From Ginglymostoma cirratum (lineage: Eukaryota): a stretch of 64,000 bases of DNA. The stretch covers positions 27,942,132-28,006,131 of the forward strand of contig JAHRHZ010000069.1 in NCBI GenBank assembly GCA_024137785.1, given 5' to 3'. The translations under genes and the position numbers were made by a program. Below are positions 1 to 64,000 of the stretch, piece after piece (position 1 is the first letter of the stretch; each line of letters opens with the position of its first letter). The notes beneath the pieces are model-generated. The model made no database searches. It saw nothing but the letters and a program-made list of their open reading frames with translations, and had not been told where the DNA came from.

Positions 1-125
1 CTCTCTTCCCCTCCCCCATTTCTGATGAAGGGTCTAGGCCCAAAACATCAAGTTTTCCTGCTCGTATGATGCTGCTTGGCCTGTGTTCATCCAGCCCCAT
101 GCTTGTTATCTCGGATTCTCCAGCA
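1..125 (+). mobile_element. Penelope-like terminal repeat fragment (family A) with decayed hammerhead motif
   Basis: CTGATGA-A-GGGTCTAGGCCC-AAAACATC followed by the family tail GATGCTGCTTGGCCTG..TTCATCCAGC..TTATCTC. Confidence 0.75.
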
Positions 126-333
126 CCTTTTAACCTTTGTAACCACAGGCTGTACCAGAATTGAACTTGTACAAACCAGTCCAGTGAGATAACCAATCCA
201 TTTAATATATAACACTCACTCAGATTGTGAAGTGATTAGCACTGAACCTGCAATGATTAAAACTCTGTAGTAGTGAACAAAGTCAACAAGTGTGAACACA
301 TCCCTTGGAGAACAAAGTAAAGTATGTACATAC

Positions 334-451
334 TGTTTTCAAGACCATTAACTACGACCTTGCTCATGTCTAGTGGATATGCTACATCAATGTTGAAAGG
401 ACTCTTCGGAATTGGGTCACCACCATAAGTTACAACAATTCCCATGTTACC
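334..451 (-). CDS. FLNB: FLNB coding exon 19
   Basis: [39 protein letters not shown]; donor A|GTATGT; 118 nt. Confidence 0.95.
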
Positions 452-3400
452 CTGCAAACACATTAGAATAGCATTTTATTCACTTTACCAAATGAGACAT
501 GGCAGTTGTCTTTGATAAAGCTCTTTTCACGTTAGAAAATGGCAAAGTCCTGCCCAAGTTCAAAGGTAAATAAGCACCCACCTGCTGTATTGGTGTATAC
601 TTCACAGTCTGAGAATAGTCATAATTGTCAATTATTTCAAAGTCACGGACAGCATCTCCTTTTGCAGGCCCACTGAAGCGTACGTTAAGGGGAGCCTTCC
701 CAGCCCCCTTTGTATATACTGTGAAATGTGTGGGTTTCCCAAGTTCCACTCCTGTGGATTGGAAGAACATACTCAGGTATAGAACATTCCAGTATACTGC
801 CCGGGATAGTGAAAAGACACTACAACCAAGGTTGGTCAAGTGTGCTGTAACCATCCCCATCCTCCAGCCAACTACCTCCAATGCAATTGCAAAATACTTT
901 GAAAACAAACTTGTCACTATTGATCTGTTTTTCTCAGTAAGAGACAACTAACGTCTGTGCTCCAGCCTGGACTTTCAATGGCCAGAGACTGCTGGTGAAC
1001 ATGGAAATAAGTGAGCATTAAAACAAAAAATGTTAGCTTAGAAAAATCAGCCCTGTCAGATTGGAAGAGGCCATTTACCCCATGTCTGCACAGGTTCCAG
1101 AGCAGGAGTCTTCAGAATGTCATTTTCCCCACAACTCTGCACATTCCTCCTCCTTACCTTTTTGAAGGCATCATCTCTTTCAGATAGCATATTGCACACC
1201 TTAACCATTCAGCTCTTCATAGAGGAAAAAGCAAACAAGAGTGTCAAATTTTAGTTTGGTGCCCTCATTTCTTGATCAAGTTGGAATGGTTACCCCCACC
1301 CATTTTGTTCTACAGACCCCAAAACATAAATACATGTAAAAATCTCCACTGCATTTTTCTAAAAAGGCAGGCTTCCACTTCTCCAATGGCCTTTAACTCC
1401 ATCACCCTGGAAAATCATGAACCTTCTGTACTAATACCTTCACATTCTTCCTGTTGTGTCTAAACTAGTATTCTAGTAGTTTTATGACCAGCCCAAGAAA
1501 GCCTAGCATACTGTACGTTTCATTAGATGTACTCAGGTCCTCCTATTCTTGCAGTCACTTCAGAACTATACCCAGGTTGTCTTTCCACCCAAGAAGATTT
1601 AACATTTCTCCAGAGTGAGCTTCATTTGCTTCTTGTTCACACTTCTGCCAACTTAACCAAATTCTATTGGAATTCTATGTTTCCTCAGTTCATAAGTGGA
1701 CATTTTAATCATCCATAAAAATTTTATAACTATGACAATTCTGATCTGACCATCGGAGAGTTTTGCAAATCTTACTGAACTAAGGTAACATTATCCTCAA
1801 AACCAACTGATAACAGAACATCCAAAAATCTCACCTATTACACTGAAATACAAAAAGCAGTTTGCCAAAAAAGGTTATTTGTAAAAGGGAGTATTATGTC
1901 CAGTATTGTTAACATTAATGATGCAAATGCATTGGAGGTAAAGGTCTAGGTTTGTATCTGGCATTTGGATTTGGCTTGATTGAAACAAGGCTTACAGGGG
2001 TCACGAGTGTGGAGAGGATATTTCCTTTTGATATGGGAGCATCTGGAACTGGCTGGGAGTCAGGGTGGAAGATGTTCAAAAAAGTGCCTTGTTAAAACTG
2101 ACAAGATTCCTATGTCAGAGGGATGAGATGATGCAACATGCTCAAGGACTGAGGTCTTGGTTAGTGGTTATACTAATAAAAAAGGCAGGCAAAAAAATTC
2201 CCACTGACTGGTATGGACTTTCCTTTGGAGGGACATATTTGGAGTTCACAGCAGTATGCACCACAGCCTGGCAAAAAATACCAACTTATTTTGCTAGAAG
2301 TAGATAGAGCTACAACTGCCTCCCTGCTGGGATCTTAGCATGATTTGAGGCTTAAGTAGTAGGCATTATAAAAGTAATCAGTCCACACAAAAATGCACCA
2401 GGCAAACCAAAAGCAGACAGCCTTTTGGCACAGGCTAGCTTTCTCCCACAAGAACTATACATGAAAAAAGGTTGTCAATAAAAAGGAAGGAGCACCATGG
2501 GTATATACAGGTGGGGGGGGGGGGGGGGGGGGTGTGTATAGAACAGAACACCACTATTGAGACACAAGGGAACCAGATGGTTCCCAGAGTCTTTTGAGAT
2601 TAAAAAGTCGTTACTCAAAAGACAAGACATAGAGCTGTACATTTTGAACAATCAAGTCATACATTTACAAAATAGCCATACCGCATTTCTCTACCAGTCT
2701 TTTCACCACATTACAGAACCACCCTCAGCTCAACAAAACAACTGCCTAATTTTTAAGGCTGCAACTTGTAAGGGGCAAGTTTAATAAATGTTCAAGGAAT
2801 ACACAGTTTTGCTGGAGTTTTGGAGAGACTACTGTGGAACCAAGTGAAGCTTTAGTACTGGACTCTCCTTATCTGTGAAAATACAGGAGACAAAAAAAAA
2901 CACTGGAATCTCATTTGTTCCAGAAATCTCAAGTAGGAGTTTGCAGCTGACAAAAACCACTAGGCTAGAATGCTGGAGCTCAATTCACGGAACGTTCAAT
3001 ATCAAACAAATGGTACTCGGACTTTCTGAAGGAGGGTATAGGCCCAAAACATCAGCTTTCCTGCTGCTCGGCCTGTTGTGTTCATCCAGCTTTACACCTT
3101 GTTATCTCAGATTCACCAGCATCTGCAGTTCCTACTATCTCTGTACTCAGATACAAGTCTTATTTGATCTCAAACATAATGGCTTCATTGGATAAGCTGT
3201 TGTACCATGTTTACTTGACTATTGAGTGCTTGATGGAGCAGTATGTAATACTAGATGAGTGGTATCTAGATCACTGCAGTAGCTGTGAATGGTGGAAAAT
3301 ATTAATCCAAGTTCATCACACCATTTGACCATCTGCAAGTGTCTAGCAGAAAGAAATACCTCAATCTTGTGGCTTTGACTCTTACCAGTTTTGTTTAAGC

Positions 3401-6400
3401 CTGGACCATCAGCCTTAACTTTGCTGGCATCATGTGATGGATCCACTTTAACTCTGAAAGAACCAACTGGAATTTCCTGTTTGTAAAAAAGAGATTCTGA
3501 TCACAAGCTGCAAGAACCAAAACCTGGAAATGCAAAGCAGCTTTGGTTACACAGGGTACAAACCTGACCAGCAAACAACACTTTAATGGTGTAACGTCCA
3601 GCAGCTGGTGGCGTATATTTCACAGTGAAAGTATCATTGGGATTGGTAATAATGTCAAATTCGATATCCTCCTCAGAGTCACTGATTACACGAGCGTCAC
3701 ATTTTATGCCAACACTGACGTCACCTAAAACAAAAAAACACTAATCTTCACAAATCTGTAAACTGTTAGACTGACCCAGTTTTCTTCATAACCCTTTCAT
3801 CACTGCAAGGAAAAATGCAAATTGTATTTATCCTAGCAACATTGTAGAATGCAGAAGGCCAAACTTGTATGGGATACTAGTATGACCATGCCTCTACATT
3901 GGTTAGTACTGTGGCAGAACAGAGCTCAACTTATCCTTGGTGAGAGCCACTCAAAAAAGGAGTGAACAGTTTGGTTCAAAGCCCATTTTCATATCTCTTC
4001 AATATGGGGAAATCAAAACTGTTTCCTCCTGCCAAGGCCAACACAGACTCTGAAAACTGGACATCCAAAGGGCTCATGCCACATTCATCATCTCCCTACT
4101 TCTGGGCCAGAAGAGGTGGGCTCAAGCTTCACTAACTTGAGTCGTCAAGACTTTGCTTGACTACAGTTCAGAATTTTGGACAAAACAAGCATTAAGCCCT
4201 GTTCTAGATAACACCAGAAGTTTAGATCATTTGCTGATCAGTTATCTTGTTCTCCAATTACTACCTTTAGAATCGGTCAATAAAAACTTCTGGAAAAATG
4301 TCAAACTTTAAGAAATCAAAACAGTCAACACTATGCTGGTCTGTTCAAAAATAAAGTGCAAATCCATATTAAAAAGTCAGTTAGCCTTATGGTATGCCCA
4401 TAGAGAAAAAGTATGGAAACTGTCAGTGAACATGAGGAATGAACAGCTTTTGATTTTCCATGCCTTAGCCTTACCTTCCCCAGCTTCTGTGCAATCCACA
4501 GTAAAATGAGTGGGCTCATTAGCTTTCAAACCAGTTCTTTCAACACCAGGACCTGAAACTTTCACCTTTTGTGGATGACTCCCCTGACCAATATTGATCT
4601 AAAAAAGACAAGTCCATTTAGAAAGACTAAAATAGCTAAGCAGTGTAAACAACTACGCTTCACATAACTCAGTAGATAAATATACATGAGGTGTACTGAA
4701 CTGTACAAGAATCACAACTGAACCCAAACGGCCCATAATCCATTTCCTACAGAAGCTACAGTGTGTGCTTGAAACCTCATTAGGAAATTAAATTTGGTTC
4801 GGGAAATTCCAAAAGTAGCAGTGAGTTAAGTACAGCACTGGCCTTTGTTAAAAATTAAGTCAGTGTTAGTTACTGACAATGAAATAGGACATTATGCCTT
4901 GAAGCCAAGTTAGAAGTTACAATCTTGGTTAGCTGAACAACATTAAAGTTGGCATGTTGCTTTGCAAAAAGCCATTAGAACACAAGATTAGTGGAATAAA
5001 ATATGGATTGAATGATAGGTCACTTACTCTAAATGGACTGTTAGAGACATTGACTCCTCCCCAAGCAATTGCAACAGTGTGTTTGAGTGGCTTGGTAGGA
5101 GTGTAAGAGCATGCAGTTATTCCATCACCTTTATTCTTTACTTGAACACCAATAGGAATACCTTCTGCATCCTGTGAACAATTAAAGATACAAAAAAGTC
5201 ACCATGGAATCTCTACAAAAGTGCAGAGTCACGTAACATTGCAGACTTGAAGCTGCCATCTAAATGTGTTGTAGATGAGATTCATAGCTAATATTTTTCA
5301 AACCTCCACACAATTGCAATCCACAAAGGAATTATCTAATACTGCCAGAGAACAGCCACCCAAGTATTTGAGCACAATTACTGTTTCATTAACAATTGAA
5401 AATTTAAAATTGTGTTGTGAAATATATACACTAGATGGCTTCTACAATAGCTGGCATGGTACAGTCAAAACAGTCCAAGCAAAGGCTACATTTTACTGGC
5501 TTTCCTTACTTGTGCATATATTTTCAGCGGAGCCTTCCCAGCATCTTTAGCATCCACTGTGAATTCAGCTGGTTTGTGAACAATGCAGCCAGTTTTCTCC
5601 AAGCCAGGACCATAGGCTTTTACCTGGGGTGGGAAGGGAGGAGGAAACACCAGATTAAGTGCAATTGTTCTGTTGATTGCACCATACAGCATCTCAGTTA
5701 TAAACAGAAATTATGACAGTATGTTCTTCATAACTGGTATCTCAGCTGTCAAAGACACCTAAACATTCATCTCATTTCAGGATCGCTCATTCAAGTTACT
5801 CTGGCTAGAGGTGAAGTCTGATCTTTTATGTTTATGTTTATACCCAACTTGGTATTCGACAGTTGGCCTTGGTTATATTGTATAGAAAACCTAGACATTC
5901 TAAAATGTTCAATCACAGATCAAGGACAGCCCTGATAATTGCAAGTTAAGGACCCATAAGACAGACAAAAACCCAAACAGGCTACAACAAGACATGAAAT
6001 AGTTATACATGGAAAGAAGGCAGAACATTCCTACCAGCAAACCAAGTGATGCCATGGGAGAAATCTAGCAACTTTGACCATTTCCCACCAGAATTCAGTA
6101 TTACTAGTGACTCAAATTTGTAAAATTTTAAAGTAATTAAAGCCATAGCACATTTGTTTAATAATGATGGTGTGGGCAGCACTTATTGCTGATCACCAGG
6201 TGACCTGAAGGTAGTGGCAAGGGCCTTCATGCGTGCAATTCATTTGCTACAAGTATACTCAAATGTTGTTCCAGGATTTCAACTGAGGAGTGGCAACGTA
6301 TTTCCAAGTCAGGATAGCAAGTGGCTTAGAGGGGAACTTGCAGATGTTGGTGCTCCACATATCCACTGCTCTTGTCCTTCTAGAGGAAAGTGGTCATGGG

Positions 6401-9400
6401 TTTAGAAAGGTGGTATCCAAGGATCTTTGGTGAATTTCTGCTGCTACTGTCTAAAAGCTAGAGGCAGCATGTACCAGCTGTTAGTGGTGAAGGACTGAAG
6501 GTGCACAGATGTGGTACCTATCAAGCTGGCTGCTGTGCTTTAAAATTGTCAGGCTTTGAGTGTTGAAGTTCATTCATCCAGACAGGTCAGGGTACCCCAA
6601 ACTGACTTATGCCAGGGACAGACTCAGTCATAACTTGACCGAGTCTGGCTACAAGGCAGGTCAGGAGCAAGAGTATTTTATATGGCTAGCTCAGTTCTGT
6701 TGCAGGTTGTGCTTGTGTAGCATCAAGGAGCTTATGCTTAGATTCTCTTATTTGAGATTGTTATTGCTTGACATTTGAACTGTAGTGTTTTCGTAACCCA
6801 CAAGTCTTATTGTCTAGGTCTTGCTAGACTTAGACACTCACTACTCCTATCAAAGACAAGTCCATAAAGGTAGTCTCCCCTTTGGGGGATTGGTACCACT
6901 ATTTAACTAGACAATAAACTAAGAACATGGGCATCCTCCCTGTCTAAGAGGGATCATGGCACAAATATCGAGCAAAGCAAGGAAGTGACCTAGACTTTAA
7001 GTTGCAACAATTGAACCAAACAGATTTTAACATTAACAAATATCATAGTTGGTAGAACCATGTTAGTGTCTGACATAATTACATTTGCACTAAAAGCAAT
7101 TTTCTAACATCTGAAAATCTCTGCAAACCTGGTGACTTGTAAAATAGCAGTGAAGTACCAATTTCATGCCCTAGGCCACTCAGCAGCATAAGTTCAGTTG
7201 ACTGGAGAAAAAGCAAAAAATTTACCCAAAGTTGCGGAACACCAAAAGCAGGGCTTTAACCTAAAAATAGTTAAGTTTTTTTGAAGGGTCCGACCCAAAA
7301 CATCAACTTTCTTGCTCCTCTGATGCTGCCTGGCCTGTTGTGGTGTTGCTCCAGCTCCCTACTTAGGCTATTAAAAATGGACTTTGACCAGACCAATTAC
7401 AACCAGGATAACAAATATTTGCCTAAGCAGTTGGCTAGGATGGTTAATGAAGTTTTGGGTTTAAAAAGATATCACATGAACGTCCTTAAATATTACAAGC
7501 CATCTCGGATGTGTCAGTGCTCACACAGAAACAAGTTGTAAAATTCATGACAGATGCAGTATTTGTTACCTGCTTTAGGTAAGCAAATCACCAAAGTATT
7601 TTAGGAACACAGGCTGACAGCTGCCCAGTAAACTACAGCCCAATTTCAGGTTGGATTTCAGATGTTTTCAAATATGCCTAACTAAAAAGTCTGATCTGAC
7701 ATTGAGAGAATGGAGAATTATCATTCATGTCTATCTTCCACAATGAGGCATTCAAGAAATGGAAACTAGTCCATAGCTCCAGGATCAAGTGTTTATGTTA
7801 CATTAATGGCATGGACATGGTGTCAGGCTATTGGATGCAGTTGGAAGACTACTGAAGTGTTAAGTGGCAGATTAATTTAATTTTCAGGCTTCAGAGTAGA
7901 CAATAACTTGGAGCGCAGTTCAAGTGAACGTACGTCACCTGCACAGAGTTCAAAATACCTGAAGTTTGATATTTTTCTCCTCTTTTTGAAAGTGGCTTTA
8001 CCACTTTATAGCAGGCACAAAAGCACTGAAATACTAGGGAGTGGTTTTTCCATCCTTGCCCACAAGATTGTTCAGTCCAGTGGCAGACCAACAGCAGTAT
8101 CCTCACTCAAGCCAACACACTGGGCCAGTCTTGTATCCTTTTACCTACAGGTGCCTGACTAAGGCCTTTGCTGTCTTTGTTGTAGTAGGAGAGTCAAGAT
8201 AGTGGAAACACTATAGGGACGTATTCAAAGCACTGGAGGCAAGAAAGCATTCTGGATACAGTCCATGGTTTGGAGAGCAGCCAGAAGTGGCAATGGTTTA
8301 TTCAAAGGCAGCTTTGAACACTGTCAGGATCAGAAGCACATAGTGAAGGGTAGAGATTGCCCAAACTCAACTCATCTACTCAAGATGTCAGCAGCTGGTG
8401 CTGGACAGGAGTTTGCAAAGCACAAACTGGACTTCTGACATTGCAACCCATCAAAAAACTGGAGTTGAAGGCTCAAGCGGCTGCCTTGACTGGCACTTAC
8501 CCGATCAGGATAGAAGGAACTGGATGCAGGTTGAATGGCGGCCATGAAGGGACTATCCACAATGTCCTCATCATCACACAACACATGCACTGCATATTCA
8601 CCAGGCTCAGTTGGCCAATAGCGTACATCACAGGATCCATCACTTTTATCGTCACATTCAATCTTTGCTTGAGAGGGACCCTCTACTGCAAAACCTATGA
8701 AATAACGTTTGCATTAATACCTTCCAACCTTTTCAGGTTTAAAGTTTGATTTCAAAAACTTACTTGTAGTTGAATTCTAAAGCTTTCATGTCAATGAAAA
8801 GTTAAAAATTTGGTTCATCTACAAGTGAGCTATACCTGTTTCAATCAACTTAGGATATTCTGGTTTTAAAAACCAAGTCATTTTTGTCCCACCTCAGCAA
8901 CAACGTCCATGTGCCTTTTAAAAAGGCAAAGTGTATTTGACAAGCATGAAACAGTTAGTAGTTAGCAAGTTAACATGACTTCTGTAAAGTTTCTGAAGCA
9001 AGTTAATCCAGCAACTGGAGGTACTGTCTAATCTATCATTTAAAGTCAAAACCTTTTGCCCAAAGACAAAACCAGACAAACAGAAGCAAGCCTTACCTAA
9101 CACCCCAACGTCTGTTCCAATGGTTTCTACTACAAAGTCTGCTGACTTTCCAACAACTCCTCCATCAAGGCCAGGACCCCAGGCACGTATTTTTTGAGGA
9201 CCTGCTTCAGGTCCAATCTGAATTTCAAAGGGACTAAAAGAGAAAAAAGGAGAAGTTCAGCATATTCAGGCTAAGACATGGATTGCAAAGTTCTAGTCTG
9301 AACTGGCATTGAACAACAAGGAATTTTTTTTAAGTGGCTACCCTGTAACTAGTAGAATGCCACATGGACCAGTGCTGGGGCAGTTTATATTTTAGTGACA

Positions 9401-12400
9401 GGGTGGGGGTGCAAAAAAAGGAAGGCAGCAGTCTGTACAGGGATATGGACAAGTGGGAGAAGACTCAGTAGATGGAATAATGTGGGAAGGTAACAAGTGG
9501 TGTATTTTTGGCAGCAACAGGAAAAAGCTGATTACACAAGTGGAGAAAGATTGCAGAAAGCTATCAGGGGTGGGGGGGAGAAGCGGGCAGGGGAGAGAAG
9601 ATTTGGAAATCCTTATCTAATGAAAGAAGAAGAAGCTAGCAGCCAAGTTCAGCAAGGAGGAAGGCAGACAAGTAGAAAGCTGGCCTTTGTTTCCCAAAAC
9701 AAAAAAAGAAGAAGGAGTATGAAAACAGGAAAGTCTGCTTAAACTATATAACATACAAGCAGAACCACAGCTGGAAAGCTTGAGTGTTTTGGACACCTTA
9801 TTTCCAATAAAAAAGGGTAGCTGTACCAGAATTTGAGGCAGTTCAGAGAAGACTGGTACCAAGCAGAGGGACTGCCTCAAGGTGTAGAAGGTTGGGAACT
9901 ATACTCATTGGAACTTAAGAATACGGTTACCATATTGAAATTAAGGGTAGATGTTGTGAATTCCACCCCCCACCGCCCCAGGGTCTAGGGCCAAAAAAGG
10001 GACAATCTCATGGCCAAACAAAAAGCAGGCAGAATTCCTTTAAGCCAGCCAGTCTGCTGATTTTTTCAGCCACCCAGCCTCAGATACATTCAAGGTCAAG
10101 AGATAGTTAACCCTTTCTTTGCTTATGGGGGAAAGCTAGGAAAGTTGAATAGAGGATTGTCAAATCAGCATAATCCGAGTGGTAGATCAGACCTGATGGC
10201 TAAATAGCTTGCTTCTACTCCATCTTATGGAATTAGGACCAATGGGCTATGAGTGCTTTGTTAAAAAAAGTGCTAAGACTTAGTGCCACTCATGAAAGCA
10301 AAACAGGAAATTGAAAATACAATGTTTTGTATAACATCTTTAGTGCTGTAAAAAGGCTGAAGACTGCAGTTGGTTATACCACCTGAGAACATTGACTTTG
10401 GAGTCATTTTAGGATGAGAAACTTGTTAGTTCTGTTCTTCAAAAAGAGAAATTTGCAACAAAGTTAATTAAAAGGCTGAAATTTTAGCTTCAGTTTGGAG
10501 GGAAGGGAAAGGACACAGGGAATTTGTTAGATGGCATGCACAGAGGTACAAAAAGTTAGTGCATGGATGGACAAGTGGGGCATGAACAGGGGAAAATGTG
10601 CTTTTTGTTTCGGTCCCAAAGTGTTATATGCCAACAGAAATTAGCAGCCACAAAATGGGGTGGAGTGGCATGAAGGCACTGGCATTGTCTTAAAGAGATA
10701 GTTACAGCAGAAGACAACATTTAGAATAAAAAAGCTTGCAGACTCAGTCTTACTAGGTCTGTAGGTCAGACTGAGACATCAAGGTCATGAAAGCAAAAAG
10801 AATTTCTGTACTTACCTCCTTGGGATGTTATGTCCCCCCCACGTGATGGTGACAATGTGTTTCCCAGGTGTAACAGGGTAGTACTCATAAGAGAAGGCAT
10901 CCCCTCCATCCAGAAGGTCTCTCTGCTTCACAGGCTGCTCTAAACCTTCTGTTAATTGGATAGATTAACCACAGTCAGACTATGAAAGCTTAGTATGCAC
11001 TAACCAACATTAAAAATAGTTTCAAGCCCCTCCAACCAGATGTCTGAAAAAGATATGCAGGGAGGTTGTTTATTGCTCAAATTCATTTGAGCATGAAGGG
11101 GACATGAAAGCATTAAAAAAGCCCACCTATTAAGTCACTAAAATGATTAGTAATAGTTGAAGAATGGAAAACCGTGTAGTGTCTAGCAGCACAAGTCAAT
11201 ATCCAACAGGGACTAACTTATTGTTGACTAGTGCATTTCAAAAAAAAACTTAACCAGTTTCCAGAAAGCAAGACCACAACATTTTGGTTCAAATTTGCAA
11301 AAATCTTACTGAATCAAGTACAGACTAACTACACATACCATTAGATGCTGCAATTAAGACTTAATTAGGGCCTATTTCACAGCTAAAAATGTAAAACAGT
11401 GACATGTGGTCATAATCAAGGCCCAACCATTTTTCAAAGCAACATCCAAGTCCAAGAGAGATTTAGTGCCAGTGTTGTTAGTTTAGAGCACCTTGACTAA
11501 CTGGAAAATTTAGACACTAGATTTTGCAGACTTGTGTAGCAAGTCAGAATGTGACAAAACTCAGATTAAACATGGGAATTTTTACTATTTGAAAATTTTA
11601 AAATCAAGACAAGCAGCAAACCTACGATGAAAATCTGTACTGGATTTAGATGATGGCAATGATCGCCTAAGTTTCGAGCTATACAAGTTATTAAATCAGT
11701 CATAAGTCCTTTGGTCAAAAAGCAACTTACTTGGTCCCTTCACTGTCACTTTCAGGTCACCACTTCCAGCCCCTTTGGTATGAACCTTAAAGTCTGCAAC
11801 TTCACGAATTCTCAGTCCTTTAGGTTGTAGGCCTCGCCCAGTTGCACGACAGGCATTGGGGTTACAAGCTGGAATGAAAATTTGTAATTTCTGCCTTGTA
11901 CAGCAATGATAAAGTGAAAAAGGAGAAAGCACAGATTGAACAAAAATCCCATTGAGAAAGTCACAAACTTTGTGCTATTAAAACCACCAGTGCTGTTAAG
12001 AAATCAAAATAAAACCTAAAGACAGCAAGAACTGCAGATGCTGGAGTCAGACTGTGGAGCTGGGAGGAACACTGCAGGCCAGGCAGAGAAGCAGGCAAGT
12101 TGACATTTTGTGTTGGGACCCCTTCAGAAGTGGGGGAGGGGGAAGAGCAAGGAAAGAGAGGAGGGTTGAGTTTGGGGCTGGGGAATGGAATAGGTGAATT
12201 CAGGAAGTGGTGGGGGGCAGCTAAGTGGGAGAGAAGATGGACAGGTTGTATCAGGTCCAGGAGGCAGGGATGAAATGGAGGGTTGACATGGGACGAGGCT
12301 GGGTTTGGGGGAAGTTTTAAAATCTTGTGAATTCTATGTTTAGACCAATCAGGCTGGCAGCTCCTGAGGTGGAATACAAGATGTTTGTCCAGTTTGTGCG

Positions 12401-15400
12401 GCATTGGAGGCGGTCCAGGATAGACATGTCACCCAGGGAGTGGGAAGGGGAGTTAAAATGGTTTGTGACTGGAAGGTTGAGTACATGACAAATGACACTG
12501 AGTGCAGATGCTCTACAAAATAGTCCAAGTCTACACTTGGTCTCGCCAATGTAGAGGCAGCCTTTTGTCTAACAAAAAAGGTTTGCTTTGGACCTTGAAA
12601 CCTGAACAGCCTTGTTCATGCTACTGCATGTACAAAAAAAGTGGCCACTGAGCTCAAAGAGGTCCAGTTAGAAGCTAGCATTACATAGGAAAGACAACAT
12701 TCCATCATTGTTCTAGCCAAATGGTTTTCCCCTAGTTGGAGGGGTGGGGGTGTGGGGAGCAGCAGAAGGAAGAGATGAGATATTTAGGTGCAAAAGTCAA
12801 AAATCAATACCTGGAAGCCAAAAGCATGATTCAATGTCTGAAAGTTTGACCAATGCACCACTAATTAACCACCTCAATTGAATTGTTTAATAGTTATCTA
12901 AATGCATCTCATTCTTCAGATGTGATCCTCCCTTTAAAAAAAAAAAAAACTGTTTCTTACCACCCTCCCAATATTAGTTGAAGGAACTCAGCCCTAAGAT
13001 ATTAGGGCAAAAACAGGGATTATGGAGTAGAGAAGGAGCAGATTAAAAAAGTTTTTGTAGTTGCTCAGTGCATTTTAAGCTTTAGAAACTTGATTTGGAT
13101 AATGATTTGAAAGCAACTTCAGAAGTTTGTGCTACATAAAGATTTAAATCAAAAACTTCAACAGGAGTTACTGTCTACTTATTTGCCTGATGTGGCCATC
13201 ACCAGCCTTTATCCTTAGAGTAACTAGATAGAGGGGACAATTAAAAAGTAGTCATGTTATTAGGTGTGGGATTGTATTAGAACCTTGTACAGTCCAATAG
13301 TCTTAGCCACAATTATTTATATTAGCTTTATAATTCTAATTACAAACAAACAACTTTTTGCCACTGCAACAGTGGTGATTTGAGATAAAAGCCCCATGCT
13401 TGTTATAACAGATGTGATTTGATCTCTTTACTTTTATGATATGACAACATATTGGGAGTAGCACTTCAGATGTTCATGAGCATGAAATATCTCCCTAACC
13501 TACTTTGAAAGTAAGAACCTAAAGCATAGCAACAAGGAGCTGGAGTACCATTTGGCACCTCAAGCCTGCTTCCTCACTCGAGGGCAGCTAGATTGTGGCC
13601 TCAACCACACCATCTTTAAAACCCAAGACTCCCTTCAACTTGGAATTAGACTTGACTGAAGATATTCAGTGACTGACTCAACCTGCCATGTACACATCTA
13701 ACCAAAAAGGGAAGCCTTTTGTAAGAGTGCCTATTAGGTCTTGTTTCTCCCACAGATGTCAGGATGGCTGTTGAATGGACAAAATCCACTGCACCCCCAC
13801 CTCACTGTCTCAAAAAGATCAAGTCTTATTGTTACGATCCACTGGGGACAGGCTCATCCTGACCAACGTTCCCTTGAGATTTTCCCTTCAACCCAGTTAT
13901 CAGCCAAGGTACCTTCTCTGGATTATACATTAAAACCAGTCACCCTGTTCAACTGTAGCAAGCAAAAAACCATATTCCATCTGCCCTTCCAATGAGGGAA
14001 ATCTTTAGCCTTCCTTCGTGAAATTGCTGGCTGGACCTGTATACTACCTGGACGACAAAATTTGCACACTGGTCCACCCAGATTATTCTGCAATTTGAAG
14101 ACCCATACAGTCCCACCATTGACTAATCTCTTCCTCTTGGAGAGGAATGTAAGTAGCATTCATTTGCCAACATGAGATGTTAAAATGCTTTATTACAGCT
14201 AGAGGCTTTAAAACCAGTGTAAAAATCAGCATCCAACTCAGTTTGGCTGATTAAGAGGTACTTGCTGCAAATGTAGTGGCATTTAGCTTAAAAAGCTACT
14301 TACCTTCACCTACAAAGACAGAATACGGGCTCTTGGGTATTGGCGATTCAGCAAATACAATCTGAATAGAGTGTTGCCCTGCTTGCACAGGTTTGTAGCT
14401 GCACCGATAACTGTTGTTTCCCTTGTCTTCAATTATTATGTCAGTGTTGGTACTACCCTGAGGGTCCACGATCACCACTGAAACATTGCCAACTCCAGCA
14501 CCTTTTACAGAAAGGAAAACAGAAGTTCATCTACACAGCAAGTTTTCAATCTTCAAGCACTTAATTCCTTTAGTCGATTTCAAGAGGATCTCCAGACAGG
14601 CACTCAGACCAAGAACTTTGTTCTATAGCTGAACTTAGTTTGAGAGTTCAGTACAAGGGAAGAAGTTACTAGAGACCTGTCAAACTGAGTGAAGAAGTGT
14701 AGTAGTTAGAATATTGCTTTGCCAAAACATGTCCCTAAAATTTATCTGCAAGCTACCTTCTAGGGAATGTGCACCCTGGGAGTTTTGTTAAGTATTAGTT
14801 CAGAGAGCATGCTCCAAGTGACCTTAAGCTCAATTTCAATAAGAGTCAGAATATCCAAAACTTCTGGCAGTGAGCTATATGCCTTCTAGTCTAGCTATAC
14901 TTGCTTGATTACTTTATATATTCTCATGTAAAATTCCCACTTTACAATAAAGCAGCAGTATTTTGAAAATCCATTTGTATCTATGGGCACTTTCCTTCCT
15001 TTCCCAGCCAGATCCCAAAAAGTATACCTGCAGTATAGATATCAAAGTAGGTTGGCTTATTGGCAATGTTTCCTGTAGATTCCAAGCCAGGTCCTCGTGC
15101 AGTCACTTTGCTGGCATCACCTTGGGCCTTGTCAATGTTGACTTCAAAGGGACTCTTTGATATATGTTGTCCAGCAAATAAAACGATAATCTAGGGAGGA
15201 TAGAGAGACACCATTTCAGATGATTATCCATGTACTATCAGCCATTATAACATTACAGGCCCCAAACTAGTAAGGTATGGACTTATTTGCTAGGATTTTA
15301 AATTTCTTGAAGCACAGGTTCAGCTCCCCTCCAAATTACAAGCTACCACCACTCATTTGGACAAAGCTTCATTTTCTAGTCTTTACGTTTGAGGATTAAA

Positions 15401-18400
15401 AATATTTGGAGTTGTACAAGATGGACCTGAGACTTCCGAGCTATTTGCCACTAACACTAGCTACAAATTTCAGTTCTTCAGGGAAGTATCAAAGTAAGTG
15501 TCCCAACTTTAGAGATGGTAGAATGGGTTATGTAGGTGATGGCACCCTGGTTATTTCACAGAATGTGTAGAGTGCAAACAGAATGGCCTAACACCATTGA
15601 ATTAGATTTGCTGTTTTTTAATGTTTGCTCAAGAGCATAATTAGACTGCAGTAACAATAACCAGGCTTATGCACTTACCTTATGACGTCCTGCAACTTTT
15701 GGTACATAAACCACAGTGTAAGTCTTGTTCTTGTCATTATTATTGGTCACCTTTGCCTGGCAGAAAACAAAGGCAACATTAGAACCTTTGTTCTAACATC
15801 CCTGTTGAATAAAAAAGTCTGTTTATATCCACAAGTGAATTAAGGGAGATAGGAAGAAACTTGCAGATATTTTAAAAGTTGGTTAACTAAACATTTTGAA
15901 GAAAGTGATTCTTTAAGGACCAATAATTCCCTTGCTGCTTATTAATGCAAGGTCTTACAGACAGGTTGGCCACTTAGTTTTGGGCACAATATCTTGTCTA
16001 GTTTGGATGGGTGTAATGACACATTTTGCCTCCACTGGGAGGCATGAAACTAGACTTGAAGCATCTTTAAGAAGGCAACTCAAGTGCAGCACCCGATCCT
16101 TAGTGCTGAGACCTGCCACTCAACTCAGTCCACACTAACCTTCTGAAGTGCTATCCCACTCTCCTCAGAACCTCATTTCCCCATGGAAAGTCTACCTGGC
16201 CTGCATATCTATAGACATAAGACAATTTATCATGATCAACCCAACTAACCTGCACATCTTTGGACTGTGGGAGAAAACTGGAGCATACGAAACCTATGCA
16301 GGCATATAGAACAAACTATTGACCCAAGGGAGGAATCAAGCCTGGTTCCCTACCACTGAGGGACAGCAGGTGCTAACCACTCATTCAACTAAGGCCTGGA
16401 CAAAAAAAAGTTTTTGCAACAGCCATATGCTTGCATATAAATCAAATGGTTACAAAGAGTGTCCTTACAATCTGCAGTGACTGAAAGGCCATATTGCTGT
16501 AAACTGCAAGCACCAGTACACTTAAACCACAGGAGTGCCAATTTAGTACAGTGGTCAAGAGATATATACACACACAGGAGTTTTTTGGAAACTTAATGGA
16601 AAGCCTCTAAGGTTTCAGATGGTGCAACAGCTTCTTGAAGTTAATTCCAAACCACCTAAAATTGGATAAGTTCATGGTTAAACCTAAGTCTGAACCAAAA
16701 AAAAATTAAGGTTTTACTTAAGAACAAACTTTATATCTACATTCATATTTGAGACTGCTACAAGATCTGAGTCACTATTAAAACCATTTAGACCTAAGAG
16801 CCTATCAATAAACATCAGATCATTCAGAAGCCTGATGCTGAGGTTCTAAATTCCACTTTCACCAATAAATCTCATTTGGTACAGGGGAAAATGGTCAACA
16901 CTTAGAACCTAAAGCAATTTTAAAGCTATTACCTCCTCACGCTGATTTTCAGGATCCTCCACAAAGACCATCACCTCACCTTGCCCAGCACTGATTGTTT
17001 CAACAGTGAATGTAGCAGGGCGCATCACAACATTACCCACAGGCTCAATGCCTAGGAAAGAAAAAAAAAAAAAACATGCTTAAATGAAAATTAAAAAAGT
17101 TAGAACTTAAAATGTTGCAGTAGGCAAGTTCCTCACTTACACACTGCAACATTACAAATTGCTTTAAGAGCTCAGCAGGTCTGTCAGCATCTGATGAAAA
17201 AGTCAGTTAACATTTTGGGTTGACAGACTTCCTTCAGAAGTGTGGTTGAGGAGAGTCACTGGGCCCAAAACACTAACAGACTTTTCCAGCAATGTGTTTT
17301 TGTTCTCAAATTACAGCATCCGCAGCTTTCAGTTTTTAAAACTTATTTAGGCAATCTAAGCATGAGTTGGGGAGGGATTGCACTTGGATACATGGTTGGT
17401 CTAAAAAGATCAAATATAAACATGCACACCTACCTGGACCATAAGCCCTTGCTTTCTTGGGATTCAGCTTGGGCTTTAACGGAGCTCCAGGTTTAAGTTT
17501 GGCTTTAGGAAACTGGGACAAATATGTCATTACTGACCGTTCATCAACATTCTGATCTATGATTTCCTCTGGGGCAATCACCTGGATGACAGATGCTCAA
17601 AGTGAATAAAGTTAAAGCCAGCTCACTCCAGGGGAAGAAAGTGAATTGAATTTGTAGTAAAACCAACCTCATTAGCTCTTAATACATCTGATAAGTTACA
17701 ATGCAAAATTTGAGTATTGCAATTTATTCTTGAGAATGTATAACAAGACGTGAAATTGAGAAAAAAAAAAACTTTGCAAATTTAAACATTGGAGCCAAAA
17801 TACCACATCTTTGCCTCATGTTACAAAAGTTGGCTAGAGTAATTGTGAAATGGAAGACAAAGCTAAAGTGTGGTCTTTAAGAAATTTGTGCTTTGTCTGT
17901 ACTTGGCTTTTTTTCCTTTAAAATGCTGAGAGCAGCAGCTGAAGTTGCCAGTACCAAGCCTCAAAGTGAAACTGGTACATCAAAAACCTTACAGGTGACA
18001 GGCCAAAAAAAAAAGCAGTCTTGTTCTGATCTTTTGACCAGTTTTATTTTGGCCAATTAGAGTGAAATGGATTCAAGGCCAATTGAATTTAAGAACTGAT
18101 GGTGCTGACAACCTGAAACCAAAAGTCATGATTTGATTATGCCAAAAGGCATTTGGAAAAAACCAAGAGCTAACTGCCATCCAAAAGAGCCAATTGGCCA
18201 TGAGCATCATTCAGCACTGAGAGCTGATCTAAGGTACCATGGTATTTTAGCTCAAAGCCCTCAAAAGAAATTAGGAGATAATTCCACAGTCAGGGATGTC
18301 TTAACAGAAAAGGTGTTTGTGAAGAGACTGGAGATGACAATATTCCAGGAGACAGTGTGGGAATTTGCAGAGATTAAGTTATCAGTTATTGCTTATTAAA

Positions 18401-21400
18401 TGGGTTGATGAGAGCAGGACTTTTATTTAGAGTATTCCAGTAGAATTTAGACTAGTTAAGTAGCTAGTCCAAAGGGGTGTTTCAGTAATTTGGTACTTTG
18501 TTCATTGTTGGGTCAAATAAGTTGCTTTGTTACTTGTAACATGGAGATTTTTCTTTGAACCACTCAAATTAGAAGGGGGGGTGGGGAAGGGAGGACATGC
18601 TTGTGGGTCGTTTCAGTCGGGGGAGGGGGGGTGTCGTCATTAGAGGGGACCCTCTACTCTGGTCATAAAAAAAAGGAGAGATTGGGGCTCGTGTTTAAGT
18701 TCAGTTAGAGGGGTTTTCCCCATTCCCCCTCCATAAAAACACAAACTGAGGTGATACAACAGCCTAAATAGCTAGCTGCACATGCCCAAGGTAGAAATAT
18801 AGTCTTCACTTCAGCCTTCCAAAAAAGTAGACCTTAAAAAATTAACCTTAACTTCACATAGGAAGTTCTCAAGGCATACCAAAATAGGACATTACATTGT
18901 AGAGCATAGCTTTTCATATTTACCCAGGTTACAAGTTTTTTACCTGTGGAACTCCAAGCCAGTCATCTGCTTGTTGCATAGCTTCACGTGCATTATCCAC
19001 TGGTTTGGCTGCATCCCAGATCTCCCAGTCAGGGCACAAACCTGAGTCACATTAAAAGGCAGTGATATACTCCAATGTATGGTACAAATGCACTTTGGTA
19101 ATTATCAAAACATTTGATAAAAAGGGACCGAGATGAAGTGTTCCAAAAAGATAGCAAGCCCAGGATCTTGATAACACAGCCCAGAAGGTTCTTGAAGAGA
19201 TCTGTAGCTCAGATGTGAATGCTGTGGTTGGTTCATTAGCGCAGACTTTTCATTACGCTGCTGGGTAACATCGCTGCAAACTCTGATGAAGCACTGTTGT
19301 TTTCCTGCCTGGTATCTTTTGCACTTGGCTACCTCACTTTTCTTCAGAGTGCTATGTATAGGGTCTAATTCTGTGTTGATGGATGGTCTCCTTAGTGGTG
19401 AACCAGGCCTCTACAAGTTCCCATGGATGTCTGTTTGGCCTGTCCTAGGATCGGGATGTTGTCCCAATTGATCAGATAAAGGGAGAACCACCTGTTCAAT
19501 CGGAACCTCTGGCCTGTCCTAACGGACAAGCATGGGACTATGTACAGGCTTGGATTGCCACGAAGGCAGCCATCCATCACCACAGCTGTAGACTGACCCC
19601 ACACACCACTGCGAAGAACACAAGTGAGGTAACAAAGTCCAACAGAGACCAGGAGTTTAAATACCAGGCACAAAAACAGCACATCTGGAGGCTGCAGTGA
19701 TGTTGCCCAGCAGAGAAGTGAAACACCTGTAAACTAACAAACCAGCTTGGTGAGTGAACCAATCACATCCCTTAGACTAGGAGGAAACCCGAATGGCCCT
19801 CCCCATCCTCAGATCTTGGGAAATGATTTTAGAGTGGAAAAGTGTGCCAAAATTAGAACAGGGACACAATCCAAGAACAGCCCTTACCATGGGGTGAGGT
19901 AATACACAGAATCCGTATTGTTTAGGAAGAGGCCATTTGACCTAGTGAATCCACATTAACCCTTTAAAGAGCACCCCACCCTGAATTACCCTCTCTAGTT
20001 TTGCATTTACCCAGGCTCATCCTAAATTGGATTAGTTAATCTTAGCCTACACACCTGATTACAAGCAATTTAGCATGACCAAGCCAAACTTTTGTCTTGT
20101 GTACTATGGGAGGAAACTGGAGCACCTGGTGGAAACCCATGCAAACAGCAAAAACCATGCACACTCCACATACAGTTGCCCAGGGCTAGAACTGGACAGT
20201 ACTTGGCAGAGTTAGTGCTACTAACCACTGAGTCACTGTGCGAAATATCCATCTGAAAATAGGTTGATTAGTCCTAGCTTCAAAGCTGACACTGACATGC
20301 TCTTGACATTTACACTGGTTTGATTTTACATTAGGTGAAGGTGCCAGTCAACCTAAGTCCAGAGACTTTCCACTTTAGGGGGAAGGATGGGAAGTCAAGT
20401 TGCTATGCAGCTTTTCAGGATCACAAGAGTTGAGGCTCCAAACTAGTCGGAGGCCATCTGTTCCAGATTTCCAATGTGCACTTTAGTTGATGCCCAATGA
20501 TACTCACCTGGAGCACAGCTGTCAACCAGAGCACCCAAGGCTCTTCCATCTTTCCAGTCATTGCTGAAGTTGGTGATTGGCAAATCAGGCAGTTTATTCT
20601 GAATCCATCCCAATAGCCGCTGTTTGGGTGTCTGATTCTTGGCATCATCAGCTCCTTCATCATCCCAAACTGGCATGGAAATAGAGTAGTGAAGAATCAA
20701 AGTCCATATGAGCCCTAGAATGAGCTTCAGATTCCCATCTAAAATGGCTTTGCTGTCTGAAAAGCAAACAAAGTTAAAATTAAAGTCAAATAAAAAGATA
20801 ACAACTTGGGTCAACTTCATGAAGTTTTGTCAGAATATAAAAAGGTGCTTCTCCCACCCATTGGGTTTAAACTCATTCACATTCAAGTGGTGTGGAAGTA
20901 ACAGAAAATTGAAGTTAAGATAGACAGATAAATGCCATAGTAAAAAAGGGTGGCTTGACAGGGCATTATGTGCCAGCCATGTTGGAGTGGGGTTAATCAG
21001 TTCATTCGAGACATAGGCTTTAAAAACACTTCTCAATTTAAATTTTAGCAGTTAAAAATAGAATGCAGTGTTTAAAAAGTATGGTGAAATGTGAACTGAA
21101 ATCAGAATTAGTTACCAGTCTAGTAACAATCACAAAAATGTTAGACTTGTTCGACCTCTTCCATGAAATGATTTGGTATCATCCTCAATGCTGAACTATT
21201 TCCTCCATGGCACTCACCATAAACAGGTGGCCTAAGCTGCCTTTGACATTGCACATGCTAATGATGGAGTACAGTACATTTGTTAGAGAAACATTTCAAT
21301 GCACAAACACCATGCAGTTACAGCAGTTGACCCTGTTAATCTAATCATTTCCACACAAGTTCCTTCCTCAAATGAAGGATGACCAATCGTGCTCAATTAG

Positions 21401-24400
21401 GAAAAAAAAGTTTGTCACCTGGAGGCAAAAGCACAATTGCCAAATAACTCAATTGGAACATAACTTAACAGTACAGAATATTTGTCTGAAACTACTTTAT
21501 ACAGAAATTAGTAATCACTCAATTGTCACAAAATCTCTTTAAAATCCCATATCTTGTACAACCAATTGTAAGAAGTTCTTGGGGGATCAGCACAGGTTAA
21601 CAATGCTTTACAGAAAACTGCAAAGTGCCAGGCCAATTTAGACCATCAAAACAATGCAAGTTTTGAATAGTACTCATGCCAAGTTTGGAATGTGGCAATA
21701 GTTGTATCCAAAACCAACAGGTCTTCAGAACTGAGAGTGTAATAAGGTGTGGCTTTTATAGAGGTGTATATTTTAGCCTTGAGCAGAAAAAAGGTCCATC
21801 TGAGGCGACCTTTGAATTTAAGTTTCTGCATGCCTTGGTAATATTACTGAGATTCTCAAAAAAGAATCATGCCATCTTAAGGCCACTAAAGTTTGACAGC
21901 TGGAAACTTGGTCCTACTAATCCAAAAAAGGTTTAGTTCAAGGAATGCAGTATTTGCACACACTTGTAAACAATGTTCAATTCCTTAATATCATGTTATC
22001 TACTCCCAGTTGGTGTTTTATGGGGAGAACAGTATTGCCACATTAGGACAAAAATACTCAGTTGGGAGGCACACTAGTGGTCACAGTCAAATTCCGAAAT
22101 TTAGGAAACTGGAGTAAAGACCAAGAAGGTAGTGTTATACCTCAACCTGTGCTTAAGAAACCAAGCCCCACAATTCCCAAAGTCAAGTGTTAATTCTTTT
22201 TTAAAGAGGGACATGCAAAATTCCCCACTTTGACTTTTAAACCCAGGTGACAAACCAGAACATTTTGGGTAAAGGGCAAAAGATTAAGACAACTGTTCAG
22301 TGGTCCTTGGCTGTATGGTTAAACAGGTTTAGTGATGAGAAAAGACCAATGGTGTTCTACAGATACTCGTTTGGTTTGCTGAACAAACCAGGAAGTGAGC
22401 TGGATGGAGATGCTTAACCAGGTAAGCAAAAGCAAGGGAAACCACTTACCTTCGAGGGGTTTGTCAAAGTCACTCAATTGTTTAGTTACTGGGAGTCAGT
22501 TGACAGGAGGCCTTAGTCATCAGTAACTGACTGTTTGCAGACTAGTGACAAGAGCAGTTTGTAAACACCATGGGATTCCAGCTTGCCTACAAAACTAAGA
22601 TTCACTGCTGCTTGTTCAAGCAGCAATACAGATTACACTTAAATGGCTGTTAAGCCAGTAACCTAAACAAGTGTGACAATCACTTAGTGAGAATAAAAAA
22701 GGTACTGCAGATGCTGGAGGATCAGAGATAACAAGCATGGTGCTGGGTGAACACAGGCCAAGCAGCATCATAGGAGCAGGAAAACTTGATGTTTCAGGCC
22801 TAAACCGAAGGGTCTAGGCCCGAAACGTCAAGTTTTCCTGCTCCTATGATGCTGCTTGGCCTGCTGTGTTCATCCAGCCCCATGCTTGTTATCTCTTGAC
22901 AATCACTTCAGTTTTCATTTCAACCCACAAGTCAAAAGCTTACGGTCTACAGCTTTTAGACTGAATTCTGATAAAGGGAATGAGCTCCTCAAGGCAGTCA
23001 GTTTGCCAATTGTAGAGATCAGAGAGGGCATTAAGTCAGCAAACCAAAATTTGATTAGAATGCAAGTCTGCTTACAAAGAGACTGCCCTTCCTTTAAAAT
23101 GAAAGAAGTGTGCTACTGATCAGTGCCAGCACAGCAAATTGTTTCAGCATTAATGCATAGTAGCAGTTTCTCAAAGCATGTGCTGTGAAGTGGTTGAGGA
23201 AGGAGTTTCAGGTTACTGAAAAATCTGGTGCAAAGTGACATTTCAGAACCATGGATAGAAAGCTTATGGACTGGACAGCCAGTGGTACTTTTACAGAATC
23301 ATTTAAACCTACGCAAGTTTTAAATAAAATGGTGGAATCTCTCATCAAGAGGAAGGAGGCTTATGTAAAGATGAGATGTGAAGGCTCAGTTAGGGCACTT
23401 AATAGTTACAAGTTAGCTCTCTTTAGGTCCTTCCTGGCTAAGAAGAGCCAGGAGGGGACATGATCCTACCTGCCAAAGACCAAGGAAAACCCTAAAGCTT
23501 TCTATAGGTATGTTAGGAATAAAAGAAAGAATGACTAAAGATAGATAAGGGCCAGTCAAGGACAGTAGTGGGAAGTTGTGCGTGGAGTCCGAAGAGATAG
23601 GCGAGGCGCTAAATGAATATTTTTCGTCAGTATTCACACAGGAAAAAGACATTGCTGTCGAGGAGAATACTGAGATACAGGCTATTAGACTAGACGGGAT
23701 TGAGGTTCATAAGGAGGTGGTGTTAGCAATCCTGGAAAGTGTGAAAATAGATAAATCCCCTGGGTCGGATGAGATTTATCCTTGGATTCTCGGGAAAGCC
23801 AGGGAGGAGATTGCAGAGCCTTTGGCTTTGATCTTTGTGTCGTCATTGTCTACAGGAATAGTGCCAGAAGACTGGAGGATAGCAAATGTCCCCTTGTTCA
23901 AGAAGGGGAGTACAGACAACCCTGGTAATTATAGACCAGTGAGCCTTACTTCGGTTGTGGGTAAAGTGTTGGAAAGGATTATAAGAGAGAGGATTTATCA
24001 TCTAGAAAGGAATAATTTGATTAGGGATAGTCAACACTAATGGTTTTGTAAAGGGTAGGTCGTGCCTCACACACCTTATTGCGTTCTTTGAGAAGGTGAC
24101 CAAACAGGTGGGTGATGGTAAAGCAGTTGATGTGGTGCATATGGATTTCAGTAAAGCATTTGATAAGGTTCCCCACGGTAGGCTATTGCAGAAAATACAG
24201 AGGCATGGGATTGAGGGTGATTTAGTGGTTTGGATCAGAAATTGGCTAGCTGTAAGAAGACAGAGGGTGGTGGTTGATGGGAAATGTTCATCCTGGAGTT
24301 CAGTTACTGGTGGTGTACCGCAAGGATCTGTTTTGGGGCCACTGCTGTTTGTCATTTTTATAAGTGACCTGGATGAGGGCGTAGAAGGATGGGTTAGTAA

Positions 24401-36400: not shown

Positions 36401-39400
36401 TTCTAAATGGGAGACAGACATAGTTGGTTTTACTGTCAAGTTTATTTCTTTTCAAGATGGCCATGATTGGTTGACCAGAAAATTTAGATGCCAATTAACT
36501 GGTAACTCATCAGGAGATGGTTGGGGGGTGGGGGGGGGGGGGGGGGGAAGGAAGTTCCTCCTGACATGGGAAGCAATGTGACAAGCATTAAGCAAAAGCT
36601 AGAATCCTTTGCCAACTTTGAATTAAGTAGTTTGGTAGTAATGCCATAAACATGGTGCATGGGCACCAATGCACAGCTGGGTCTTGTTTCTGTTTGTTGC
36701 AGAGGTGAACAGCAACAATAAAACCAACTAGGGAGTATGCAGCATGTCCTGGCAAGGGCAGAAGTGTTCAAAGTTAATTTTGGACAAAAAAATTCACGTG
36801 AAGTGCTTAAAAATGGTTCCGATTGTAGAAAAACCCTCCTGAAATCAACATTGCTATGCAAGTTGTCAGGGCTTGCTCTTAGCATATGAAATGACTGCCA
36901 ACCATTCAACAAAAGCAGCTGTGAGTGAAGCTTTGTACCTAGCTAAATGCATTCCACGCTAGTGAAGTCACTTTTCCTGCAACTGGGAAGAACTCAGGTC
37001 AAGAGCAGACATGCAAGCTGCTTGCAATTTGCCCATCATGCATGGTGTTCATGTGGATTGACAGCCTTTGGATAAGCTTTCTATACAATCAAATGCAACA
37101 GAAAATTCTAGGCCCCTGTTTTGAAGAAAGTGGGATATAGTCCAGTGGGGAGTCTGGATCACTAACTAGAGACCCAACTATTAGGCCAAGTTTTAGTGTC
37201 AGGCTTTGTATCTCCAAAGGTGGTGCGGGGGGGTGGGGCTAGGTTATTGGCCCTATACAGCTGAAGACATGGTTACTAATGGAAGTTGTTTGGCTGGAGG
37301 GACAATACGCAAGGACTGAAGATTTAAAATGCAAGAAAGGCATGGATGCAAAGAAACTCATTAAGAATCTTAAACTGATAATATGGACACAGTTGGAACC
37401 ATTAGGTCAAGGACAGGAGTGATTGATGACCATTGGAAGTGGACCAGAAAAGTCCACTATACAGAAGGGGAGATAGTACTGTAGTGGTCAGACCATTGGA
37501 CTATGACAGTCCTACCACAGGAGTTGGTTGAAGTTCAATTTCAACTCAGATTAGTTACACAGCTACCATTTAATGTTGATCAAAAATATCTAGCCTTTAT
37601 CCTTTAGGGATTAAAAAGTAGCATCCTCACCCGGTCTGACTAGGTAACTGTGCCCTGAGACTGAAGCCATTTCACTCAGTTCATGTGTTTATAGGGATGA
37701 ACAATTTTGGCATAGCCATTAAATGTCCAAATCCAGAAAAACAAAAGAGTCAGAAGCAATTGGAGACCCCTGAAATAGTAGAAGTTGAGGCTTATAAGAT
37801 TGTTATCTACAACAGAAACCCAGTTCAGAGTCCAGTGTGCTGGCATATATCAGATCTTATTCCATCAAGCTCATTGTAGCCACCTGGTATCAGTCTTTTG
37901 CAAAAAAAAAAAACCCAAAAATCAGCTTTGAAAACATCCAGAGGTTGGATGCTACCACTTCAGTGGCATCTTGTCCCATAAATACAAAAAAAAAAAAATT
38001 TAAAAATGCCTGATTAGAGTTGGGGCTCAAGCTTTAATCTTTCCTTATAGCAAGGTCCCAGAACCAAAGACAAAATGTCCCTTTTCAAAAAAAAAAAACA
38101 AAAAAAAAAAGAGGGAGAGGACTAGTAGAATTCCCTTTTATGCAGCTTGACCAGATCCTTTACAAGTTTTTAAATTCAACTTAGGAATTCAAAAGTTAAT
38201 CTCAGTTCGGTTAGTGTTGCTTTGTTGTCTCAATGCAACTTAGGTGATTTTTGTCTGCACGAGACTTGTTTGCTCTCCTATTCAATTCTCCAAGTGGTTA
38301 TTTTCAATGTGATGAGTGTTGGTAGGAAATCTTAAGGGTATCAACCAGCAAATGAATTTATAGTTGTCTAGCCTGCAAGACTGAGGGCAAAACAACTGTG
38401 CTCCATACCAATGAGTTTTGGAAGTGAAGTAGTTATGACAGGGATGGAGGAAAGTGTCATAGCAACATGGAAGTAGTTGGTCTGCAAGTGGAGAATGGAG
38501 TCAGTGGCTCAGTGGGGGCAAACACTGCTGGCTGACAGTTGGGGATTGCTGGAGGTCAATCAGCTCAGCTCCAGGGCATCTTGCAGGAGTTCAAGGGTAT
38601 GTTTTTAAAGTTAGCCTATTCAGAGCAGGTGGGACTTTAAAAGCCAGTCTCCAGACCAAAGGTAAGGACATTACCTGTCAGTCACAACAGCCTGGTTCCT
38701 CAGGATAGTGTCCTAGGCCTGAGTATCTTCAGCTGCTTCAACAGCTTTCCCTCCAAAAATGCTAACAGTCACTTCTAACTAGTATTCAGCACCATTTAAC
38801 TCCCCAGATACTGAAACAGTCCATGTTCAAATGCAAAGAAACAGGACCAGGACAATATTCAGGCTTGGACTGACAAGTAGCAAGTTGCTTGCACCATGCA
38901 AATACCAGGCAATGACCACCACCCCTTTAATATTAAGGGTGGTGTTACCATCAAATCTCCCTAACACCCTGGGGGTGGCCATTAGCCCAAATGGAACTAG
39001 ACTTGCCATGAAGAGCAGCTACAAGAGCTGGTCAGAGGATGGGAATACTGCAGCAGTTAACTCACCTGACTCAGACTGCCCACCATCTACAAAAAAGGAA
39101 GTCAGGAGTGAGAGGCAGCACTCTCCACTTGATGTATGCTGCTTGAACATTCAAGCTGGACAACATCCAGGACAATGCCAGTGAAGTGGGCTGCTGTCAC
39201 TCTCCACCATTGATGGAGTACACAGCTATTAGTACCACTTACAATATGCACTTCAGAAATTCAAGAGATCTGATAGCACCTTTCAAATCACTTGTGTCCA
39301 TTGTGACAGGAACAGGACACAAGTGCCACCACTTGCAAGCTCCCTCTAAAGCACACACCATCTTGGCTTAATATTGTTCCATCACTCACTGGGTCAGAGC

Positions 39401-42400
39401 CCTGTAATTCAAAGGGCAACATGGATCCACCTACAGCACATTAGCTGCATTCCTGAATGGCAGGAGGCCAATACCAGGACAACTGGGAAAATGGGCAATA
39501 GATGCTGGCTAATCAATAATGCCCATGTCTCACTAGTGACCAGAAAAAGAGGTACAAGTATAAGCTTATTCCCTTGCAAGTTATTTGCTAGCAATTCACA
39601 ATTAAAAACTGAGCCAGATGGTATTTCAAGTGGGCAAGATTTATTGAAACTAAACGACAAGCAAATAGAAAAATACCATTTGCAGACCAAAATATGCAAA
39701 CTTAAATAGCAAAGTCTGTCATGAAAGATTAAAAGTTTTCAACTCCAGATCATAAATCACAGCCAGTACAAAGATGGAAGTGAGGCTCCAAATTGAAGAC
39801 AATAGTTCTATTCATTTAGACCCAACAACTTCAAAGTTTGTTTTTTTTTTAAAGCTGCAGTAAAATTGTTGGAGCATAAATTTGAAGTAAGTTGGGACAG
39901 GCAGCCATTTGGGCCTGCTCTGCCATTCAATATGATCATGGTTGATCCTCTAACTCCATATTCTGTTCTTGCTTTTGCTATCTAGCTTCCCCCTGCACAC
40001 CACCCACCCCCACCCCCAAAAAAGCAGCCCCAAGTTTTTAACCCAATTTCTTTTGGTCTTGGCTTCAGTTAGAAGAAATCATCCACAGGCTTGCACCTAT
40101 ATAGGTGAAGTAATTTCTCCTCAGTCCTAAGATATATAGTTTACCTACTATCCTTAGTGACCCTTAGTTCTGGGCTCCACCATCCAAGACATCTTGCCTG
40201 CATCTACCTGTCTAGATGTTAGCCCAATTGTCTTTCTTTCTCCTCTCCCAGTGTATATAGTCCTAACTAATTCAGTTTCTTGGAGAGGATCTTGCCATCC
40301 CAGGAATCAGTCTGGTTATCCCAGAGAATAAGATGGCACAACTAAATACTTGTAAGTCAAGAATTACAAACAGGTGTTCAACTCCAAACCAAAAAGTGAA
40401 ATATTCAGAAGTATGTAAGTGTTTGTATTAAATTTGAAATCTAAGTGTTTCCTACAACAAATACTTCTTAAGTGCAGTGGAAGATGGTTGCATGTTTGTT
40501 AATTCACATTTTGAAATCTAGTCTTAGAATGTGAAATAGGATTTCTTGAACCTCAACCTAGCAAGTGTGCACACTTCAAAAAGTTACTTTGTATTATGTT
40601 TTTAATTACCATCACCAAAAGGAAGCCATGAGTCACTGACTCAGCATACTTTAAGTAAAAACCTTGCCTCCAGGATTGGATTTAAAGTTTGTACATCAGA
40701 TTACATTAACATTAACCATCTGGGGAGTTAATCTGCTAGCACTGAATAGAGTATGGAGTACACTAGTAAAGTGTCTCATTGAAAGAATCTGCCTTAATGC
40801 CTCATTTAAGGGGTTAGTCTGCTTTTAAACCAGGTCCCAATATAGGGGGAAGAAATAAGCTAGAAAACCAATTGTGACTCAGGTGAATCACATTCTAATT
40901 CAATTAGATATCAGGACCATTTGGGGACCCTCCTGTTGTGTCTAACCCCTGGAAATGGAAATCCTGGGGTCAAGGCCCATTTGCTCCAGGGAGGTATGCA
41001 ATAGCATCTGAACAGATTAAGTGGCTAGGAACATTAGCAGAGAGACCTGCTTTTTGGTAGTCTCAAATTTTGTCAATAAGCTGACAGTCAAATAGCTCAT
41101 TACCATTCACTTCAGCTGAATGATTGAAGGAATAACTACAGCTTGCCAAAAAGGAAAAGCTGCCACTGCAGCTTCAAACATTTTGCGTGACAGTTGAATA
41201 CAGGATGAGCAATTGAAAATTGTGCAAGGAGGACTGAATGAGATTTCTTCCAGGCAGCATCTAGTGTTTTACTCGCATTTAAGACTAAAGCTTGGCAGGA
41301 AAGCAAGGAGGAAACAAATTTGTCTAATTAGTTGGTCTTAACAGCTGCTTCAAACCAACACTCAGGCAGCAGTTTTAAAAACCATGTAGTTACTCTCCAT
41401 ATATTTCAATAACTGAATGGTACATCCCCTGGGAATTGCAAGAAACATGGCAAATGAGCATACATGGAGTTACAAACAGGCAATCAACTGAAGAGTGACT
41501 TTTGCTTGTTTTGAACGTGCTTAAAGATTCACACGATGTCAATTAGTATTTATAGAATCCAGCCCAAACTCAAGCTTAAGATGTTTGACAGGATCTATTA
41601 CAGACAGCACCCACCCCCTCAGTTTATAATTGCTGGTGACTGTATCTAATTGGATGCTGATATAGCTCATTAGCTGTTACAGAATGGCGTAACCAAGTCT
41701 GCACAAGAGAAGAAATGTTACACTGAAGTAAACATTGGCACTCCCATGTGCAGTTCACCTTGAAACAGTCTCCCATTCTTGTGATTTATACATACAGTTT
41801 GGGCTTCACAAGAGTCTTGACAGCTCCAACTTTGGAAGAGGTGGTATTTGCCCATATGCTGCTTAAAGATGCAATTTCATTACTTCAATTAGATCACTTT
41901 CTACATGGTATTGGGGTGGGGTGTTAATTCAAATACATAAGCTCCAAGCACAGAATGGATTGCAGTGACAAATCTAACAGGCACAATGTAACCATTTTGT
42001 CTTATTGAAATTTGTGGTTACTGGTCAGTCAAGTGGCAATAAAATCAGTGCATCAACTGTTTGATTAGTCACTTGTCTGTACTTGACAGACTGCATAACC
42101 TTGCAAATTGAACTGCTGCATTTTACACTTCAACTTAGACTACAGAAATGGGACATCACCCCATGTCCACATCTTTACCCTGTATGGGTGCAACTTCTGC
42201 AGTTTACTTTAATGCAAAAGCTCAAAATCTTAAGAGATGGTGAGCCAAGTGGAGAGGGGCTAATCATGTCCTAATAATTTTGCAGTGAATGAGGGAGGGA
42301 AATTGGAGGGAGGGTTCACCTGCAAGGTAGTTGAGACAGGAAACTTGAGTATTGCGATGAGTACTTGAAATGTTAAGCTACGGATCTAGAAGATAATATA

Positions 42401-45400
42401 TTTTTAGTGGTACAGACCGTATGGTCTGAAGGGCCTCTTCTATACTATAATTCTGTGATCCAAGCCTATAGACCAGGCTTCTCAAAAGCAGAGGCCAGGA
42501 TTAAGGGGGTCCTGAACTCTTGCAACAGTAGTGGCTGACCTCCAACTAGTGCTCCTCTTTTCCACAGCTCAGGCATAACAGTTTAATCTGTCAAGTGTGG
42601 TCAGCGGCAGTAAGTTTGTAAAGTACTGCTATAGGTAGTCAGTATCTTGCAACAAGTTTTAGAAAGTGTTGGTTGTGAAGGACTAGTCAGTCCAAAGGAT
42701 CTGTTTGTGCTGTAGCATTCTACTAAATAATACTAATACTAATCTTAAAAACAAACATTTTCCTAGAGTAATGTTCTCATTAGAAGTGAATTTTACATGA
42801 ACCCCATTTCCAAGACACTGAAGTTGCCAATTATAGGAAAGTGGTCACATGAACCCAGTCAATCCATTGGGTGTTATTTATGTTAACCTCTTGTGCTGTT
42901 ATGTGTTTAAAAACAGCAAGTTCCAAGGTAGTTCTGAGGAAGCTGCTTTGCATGGCAAAAAACCAAATAAAATCTGTTAGTGTAAGAGAAGCCATGCTCA
43001 TTTAGGAGTCTCAAGATCACCTACAAATGAAGTGTAATAAAGAGGCATGCAGACCCTCAAGTGCCCATTGCCCCTCTGCAGGGGTTAGTTGGCCACTTCA
43101 GTTTAGAATAATTCCAGCATTGAGTTGGATTCCATTTGAAGAGGTGAGACCCACTGCCTCACCTTGTCTGAGGATTTCAGTTGTTTGAAAAGAATGACCC
43201 CCCACAACAAGCAGACTTTCTAGGAATGAACAAGTCCTGTTGGTCAGGAATTGTGGATTTACCTTCTGATGTCAAGAGATGACGTGAACTGGTATACACT
43301 ACCAACAAGCCAGGAAAAGTTCAGTGGTTTGTAAGCAGGATCCCAATCCATGTAAAGGCTGACAATCGTGTCAACGTCCTGGCCAAGCTTCCTGCTTTCA
43401 ACTGCTAACCAGCGTCCTAGCAATGAGATTGACTGTAGCTAAATCATACCCTGCAAAAGAGTATCTGTCTGGCTTTTCTGGGTACAGGACAGTGGAGAAT
43501 TTTCATTTGGCCATACTGCAAACAGCAGTGAGTAAAACTGACTAAGGAGTCAAAATCTCGACAACTTTAATCTTGGGCAGCAGTGCCTCAAGGTCAGTCT
43601 TGAAGTTCTATTATCATCGCAGGAAAAGTCAAAAAACTTCTGCATGACAATGTCCTGTATAAGGGGTATTCCTATGGGAGGAATCAAGTAGGAAAGTACA
43701 AACAGCACACCATTGCCCTGATCCTAATTGTGGATATTAACCTGGCTAAGTTTGAAGCTAGTCACTGACAGGCACCTCCTAAAAACCAAAAAAATTAAAT
43801 CTACTGGCTGCCAGGGAGGGCAAAGGCCACCCACAGGTGGAAAAATCTACACAAGCAATGTCTCCTGGTGAAGACAGTCAAAAGGTGGTGCAAGTCACGA
43901 CTGCAACTGCATTTAAGTACTGAGGAAGTCTGCCCCACCTTTGGCTATTAAAGGGTCCGGCCAGTGCAATTGCCACAAGTTTCACTTTAGCAGCATATCA
44001 TTCCAGGATCAGACTGACAATAAAAACAAAACACATTTCCATCAGAGGCCCAATTAACTGAAATTTGTGACAGAAGGATTATTCAAAAAAGTGTTCAATG
44101 AATGTTTCACATTCAGTTGTTGCCCAACTAGTTTTCCAATTAGAACCACTCAGCAGTTAGTAAAACTGTAAAAAAGGTCCTAAGGTAGCAGTGCCCCACA
44201 CCCCCCACCCCCGGCCACATCGTCTACACAACTTGTCTGTGTAAGAATTAACTGGAGTCCAGAAGGAAATTTTTTGAAGAACGTTTGATGGCAGATAGAC
44301 ATACTGAAAGTCTTTTCCAAAAAAAAAAAAACGACTAGTTCAGAGGCATACAACTGTTTCTCAAATGGCTGCTTTCATCAGTAAGTTTGCAGACTGGGCT
44401 CCTTTCCACAGTATTTCAAACAGAAACAAAAATCAGCCAAAAGCACTCAATATTTATCACGAGTCACACCTCAAGACTTCAATTCTGCCACTATAATCTT
44501 AGCATCTAGGTCATTCTGCATTGTGAACTACTTTACCTTCTGCTGCTTGTATTCACATATGCACACCTCTAGTGATTTTGAACAGAGGATAGACTCTTCT
44601 TCACCTCAAAACAAGGATAGTTGACATTAAGTTCCATGTGTTAATTTAATATTTAACACAAAAAGCAAGGCCAGTGAATCCCTGACAGCAAGAGGATGCA
44701 ACTGCAGTGGCAGACTTGAGTTACTACTATAATACTTACTGAGTCATAAAGGTGGAGTTAAACAGTTGTTCCTCCTTCACTAGGAAGTTACACAAGTTTG
44801 TGCTCCTACATGAACTCCCAGGATGTTGTCATTAAACTGACTTATTCAAATTACAACCAAAATAGAATTACACCAAGTGTAAGGGACATTTTCTTGCACA
44901 TGTCACAATATCATGTGAGCCAAAGAACCAGGACAATACATATTGCTGTGCAACATGCAGGGCACTAGAATTCTCATTTCGTTTTAGTTACAATCCACCA
45001 CTTCATGTGGCAGGTGGGAGAAGAACAAGGCTCTAGACAGTGAGAGCATTGGTAGAGCTCAGGTGGAGGGTTCTAGTGCAGGCTGGGATTGGGCTACAGT
45101 TTTGGTATTTACAGGTAGATCTTTGTCCCATCTCAAGTGCTTGCTCCCAAGAGCTGGAGAAAAGCCAAACATGTCCTTTTTCCTGCCCAAAAGGATGGAA
45201 ACATTGAGAGTCTTTGGTCTGAAATGCAAGATGTCTATAACCTTACTGCGAGAGCCACTGTCCATCCAGAAGGAAGTTTACTTTTGCTTTGACATGCTTG
45301 CACTGGTAGCACATTTCTTGGAAGAAAGTGGAGGCTGAACTTGGTCATGCTTCACAGTTTGTGCTCACATGAGCACATCAGAATCACACCAAGCAGGTGG

Positions 45401-48400
45401 TTGAGATAGCTCAACTGGACAGTCTTGGATGCTGCAATTTGCTCTTTAAGAAAGAGCAGGGTTACTGGGAAGACAGTCTGTTTAGACTGCAGGCTTTAGA
45501 ACAATTATCACAAATACAATGATAGACCTAGCACTGCAACATGGGATTTTAAACCAGAAAAAAAAAAATTGAATTGACCCTGGTTAGAGGTCAGGTTGCC
45601 CTAAGGGTGGTGAGATAGACTCAAGACATGGTTGGACTAAACCAGAAAAAACCAACCTAGCTGTCAACTTCAATTGACAAGTATTTTTCAAGTTCTGGTT
45701 TAAATTTTGAGTTGCACCCACTGAGCTAGCATATGGAAAGTCTTCAAAAACGTTGTTATCTTCTGGTGAAAAGGCATGCAAGTGGCCTAAAGCAGTTAGC
45801 CATCAGCCAAAACTGCAAATTTCTTATCAAAAACCCAACATGAAGCAAACTGAAGGCATTGAACAAAATCTTGTAAAGTTTACTGTAACACTAAACAGGA
45901 TGAATAGATAAATGCATCATACTGCACAACTGACATACAGCTGCTGTGGCTGGTCATTTCAGTACAAGAATGACTGGTGTGGTAAAGATTCACCAACTAG
46001 TTGAAACTATTCTACTACATCATACACACCATGTTTAGGTTAGGATGCAAACCCTCCTGCTTTCAGATGAAAACAGACAGGCAAACATGGTACCATATGT
46101 TGCCAACATTAAGCACCCATAACTGATAAAGTTAATGGTCAATATTGGAATCTGCAAGGATTCAAACACCTGAAACAATCACAGGGATCAAGTGAGCAGT
46201 ACAATCTTACATGTGAAGATTTCTCTACCCCTTAGATCTTTAGTGGTTGTACAAATGGCTACTCTGTACAATCAAAAGCCAATTAGTGTACACTGAGGAG
46301 AAAGTAGGCTTGTTTTTAGTCACTTGCTTATTGGTCAGTCTGAAGTCAACTTCAGACAGGAGGGTGGAGAACATGCCCCCACTTACATAAACAGATGAGG
46401 TGGGAGGTGAAGAACAAAGTTCCTCAGGAGTGATGATAACATGATCTGTCCTGGACTTCCCACATAAGTGGACAGTCAGGACAGCACAGCAATTCATCTT
46501 AGTCTTCAGGCAGCTCAGGAAATTTGGTACGGCCATAAAGGTCCCTTCAACTTTTCCAGATGCACCATGGAAAGTGTACTGTCCAGGTGCATAACAGCCT
46601 GGTACAGCAACTGCTCTGCCCAGGACTGCAAGAAACTATAGGAGGTGGTGTGCACAGCCCAGACCACAGAAGCCAACCTTCCATCCATGGACTACTTACA
46701 TGGCCCACTGCTGCAGAAAGGTGGCAAAAGACCAAACACCTTGGTAATTACCTCCTACAACTTCTATCAGGGGGGATACAGAAGCCTGAATACATGCACA
46801 AACAGGTTCAGCAACAGCTTCTTTCTGGTTGTTAGACTGTTGAATGGACTCTAGCCTCAAATATAATGTAATCTGTATGCCCCCAAGTTTTTTTGATCTT
46901 TACATCTTTTGCTTACTGTGTTCTGCCTGTATTGCTTTTAATAAAAGCTTGTCAATGTACAAACAGTGACAAATCAATTGGTTACCATAACTACCAGCAG
47001 CCAATGAATTTAGTAAATACTTCCTTGCCTATTCAGGTAATGCTCAAGTTGGAGGGTCAACATATTTTAACCTGTTGAAGAGTCAAGAAGCTTCACGAGT
47101 CTGTATGGAAATTACTGTGGGTACAACAATCCAAAAACCATTGGCCTGTAACAGCCTAACTTCTAAGCACGTTATCTCTAAAAAAGGGCAGAAGGATTTT
47201 GCTCTAAGGTGAGTATCTTAAGGTAGGGAAGCAAAAGACATTTCAGTATGTGACAAACACCACTAATACAATGCAAACGGAAATATGATTGTGGGGAAGG
47301 AGTAGCACTTAATAGCTTAATCTTTACTGAGTGAAGCTGTTCTATCTGTAATGACAAACTAAAAAGTTCATGTTTCATCTCATATGTGGTGTGATGGAGT
47401 CAAATCCAATGAGTACCTGTTACACTTATATAGAATAAACTGTTGAAACTCTACAGTTTAGGCATTAACACCACACTGTTTTCAATCCTCAAGGACAGAC
47501 TGTGATCCACATTAAACAGAAAAAAAACAAGTTATAACTTCAAAAGGTAGAAGAGAGTTAAATCAGCTTGTTCAGACAAGTGACACCTTCAGGGCAGGTG
47601 GGATTTGAACAGGCATTCTAGCCCATAGGCAAGGACATTATTAGTGCACAGATAACCCAATCTAGAATGGATGCACTGGCTGCAAATTCATGTGCAACAG
47701 CATCAAATGTTACTCTGGAAAGTTCCCCTTGCCTCTAAGTGCAGTCAGCTCAATACTTGGACCATCTAAATTAAAAAGATTACTGCATTAGTTTGCAGCA
47801 GTACTCTAGCAGATTCAAGTGCATCCTTGAATGTTGGTATGCTCTTCCCAAGATGATTCAAGTTCTACAGCTCAAGATATATTGGATGATAACACTGCTA
47901 TCTGCAGTTCACATGCAGGATTTACCAAGGACTAGTTCTATTATAATTTCTGAAGTGATAAGCCAGAAATCCTGTGCTTTTAAAAATTAGAAGATTAGGC
48001 ACCCATAAGGTCACTCATGGAAGATTGCAGTTCTTGGTACAGTGGAGGAGTGAAGGGGTCACTGGACCTAAAGAGTTGACTGCTTTCTCTCCACTGATGC
48101 TGGCACCCCTGCTGAGTTTTTCCCCCCAGTAACTTGTGCATTTCTATATAAATTAGAAACAGACAAGTTGCTACCTGGGGAGGCCAATATGAAAACATTG
48201 ATAGTTACAAGTCTCTTGAGGACTAAAAATGAAGTCCCATCTGGTCAAAGTGTCACAATGCACTGGAGGATGACAATGTCACATTAGAGTAAGTTACTCA
48301 TGACAATGTAGAATAACTCAGCACCACATGTATAAGCTAAAAACAAACAAATGCACATGAAATCTGTAGATTTCTAGAACTAGCAAACCATTCAAGTGAA

Positions 48401-50152
48401 TACAACATCAGGAAGAATAAAAACAGCATGGCTGGTAATTTGAGGCAACATCGAAGTTAGATTTAAAACTGAGTCTACTCTAATCTAATACAGAAAGTAG
48501 ATAGTTTTGCAGCAATCATGGTATGGGTCAGCTTATTCATGGTTTTTTAAAAAAAACTTGAAGTGTACACCCACCTGTTGGTATCATTTTATCTAACCTC
48601 CAACTCTTTAAGAAGTGCAACTTACTGAAAAAGTTCAGTTGGACAATGGACATTTGCCATTTGCAGAGAGTCACCCAATTTTGTAATATAAAACCTAACA
48701 CTAGGCACCCAGTTGACCAAGCAGCAGATTGGAGCATCAGGTCCTTGATTAACGGCATAGATCAATCATTGACCATGAATTTAAACAAACAGGTCACTCA
48801 AGTTTTCAATGTCACTGTTTAGATGGCCACTTTCCAAATCACACCCTCCAGCTAATATTTAACCAAATCTTGACTCTAAAAAGCCAGTCCTTTTAAGAAA
48901 AGGAGTGAAGGGACTAAAGTTCAAATGCGATTGAACAAAAGCTTGTCACCCAAACGACAGCGAGATTATCCAAACACTAATGGATCAAAGATTATTTTTA
49001 CACGTTAGATATATTGAAATGAGGGGTTAGTAGTAGTAGTCGTCGTCGTCAGGGAAGGGTTGCAAACGTTCGTTTTAAAAAAATTCAGAAGGCGAAGCAG
49101 ATTAATTCAAATAGAGCGAGGCTGTAAAAGTGGGTTCAGGCAGAAAGGTGAGCGTTTCGCATTCCTCGTAGGAAGTGTCTGCACCTGAAGGTACCACACC
49201 CTACTCTAATAGATGGCTATACGACCCAAAAGAGTGAACCAGATTAGTCCGGATTTAAGAAACGGTGCTCCTACCTTCCCGATAACAAGTAGATTTTAAA
49301 AACCAACGAATTCAACTCGGTAAAGCAAAACAAACAAGTGACAACTGAGATTTACAAGGTCAACGGAATATAAAGAACAATAGAGTTTGGCAGCTGGTCA
49401 TTTCAAATCTTTTATAATGAACACATTCAGATGTTAGTGCCTCTGAGATTGTAGCCCCAGAAATAAGTGATAAGCCGACGTGTCGGGAAAGCGCAGAAAG
49501 TGACAAGTGGTTTACTGACCCAGTTTTAAATTCCACATTATAAAGGCGCTGGCGTGTAGAGAGGCTGCAATAGCTCGCAAGCATGCAACTTTTGGAGGAT
49601 CAGGAAAAAAGTTGGAGGCTGATCACCCAGGGATCAAAATCCCTGGTGGTTTCTTTTCTATTTTAAGGAAGGAGTATCTACCAGATGGAACAAGGGGGCT
49701 GACGAGCAATATTTGGCTTTAGCATAAAAAGTCAACGAGTTTAAATGTAAACTTTTTAAAAGGATCATGGAGAAAAGAGGTTGCTAGAAATGCGTGGACT
49801 CACCAATAGACACCAGCTTGATGTTCTCCCTCTCGAGGAACTCAAGCGCCACAGACACGTTCTCCAGCTGCATTTGCTTGAAGGTGGGTCTCTGGTGATA
49901 CTTGCGGTACATTTTCTTCTGGCTGAGAACCTCGAGCAGGGCGATGAGCCGCAGCCCGTCCGCCAAGTCGGTCTGCAGGTTGTGGATGCGCTTGTTGACG
50001 CATTTTAGGTGCTCGTTGCACCAACGAGTGAAGGTGTTCTGCTGGATCCGTTTCCAGGGCGCATCCTCGGCCAGATCCTTCTCGGTGGCCGGCATCTCGA
50101 CGTCTTTGTCCCCAGGCTGCTCAGGCTCTCTCCTCTGCACATGCGTACTCAT
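334..50152 (-). CDS. FLNB: Filamin-B gene, 5' portion (19 coding exons, ~975 aa; continues beyond window start)
   Basis: The spliced translation is open across 19 GT-AG exons (349,249,98,148,119,78,163,198,138,133,137,194,114,144,124,161,91,170,118 nt). FLNB-type residues: [53 protein letters not shown]. From recall, FLNA has HNQRPTF, PLRPK, IKCAPGV and EPSHDASK. Confidence 0.93.
582..751 (-). CDS. FLNB: FLNB coding exon 18
   Basis: (G)[56 protein letters not shown]; 170 nt. Confidence 0.95.
3022..3142 (+). mobile_element. Penelope-like terminal repeat fragment (family A)
   Basis: Homologous to 1-125; possible TSD GTACTC(G/A)GA at 3013-3021 and 3143-3151. Confidence 0.75.
3386..3476 (-). 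CDS. FLNB: FLNB coding exon 17
   Basis: [30 protein letters not shown]; 91 nt; preceding intron only 87 nt. Confidence 0.95.
3564..3724 (-). CDS. FLNB: FLNB coding exon 16
   Basis: (G)[53 protein letters not shown]; donor GTTTGT; 161 nt. Confidence 0.95.
4475..4598 (-). CDS. FLNB: FLNB coding exon 15
   Basis: [41 protein letters not shown]; 124 nt. Confidence 0.95.
5028..5171 (-). CDS. FLNB: FLNB coding exon 14
   Basis: [48 protein letters not shown]; 144 nt. Confidence 0.95.
5510..5623 (-). CDS. FLNB: FLNB coding exon 13
   Basis: [38 protein letters not shown]; 114 nt. Confidence 0.95.
7281..7345 (+). mobile_element. Penelope-like terminal repeat fragment (family A-related)
   Basis: TGAAGGGTCCGACCCAAAACATCAACTTTCTTGCTCCTCTGATGCTGCCTGGCCTG. 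Confidence 0.65.
8501..8694 (-). CDS. FLNB: FLNB coding exon 12
   Basis: (G)[64 protein letters not shown]; 194 nt. Confidence 0.95.
9097..9233 (-). CDS. FLNB: FLNB coding exon 11
   Basis: (S)[45 protein letters not shown]; 137 nt. Confidence 0.95.
9325..10235 (+). mobile_element. Heavily deleted CR1-clade LINE fragment
   Basis: Residual CR1 motifs: TGTAACTAGTAGAATGCCACATGGACCAGTGCTGGGG; TATACTCATTGGAACTTAAG; tail CTTCTACTCCATCTTATG. Confidence 0.6.
10816..10948 (-). CDS. FLNB: FLNB coding exon 10
   Basis: (K)[43 protein letters not shown]; CAG/AAG tandem acceptor; 133 nt. Confidence 0.93.
11731..11868 (-). CDS. FLNB: FLNB coding exon 9
   Basis: (A)[45 protein letters not shown]; 138 nt. 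Confidence 0.95.
12015..12562 (-). mobile_element. Penelope-like retroelement 3' fragment (GIY-YIG remnant plus terminal repeat)
   Basis: Minus strand reads [13 protein letters not shown] (YIGET at 12539-12553), then FVEHLHSV and [12 protein letters not shown] remnants, a pyrimidine-rich UTR, and the family A terminal repeat. Confidence 0.8.
14304..14501 (-). CDS. FLNB: FLNB coding exon 8
   Basis: (G)[65 protein letters not shown]; AAG acceptor; 198 nt. Confidence 0.94.
15028..15190 (-). CDS. FLNB: FLNB coding exon 7
   Basis: [54 protein letters not shown]; 163 nt. Confidence 0.95.
15679..15756 (-). CDS. FLNB: FLNB coding exon 6
   Basis: [26 protein letters not shown]; CAG acceptor, GTAAGT donor; 78 nt. 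Confidence 0.95.
16120..16385 (-). mobile_element. Degraded HE1-like SINE
   Basis: ACCTGCACATCTTTGGACTGTGGGAGAAAACTGGAGCA..TGCTAACCACT on plus. Confidence 0.75.
16933..17051 (-). CDS. FLNB: FLNB coding exon 5 (Ig repeat 1)
   Basis: (G)[39 protein letters not shown]; 119 nt. Confidence 0.95.
17171..17332. mobile_element. Head-to-head pair of Penelope-like terminal repeats (family B)
   Basis: Left arm (minus) CTGAAGGAAGTCTGTCAACCCAAAATGTTAAC; right arm (plus) TTGAGGAGAGTCACTGGGCCCAAAACACTAAC. Confidence 0.55.
17434..17581 (-). CDS. FLNB: FLNB coding exon 4
   Basis: [49 protein letters not shown]; 148 nt. Confidence 0.96.
17819..18670. mobile_element. Possible solo LTR, degraded
   Basis: Starts TGTTACAA and ends ..GGTCATAAAA (near-inverted termini); ~850 bp; no internal coding remnant seen. 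Confidence 0.25.
18944..19041 (-). CDS. FLNB: FLNB coding exon 3 (CH2)
   Basis: (G)[32 protein letters not shown]; 98 nt; not in ORF track. Confidence 0.95.
19188..19770. mobile_element. Old Penelope-like element (family C) with inverted halves
   Basis: Minus strand encodes [21 protein letters not shown], matching the 60092-60531 element; terminal repeats in opposite orientation at both ends. Confidence 0.7.
19905..20240 (-). mobile_element. Degraded HE1-like SINE
   Basis: GCAATTTAGCATG..GGGAGGAAACTGGAGCACCTGGTGGAAACCCATGCA..CTAACCACTGAGTCAC on plus. Confidence 0.75.
20508..20756 (-). CDS. FLNB: FLNB coding exon 2 (CH1/CH2)
   Basis: (D)[30 protein letters not shown]...LVDSCAP; ttttCAG acceptor, GTGAGT donor; 249 nt. 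Confidence 0.96.
22686..22896. mobile_element. Head-to-head Penelope-like terminal repeats (family A) with 12-bp TSD
   Basis: ~80-bp inverted arms around 22807-22809; TGACAATCACTT at 22674-22685 and 22897-22908. Confidence 0.85.
23330..25293 (+). mobile_element. CR1-clade LINE, 5'-truncated, RT ORF2 broken by stops and indels
   Basis: [57 protein letters not shown]; 3' tail CTGTACTGCGCTGTAATCTATGTTCTA. Confidence 0.92.
29718..29797 (-). mobile_element. Penelope-like terminal repeat fragment (family A)
   Basis: GATAACAAGG..GCTGGATGAACACAGCAGGCCAAG..CTGATGTTTTGGGTCTAGACCC on plus. Confidence 0.7.
33015..33130 (+). mobile_element. Penelope-like terminal repeat fragment (family A)
   Basis: CTGAAGGATGGTCTAGGCCTGAAACATC..GATGCTGCCTGGCC..ATCTGCAGTTCCTACT. 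Confidence 0.7.
33818..33929. repeat. Homopolymer runs (poly-G, then ~27-nt poly-A)
   Basis: Direct reading; other long G runs at ~2514-2532 and ~36523-36547. Confidence 0.9.
34265..34965 (-). mobile_element. Degraded CR1-clade LINE fragment
   Basis: Reverse-orientation CR1 3' motifs (TCCATGCCAACCAG, CCTCATGATTTTA, CAACATCCTTG, CCTACCATTAACT). Confidence 0.6.
35193..35341. mobile_element. Head-to-head Penelope-like terminal repeats (family A) with degenerate 19-bp TSD
   Basis: Inverted arms; TGAGACAGTTGACATAACT at 35174-35192 vs TGAAACAGTTTACACAACT at 35342-35360. Confidence 0.75.
35443..35535 (-). mobile_element. Penelope-like terminal repeat fragment (family A)
   Basis: GAGATAGTAGGTACTGCTGATGCTGGAG..GCTGGATGAACACAGCAGG on plus. 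Confidence 0.7.
38560..39545 (+). mobile_element. Degraded LINE (CR1/L2 clade) 3' portion
   Basis: CCTCAGGATAGTGTCCTAGGCC (PQxSVLG); tail GGGCAATAGATGCTGGC..GCCCATGTC shared with 55060-55610, 58270-58630 and (minus) 6170-6580. Confidence 0.6.
39890..40320 (-). mobile_element. Degraded CR1-like LINE tail
   Basis: GCCATTTGGGCCTGCTCTGCCATTCAATATGATCATGG; related tails at ~13525-13740, ~26560-26600 and ~51070-51300. Confidence 0.55.
40620..40900. promoter_or_regulatory. Candidate intron-1 enhancer (AP-1 x3, NF-E2/ARE, CArG)
   Basis: TGAGTCA 40629-40635; TGACTCAGCA 40637-40646; CCAATATAGG 40837-40846; TGACTCA 40875-40881. Confidence 0.4.
46420..46855 (+). mobile_element. Rex1/Babar-like LINE 3' fragment
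   Basis: Remnant peptides [47 protein letters not shown]. Confidence 0.7.
48045..48140 (+). mobile_element. Penelope-like terminal repeat fragment (family B)
   Basis: GAAGGGGTCACTGGACCTAAAGAGTTGACTGCTTTCTCTCCACTGATGCTG..CTGCTGAGTTTT. Confidence 0.5.
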
Positions 50153-50830
50153 TGCTGCCGCCTCCTCCTATTTAACTCGTTCTCCGTTTCCGGGTTGGCA
50201 GCTACTGGCTGCAGCTTTCCCTGGAGCCTCCCTGCTGGCGAACGGAGAGTAACTCTTAACCAATAAGTTCAACACAGACAGAAGGCAAGCGCGCACAAAA
50301 TCTGAAGCCGTGCGTCTGCTGCACAAACCCAATGACACGCTTCTGCTCGCATTTTAAACATTCTCTCTTCACATAAACCAGGATTTAGTTTGGGTTCGAC
50401 CCGAACGATTGCCGGTCGGTGGTTTTCGCCGGGGTACCGGAGAGACTTGCATCTCTTGTACGGATCGCAGAGAAATGTCATTGGTAGTCAAAGGTGCGTG
50501 TGTGCGCACATCATCTATTCCCTTTCTTTCACATTGACAACTCAGTCTTAACTACCGCCGACACACTCTGCAGATGACCACTCCAAGGACCTGGACAGCA
50601 AATGCTGCTGAGCTTTATGGGGCCTCAGACCCAATTCCCGCCCAGTGCTGCCCTCACATCTAGTCCCAGAAACTGGAACTGGACTGTAAACAAAAGAGAG
50701 AAGGAATGCTGTCGGCACCATCCCCCCTGCTGGCATTGAACCCACTACAATGTCCTTCACTAAGCAACTGAACACTGAAACAACAAACTCGGACGTACGT
50801 GGATCCCCACTACACACATCACGCATTTAT
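48930..50830. promoter_or_regulatory. CpG island / FLNB promoter region
   Basis: Abrupt rise in CpG density relative to the CpG-poor gene body. CCAAT boxes at 50260-50264, 50329-50333 and 50480-50484 (ATTGG). ETS-like CCGGAAA (minus) at 50187-50193 and GCGCGCAC near 50289. The TSS cannot be determined. Confidence 0.75.
49804..50152 (-). CDS. FLNB: FLNB coding exon 1 (CH1 domain)
   Basis: MSTHVQ...[31 protein letters not shown]...IKLVSI; ATG context GCAGCA-ATG; donor G|GTGAGT. Confidence 0.95.
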
Positions 50831-53800
50831 CCACAATTCAGCATCTGATTTTCATCATAAATTTCTACGTTCATTCACAAAACCTGTTCTTCAAAGCAGA
50901 TGGGGAAAGGACAGATGAAAGGAATTACATGAAATACTCTTTAAGAAAGCTAGCATGTTTGGCCACATAGCCTCTTCGAGTATTGGAACGTGCTTCAAAT
51001 TTTAAATCTTTTAATGCTTCAGGAACTGACACCGGTGGAAGCTCAGTAATTACTTGGTGCTGCCAGCATTAGGAAATAGGAGCAGGAGTAGGACACTGGC
51101 CTGTTTCACCATTCAGTAAGATTATTGTTACACTGATCTTGGCCTCAACTCCACTTTCCTGCCTGTTCCCCATTACCCTTGAATCCCCTACAGTTCAAAA
51201 TTCTCTTTATCTCAGCCTTGAATGTATTTAGTAACTCAGCCTTCACAGCTCTCCAGGGTAAAGAATTCCAAAGATTCATGACCCTCTGACAGAAGAAATA
51301 CAACAGGGCTGTGTGAAATCAGCAGTGTGAAATCATGGCACATGCTTAGTGAGAAAATCGGTTATTTATCTTTAACCTGAAATAATGGCTTGATAGTTCT
51401 CTCGAAAAAATGTTTCAATTACCTATTAACTGACAAATTAAGAGGTTTTGCCTTTACTTTAGTGGAAATTTGGAATACTGTTTTAAAACCATCTTAGAAG
51501 ACAATTGTCAAAAATATTACGTGAGAACAGTGAAGATAGTAAAGTCTGTCAAAAGGGTTTTGCCTTGAATCCTTGTAAAATATCAGTGCCAGATTTTTCT
51601 GTAAAATGATTAACATTCAATAGCATTCTCTTCCCTTTTCCTCCCCAACAAGCCCCCCATTACCAGCTACTTCCTCCGAGCTCATTTCTAAATATCTGAT
51701 GTTTTTCAAGGCATTGAATAAAGGATTTACAAGACCTCTTCATCATCCTCATTTATCTCATCTTAAATATATGTATTATTGAGAATAGAAAGTCTTAATT
51801 ATTTTCAAAATAACATAGAATTGTTGAATTACTAGGACGCCATGCGATCCATTATCTATGTGCCTTTCTCCAAATGAGCATCCCACCTAGTAGCATGCTT
51901 TCTCCTCGTAACCCCGTATATTCTATTCTTTCTTTACAGATAACATTCCAAATACCTTTTGAATGCCTCATTTTGACATGCCTCTACCACAGTTGCAGGC
52001 AGCACATTCCAGATTTTAGCCACTCATTGTGTTGCAATTCCCTTCAATCTGTGTCCTCCCATTCTTGACTGTTGCATCAATAGGAACAGCTTTGCCCTTA
52101 TCTGTTCTGTGCAGACTGCTCATGATTTTGAAAGCCTGCATCAAAACTCCTCTCAGCCTTTTCTTCTGTAAAGAAAATGCTTCCCACTTGTCCAATCTGT
52201 CTAAATAGATATGTCACTGCATAACAAATATTGCCACTGAGCTAAGATGTTGGCAAATGAAAAACAAGGGCTGACAATTTAACCCAACTGGCCCAGCAGA
52301 ATATAGCAGATGAACAACTAAAATAACGCAAATAAACTAAGTGCTCTGTTTCTGCTGGAAACCTGCTGATTACCATTTTAACTTCGGAAATGGAACTACT
52401 GGTAAACAAACTGAAGGAAACAGACTGGTGCCTCATTACTAACTGGAAATCAGCGTCTTTGGATGGTCAACAAAAGGTCATCGGCATGTTGCCAGAGCTG
52501 CTCTGTATTTCCAGCATCTTCTATATTTATGTCAGATTTCTAGCTTTTGCTTTGTTTTGGTCTCATCTTAGGATATTATGAGGGCCTGCTATAATTTTTA
52601 ATTAAACAGGTCAGTAGTCCAGCAACAAACCCATCAACTTCCTGTGTAGAACCAAATGGCTGGCAGGATTTAAATTAGGGCTGACACTTACAATACCATA
52701 CGTTCCATTCGGGGGTAGTAAAGAGGTTTTAAATCTTCTCACCCATCCCAAACTGGCCCAGACTAAAATTGCAATCCTTATAACTGTATGCTAAAATTCT
52801 CTTGGTAATCCTTTACACCTGACTGCTTCAAAATCCTTCTTCAAATGTCTGCGTGAAACCTTTGTCTCTGAACATACTTTCAGTTTGTCCCACCTCGCAT
52901 CCTTAATCATTCAAGCGTTTCACCTGAAGTCCACAATTTCTTTTGCAAAAGGTACCTTGTGATAATTAATTATCCTGTAGGACCTACATAAAAGCTATTG
53001 GAACTCTACTGTACTTTAGTGCATTTCTCAGAATATTTTAAAGTTTTTAACCCTTCAAGTCAGTTTCAGGTTTCAAATCACAAAACCACTTCTTTTCAAT
53101 AACATCTGGCAAGCATTATGCTTGCACAGTTCATTGCAGCTGTGTAAAAAAGGTATGAATTTGTGTTGTGCCTACAATTACTCAATCAGTAAATTCCCCA
53201 AAGGATGAAGCTTAGACAGTAGGCAGGCTGCTTTCCACAGAAATGAAGAAAAATCAAAAGGGAACAGTCACCTCAGGCTGTTTTTATGTACTTTCTTAAA
53301 CTACATTTTGCATACAGGTCACTTGCTAGATCTCCCTATTGGATCAGAGTTTGGTGAGACATACCAAAGGGAATAAGAAAGTTACATAACAATTACTAAA
53401 AAACTAACAATTAGACAAAAATTTGGAACAAGTGATTTCAGACATGTTTCTGATGGTCAGCATGAACACATTGTAGTAACAGATCACCAAATAGTATTTC
53501 TTTAAAATAAAAAAAAACACCTTGTAATAAATCCATTAAATCTTACCGTGCAGAGGGAAGCTACTTGGCCAAGATTCCTGGCCCAGGTCTTTGAAAGACC
53601 CATTTAATTAGACACACTTATCAATAGTCCTTCAAATATTTTCTTTTCAGAAGTAAATTCAATACACTCCAGAATTTACTTTTCAAAAGTAAGCATTGAA
53701 TCTGCTTCCACCACCTTGGCAATGGAATCCAGATCATAACTGGAAGAAGTAACTTATCATTTGCCCCTTGTTTTTTTCCCAATTATATTAGTGACCTTTA

Positions 53801-53849
53801 GTTACTGTTATAGCCTCCAATGGAAACACTATGTATTTGTGTTCTCTAG

Positions 53850-54845
53850 AAATGCCTTTGTTGCAGGCAGACCTCCACCCACACAGCATGGTGAGGATGG
53901 CACTACAAGTGGCTGAAAATCTCTTTGCAGTGTGCTCCAATCAGACTGGAGCAGGAGACCTTTTCAACATCTTAAAAATTTGCCATCTACTGTTGTATAA
54001 AGGGACACCATTGAATTCTGCCTACAAGGTGAGTGGCACGGTGGCTCAGTGGTTAGCACTGCAGCCTCACAGTACCAAGGACCTGTGTTCGATTCCAGCC
54101 TCGGGCGACCCTCTGTATGGAGTTTGCACATTCTCCCTGTGTCTGTGTGGGTTTCCTCTGGGTGCTCCGGTTTCCTCCCACAGTCCAAAGATGTGCGAGC
54201 TGGGTGGATTGGCCATGCTAAATTGCCCGTAGTGTTCCAGGGTGTGTGGGTTTTAGGGGGATGGGTCTGGGTGGGATGCTGCAAGGGTTGTTGGGCGGAA
54301 GGGCTTGATTCCACACTGTAGGGATTCTATCTATCTAAAATACATTGTATTCTCTCTTTCCAGAGAGAAACAAGTAGAGTGGGCATGCGACTTGACCAGA
54401 ACTGTAGCCTTCGCCACAGTGCAGGGTGCAATTGATTGCACGCAAGTTGCTATAACTGGTGTCACAGGTGAATTGCAGTGTACAGCTATATCAGTATTCA
54501 TGCAGGTCAATGCTTGGTATCCTGGCAGGAGTCATGATACCTGTATTCTCTGCCAGTCAACTGTTCCATGGGCTTTCGAGGAAACCAGAGGGGTTTATAT
54601 CTGCTGACCACCTGGCTCAGGACTCTGTTGCACAAAACATGTACACCTGGACAGCATGCAGATAAGAAATGCAACACTGTCATATGAAACTTCATCATCA
54701 AGTGAATCATTAGTTGCTTAGCAATGTCTCCATTACATCTTCTGCTCTGAGTCACGCCTGCTGTCCTCTCCAAAACCATATGTCATGGTTAGTCATTGTC
54801 TGCTGCATCATGCAGAACCTCAGCATTACAATAGCATAGCCTGTG
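53850..54845 (+). pseudogene. PIF/Harbinger DDE transposase (HARBI1-like) remnant, split by a SINE
   Basis: LLQADLHPHS..AL.VA..FA..S.QTGAGDL before the SINE; YIVFSLSREKQ..FATVQGAIDCTQVAI..VNAWYPGRSHDTCILCQS and VIVCCIMQNL after it. GAIDCT and PGxxHD are DDE_Tnp_4 motifs. Confidence 0.8.
54031..54336 (+). mobile_element. tRNA-derived V-SINE (HE1-like)
   Basis: A box TGGCTCAGTGG (54042-54052), B box GTTCGATTCC (54087-54096), core GGGTGCTCCGGTTTCCTCCCACAGTCCAAAGATGTG, CR1-type tail GATTCTAT. Confidence 0.88.
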
Positions 54846-55059
54846 TTAGCAGCTCAGGAGAATGAAAGAGTAAGCCATATCCCTTTCTGTTGGGTTGTCC
54901 ATAAACAGCTCATTTGATTACCCCACAGTAAATGCAACCCAAATTGCCATTCACCAATAATCTCACACTTACTTTTCACCCTGTTACACGTAAAAATGTT
55001 TTCTTGGCCACAATACTCAAATAAAAGCCACCACAAAATCAACATTGGATGAATTGTTT

Positions 55060-55610
55060 AGTAAAGTAAATTTACAATGTTCCCGCCTCCTGACTCTTCA
55101 AAGCCTTCACTACTTATAAAGGCACAGGTGAAAAAAATGTTGAAATAATGTCCGCTTTCCTGGATGAGAGCCACTCCAACAACACTGAAGAAAGACAACT
55201 TTCCAGGTTCAAACAATCCATTTTACTGACACCTCATCCACCAACATAAACATTCACTCCCTCCACTACTGGCTAAGTGTGTTCAATCTACAAAACTCAA
55301 CAAAGCATCTTGGGCTCTGTTAACAGCATCTTCTAACTGCAAACCTCTATCTGCTTTAAGAACAAGGGCAGGAGTGATTGGGAAGACTTCTGCCTGGGTG
55401 TTCCTTCACTGACACACCATTCTGACTTGGAAATATATCAATGTTCCTTCATTGTCATTGTGCCAAAATCTTCAAACTAACTCCATATCAGCATTGTGGA
55501 ATATTTTTACCATGTGGCTTGCAGATGGTCAAAATATTGCTTCAGTACCATCTTCTTCAGGGCAATTAGGAATTGGAAATACATGATGGCCAGCAATAAA
55601 AGAAAGGAAG
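55060..55610 (+). mobile_element. Degraded LINE 3' fragment nested in the Harbinger fossil
   Basis: CACACCATTCTGACTTGGAAATATATC..GGGCAATTAGGAATTGGAAATACATGATGGCC; same family as 58270-58630. Confidence 0.6.
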
Positions 55611-55699
55611 TGAAGAGATGAGATGGTAAATTGAGATATGCATGCAGTTAATGATTCATTCTCATGGCATTTGAAAATGTATTCACTACCCATGACTAT

Positions 55700-55925
55700 T
55701 GAAACTGTCATTGGACTATTTGCGGCATTGCATCCAGGTCCTTGGGATGTTAATCACCACAATTTGACACCCACTGCTTTTTGCAGGATCTCTTTAAATG
55801 GCTTCCTGATCTCCTTTGGATAGAGGATTTCTCTCCTCTTAATGTCTCGCCTCTTGTTCATTTCCTATACCAGGGCCCCCAGGAAAAATTACAGGTACCT
55901 TTGCAGCACATTCTCTTCCCTGTTG
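55700..55925 (-). pseudogene. Harbinger ORF2 (Myb/SANT-like DNA-binding) remnant
   Basis: Minus strand: LGALV*EMNKRRD..ILYPKEIRKP, then after a frameshift PRTWMQCRK*SND (55707-55745), resembling the RTxxQCRKKxNDL motif. Confidence 0.65.
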
Positions 55926-57140
55926 AGATGATTTTTAATATTTCTGCTCTCCCAGCCACATCCAGCACTTTCCCCTTAGGAAATGCAGCTGACTTTAAAT
56001 TGTGCAGGTTAACATTCACTGGTGCTAGTATATCACAACATTGAATGCACTGCTTAAGTGTTCAGCGATCCAAAAGTGTACCGAACCTGTAGCTGTCCAA
56101 ATTAAACATTGTAATTAGCAGCAGAACAAAGTTTGTATTTTATCAAATTTCACCGCCTTTGTTTTTAAAGTGTTGAGAAAGTGCAAATTCCACAAACACA
56201 GCTACCTGGATAGTAATTTTATCTTTGTTGGGTTGTGCCCAAATACAATATATGAAAACAACTGGTGGGGCACTGACTCACTCTGATATAAACTGAAAAG
56301 GATATACATTACAAAGCCTTAACCGCAAGGACACATTTAAACTTATTGATATTGGCAGGTTAATATTTAGGTTGGTTATCTTATCTACAAACATTCTGCT
56401 TCTAAGTATCCTTTTCTCTGTACTGATCGGCTTGAAAAGAAAGTAATTCAATACGTGCAAACCATGTTACAATATTAACATTGAAAGTAGCTCAGAAGCA
56501 AAGCTAGAGAAGTAACAGTGGCAGTTTTATCAGGTTCAAAATTCTGAAATATGAGCTCCATTTCTTTTCGGTGTGCAAGACCTGAAGGTAGATGACGTCA
56601 ACTAATCCCTTAAGGCTAATATGAAGCATGGAGATCGTACTTTAGGAGTAAAGGCCACACCTTGTTCTGTTGAATGAAACCCGACTTGAATCTAAAAGCT
56701 TCCACAGCGACAAGAATATTGAACAATGTCTGGTTCAAAAACAGTCATGCATTTTACACATCCTTTACAAAAAATCCCTTTATTACTCACTGTGCGGGCA
56801 GAGAGCCTTTGATGCTTGTTTTAAACTTTCAGTACAAGGGACTGCTCACAAACAGCAGGGAGAGTTTTACAAATGTACACTCCTGCTGCAAAGCTTCACG
56901 TAGCAGTCGTCTGTATTGTCAGCAGGCTTTGCAGGATTTTCCAGCCATTAAAATTAATAGATGTCAAATTCGGCAAACGTAGTAACATTTGACCTCTGTG
57001 CTAAAATTTCCAGTATTTCTTCTTGGCATAAGCATGCACTTAGCAAAGCTGGGTCCTTACTTCTGAAAAACACAGTGTCAGTTTCCAAAAGGAATTGCTG
57101 TCATTGGAGAAAATGTATTTAAAATGGTATACCACCACAG

Positions 57141-57585
57141 AGGTAAGGACTGACAGTGATTAGCACTGCTGCCTCACAGCCAAGGACCAGGGTTGGATTC
57201 CAGCCTCGGGTGATTCTGTGGAGTTTGCACATTCTCCCTGTGTCTGCATGGATTTCCACCGACTGCTCCAGTTTCCTCCCACAGTCCAAAGATTTGCAGG
57301 TTAGGTAGATTGGCCATGCTAAATTGCCCATCGTGTCCAGGGAAAAGCAAGCTAGGTGGATTGACCACGATAAATGCAGGGTTACAGAGATAGGGTGGGA
57401 GGCTGGGTTTGCGGCAGGGGGATACTCTTCGGAGGGTCAGTGCAGACTCTATGGGCCCATTTTCTCTCCTCTTGTTCATCTTCTGCACCAGGGCCCCTGG
57501 GAAGAATTACAGGTAACTTTGCAGCACATTCTCTTCCCTCTTCCCGCTCTTCTATCTGCACTGTAGGGATTCTATGATTCTATGA
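57141..57585 (+). mobile_element. HE1-like V-SINE with a foreign insert in its tail
   Basis: Same core as 54031-54336; tail GATTCTATGATTCTATGA; ~90-nt insert at ~57458-57550. Confidence 0.85.
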
Positions 57586-58269
57586 CTGAATTTCACTTCA
57601 GATGTGCTCCTTCTTACCAATCTCACCTCCCCTTTGTGGCAGCTACAGTTTTACCCTCAGGGTCACCATCCCCTGTGCCCACGTAACCACCCTCAAACCA
57701 GACAGCACATGTGGAGGGCAGTATGAGACCAGAAAAAAAACCCATCGCTTCATTTATAGATCCTTGAAAAAGGAATGCCCAAAATGCTCATAAGAGCAAT
57801 AAAGGCTGTCACATTTGGGCCTTCAGGCAGCTTTCTAAAAATAGTGGCTAGAAGATCTCTAGCCCAGATGTGTATTCTGTTGACCATGTAAAATAAAACA
57901 ATTGGTACTGTTTCAGAGCCTCAAGATATTTGCTATCCACCTCTTCTCAGATCCTCCAATCTGTAGCTGCTGGGTACACACGTTTAGGGCTGCTGTTCCC
58001 ATTCTGTTTCCTCCTCTGACAGATAGATACTCAGAAAAATGAAGTAAGATTTGAGGTCCTATCATTCTGTCCGGATTTGCTTGTAATTAACTTGTAATAC
58101 ATGAGAATGTTCTAGATGTTAAACCACTCCAGAGAAATCCCCTGATCCATGCATGAAATATAATGGGAACATACGCCCAGCATAATAGGTCTCCACCTCT
58201 TTTCTCTATTTTGTTCCCTGGACCTAGTACATTTATTAGCACCATATCCACAAACATTCACCAATTCTC

Positions 58270-58630
58270 AGTAGCAGCAGAATGTACCATCTACAAGATA
58301 CACTGAAGAAATTCACCAAAGCCTCTTAGATGGCACCTTCCAAACCCACAACAACACCAAATATAGAAGGATAAGGGCAACAGAAAAATGGAAATACCAC
58401 CATCTGCAAGTTCTCCTCCAAGCTACTCACCACACAGACTTGGAAATATAATCCCCATTCCTTCAGTGTCACTGGGTTGACATCCTGGAACTCTGTCCCT
58501 AACAGCATTATGGGTGTACTAACACCAAATGGACTGCAGTGATTCAAGAAAACATCTCACTACAACCTTCAAGGGTAACTAGAGATGAACCCAGCTAGGA
58601 ATGCCTACATCCCCTGAATGAATAAAGCAA
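58270..58630 (+). mobile_element. LINE 3' fragment (CR1/L2 clade)
   Basis: TGTACCATCTACAAGATACACTG..GACTTGGAAATATA..GGACTGCAGTGATTCAAGAA..CATCCCCTGAATGAATAAA. Confidence 0.65.
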
Positions 58631-59625
58631 AACTTTCAGTGAGGCAGAGGTAAATTGACATGAATGATACATGGACAAATGTTAGATAGTCTGTGCTACC
58701 GCTGGGATCACTTCATAGACTCCCCATGATTCAGAAACTGCTATCTGATGAATTAAGTTTAATGACACAACAAAATATTCCAGCATTTAAAGACAGGCCA
58801 GCAAGGCGGTAACTCTTATTAAAAATATGTCTTGTAAGAATTTTCCAACTAAAGATGGTGCACACTATGAATGTATTAAAGTGAAATGTTTGATATGTCT
58901 AGTAAATAATCTGGGAACATAAAACAAGAAAAATTGACTGTAGAAGACAGACTATAAGAAGAAATATGACAATATTTTCACAAATTATATTCATTGCAAA
59001 GTTAGCGCATTCCGAAATCAAAGTTGACCATATGACCAACTTAAAGCAAGACTCTTAGTCCTATATTCCTCTATTGTTAGGTCGTTACGTACTTTAGTGG
59101 TGGAGCTGCTGAAAATGTGAAAATTCCTCATCAAATAATAGCCCATTCCTATCAGAAACTCACGAAAAGCAATGTCTTCTCTTAACCAAATACATTGAGG
59201 ACAGAGTGGGGAGTCACTCTGGCCAGTCTAAAAAAAGAACTGTAACAACATTATCTGTAGAATATAGCTTGTCATTTGGCATCCTTTGATCTAAGTCCAA
59301 TACATTACTTTTCTTCTATTTTCTATACCTTAATTATACGATAAACTGACTTATAATTATGTGGGAATTAAGCATTAAACCTGATGCTGTACTCCAAATT
59401 TTACTTCAAAAGGTAAATTTTGCCATTTAAGTTCACACAACTGCAACTACAATGAAGTCTTAAAAATCCATGTATAAATAACATATGAAATAGCTGTACC
59501 AAGCCTTGGATGTCATTTATGTATATCAACTATACAATATTTACCCCAATGTTTACAATATTATCCTAAACTTTCAGCCAGATTGTTTACAGGTCTTAAA
59601 GGCCTGAGGAAGACTTTTATCTAGT

Positions 59626-59981
59626 TCATAGAATCCCAACAGTGTGGAAACAGGCCATTTGGCCAACAAGTCCCAACCAACCTTCGAAGAGCATTCCAAA
59701 CCAGTCCCATCTCCATACTCTTTCCCCGTAACCCTGCATTTCTCATGACTAACACACCTAACCTATACATCCCTGAATACTATGGGCCAATTTAGCATGA
59801 CCAATCCACCTGACCACACATCTCTGCACTGTGGGAGGAAACCAGAGCACATGAAGGAAACCCACATGGACACGGGGAACACATGCAGACTCCACACAGA
59901 CAGTCACCCGAGGGTGGAATCGAACCTGAGTTTCTGGCGCTGTGAGGCACCAGTGCTGACCACTGAGCCACCATGCTGCCC
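59626..59981 (-). mobile_element. HE1-like V-SINE
   Basis: Reverse complement of A box, B box and core; tail TCATAGAATCCC on plus. Confidence 0.88.
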
Positions 59982-60091
59982 TCAAGTGCAACGACTTTGG
60001 ATGTTTTCCTGTATTGAAGGTGCTATAAATACACATGTTTTTATAGGAAGATTGCTTCAAGTTTCACATGAACCAAAATTAAATGTCCAAT

Positions 60092-60531
60092 GTTGAGGTC
60101 GGTTGGCTCACCGAGCTGGTTTCTTGTTTCGTTACCATGCTGGGTAACATCCTCAGTGCAGCAACCGATGAAGCAATATGAACACCAACTGGCTACAAAA
60201 ATACATGACCAATACTCACTCATCTCAATCCACATGGACAAGGAGAACCATGACTTTGACTGGGACAACACCAAAATCCTGGGTCAAGCTAGGCAGAGAC
60301 AGGCACAAGAATTCCTAGAAGCCTGGCACTCCACAAAGCATGCTATTAATAAACACATTGAACTCGACCCTATATACATTCCACTACAAAGGAAAACCAA
60401 AGGCTTCATCGGAGGCTGCATTGAGGATGTTACCCAGCATGGTAACGAAATGTCTGCGAAACAAGAAACCAGCTTGGCGAGCCTACCAACCTTAACACCC
60501 ACAACGCGAACTACAAATCTACTCCAAAACC
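60092..60531 (+). mobile_element. 5'-truncated Penelope-like element (family C): inverted terminal repeat, GIY-YIG C-terminal fragment, terminal repeat; 13-bp TSD
   Basis: EHQLATKIHDQYSLISIHMDKENHDFDWDNTKILGQ..EFLEAWHS..INKHIELDPIY; inverted arms 60091-60174 / 60403-60497; TTAAATGTCCAAT at 60079-60091 and 60532-60544. Confidence 0.88.
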
Positions 60532-62469
60532 TTAAATGTCCAATTTACCTGACCTTTGTCATAATTAGATATTTCTCATGAATATTACCACTGGGTGAAA
60601 TACCTATAAGACTTCTACGATTATAAATTAAAATATTAAGAATTGCATCAATGAAAAACATGTAAAAAAGCATGTAAAAAGTAAGGAATTCTAAAAAAAT
60701 GAAAGTAAATTAGCATTCCACTTGGCATTGGTTACCAGAAAATACAGTTTTAGGAAGGAAATTAGGTAGAATATTCATGCAAATGGGTTGATGGAAGCAA
60801 ACTCAATGGTAATTTTCAAAAGCAAATTTGATCTGTACTTGAAAAGGAAAATTTTGCAATGCTATGGAGAAAGACCAAGGGAGAGGGTTTAATTGGATGG
60901 TTCTTTCAAAATTCTGGCACAGTAACAATGGGCAGAATGACTTCCTTCTGCGCTGTGAGATTCTGAAGTGTTTCTATATGATTAGCATTGCACTTCAAAG
61001 AATTTCTGTTCACTCCCAGTATCTTATTTAAAACCACAATTGCTCAGTTGCTAGCAAATACATCAGGGAGTCTGAGGAAAGGATGGCACACATTAGGACA
61101 CAAGATGTTACAAGATTCTTTGTATGTCTGTGTAGGTTGATTTGGAAACTTAGAAACAATCCATTCCATGGTTTCAATCTTTTAACAACACTTAGAGGGG
61201 ACTGGGTACAATAGCAGATCCTTACAATGTTGAATATATTAAACCAATGGAATTGTACTTTAGGGCCCTACGTTTGAACACTGTCGAGACAGATGGTAAT
61301 ATGATTGTTAATACACAAAAATGAAACAAGTCAGGGCATGCTCCTGTCACAAAATTGACTGCTTAGATGCATTCACTGATTGGGCAACTTGACTCCGAGG
61401 GCCTGTAGAAATGACATATAGGCACTAGCATTAATGCAGCTAAGCTTGAGGAATACAACCAGAACAAAGTAGAATCAACCCTAACTGCACCTAAATTACA
61501 TTGCAAATAATCTGAGAATGCTGCTGGTGTTGGTAGGAAAGATGTGTTATTTTCCCCACAAAACATTACATACCTTAATAATCCCAATCTTCACATACAT
61601 CAAATATATTTACAGTAGCTAAAAATGCTAACACTGGAAAAGGATAGGCAATACACCACTACTTTTTAATGGTCTGATAGATTTGTGTCCAGAATCTAAT
61701 TGGCCTCAGATTTACTACCCATATCTGTAGTGAATGAACCTCTTGTTTTGTATGTAGAAAGAAGAGTAGGTCACTTCTCTACATGTAGAAGAGTGTGGCT
61801 GATCTGTATTTTAATTCTTTTCACGTGCTTTGGCTTTGTATCTTGGTAAACTTGTACCTAGCAAAAAGCTAACAAGTGTAAATAATTCATTAAAGCGTCC
61901 ACTGCTTTTTGCTAAAAAGTTCTTCAGATAAGGCAAGATAGAAATGTGGAACTGTTTTGTATCCTCTTTCCTGATTTGTGGATTTGGATTTTAAGGTTAT
62001 GTCACCTGGCTTATGTAAGGACTGCTCCTGGATGCCTACTGCTTGACTCAAGAGCAAAATTAATAGGAACTTGTGAACATTGTCTGGAGGGTAATGTCAG
62101 ATACAAGGTGAATTAATATATTCAAAAGATGAGAAAAGCATACTTTACAGGTTTAAAAGTGGGTGTCTGTTATCAGATACCCTGACAACTTTTTCCTCGT
62201 ATTTCAGGGACATTGTAACTCCTGTCACCATCCAGAAAGACATCAGAAACAGGTGCATGAGGTAGAATGCTCAATGTGGGCCAAATGTGCACATGTAACC
62301 GTTTCCAATTGACTGTAGGAATTAATGTTAATTTGAAGTAAGAACACGCCTGAAGCAATTCAGGTTCATTCAGGAGATGGTGTTGCCAGAGGCCTTATAC
62401 AGTGGGATTATAATTCGAGGCCATTTCCCAGCATATTTCCATTGATAAAACCAAGAGTTGACAAAGAGG

Positions 62470-63735
62470 ACTGATTAGGTAGTCAGTATTGCTTTGTGCA
62501 TGGGAAATTGTGTCTCACAAATTTAATTGAGTTTTTTTGAGGATATAATGAAAAATATTGATGAAGACAGAGCAGTTGACGGTGTCTGTATTAACTTTAC
62601 TAAAGCGTTTGACAAGGTAGACTAATTAGTAAAATAACATCACATTGAATTCAAGGAGAATTTGCCAATTGGATTCAAAATTGGCTTTATGGTAAGAGTC
62701 AGAGGGTGTTGGTGGAGGGTTGTTTCTTAGATTGGAGGCCTGTGACCAGCGGTGTTCCACAGGGATTAGTTTTGGGACCACTTATTTGTCATTAATATAA
62801 AAAATTTGAATGAGAATTTAGGGGGCATGGTTAGTAGGTTTGTAGATGACTCCAAAATTGTGGTATAGTCTACAGTGAAGATGGTTATCTAAGATTACAA
62901 AGGAATCCTCAATTAGGCTAATGAACTGAGGAGCGGTAGAAGGAGTTTAATTTGGATAAATGTGAGGTATTGCATTTTGGTAAAACAAACAAGGGCAGGT
63001 CTTATACAGTTAATGGTAGGGCTCTGAGTAGTCTTGTCAAACAGAGAGACCTAGGGGTTCAGGTTCATAGTTCTTTGAAAGTTGCTTCACAGGTAGTCAG
63101 GGTGGTTAAGAAGGTGTTTAACACACCTGCCTTCATTGGTCAGACCATTGACTATAGCAGTTGGGACATCATATTGAGGTTGTAAAGGACTTTGGTGTGG
63201 CCACTTTTGAGGCACTGTGTACAATTCTAGTCGCCCTGCTAGAGAAAGGATATGATTAAATCGGAGAGGGTTCAGAAAAGATGTTGCCAGGACTGGTGTG
63301 TTTCAGTTATAAGGATAAGCTAGGATTTTTTTCACTGGAGTGTAGGAAATTGAGGGGTGACCTTATAGAGGTTTATAAAATTATGAGAGACATAGATAAG
63401 GTGATTGGCAAAGGTGTTTTCCCTAAGGGGCGGGAGTTCAAAACTAGGGGGCATATATTTAAGGTGAGAGGAGAAAGATTTATACGGGACCTGAGGGGCA
63501 ACTTTTTCACATAGAGCATGGTTCGTATGTGGAATCATCTGCCGTAGAATGTGGCAGACAGCAGGTATAGTTACAACATTTAAAAGACTTATGGATAGGT
63601 ACATGAATAGGAAAGATTTAGAGGGATTTGGGCTTAATGCAGTCAAATGGGACTAGTAGTCATTTGGAAAACTTGGTCAGCATGGGCGAATTGGACTGAA
63701 AGGTGTATGACTCCGTGCTGTATGACTCTACGACT
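62470..63735 (+). mobile_element. CR1-clade LINE 3' fragment, degraded
   Basis: FTKAFDK, GVPQGLVLGP, FVDDSK, DKCEVLHFGKTN, RDLGVQVH, LRGDLIEVYKIM; tail GTGCTGTATGACTCTACGA. Confidence 0.9.
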
Positions 63736-64000
63736 GTAGGCCAGAGCAGGTGATTATATCGTGTTCCTTTGAAATGGATGAAAGAAATAAATCAATTTCT
63801 GGATTTGCCAAGCCAGTGACATTCACGATGGGTCAGGAATCTGTTGACTGCAAGCTCAAAGATCTGAAGTCTGTTCAGTGGGGACAGGATAGGAACTGCA
63901 GGAACTATCGTTCCATCATTGTGCAGTGAGTGTGCGACCATGCACAATATGCCCTGGCAGTTCATGCCTGACAACCTAACAAGGAATATAAAAACTGACA

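Follow-up and report, generated by a model that had tools for sequence, protein, structure and literature searches.

The window analyzed here, a 64,000-nt stretch of Ginglymostoma cirratum DNA, carries a filamin gene on its minus strand, recognized by Pfam CH and Filamin matches. Filamin exons span 334–50167 (−), running from CH domains to filamin repeats, and the gene continues past the window start. The exon at 334–451 (−) is followed by a GT donor at 333; a short motif at 18–53 (+) is therefore intronic and antisense to filamin, in keeping with the intronic location given in a preliminary description of this DNA. One partly spliced contig skips 451–580. Elsewhere in the window, LINE reverse transcriptase remnants (RVT_1) that we take to be CR1-like lie at 23549–24820 and 63045–63228, and a tRNA-like SINE family, presumably of the shark HE1 type, occurs at 54036–54235, 57150–57375, 59817–59976, 20100–20147 and 16223–16300. 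Homologues of another window repeat were named from Chiloscyllium, Hemiscyllium and Stegostoma, in keeping with a genome that is likely of carpet-shark type.

A hammerhead-like motif at the front of an abundant repeat

Direct reading of 18–53 (+) gave ATTT CTGATGA A GGGTCTAGGCCC AAAA CA TC AAGT, while the copy at 22807–22833 retains GAAGGGTCTAGGCCC GAAA CG TC AAGT. Relative to that copy, 18–53 carries two G>A changes, one at 42 (core G12) and one at 47 (16.2), each within a CpG. Hammerhead positions are assigned by the usual convention, with C3–A9 at 22–28, helix II at 30–41, G12 at 42, 16.2 at 47 and C17 at 49. Re-reading of the window thus bore out the letters and the two CpG-deamination-type substitutions proposed in the preliminary description, and its minimal type I hammerhead layout was supported (Table 1). 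The motif is not a 36-nt repeat unit, as had been suggested, but only the front of a repeat of ~130 nt (family A). Helix II is present, although it is predicted to form 4 bp with a CUAG loop instead of GGG(TCTAGG)CCC. The first 21 nt of the window resemble the pyrimidine tract of the copy at 12020–12316.

Table 1. Position, strand and basis of features belonging to the motif, to family A and to the neighboring genes.
Feature	Positions	Strand	Basis or remark
Pyrimidine-rich 3' UTR end of the element	1..17	+	Runs off window start; resembles tract before motif in endonuclease-linked copy
Helix I 5' strand, AUUU	18..21	+	Sequence; predicted pairing probability ≤0.02 in monomer
Core C3–A9, CUGAUGA, intact	22..28	+	Sequence
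Extra A between A9 and G10.1	29..29	+	Sequence; A also in 22/23 motifs of relatives
Helix II, 4 bp with CUAG loop, near-palindromic, G10.1-C11.1 closing pair	30..41	+	Predicted pair probabilities 0.9–1.0
Core 3' half: G12 to A (42), A13–A15.1, helix III palindrome with 16.2 to A (47), U16.1, C17	42..49	+	Sequence; predicted cut 49^50
Helix I 3' strand, AAGU, subfamily-specific	50..53	+	Comparison of window copies
Remainder of pLTR repeat; final ~20 nt of element absent here	54..128	+	Repeat profile
Filamin exon	334..451	−	GT donor at 333; motif in following intron, antisense
Family A copy, begins just before core	3020..3143	+	nhmmer
Family A copy	7283..7363	+	nhmmer
Family A copy with ~190-nt pyrimidine-rich 3' UTR, C3 at 12127	12020..12316	−	nhmmer
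Decayed, frameshifted C-terminal GIY-YIG endonuclease of PLE, stop 12317–12319	12290..12658	−	tblastn E 4e-14 to P0007
Distant subfamily, U at position 17	17170..17254	−	nhmmer E 1e-5
Fold-back insertion, two head-to-head arms	22694..22896	.	Repeat comparison, folding
Family A copy; helix II U-A where 18–53 copy has U-G	29708..29797	−	nhmmer
Family A copy, begins just before core	33014..33131	+	nhmmer
Second fold-back insertion, long − arm, short + arm	35190..35331	.	nhmmer
Family A copy, truncated near helix II	35441..35532	−	nhmmer
Probable distant family A-like copy, U not C at position 17	48030–48123 (nhmmer 48062..48123)	+	nhmmer E 0.076, weak

A profile of family A was made from 10 of the window copies and run on the same window by nhmmer, which placed 12 copies at E ≤ 1e-5 in filamin introns, six sense and six antisense to filamin. 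The copies are dispersed or form fold-backs, and head-to-tail units were not found in the window. Family A keeps the extra base between 9 and 10.1 (A29) and the G10.1-C11.1 pair (G30–C41); its 4-bp helix II (pairing probability 0.9–1.0) occupies 12 nt, the same size as in the relative L001, and 15.2–16.2 is a CG palindrome as judged from copy 22807 and the read consensus described below. The copy highlighted earlier as starting at 22810 does retain GAAA-CG-UC, but it is one arm of the fold-back at 22694–22896: among nine anchored copies, this + arm (22807–22896) alone keeps both CpGs, yet it lacks CUGAU. Helix I, described as AUUU:AAGU, was seen with its 4 bp in the subfamily of the 18–53 copy, whereas four other window copies have 0–2 pairs adjoining the core. 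Copies 1–128 and 22694–22806 are 91% alike over 98 nt with a common 3-nt deletion, and represent either one subfamily or a local duplication; the deletion is rare in reads, CTG being present in 16,431 of 22,636 reads of RNA run X22.

The window was searched on both strands with a descriptor allowing up to two core mismatches and requiring at least 4 bp in helix II and at least 3 bp in helix I, cut-offs that were chosen after the motif was known. Two places matched (22 and 60421), compared to an average of 0.04 over 25 shuffles. With zero or one core mismatch allowed, the window gave no match, and an intact core is missing from every window copy. Measured against the CUGANGA...GAAA...UH core of the minimal hammerheads (min-HHRs) of Penelope-like elements (PLEs), the 18–53 copy has A at 42 in place of G12, and CA at 46–47 in place of the 15.2–16.2 palindrome. 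With G12 replaced by A, this copy is therefore classed as a relic and not as an active ribozyme. The exact 23-nt pattern had no match in metagenome contigs, nor did a degenerate version of the motif in viral contigs.

CpG decay and the state of the family in RNA reads

The CpG-type decay proposed in the preliminary description was clearly visible among the window copies. Nine of 11 alignment rows were tallied, two mis-anchored rows being dropped. The C11.1-G12 CpG reads CA in five copies, TG in three and CG in one, and the helix III CpG reads CA in six, TG in two and CG in one. Thus, 16 of 18 CpG sites have changed, all to TG or CA, compared to none of 45 cells at five non-CpG core positions (Fisher p 4e-13, from an anchoring that used the tested positions and from copies some of which share an insertion). 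The CpG observed/expected ratio of the window is 0.17. On the plain reading of these letters, methyl-CpG deamination would explain the changed sites, and G12 and the helix III palindrome would be lost early because both sit in a CpG.

Decay had been thought to have inactivated the family as a whole, which the RNA reads do not support. Four runs were aligned to window positions 1–900 at 80% likeness, X22 and X23 being raw RNA runs labeled with the same species. In the poly(A) run X22, 31,145 of 12.9 million records (0.24%) were placed on 1–900, evenly on both strands. Position 42 is G in 12,336 of 13,979 X22 reads (88%), in 17/17 X23 reads and in 94% (X5) and 73% (X18) of contig depth, where reads do not equal copies, mates are counted twice and a likeness of at least 80% favors young copies. 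The 2270 reads with a loose end ahead of position 54 give a consensus (agreement 0.59) that spells the core between U4 and C17, GAAA-CG-UC included; the 30 letters considered do not reach C3. The intact core is thus represented in family A, and since most reads carry G12, the family is not uniformly dead.

Upstream of position 3, 2141 X22 reads extend into pyrimidine-rich sequence. All 15 listed joints of 76 are opposite-strand (1,285 reads), and 14 of these 15 have one side at 15–23. Fold-backs are therefore common, and such copies are typical of PLEs (PMC8557442). Read starts and ends formed no pile-up on 1–900, although fragmented libraries may not show one. A clustering of short fold-back arms at 52–55, just past the predicted cut, was considered as a cleavage footprint and rejected, since reads from other subfamilies show clipping at 54.

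A Penelope-like endonuclease, a second family and relatives

The repeat at 12020–12316 is directly preceded by a PLE endonuclease remnant, which identifies family A as the pLTR, or 3' end, of a PLE. In the 12020–12658 copy, C3 lies 190 nt past the endonuclease stop with a pyrimidine tract in between, which upholds the Penelope link made in the preliminary description. The endonuclease piece at 12290–12658 matched no Pfam family itself. Searches with its frame recovered 10 homologues out of 53 candidates, and 40 from the profile library; against Pfam GIY-YIG, seven of the 10 matched at E ≤ 0.1 and one above the cut-off, and the homologues carry GIY-YIG and RT-like stretches. A PLE RT was not found in the window. 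Five of the 10 homologues contain a CX4CxxC linker, observed in these proteins and not in the window copy. A CX2-5CxxC linker before GIY-YIG marks Neptune and Nematis (PMC8557442). From these sequences the family A element is likely of Neptune type, by a mark common to Neptune and Nematis. It resembles the Neptune PLEs described by Craig et al. 2021 (PMC8557442) in the C-terminal GIY-YIG, the linker of the homologues, 5' truncation and inverted truncated copies, and differs in that the window holds an endonuclease remnant only.

As an alternative to truncation of full elements, most family A copies could stem from a non-autonomous element of ~130 nt, a solo retrozyme or mini-PLE with the hammerhead at its start. 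Six of the 12 nhmmer matches begin between −7 and +9 nt of C3, none of them at the cut site, 14 of the 15 listed fold-back joints have one side at 15–23, and PLE-derived retrozyme monomers have been described (preprint bioRxiv 10.64898/2026.07.22.740005). However, three of the six starts near C3 are fold-back junctions, four of the 12 matches, the 18–53 copy included, extend further upstream, and head-to-tail units are absent from the window. The start positions come from a profile made from 10 of the same copies, and clipping can create joint positions. We regard this origin as unlikely and retain truncation of a PLE as the source of the copies.

The window holds a second Penelope-like family (B) at 60091–60497, where an endonuclease tail (60159–60401) is flanked by inverted pLTRs. 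Its + motif (60417–60459) carries C3U plus one CpG change, while its − motif has CUGAGGA, helix II and GAAA intact and lacks the cut site. An older insertion of family B at 19215–19770 has inverted ends and decayed hammerheads. The CX2-5CxxC linker was not seen in the family B homologues P0052, P0053 and P0055, so family B is likely of Poseidon type. Its hammerhead core is the same as that of family A with different stems, and stem covariation is seen between the two families and among distant relatives, not within family A itself.

Relatives were retrieved by alignment to the endonuclease homologues, giving 87 loci: seven genome contigs and, out of 187 metagenome matches, the 80 best. Downstream sequence of at least 300 nt was available for 59 loci. 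A minimal hammerhead with zero mismatches lies within 700 nt on the sense strand in 29 of them, mostly 90–210 nt after the ORF, and on the antisense strand in none. Helix I, which this descriptor did not demand, forms 3.26 of 4 pairs compared to 2.21 in shuffled sequence (23 distinct motifs). In an alignment of 17 of the 23 motifs, 90% of cells pair and two-sided changes number 43 against 14 shuffled, counts inflated by relatedness and by selection on helix II: the relatives are only ~29–56% identical in protein and are related to each other, and helix II was obligatory in the descriptor that chose them. A model built from them (R1) recovered 11 motifs, spread over 10 of the 27 loci that had escaped the strict descriptor. 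Loci L081–L087 are contigs labeled as bacterial MAGs with eukaryote-type PLE endonucleases, several with hammerheads, and are likely host DNA in bins. In L028, L029, L030, L081 and L085 the ORF is flanked by inverted pLTR hammerheads, as in family B.

These data also weigh on a chance resemblance within an ordinary SINE-like repeat. The motif is short, and descriptor matches at looser cut-offs are not enriched (three in the window compared to 1.36 shuffled). Rfam covariance models gave no hammerhead match in the window at E ≤ 5, and the relatives' model ranked the 18–53 copy fourth at E 0.3, which is not significant and not set off from noise. Against coincidence, the motif lies behind a PLE endonuclease in the same position as in 29/59 relatives, the core is present in family A reads and family B in the same window shows the same core with other stems. 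A chance origin is largely refuted by the reads, the relatives and the endonuclease link, and we hold it to be highly improbable.

Predicted fold, proposed mechanism and known hammerheads

Folding of the monomer predicted helix II with a probability of 0.9–1.0 and helix I with at most 0.02, also with both CpGs present. The core is predicted to be masked, UGAUG being paired to the cut-site strand. For a pair of copies, the predicted contact runs through helix II (−22.6 kcal/mol) in preference to helix III (−3.1 kcal/mol); an active helix II-swapped dimer was rejected on geometry.

We propose that the element would copy itself through RNA, and that 5' truncation and fold-back would leave mostly the last ~130 nt. 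In intact elements, cleavage after GUC would require the pairing of two motifs through their ACGU palindromes; it would likely be aided by the element's own protein and would trim a tandem precursor RNA. Once a copy has inserted, methyl-CpG deamination would strip it of G12 and of the palindrome. Ancestral family A would thus have been self-cleaving, and intact copies are predicted to cut their own RNA; the G12A change suggests that the 18–53 copy is without activity. Taken together with this mechanism, we consider it very probable that 18–53 is a CpG-mutated, likely inactive minimal hammerhead at the pLTR start of an abundant, likely Neptune-type PLE, lying antisense in a filamin intron.

The motif could also be a hammerhead by descent that no longer cleaved in the active element, its structure being kept for protein binding, reverse transcription or a promoter. 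This would agree with the weakness of helix I outside one subfamily, with the predicted masking of the core, with Anolis catalytic mutants that had no effect on in vitro insertion (PMC11167929) and with very abundant Naiad elements without canonical hammerheads (PMC8557442). On the other hand, the Anolis motif cleaves with protein (PMC11167929), and the core letters are kept across distant families while the stems vary, a pattern that fits selection on catalysis. Loss of cleavage in the active element appears rather improbable to us, and a cleaving ancestor is preferred. More speculative, and in our view quite doubtful, is that family A is largely a self-spreading ~130-nt mini-retroelement, in which case shark transcripts would carry a huge latent ribozyme load. 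Pairing that masks the core would hold this load off, and activation would come from the Penelope protein or from a helix I made longer by fold-back arms.

Min-HHR motifs were described in the pLTRs of metazoan PLEs as inactive in monomers and weak in dimers, with an extra base after A9 as a trait (Cervera and de la Pena 2014, PMC4209133). Family A shares with them the type I layout, this extra base, the G10.1-C11.1 pair, the palindromic 15.2–16.2, the pLTR location and the prevalence of solo truncated copies, and is likewise abundant, min-HHRs reaching thousands per genome in coelacanth and Xenopus. In contrast, its helix II has 4 bp compared to 7–8 bp in Schistosoma, its helix I is weak outside one subfamily, unlike the 4–5 bp of min-HHRs, and the 18–53 copy is mutated at G12, unlike the min-HHR core; sharks are not known to be among the hosts named in that paper (PMC4209133). 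In the Anolis Poseidon element PAc, hammerhead cleavage is protein-assisted and unnecessary for in vitro insertion (Frangieh et al. 2024, PMC11167929). Both PAc and family A have pLTR hammerheads, but PAc belongs to a different clade and its cleavage was measured, whereas that of family A is predicted. Non-LTR retrozymes (bioRxiv 10.64898/2026.07.22.740005) resemble family A in PLE pLTR origin, type I hammerhead and dispersed monomers; they are defined by at least two head-to-tail hammerhead units, which family A lacks in the window. The same preprint reports PLE-derived retrozymes in its single sampled chondrichthyan and, for Xenopus retrozyme dimers in vitro, cleavage of one in nine and none in the other eight. 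The hammerhead class has been reviewed (PMC6765202, PMC6155905). The literature search listed no publication describing hammerheads of a shark family; family A may already be recorded in Repbase, in Dfam, or in the figures and supplements of PMC4209133 and of the preprint.

A host role for the 18–53 copy was considered and rejected. As it is antisense to filamin and has lost G12, it is likely inert toward filamin RNA, and this single mutated copy is likely functionless. The significance is modest: the hammerhead class has been known since 2014, and family A extends it with a shark-type member that has a very short helix II. The CpG changes point to a route of silencing in which methylation decay would first take two essential hammerhead positions, G12 and the dimer palindrome. 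The abundant family A, with both young and old copies, may provide useful material on why Penelope elements retain hammerheads.

Follow-up and report, generated by a model that had tools for sequence, protein, structure and literature searches.

The insert at positions 60079–60544 of the stretch of Ginglymostoma cirratum DNA analysed here (64,000 nucleotides of contig JAHRHZ010000069.1, hereafter the window) carries two hammerhead motifs on opposite strands, both defective, which raises the question of whether they form a working ribozyme pair or are the debris of a mobile element. According to our analysis, the insert is very probably a 5'-truncated, head-to-head insertion of a Penelope/Poseidon-type element, likely produced in one event; its two hammerheads were probably disrupted separately, and both are predicted inactive (Table 1). 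The locus is an ordinary dead insertion, one of thousands of dead copies, and its features are each already described across four papers (PMC4209133, PMC3846280, PMC8557442 and PMC11167929).

Table 1. Features of the insert, in window coordinates
Feature	Positions	Strand	Basis
Left 13-nt direct repeat (target-site duplication, ~10–13 bp)	60079..60091	.	exact match to 60532..60544
Short inverted arm, a pseudo-LTR without tail; runs from −24, where it is 5'-truncated, to +70 (counted from the ORF start)	60091..60174	-	
Hammerhead remnant; 5' half of the core, helix II and GAAA retained, cleavage site gone through an 11-nt deletion	60127..60159	-	
GIY-YIG endonuclease reading frame, C-terminal part, without the GIY-YIG motif	60176..60398	+	
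Seam of an internal deletion (~61–65 nt relative to family copies)	60399..60403	+	alignment with family copies
Minimal type-I hammerhead; C3 to U (60421), helix III palindrome lost in CpG fashion (60451)	60418..60457	+	
Codons 1–35 of the element ORF, repeated; ATG where helix II begins, a single stop codon here	60427..60531	+	
AC-rich tail, 34 nt, on the plus arm only	60498..60531	+	
Right 13-nt direct repeat	60532..60544	.	

The insert is 466 nt long and is bounded by an exact 13-nt direct repeat (60079–60091 and 60532–60544), while its arms are inverted copies of each other, 94% complementary between 60127–60174 and 60403–60450, and 88% complementary between 60091–60131 and 60457–60497. The original prediction had proposed a Penelope insertion with a 13-bp target-site duplication, but had overlooked both the 34-nt tail (60498–60531) and the plus-arm deletion of ~61–65 nt that sits immediately upstream of 60403. 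The repeat is indeed present at its full length, but the duplication proper reads as ~10–13 bp, because the repeat opens with two to three letters that are also those with which the element itself continues, TTA coming after the tail in 26 of 35 family copies. We considered a target origin for this TTA and rejected it, since the repeat begins 2–3 nt past the tail in five of the seven resolvable pairs, so that the letters are mostly element-derived. Between the arms, the translation of 60177–60398 is 89% identical (65/73 aa) to residues 570–642 of the protein of a family copy (L048), i.e., to the C-terminal end of its endonuclease. The endonuclease fragment that had been read there is thus upheld by its relatives, but the GIY-YIG motif itself is absent, and a Pfam search with the fragment alone returned a chance match only, without recognising an endonuclease.

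One detail of the junctions deserves mention, namely that the 5' end of the short arm (60174) and the end of the plus-arm deletion (60403) both lie at position −24 from the ATG, a coincidence that could reflect a stall of the reverse transcriptase followed by a template jump, or chance. Intron splicing was examined as a source of the plus-arm deletion and discarded: the breakpoints differ between the window and two other loci (L002 and L003), and none corresponds to a clean GT–AG removal.

A first pass over the genome (4.36 Gb) brought up 7,256 candidates, 40 of which went on to scoring, so the insert is not a chance assembly; a second search, with a reverse transcriptase (RT) stretch, returned 2,978 candidates. 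At one locus (L048:829–2841, minus strand), a single open reading frame of 671 aa encodes an RT (Pfam RVT_1, 4.8e-11) followed by a C-terminal GIY-YIG domain, which is below the Pfam cut-off (0.79 in this copy and 0.013 in L013) and whose motif is visible by eye; a sequence search of the PDB with the 671-aa protein gave no match. Among Penelope-like elements, the Penelope/Poseidon clade is recognised by a CCHH motif in the endonuclease and by an RT–endonuclease linker devoid of the CX2-5CxxC zinc finger (PMC8557442). Since the 130 residues before the GIY-YIG motif of our family hold no such zinc finger and the C-x2-C and H-x5-H pairs of the CCHH motif are present, its sequence points to a Penelope/Poseidon-type element, which may be undescribed by name. 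Together with the target duplication and the one-sided tail, this high-copy family with RT and C-terminal GIY-YIG bears out the proposed Penelope insertion. Furthermore, in the L046 copy, the tail continues straight into the ORF and the N-terminal peptide is encoded once more at the 3' end, meaning that the pseudo-LTR repeats the start of the ORF; helix II begins at the ATG (60427 in the window), and the hammerhead doubles as the first codons.

The state of the motif across the family was assessed on 136 copies (145 motif matches in 100 loci, minus seven duplicates and two that did not span the motif). The family motif is that of a minimal type-I hammerhead, with a CUGANGA and GAAA-NUH core, helices I and II, an extra base after A9 and a palindromic helix III. 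A strict hammerhead descriptor matches 26 of the copies, for instance that at L011:2317–2367 (plus strand); another 26 retain the core but lack the palindrome, and the remaining 84 do not qualify. The motif that had been reconstructed by combining the two window arms, including its extra nucleotide after A9, therefore occurs in natural copies. At the scale of the genome, exact matches to the core pattern number 5,543, vs. 160 for a reversed-pattern control. The family falls into three subfamilies, which have the core in common and are told apart by N7, by the loop and by one pair of helix II. In 27 aligned sequences (30 core-pattern loci minus L101, L125 and L126), 88.9% of the cells at paired positions are paired, the invariance of the core being built in by the pattern that selected them, and the helix II pair reads C-G instead of U-A, changed on both sides, in 5/27, probably through one inherited event. 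Over the 136 copies, CpG sites depart from the majority letter in 194/854 cells, non-CpG core sites in 22/711 and other non-core sites in 257/4,881; selection on the core within copies was not inferred from these counts, in which copies found by similarity are pooled and subfamily structure is mixed in.

Three core-pattern matches (L101:1501–1537, G000:C4:2174131 and C4:6519155) have a different helix II, ending in GGCCC, and, judged by this motif, belong to at least one further hammerhead family in the genome. The window itself holds, at 19200–19770, another inverted Penelope insertion, older and in a more advanced state of decay; it belongs to a sister subfamily (N7 = U), and each of its two motifs lacks three core nucleotides and is broken.

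Neither motif of the insert has a complete catalytic core. As had been noticed beforehand, the plus copy reads U at the C3 position (60421), with G8 retained, and U at 60451, where the helix III palindrome is broken; the loss of the palindrome can be attributed to CpG sites being the main source of decay in the family. The claim that the minus copy lost its cleavage site between CGAAA repeats is equally borne out by the alignment of the arms, in which the GUC site and the helix I 3' strand fall within a gap of 11 nt between the two repeats. U at C3 recurs in 9/136 family copies, while the 11-nt deletion is found in 1/136, i.e., in the minus arm of the window only. An Rfam scan of the window returned no hammerhead match at E up to 10. 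The original prediction had also called the two defects complementary, and this part does not hold: the lesions are separate, they lie on opposite strands, and the locus is predicted to form a fold-back; their occurrence across the family copies makes independent damage, not design, the likely explanation.

If the defects were complementary by design, the RNA of the minus arm would act as the enzyme strand on that of the plus arm, which retains the cleavage site. The inventory of parts would allow it, with the 5' half of the core, helix II and GAAA on the minus arm and the GUC and the helix I 3' strand on the plus arm, and dimers are the presumed active form of minimal hammerheads (PMC4209133). 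However, such a split ribozyme would need transcripts from both strands, its pairing in trans, which can be drawn, would have to compete with the complementarity of these transcripts along their whole length, and it would exploit a deletion confined to a single family copy. In the isolated arms, helix II is predicted with a probability of 0.94–0.98 (0.94–0.97 for the plus arm). For the whole-insert transcript, the prediction is a long hairpin (−180.7 kcal/mol, z −13.9), the hairpins of the two strands reaching −181 and −203 kcal/mol, and the probability of helix II drops to 0.00 on either strand. We consequently regard a split ribozyme as extremely unlikely and retain independent decay of two hammerheads.

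Whether the intact motifs of the family still serve as ribozymes is a separate matter. In the five intact natural copies that were tried, the best dimer fold is predicted to be favoured over the double-hammerhead fold by 8–26 kcal/mol, which would argue against a strong ribozyme even in intact copies. Minimal metazoan hammerheads cleave weakly (PMC4209133), and the motif of the Anolis Poseidon element cleaves with the help of protein, cleavage being unnecessary for insertion in vitro (PMC11167929). All these points would also suit a motif retained solely as code for the first ten residues of the protein, its ribozyme function being gone, as would the position of the ATG at the start of helix II and the retention of the peptide in a trematode protein (see below). 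Yet most of CUGANGA is located upstream of the ATG, with variation at N7, the U-A to C-G exchange kept helix II paired (even if it is probably a single event), and the Anolis motif does cleave when assisted, so that a purely coding role appears unlikely to us. In the parent element, the motif would instead be a weak ribozyme, assisted by dimer formation or by protein, and would at the same time supply the opening codons of the ORF.

The way in which such insertions form can be approached through the 39 inverted pairs found in 96 loci (the 100 loci minus four duplicates). The tail is on exactly one arm in 34 of them, on neither in five and on both in none, and flanking repeats of 11–17 nt occur in 24/39 pairs (7 nt in two more), vs. 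0/37 in shifted controls. The 3' ends of the arms cluster near +70 and +104 from the ATG, i.e., 34 nt apart, and the window insert has one arm of each kind. We considered a fixed 5' end for the short arms as well and rejected it, the starts of 26 arms being spread over 22 positions (−122 to +46) in a sample picked by endonuclease or RT similarity.

In the mechanism that we propose, the endonuclease of the element would make staggered cuts ~10–13 bp apart in AT-rich DNA, and the RT would prime one cDNA per cut, at two internal sites of the element RNA located 34 nt apart. Both cDNAs would run through the hammerhead cleavage site, which implies that the template RNA was uncut, then stop early and join head to head. 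The motifs would have been disrupted by subsequent point changes, by decay at CpG sites and by a deletion at microhomology, though this deletion could also date from the insertion itself. The single RT start on each side is the step that we infer here; in vitro, the Anolis Poseidon element uses two internal RT starts bracketing the tail, cuts both strands and uses uncut RNA (PMC11167929).

Alternatively, the inverted arm might arise by fold-back or self-priming on the first cDNA or on an antisense RNA, rather than by a second priming at the other cut, and self-priming on an antisense template has been proposed for inverted structures of this kind (Arkhipova 2013, PMC3846280). The agreement of the arms at subfamily-diagnostic letters (38/42 in 14 pairs, vs. 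54% in shuffles, p 0.0002) would fit one arm being copied from the other, but three of these 14 pairs disagree, either arm may be the longer one and either may bear the tail, the arms end at different fixed points and the window junction has no palindrome. This origin is in our opinion rather improbable compared with priming at both cuts. The pairs whose arms differ at diagnostic letters (L004, L005 and L010) suggest either the use of different template RNAs in one insertion or later mutation.

A last possibility is that the 466-nt unit is a non-autonomous mini-element or a retrozyme, copied as a whole. It does have inverted ends and a target duplication, and retrozymes are reported to derive from Penelope ends in a 2026 preprint (bioRxiv 10.64898/2026.07.22.740005), which also describes retrozymes in its one cartilaginous fish, as well as Poseidon and Neptune elements across vertebrate classes. 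But the junctions of the window insert recur in none of the other 39 scored matches, there is no tandem array and both motifs are broken. Moreover, non-LTR retrozymes, as that preprint defines them, are arrayed in tandem and carry an intact hammerhead in two or more successive units, unlike this single inverted insertion. Copying as a unit is thus very unlikely, and a one-off insertion primed at both cuts remains our preferred reading.

The comparison with described systems goes in the same direction. Minimal hammerheads with an extra base after A9, and pairs on opposite strands 100–700 bp apart, were described by Cervera and De la Pena (2014, PMC4209133), the portions of which considered here name no cartilaginous fish (its supplements may list shark families); in contrast, both motifs of our insert are broken. 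An adjacent inverted 5'-truncated copy, a one-sided tail of 30–40 nt, duplication of the target and a pseudo-LTR containing the first codons are found here as in the elements of PMC3846280 and PMC8557442 (Craig 2021), except that the duplications cited for the rotifer measure 8–10 bp, vs. 11–17 nt in our pairs, of which 2–3 nt are perhaps element-derived. A similar layout is that of the Anolis carolinensis Poseidon element PAc (Frangieh 2024, PMC11167929), a likeness of organisation: the ORF starts where helix II does, the cut site falls 26 nt after the start codon (28 here), the outer RT start is at +111–118 (~+104 here), an AC-rich tail lies between the two RT starts and the RT precedes the GIY-YIG domain. 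The family offers a good natural record of Penelope insertion: its arms terminate at two fixed 3' positions, separated by 34 nt and almost always divided between the two sides, that match the two RT start sites determined in vitro for PAc (PMC11167929), and its plentiful intact hammerheads provide material for studying the role of the ribozyme.

Outside the sharks, the nearest named relatives of the family come from parasitic flatworms. Among the best 120 of 1,030 protein matches, all the named ones come from sharks or flatworms, and the same is true of the best 120 of 377 shorter matches. The proteins concerned, which are unnamed gene models, belong to carpet sharks (Chiloscyllium and Stegostoma) and to parasitic flatworms (Clonorchis, Opisthorchis, Dicrocoelium, Schistosoma and Sparganum/Spirometra). 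Over the RT core, the family is 66–70% identical to the shark proteins, 56–60% to those of trematodes and 48–52% to those of cestodes; among 19 longer matches, identity reaches 57% for Opisthorchis, 39% for a goby protein and 31–35% for two pseudoscorpion proteins. A Dicrocoelium protein (P0005) begins with a sequence to which the hammerhead-encoded N-terminal peptide aligns, and the next 110 residues after it are 50% identical (P0005 residues 1–120 vs. L046:2949–3281). In RT-core trees, computed from 30 and 19 hand-picked matches (three long-branch or duplicate sequences being omitted from the second), the sharks group with the trematodes and two unnamed sequences (93/92). A clade uniting sharks and goby is rejected (p-AU 8e-5), while a clade of the named flatworms is not (p-AU 0.053), both clades having been chosen after the first trees were seen and the sampling being thin (a word-based search, many Sparganum gene models and one teleost sequence).

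These results raise the tentative, on balance doubtful, possibility of an old horizontal transfer, by which a hammerhead Penelope lineage would have moved between parasitic flatworms and sharks, with the ribozyme dual-coded with the first ten residues in both hosts. The same pattern would be expected from paralogous Penelope lineages that were lost patchily. No paper on a flatworm–shark Penelope link was found in the literature searched (subscription journals and Repbase lay outside this search), and the portions of PMC6155905 and PMC5055719 that were available do not mention one. A transfer, if true, would add a case in cartilaginous fishes and mean that a ribozyme and its overlapping reading frame were kept together across two phyla.

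Regarding the neighbourhood of the insert, the minus strand of the window contains exons of a filamin-like gene (483–947, 8375–9256, 20446–20829 and 49787–50167), with two calponin-homology stretches and filamin repeats, and the Penelope insert lies ~10 kb upstream of its first calponin-homology exon. Just upstream of the insert is a SINE-like repeat (59750–59975), which may resemble the tRNA-derived SINEs of sharks. A frameshifted reverse transcriptase fragment (23549–24473; Pfam RVT_1, 1.8e-16) is likely a LINE remnant. Finally, an imperfect hairpin is present at 35216–35301, where the Rfam scan gave weak matches to microRNA families, far below the cut-offs.
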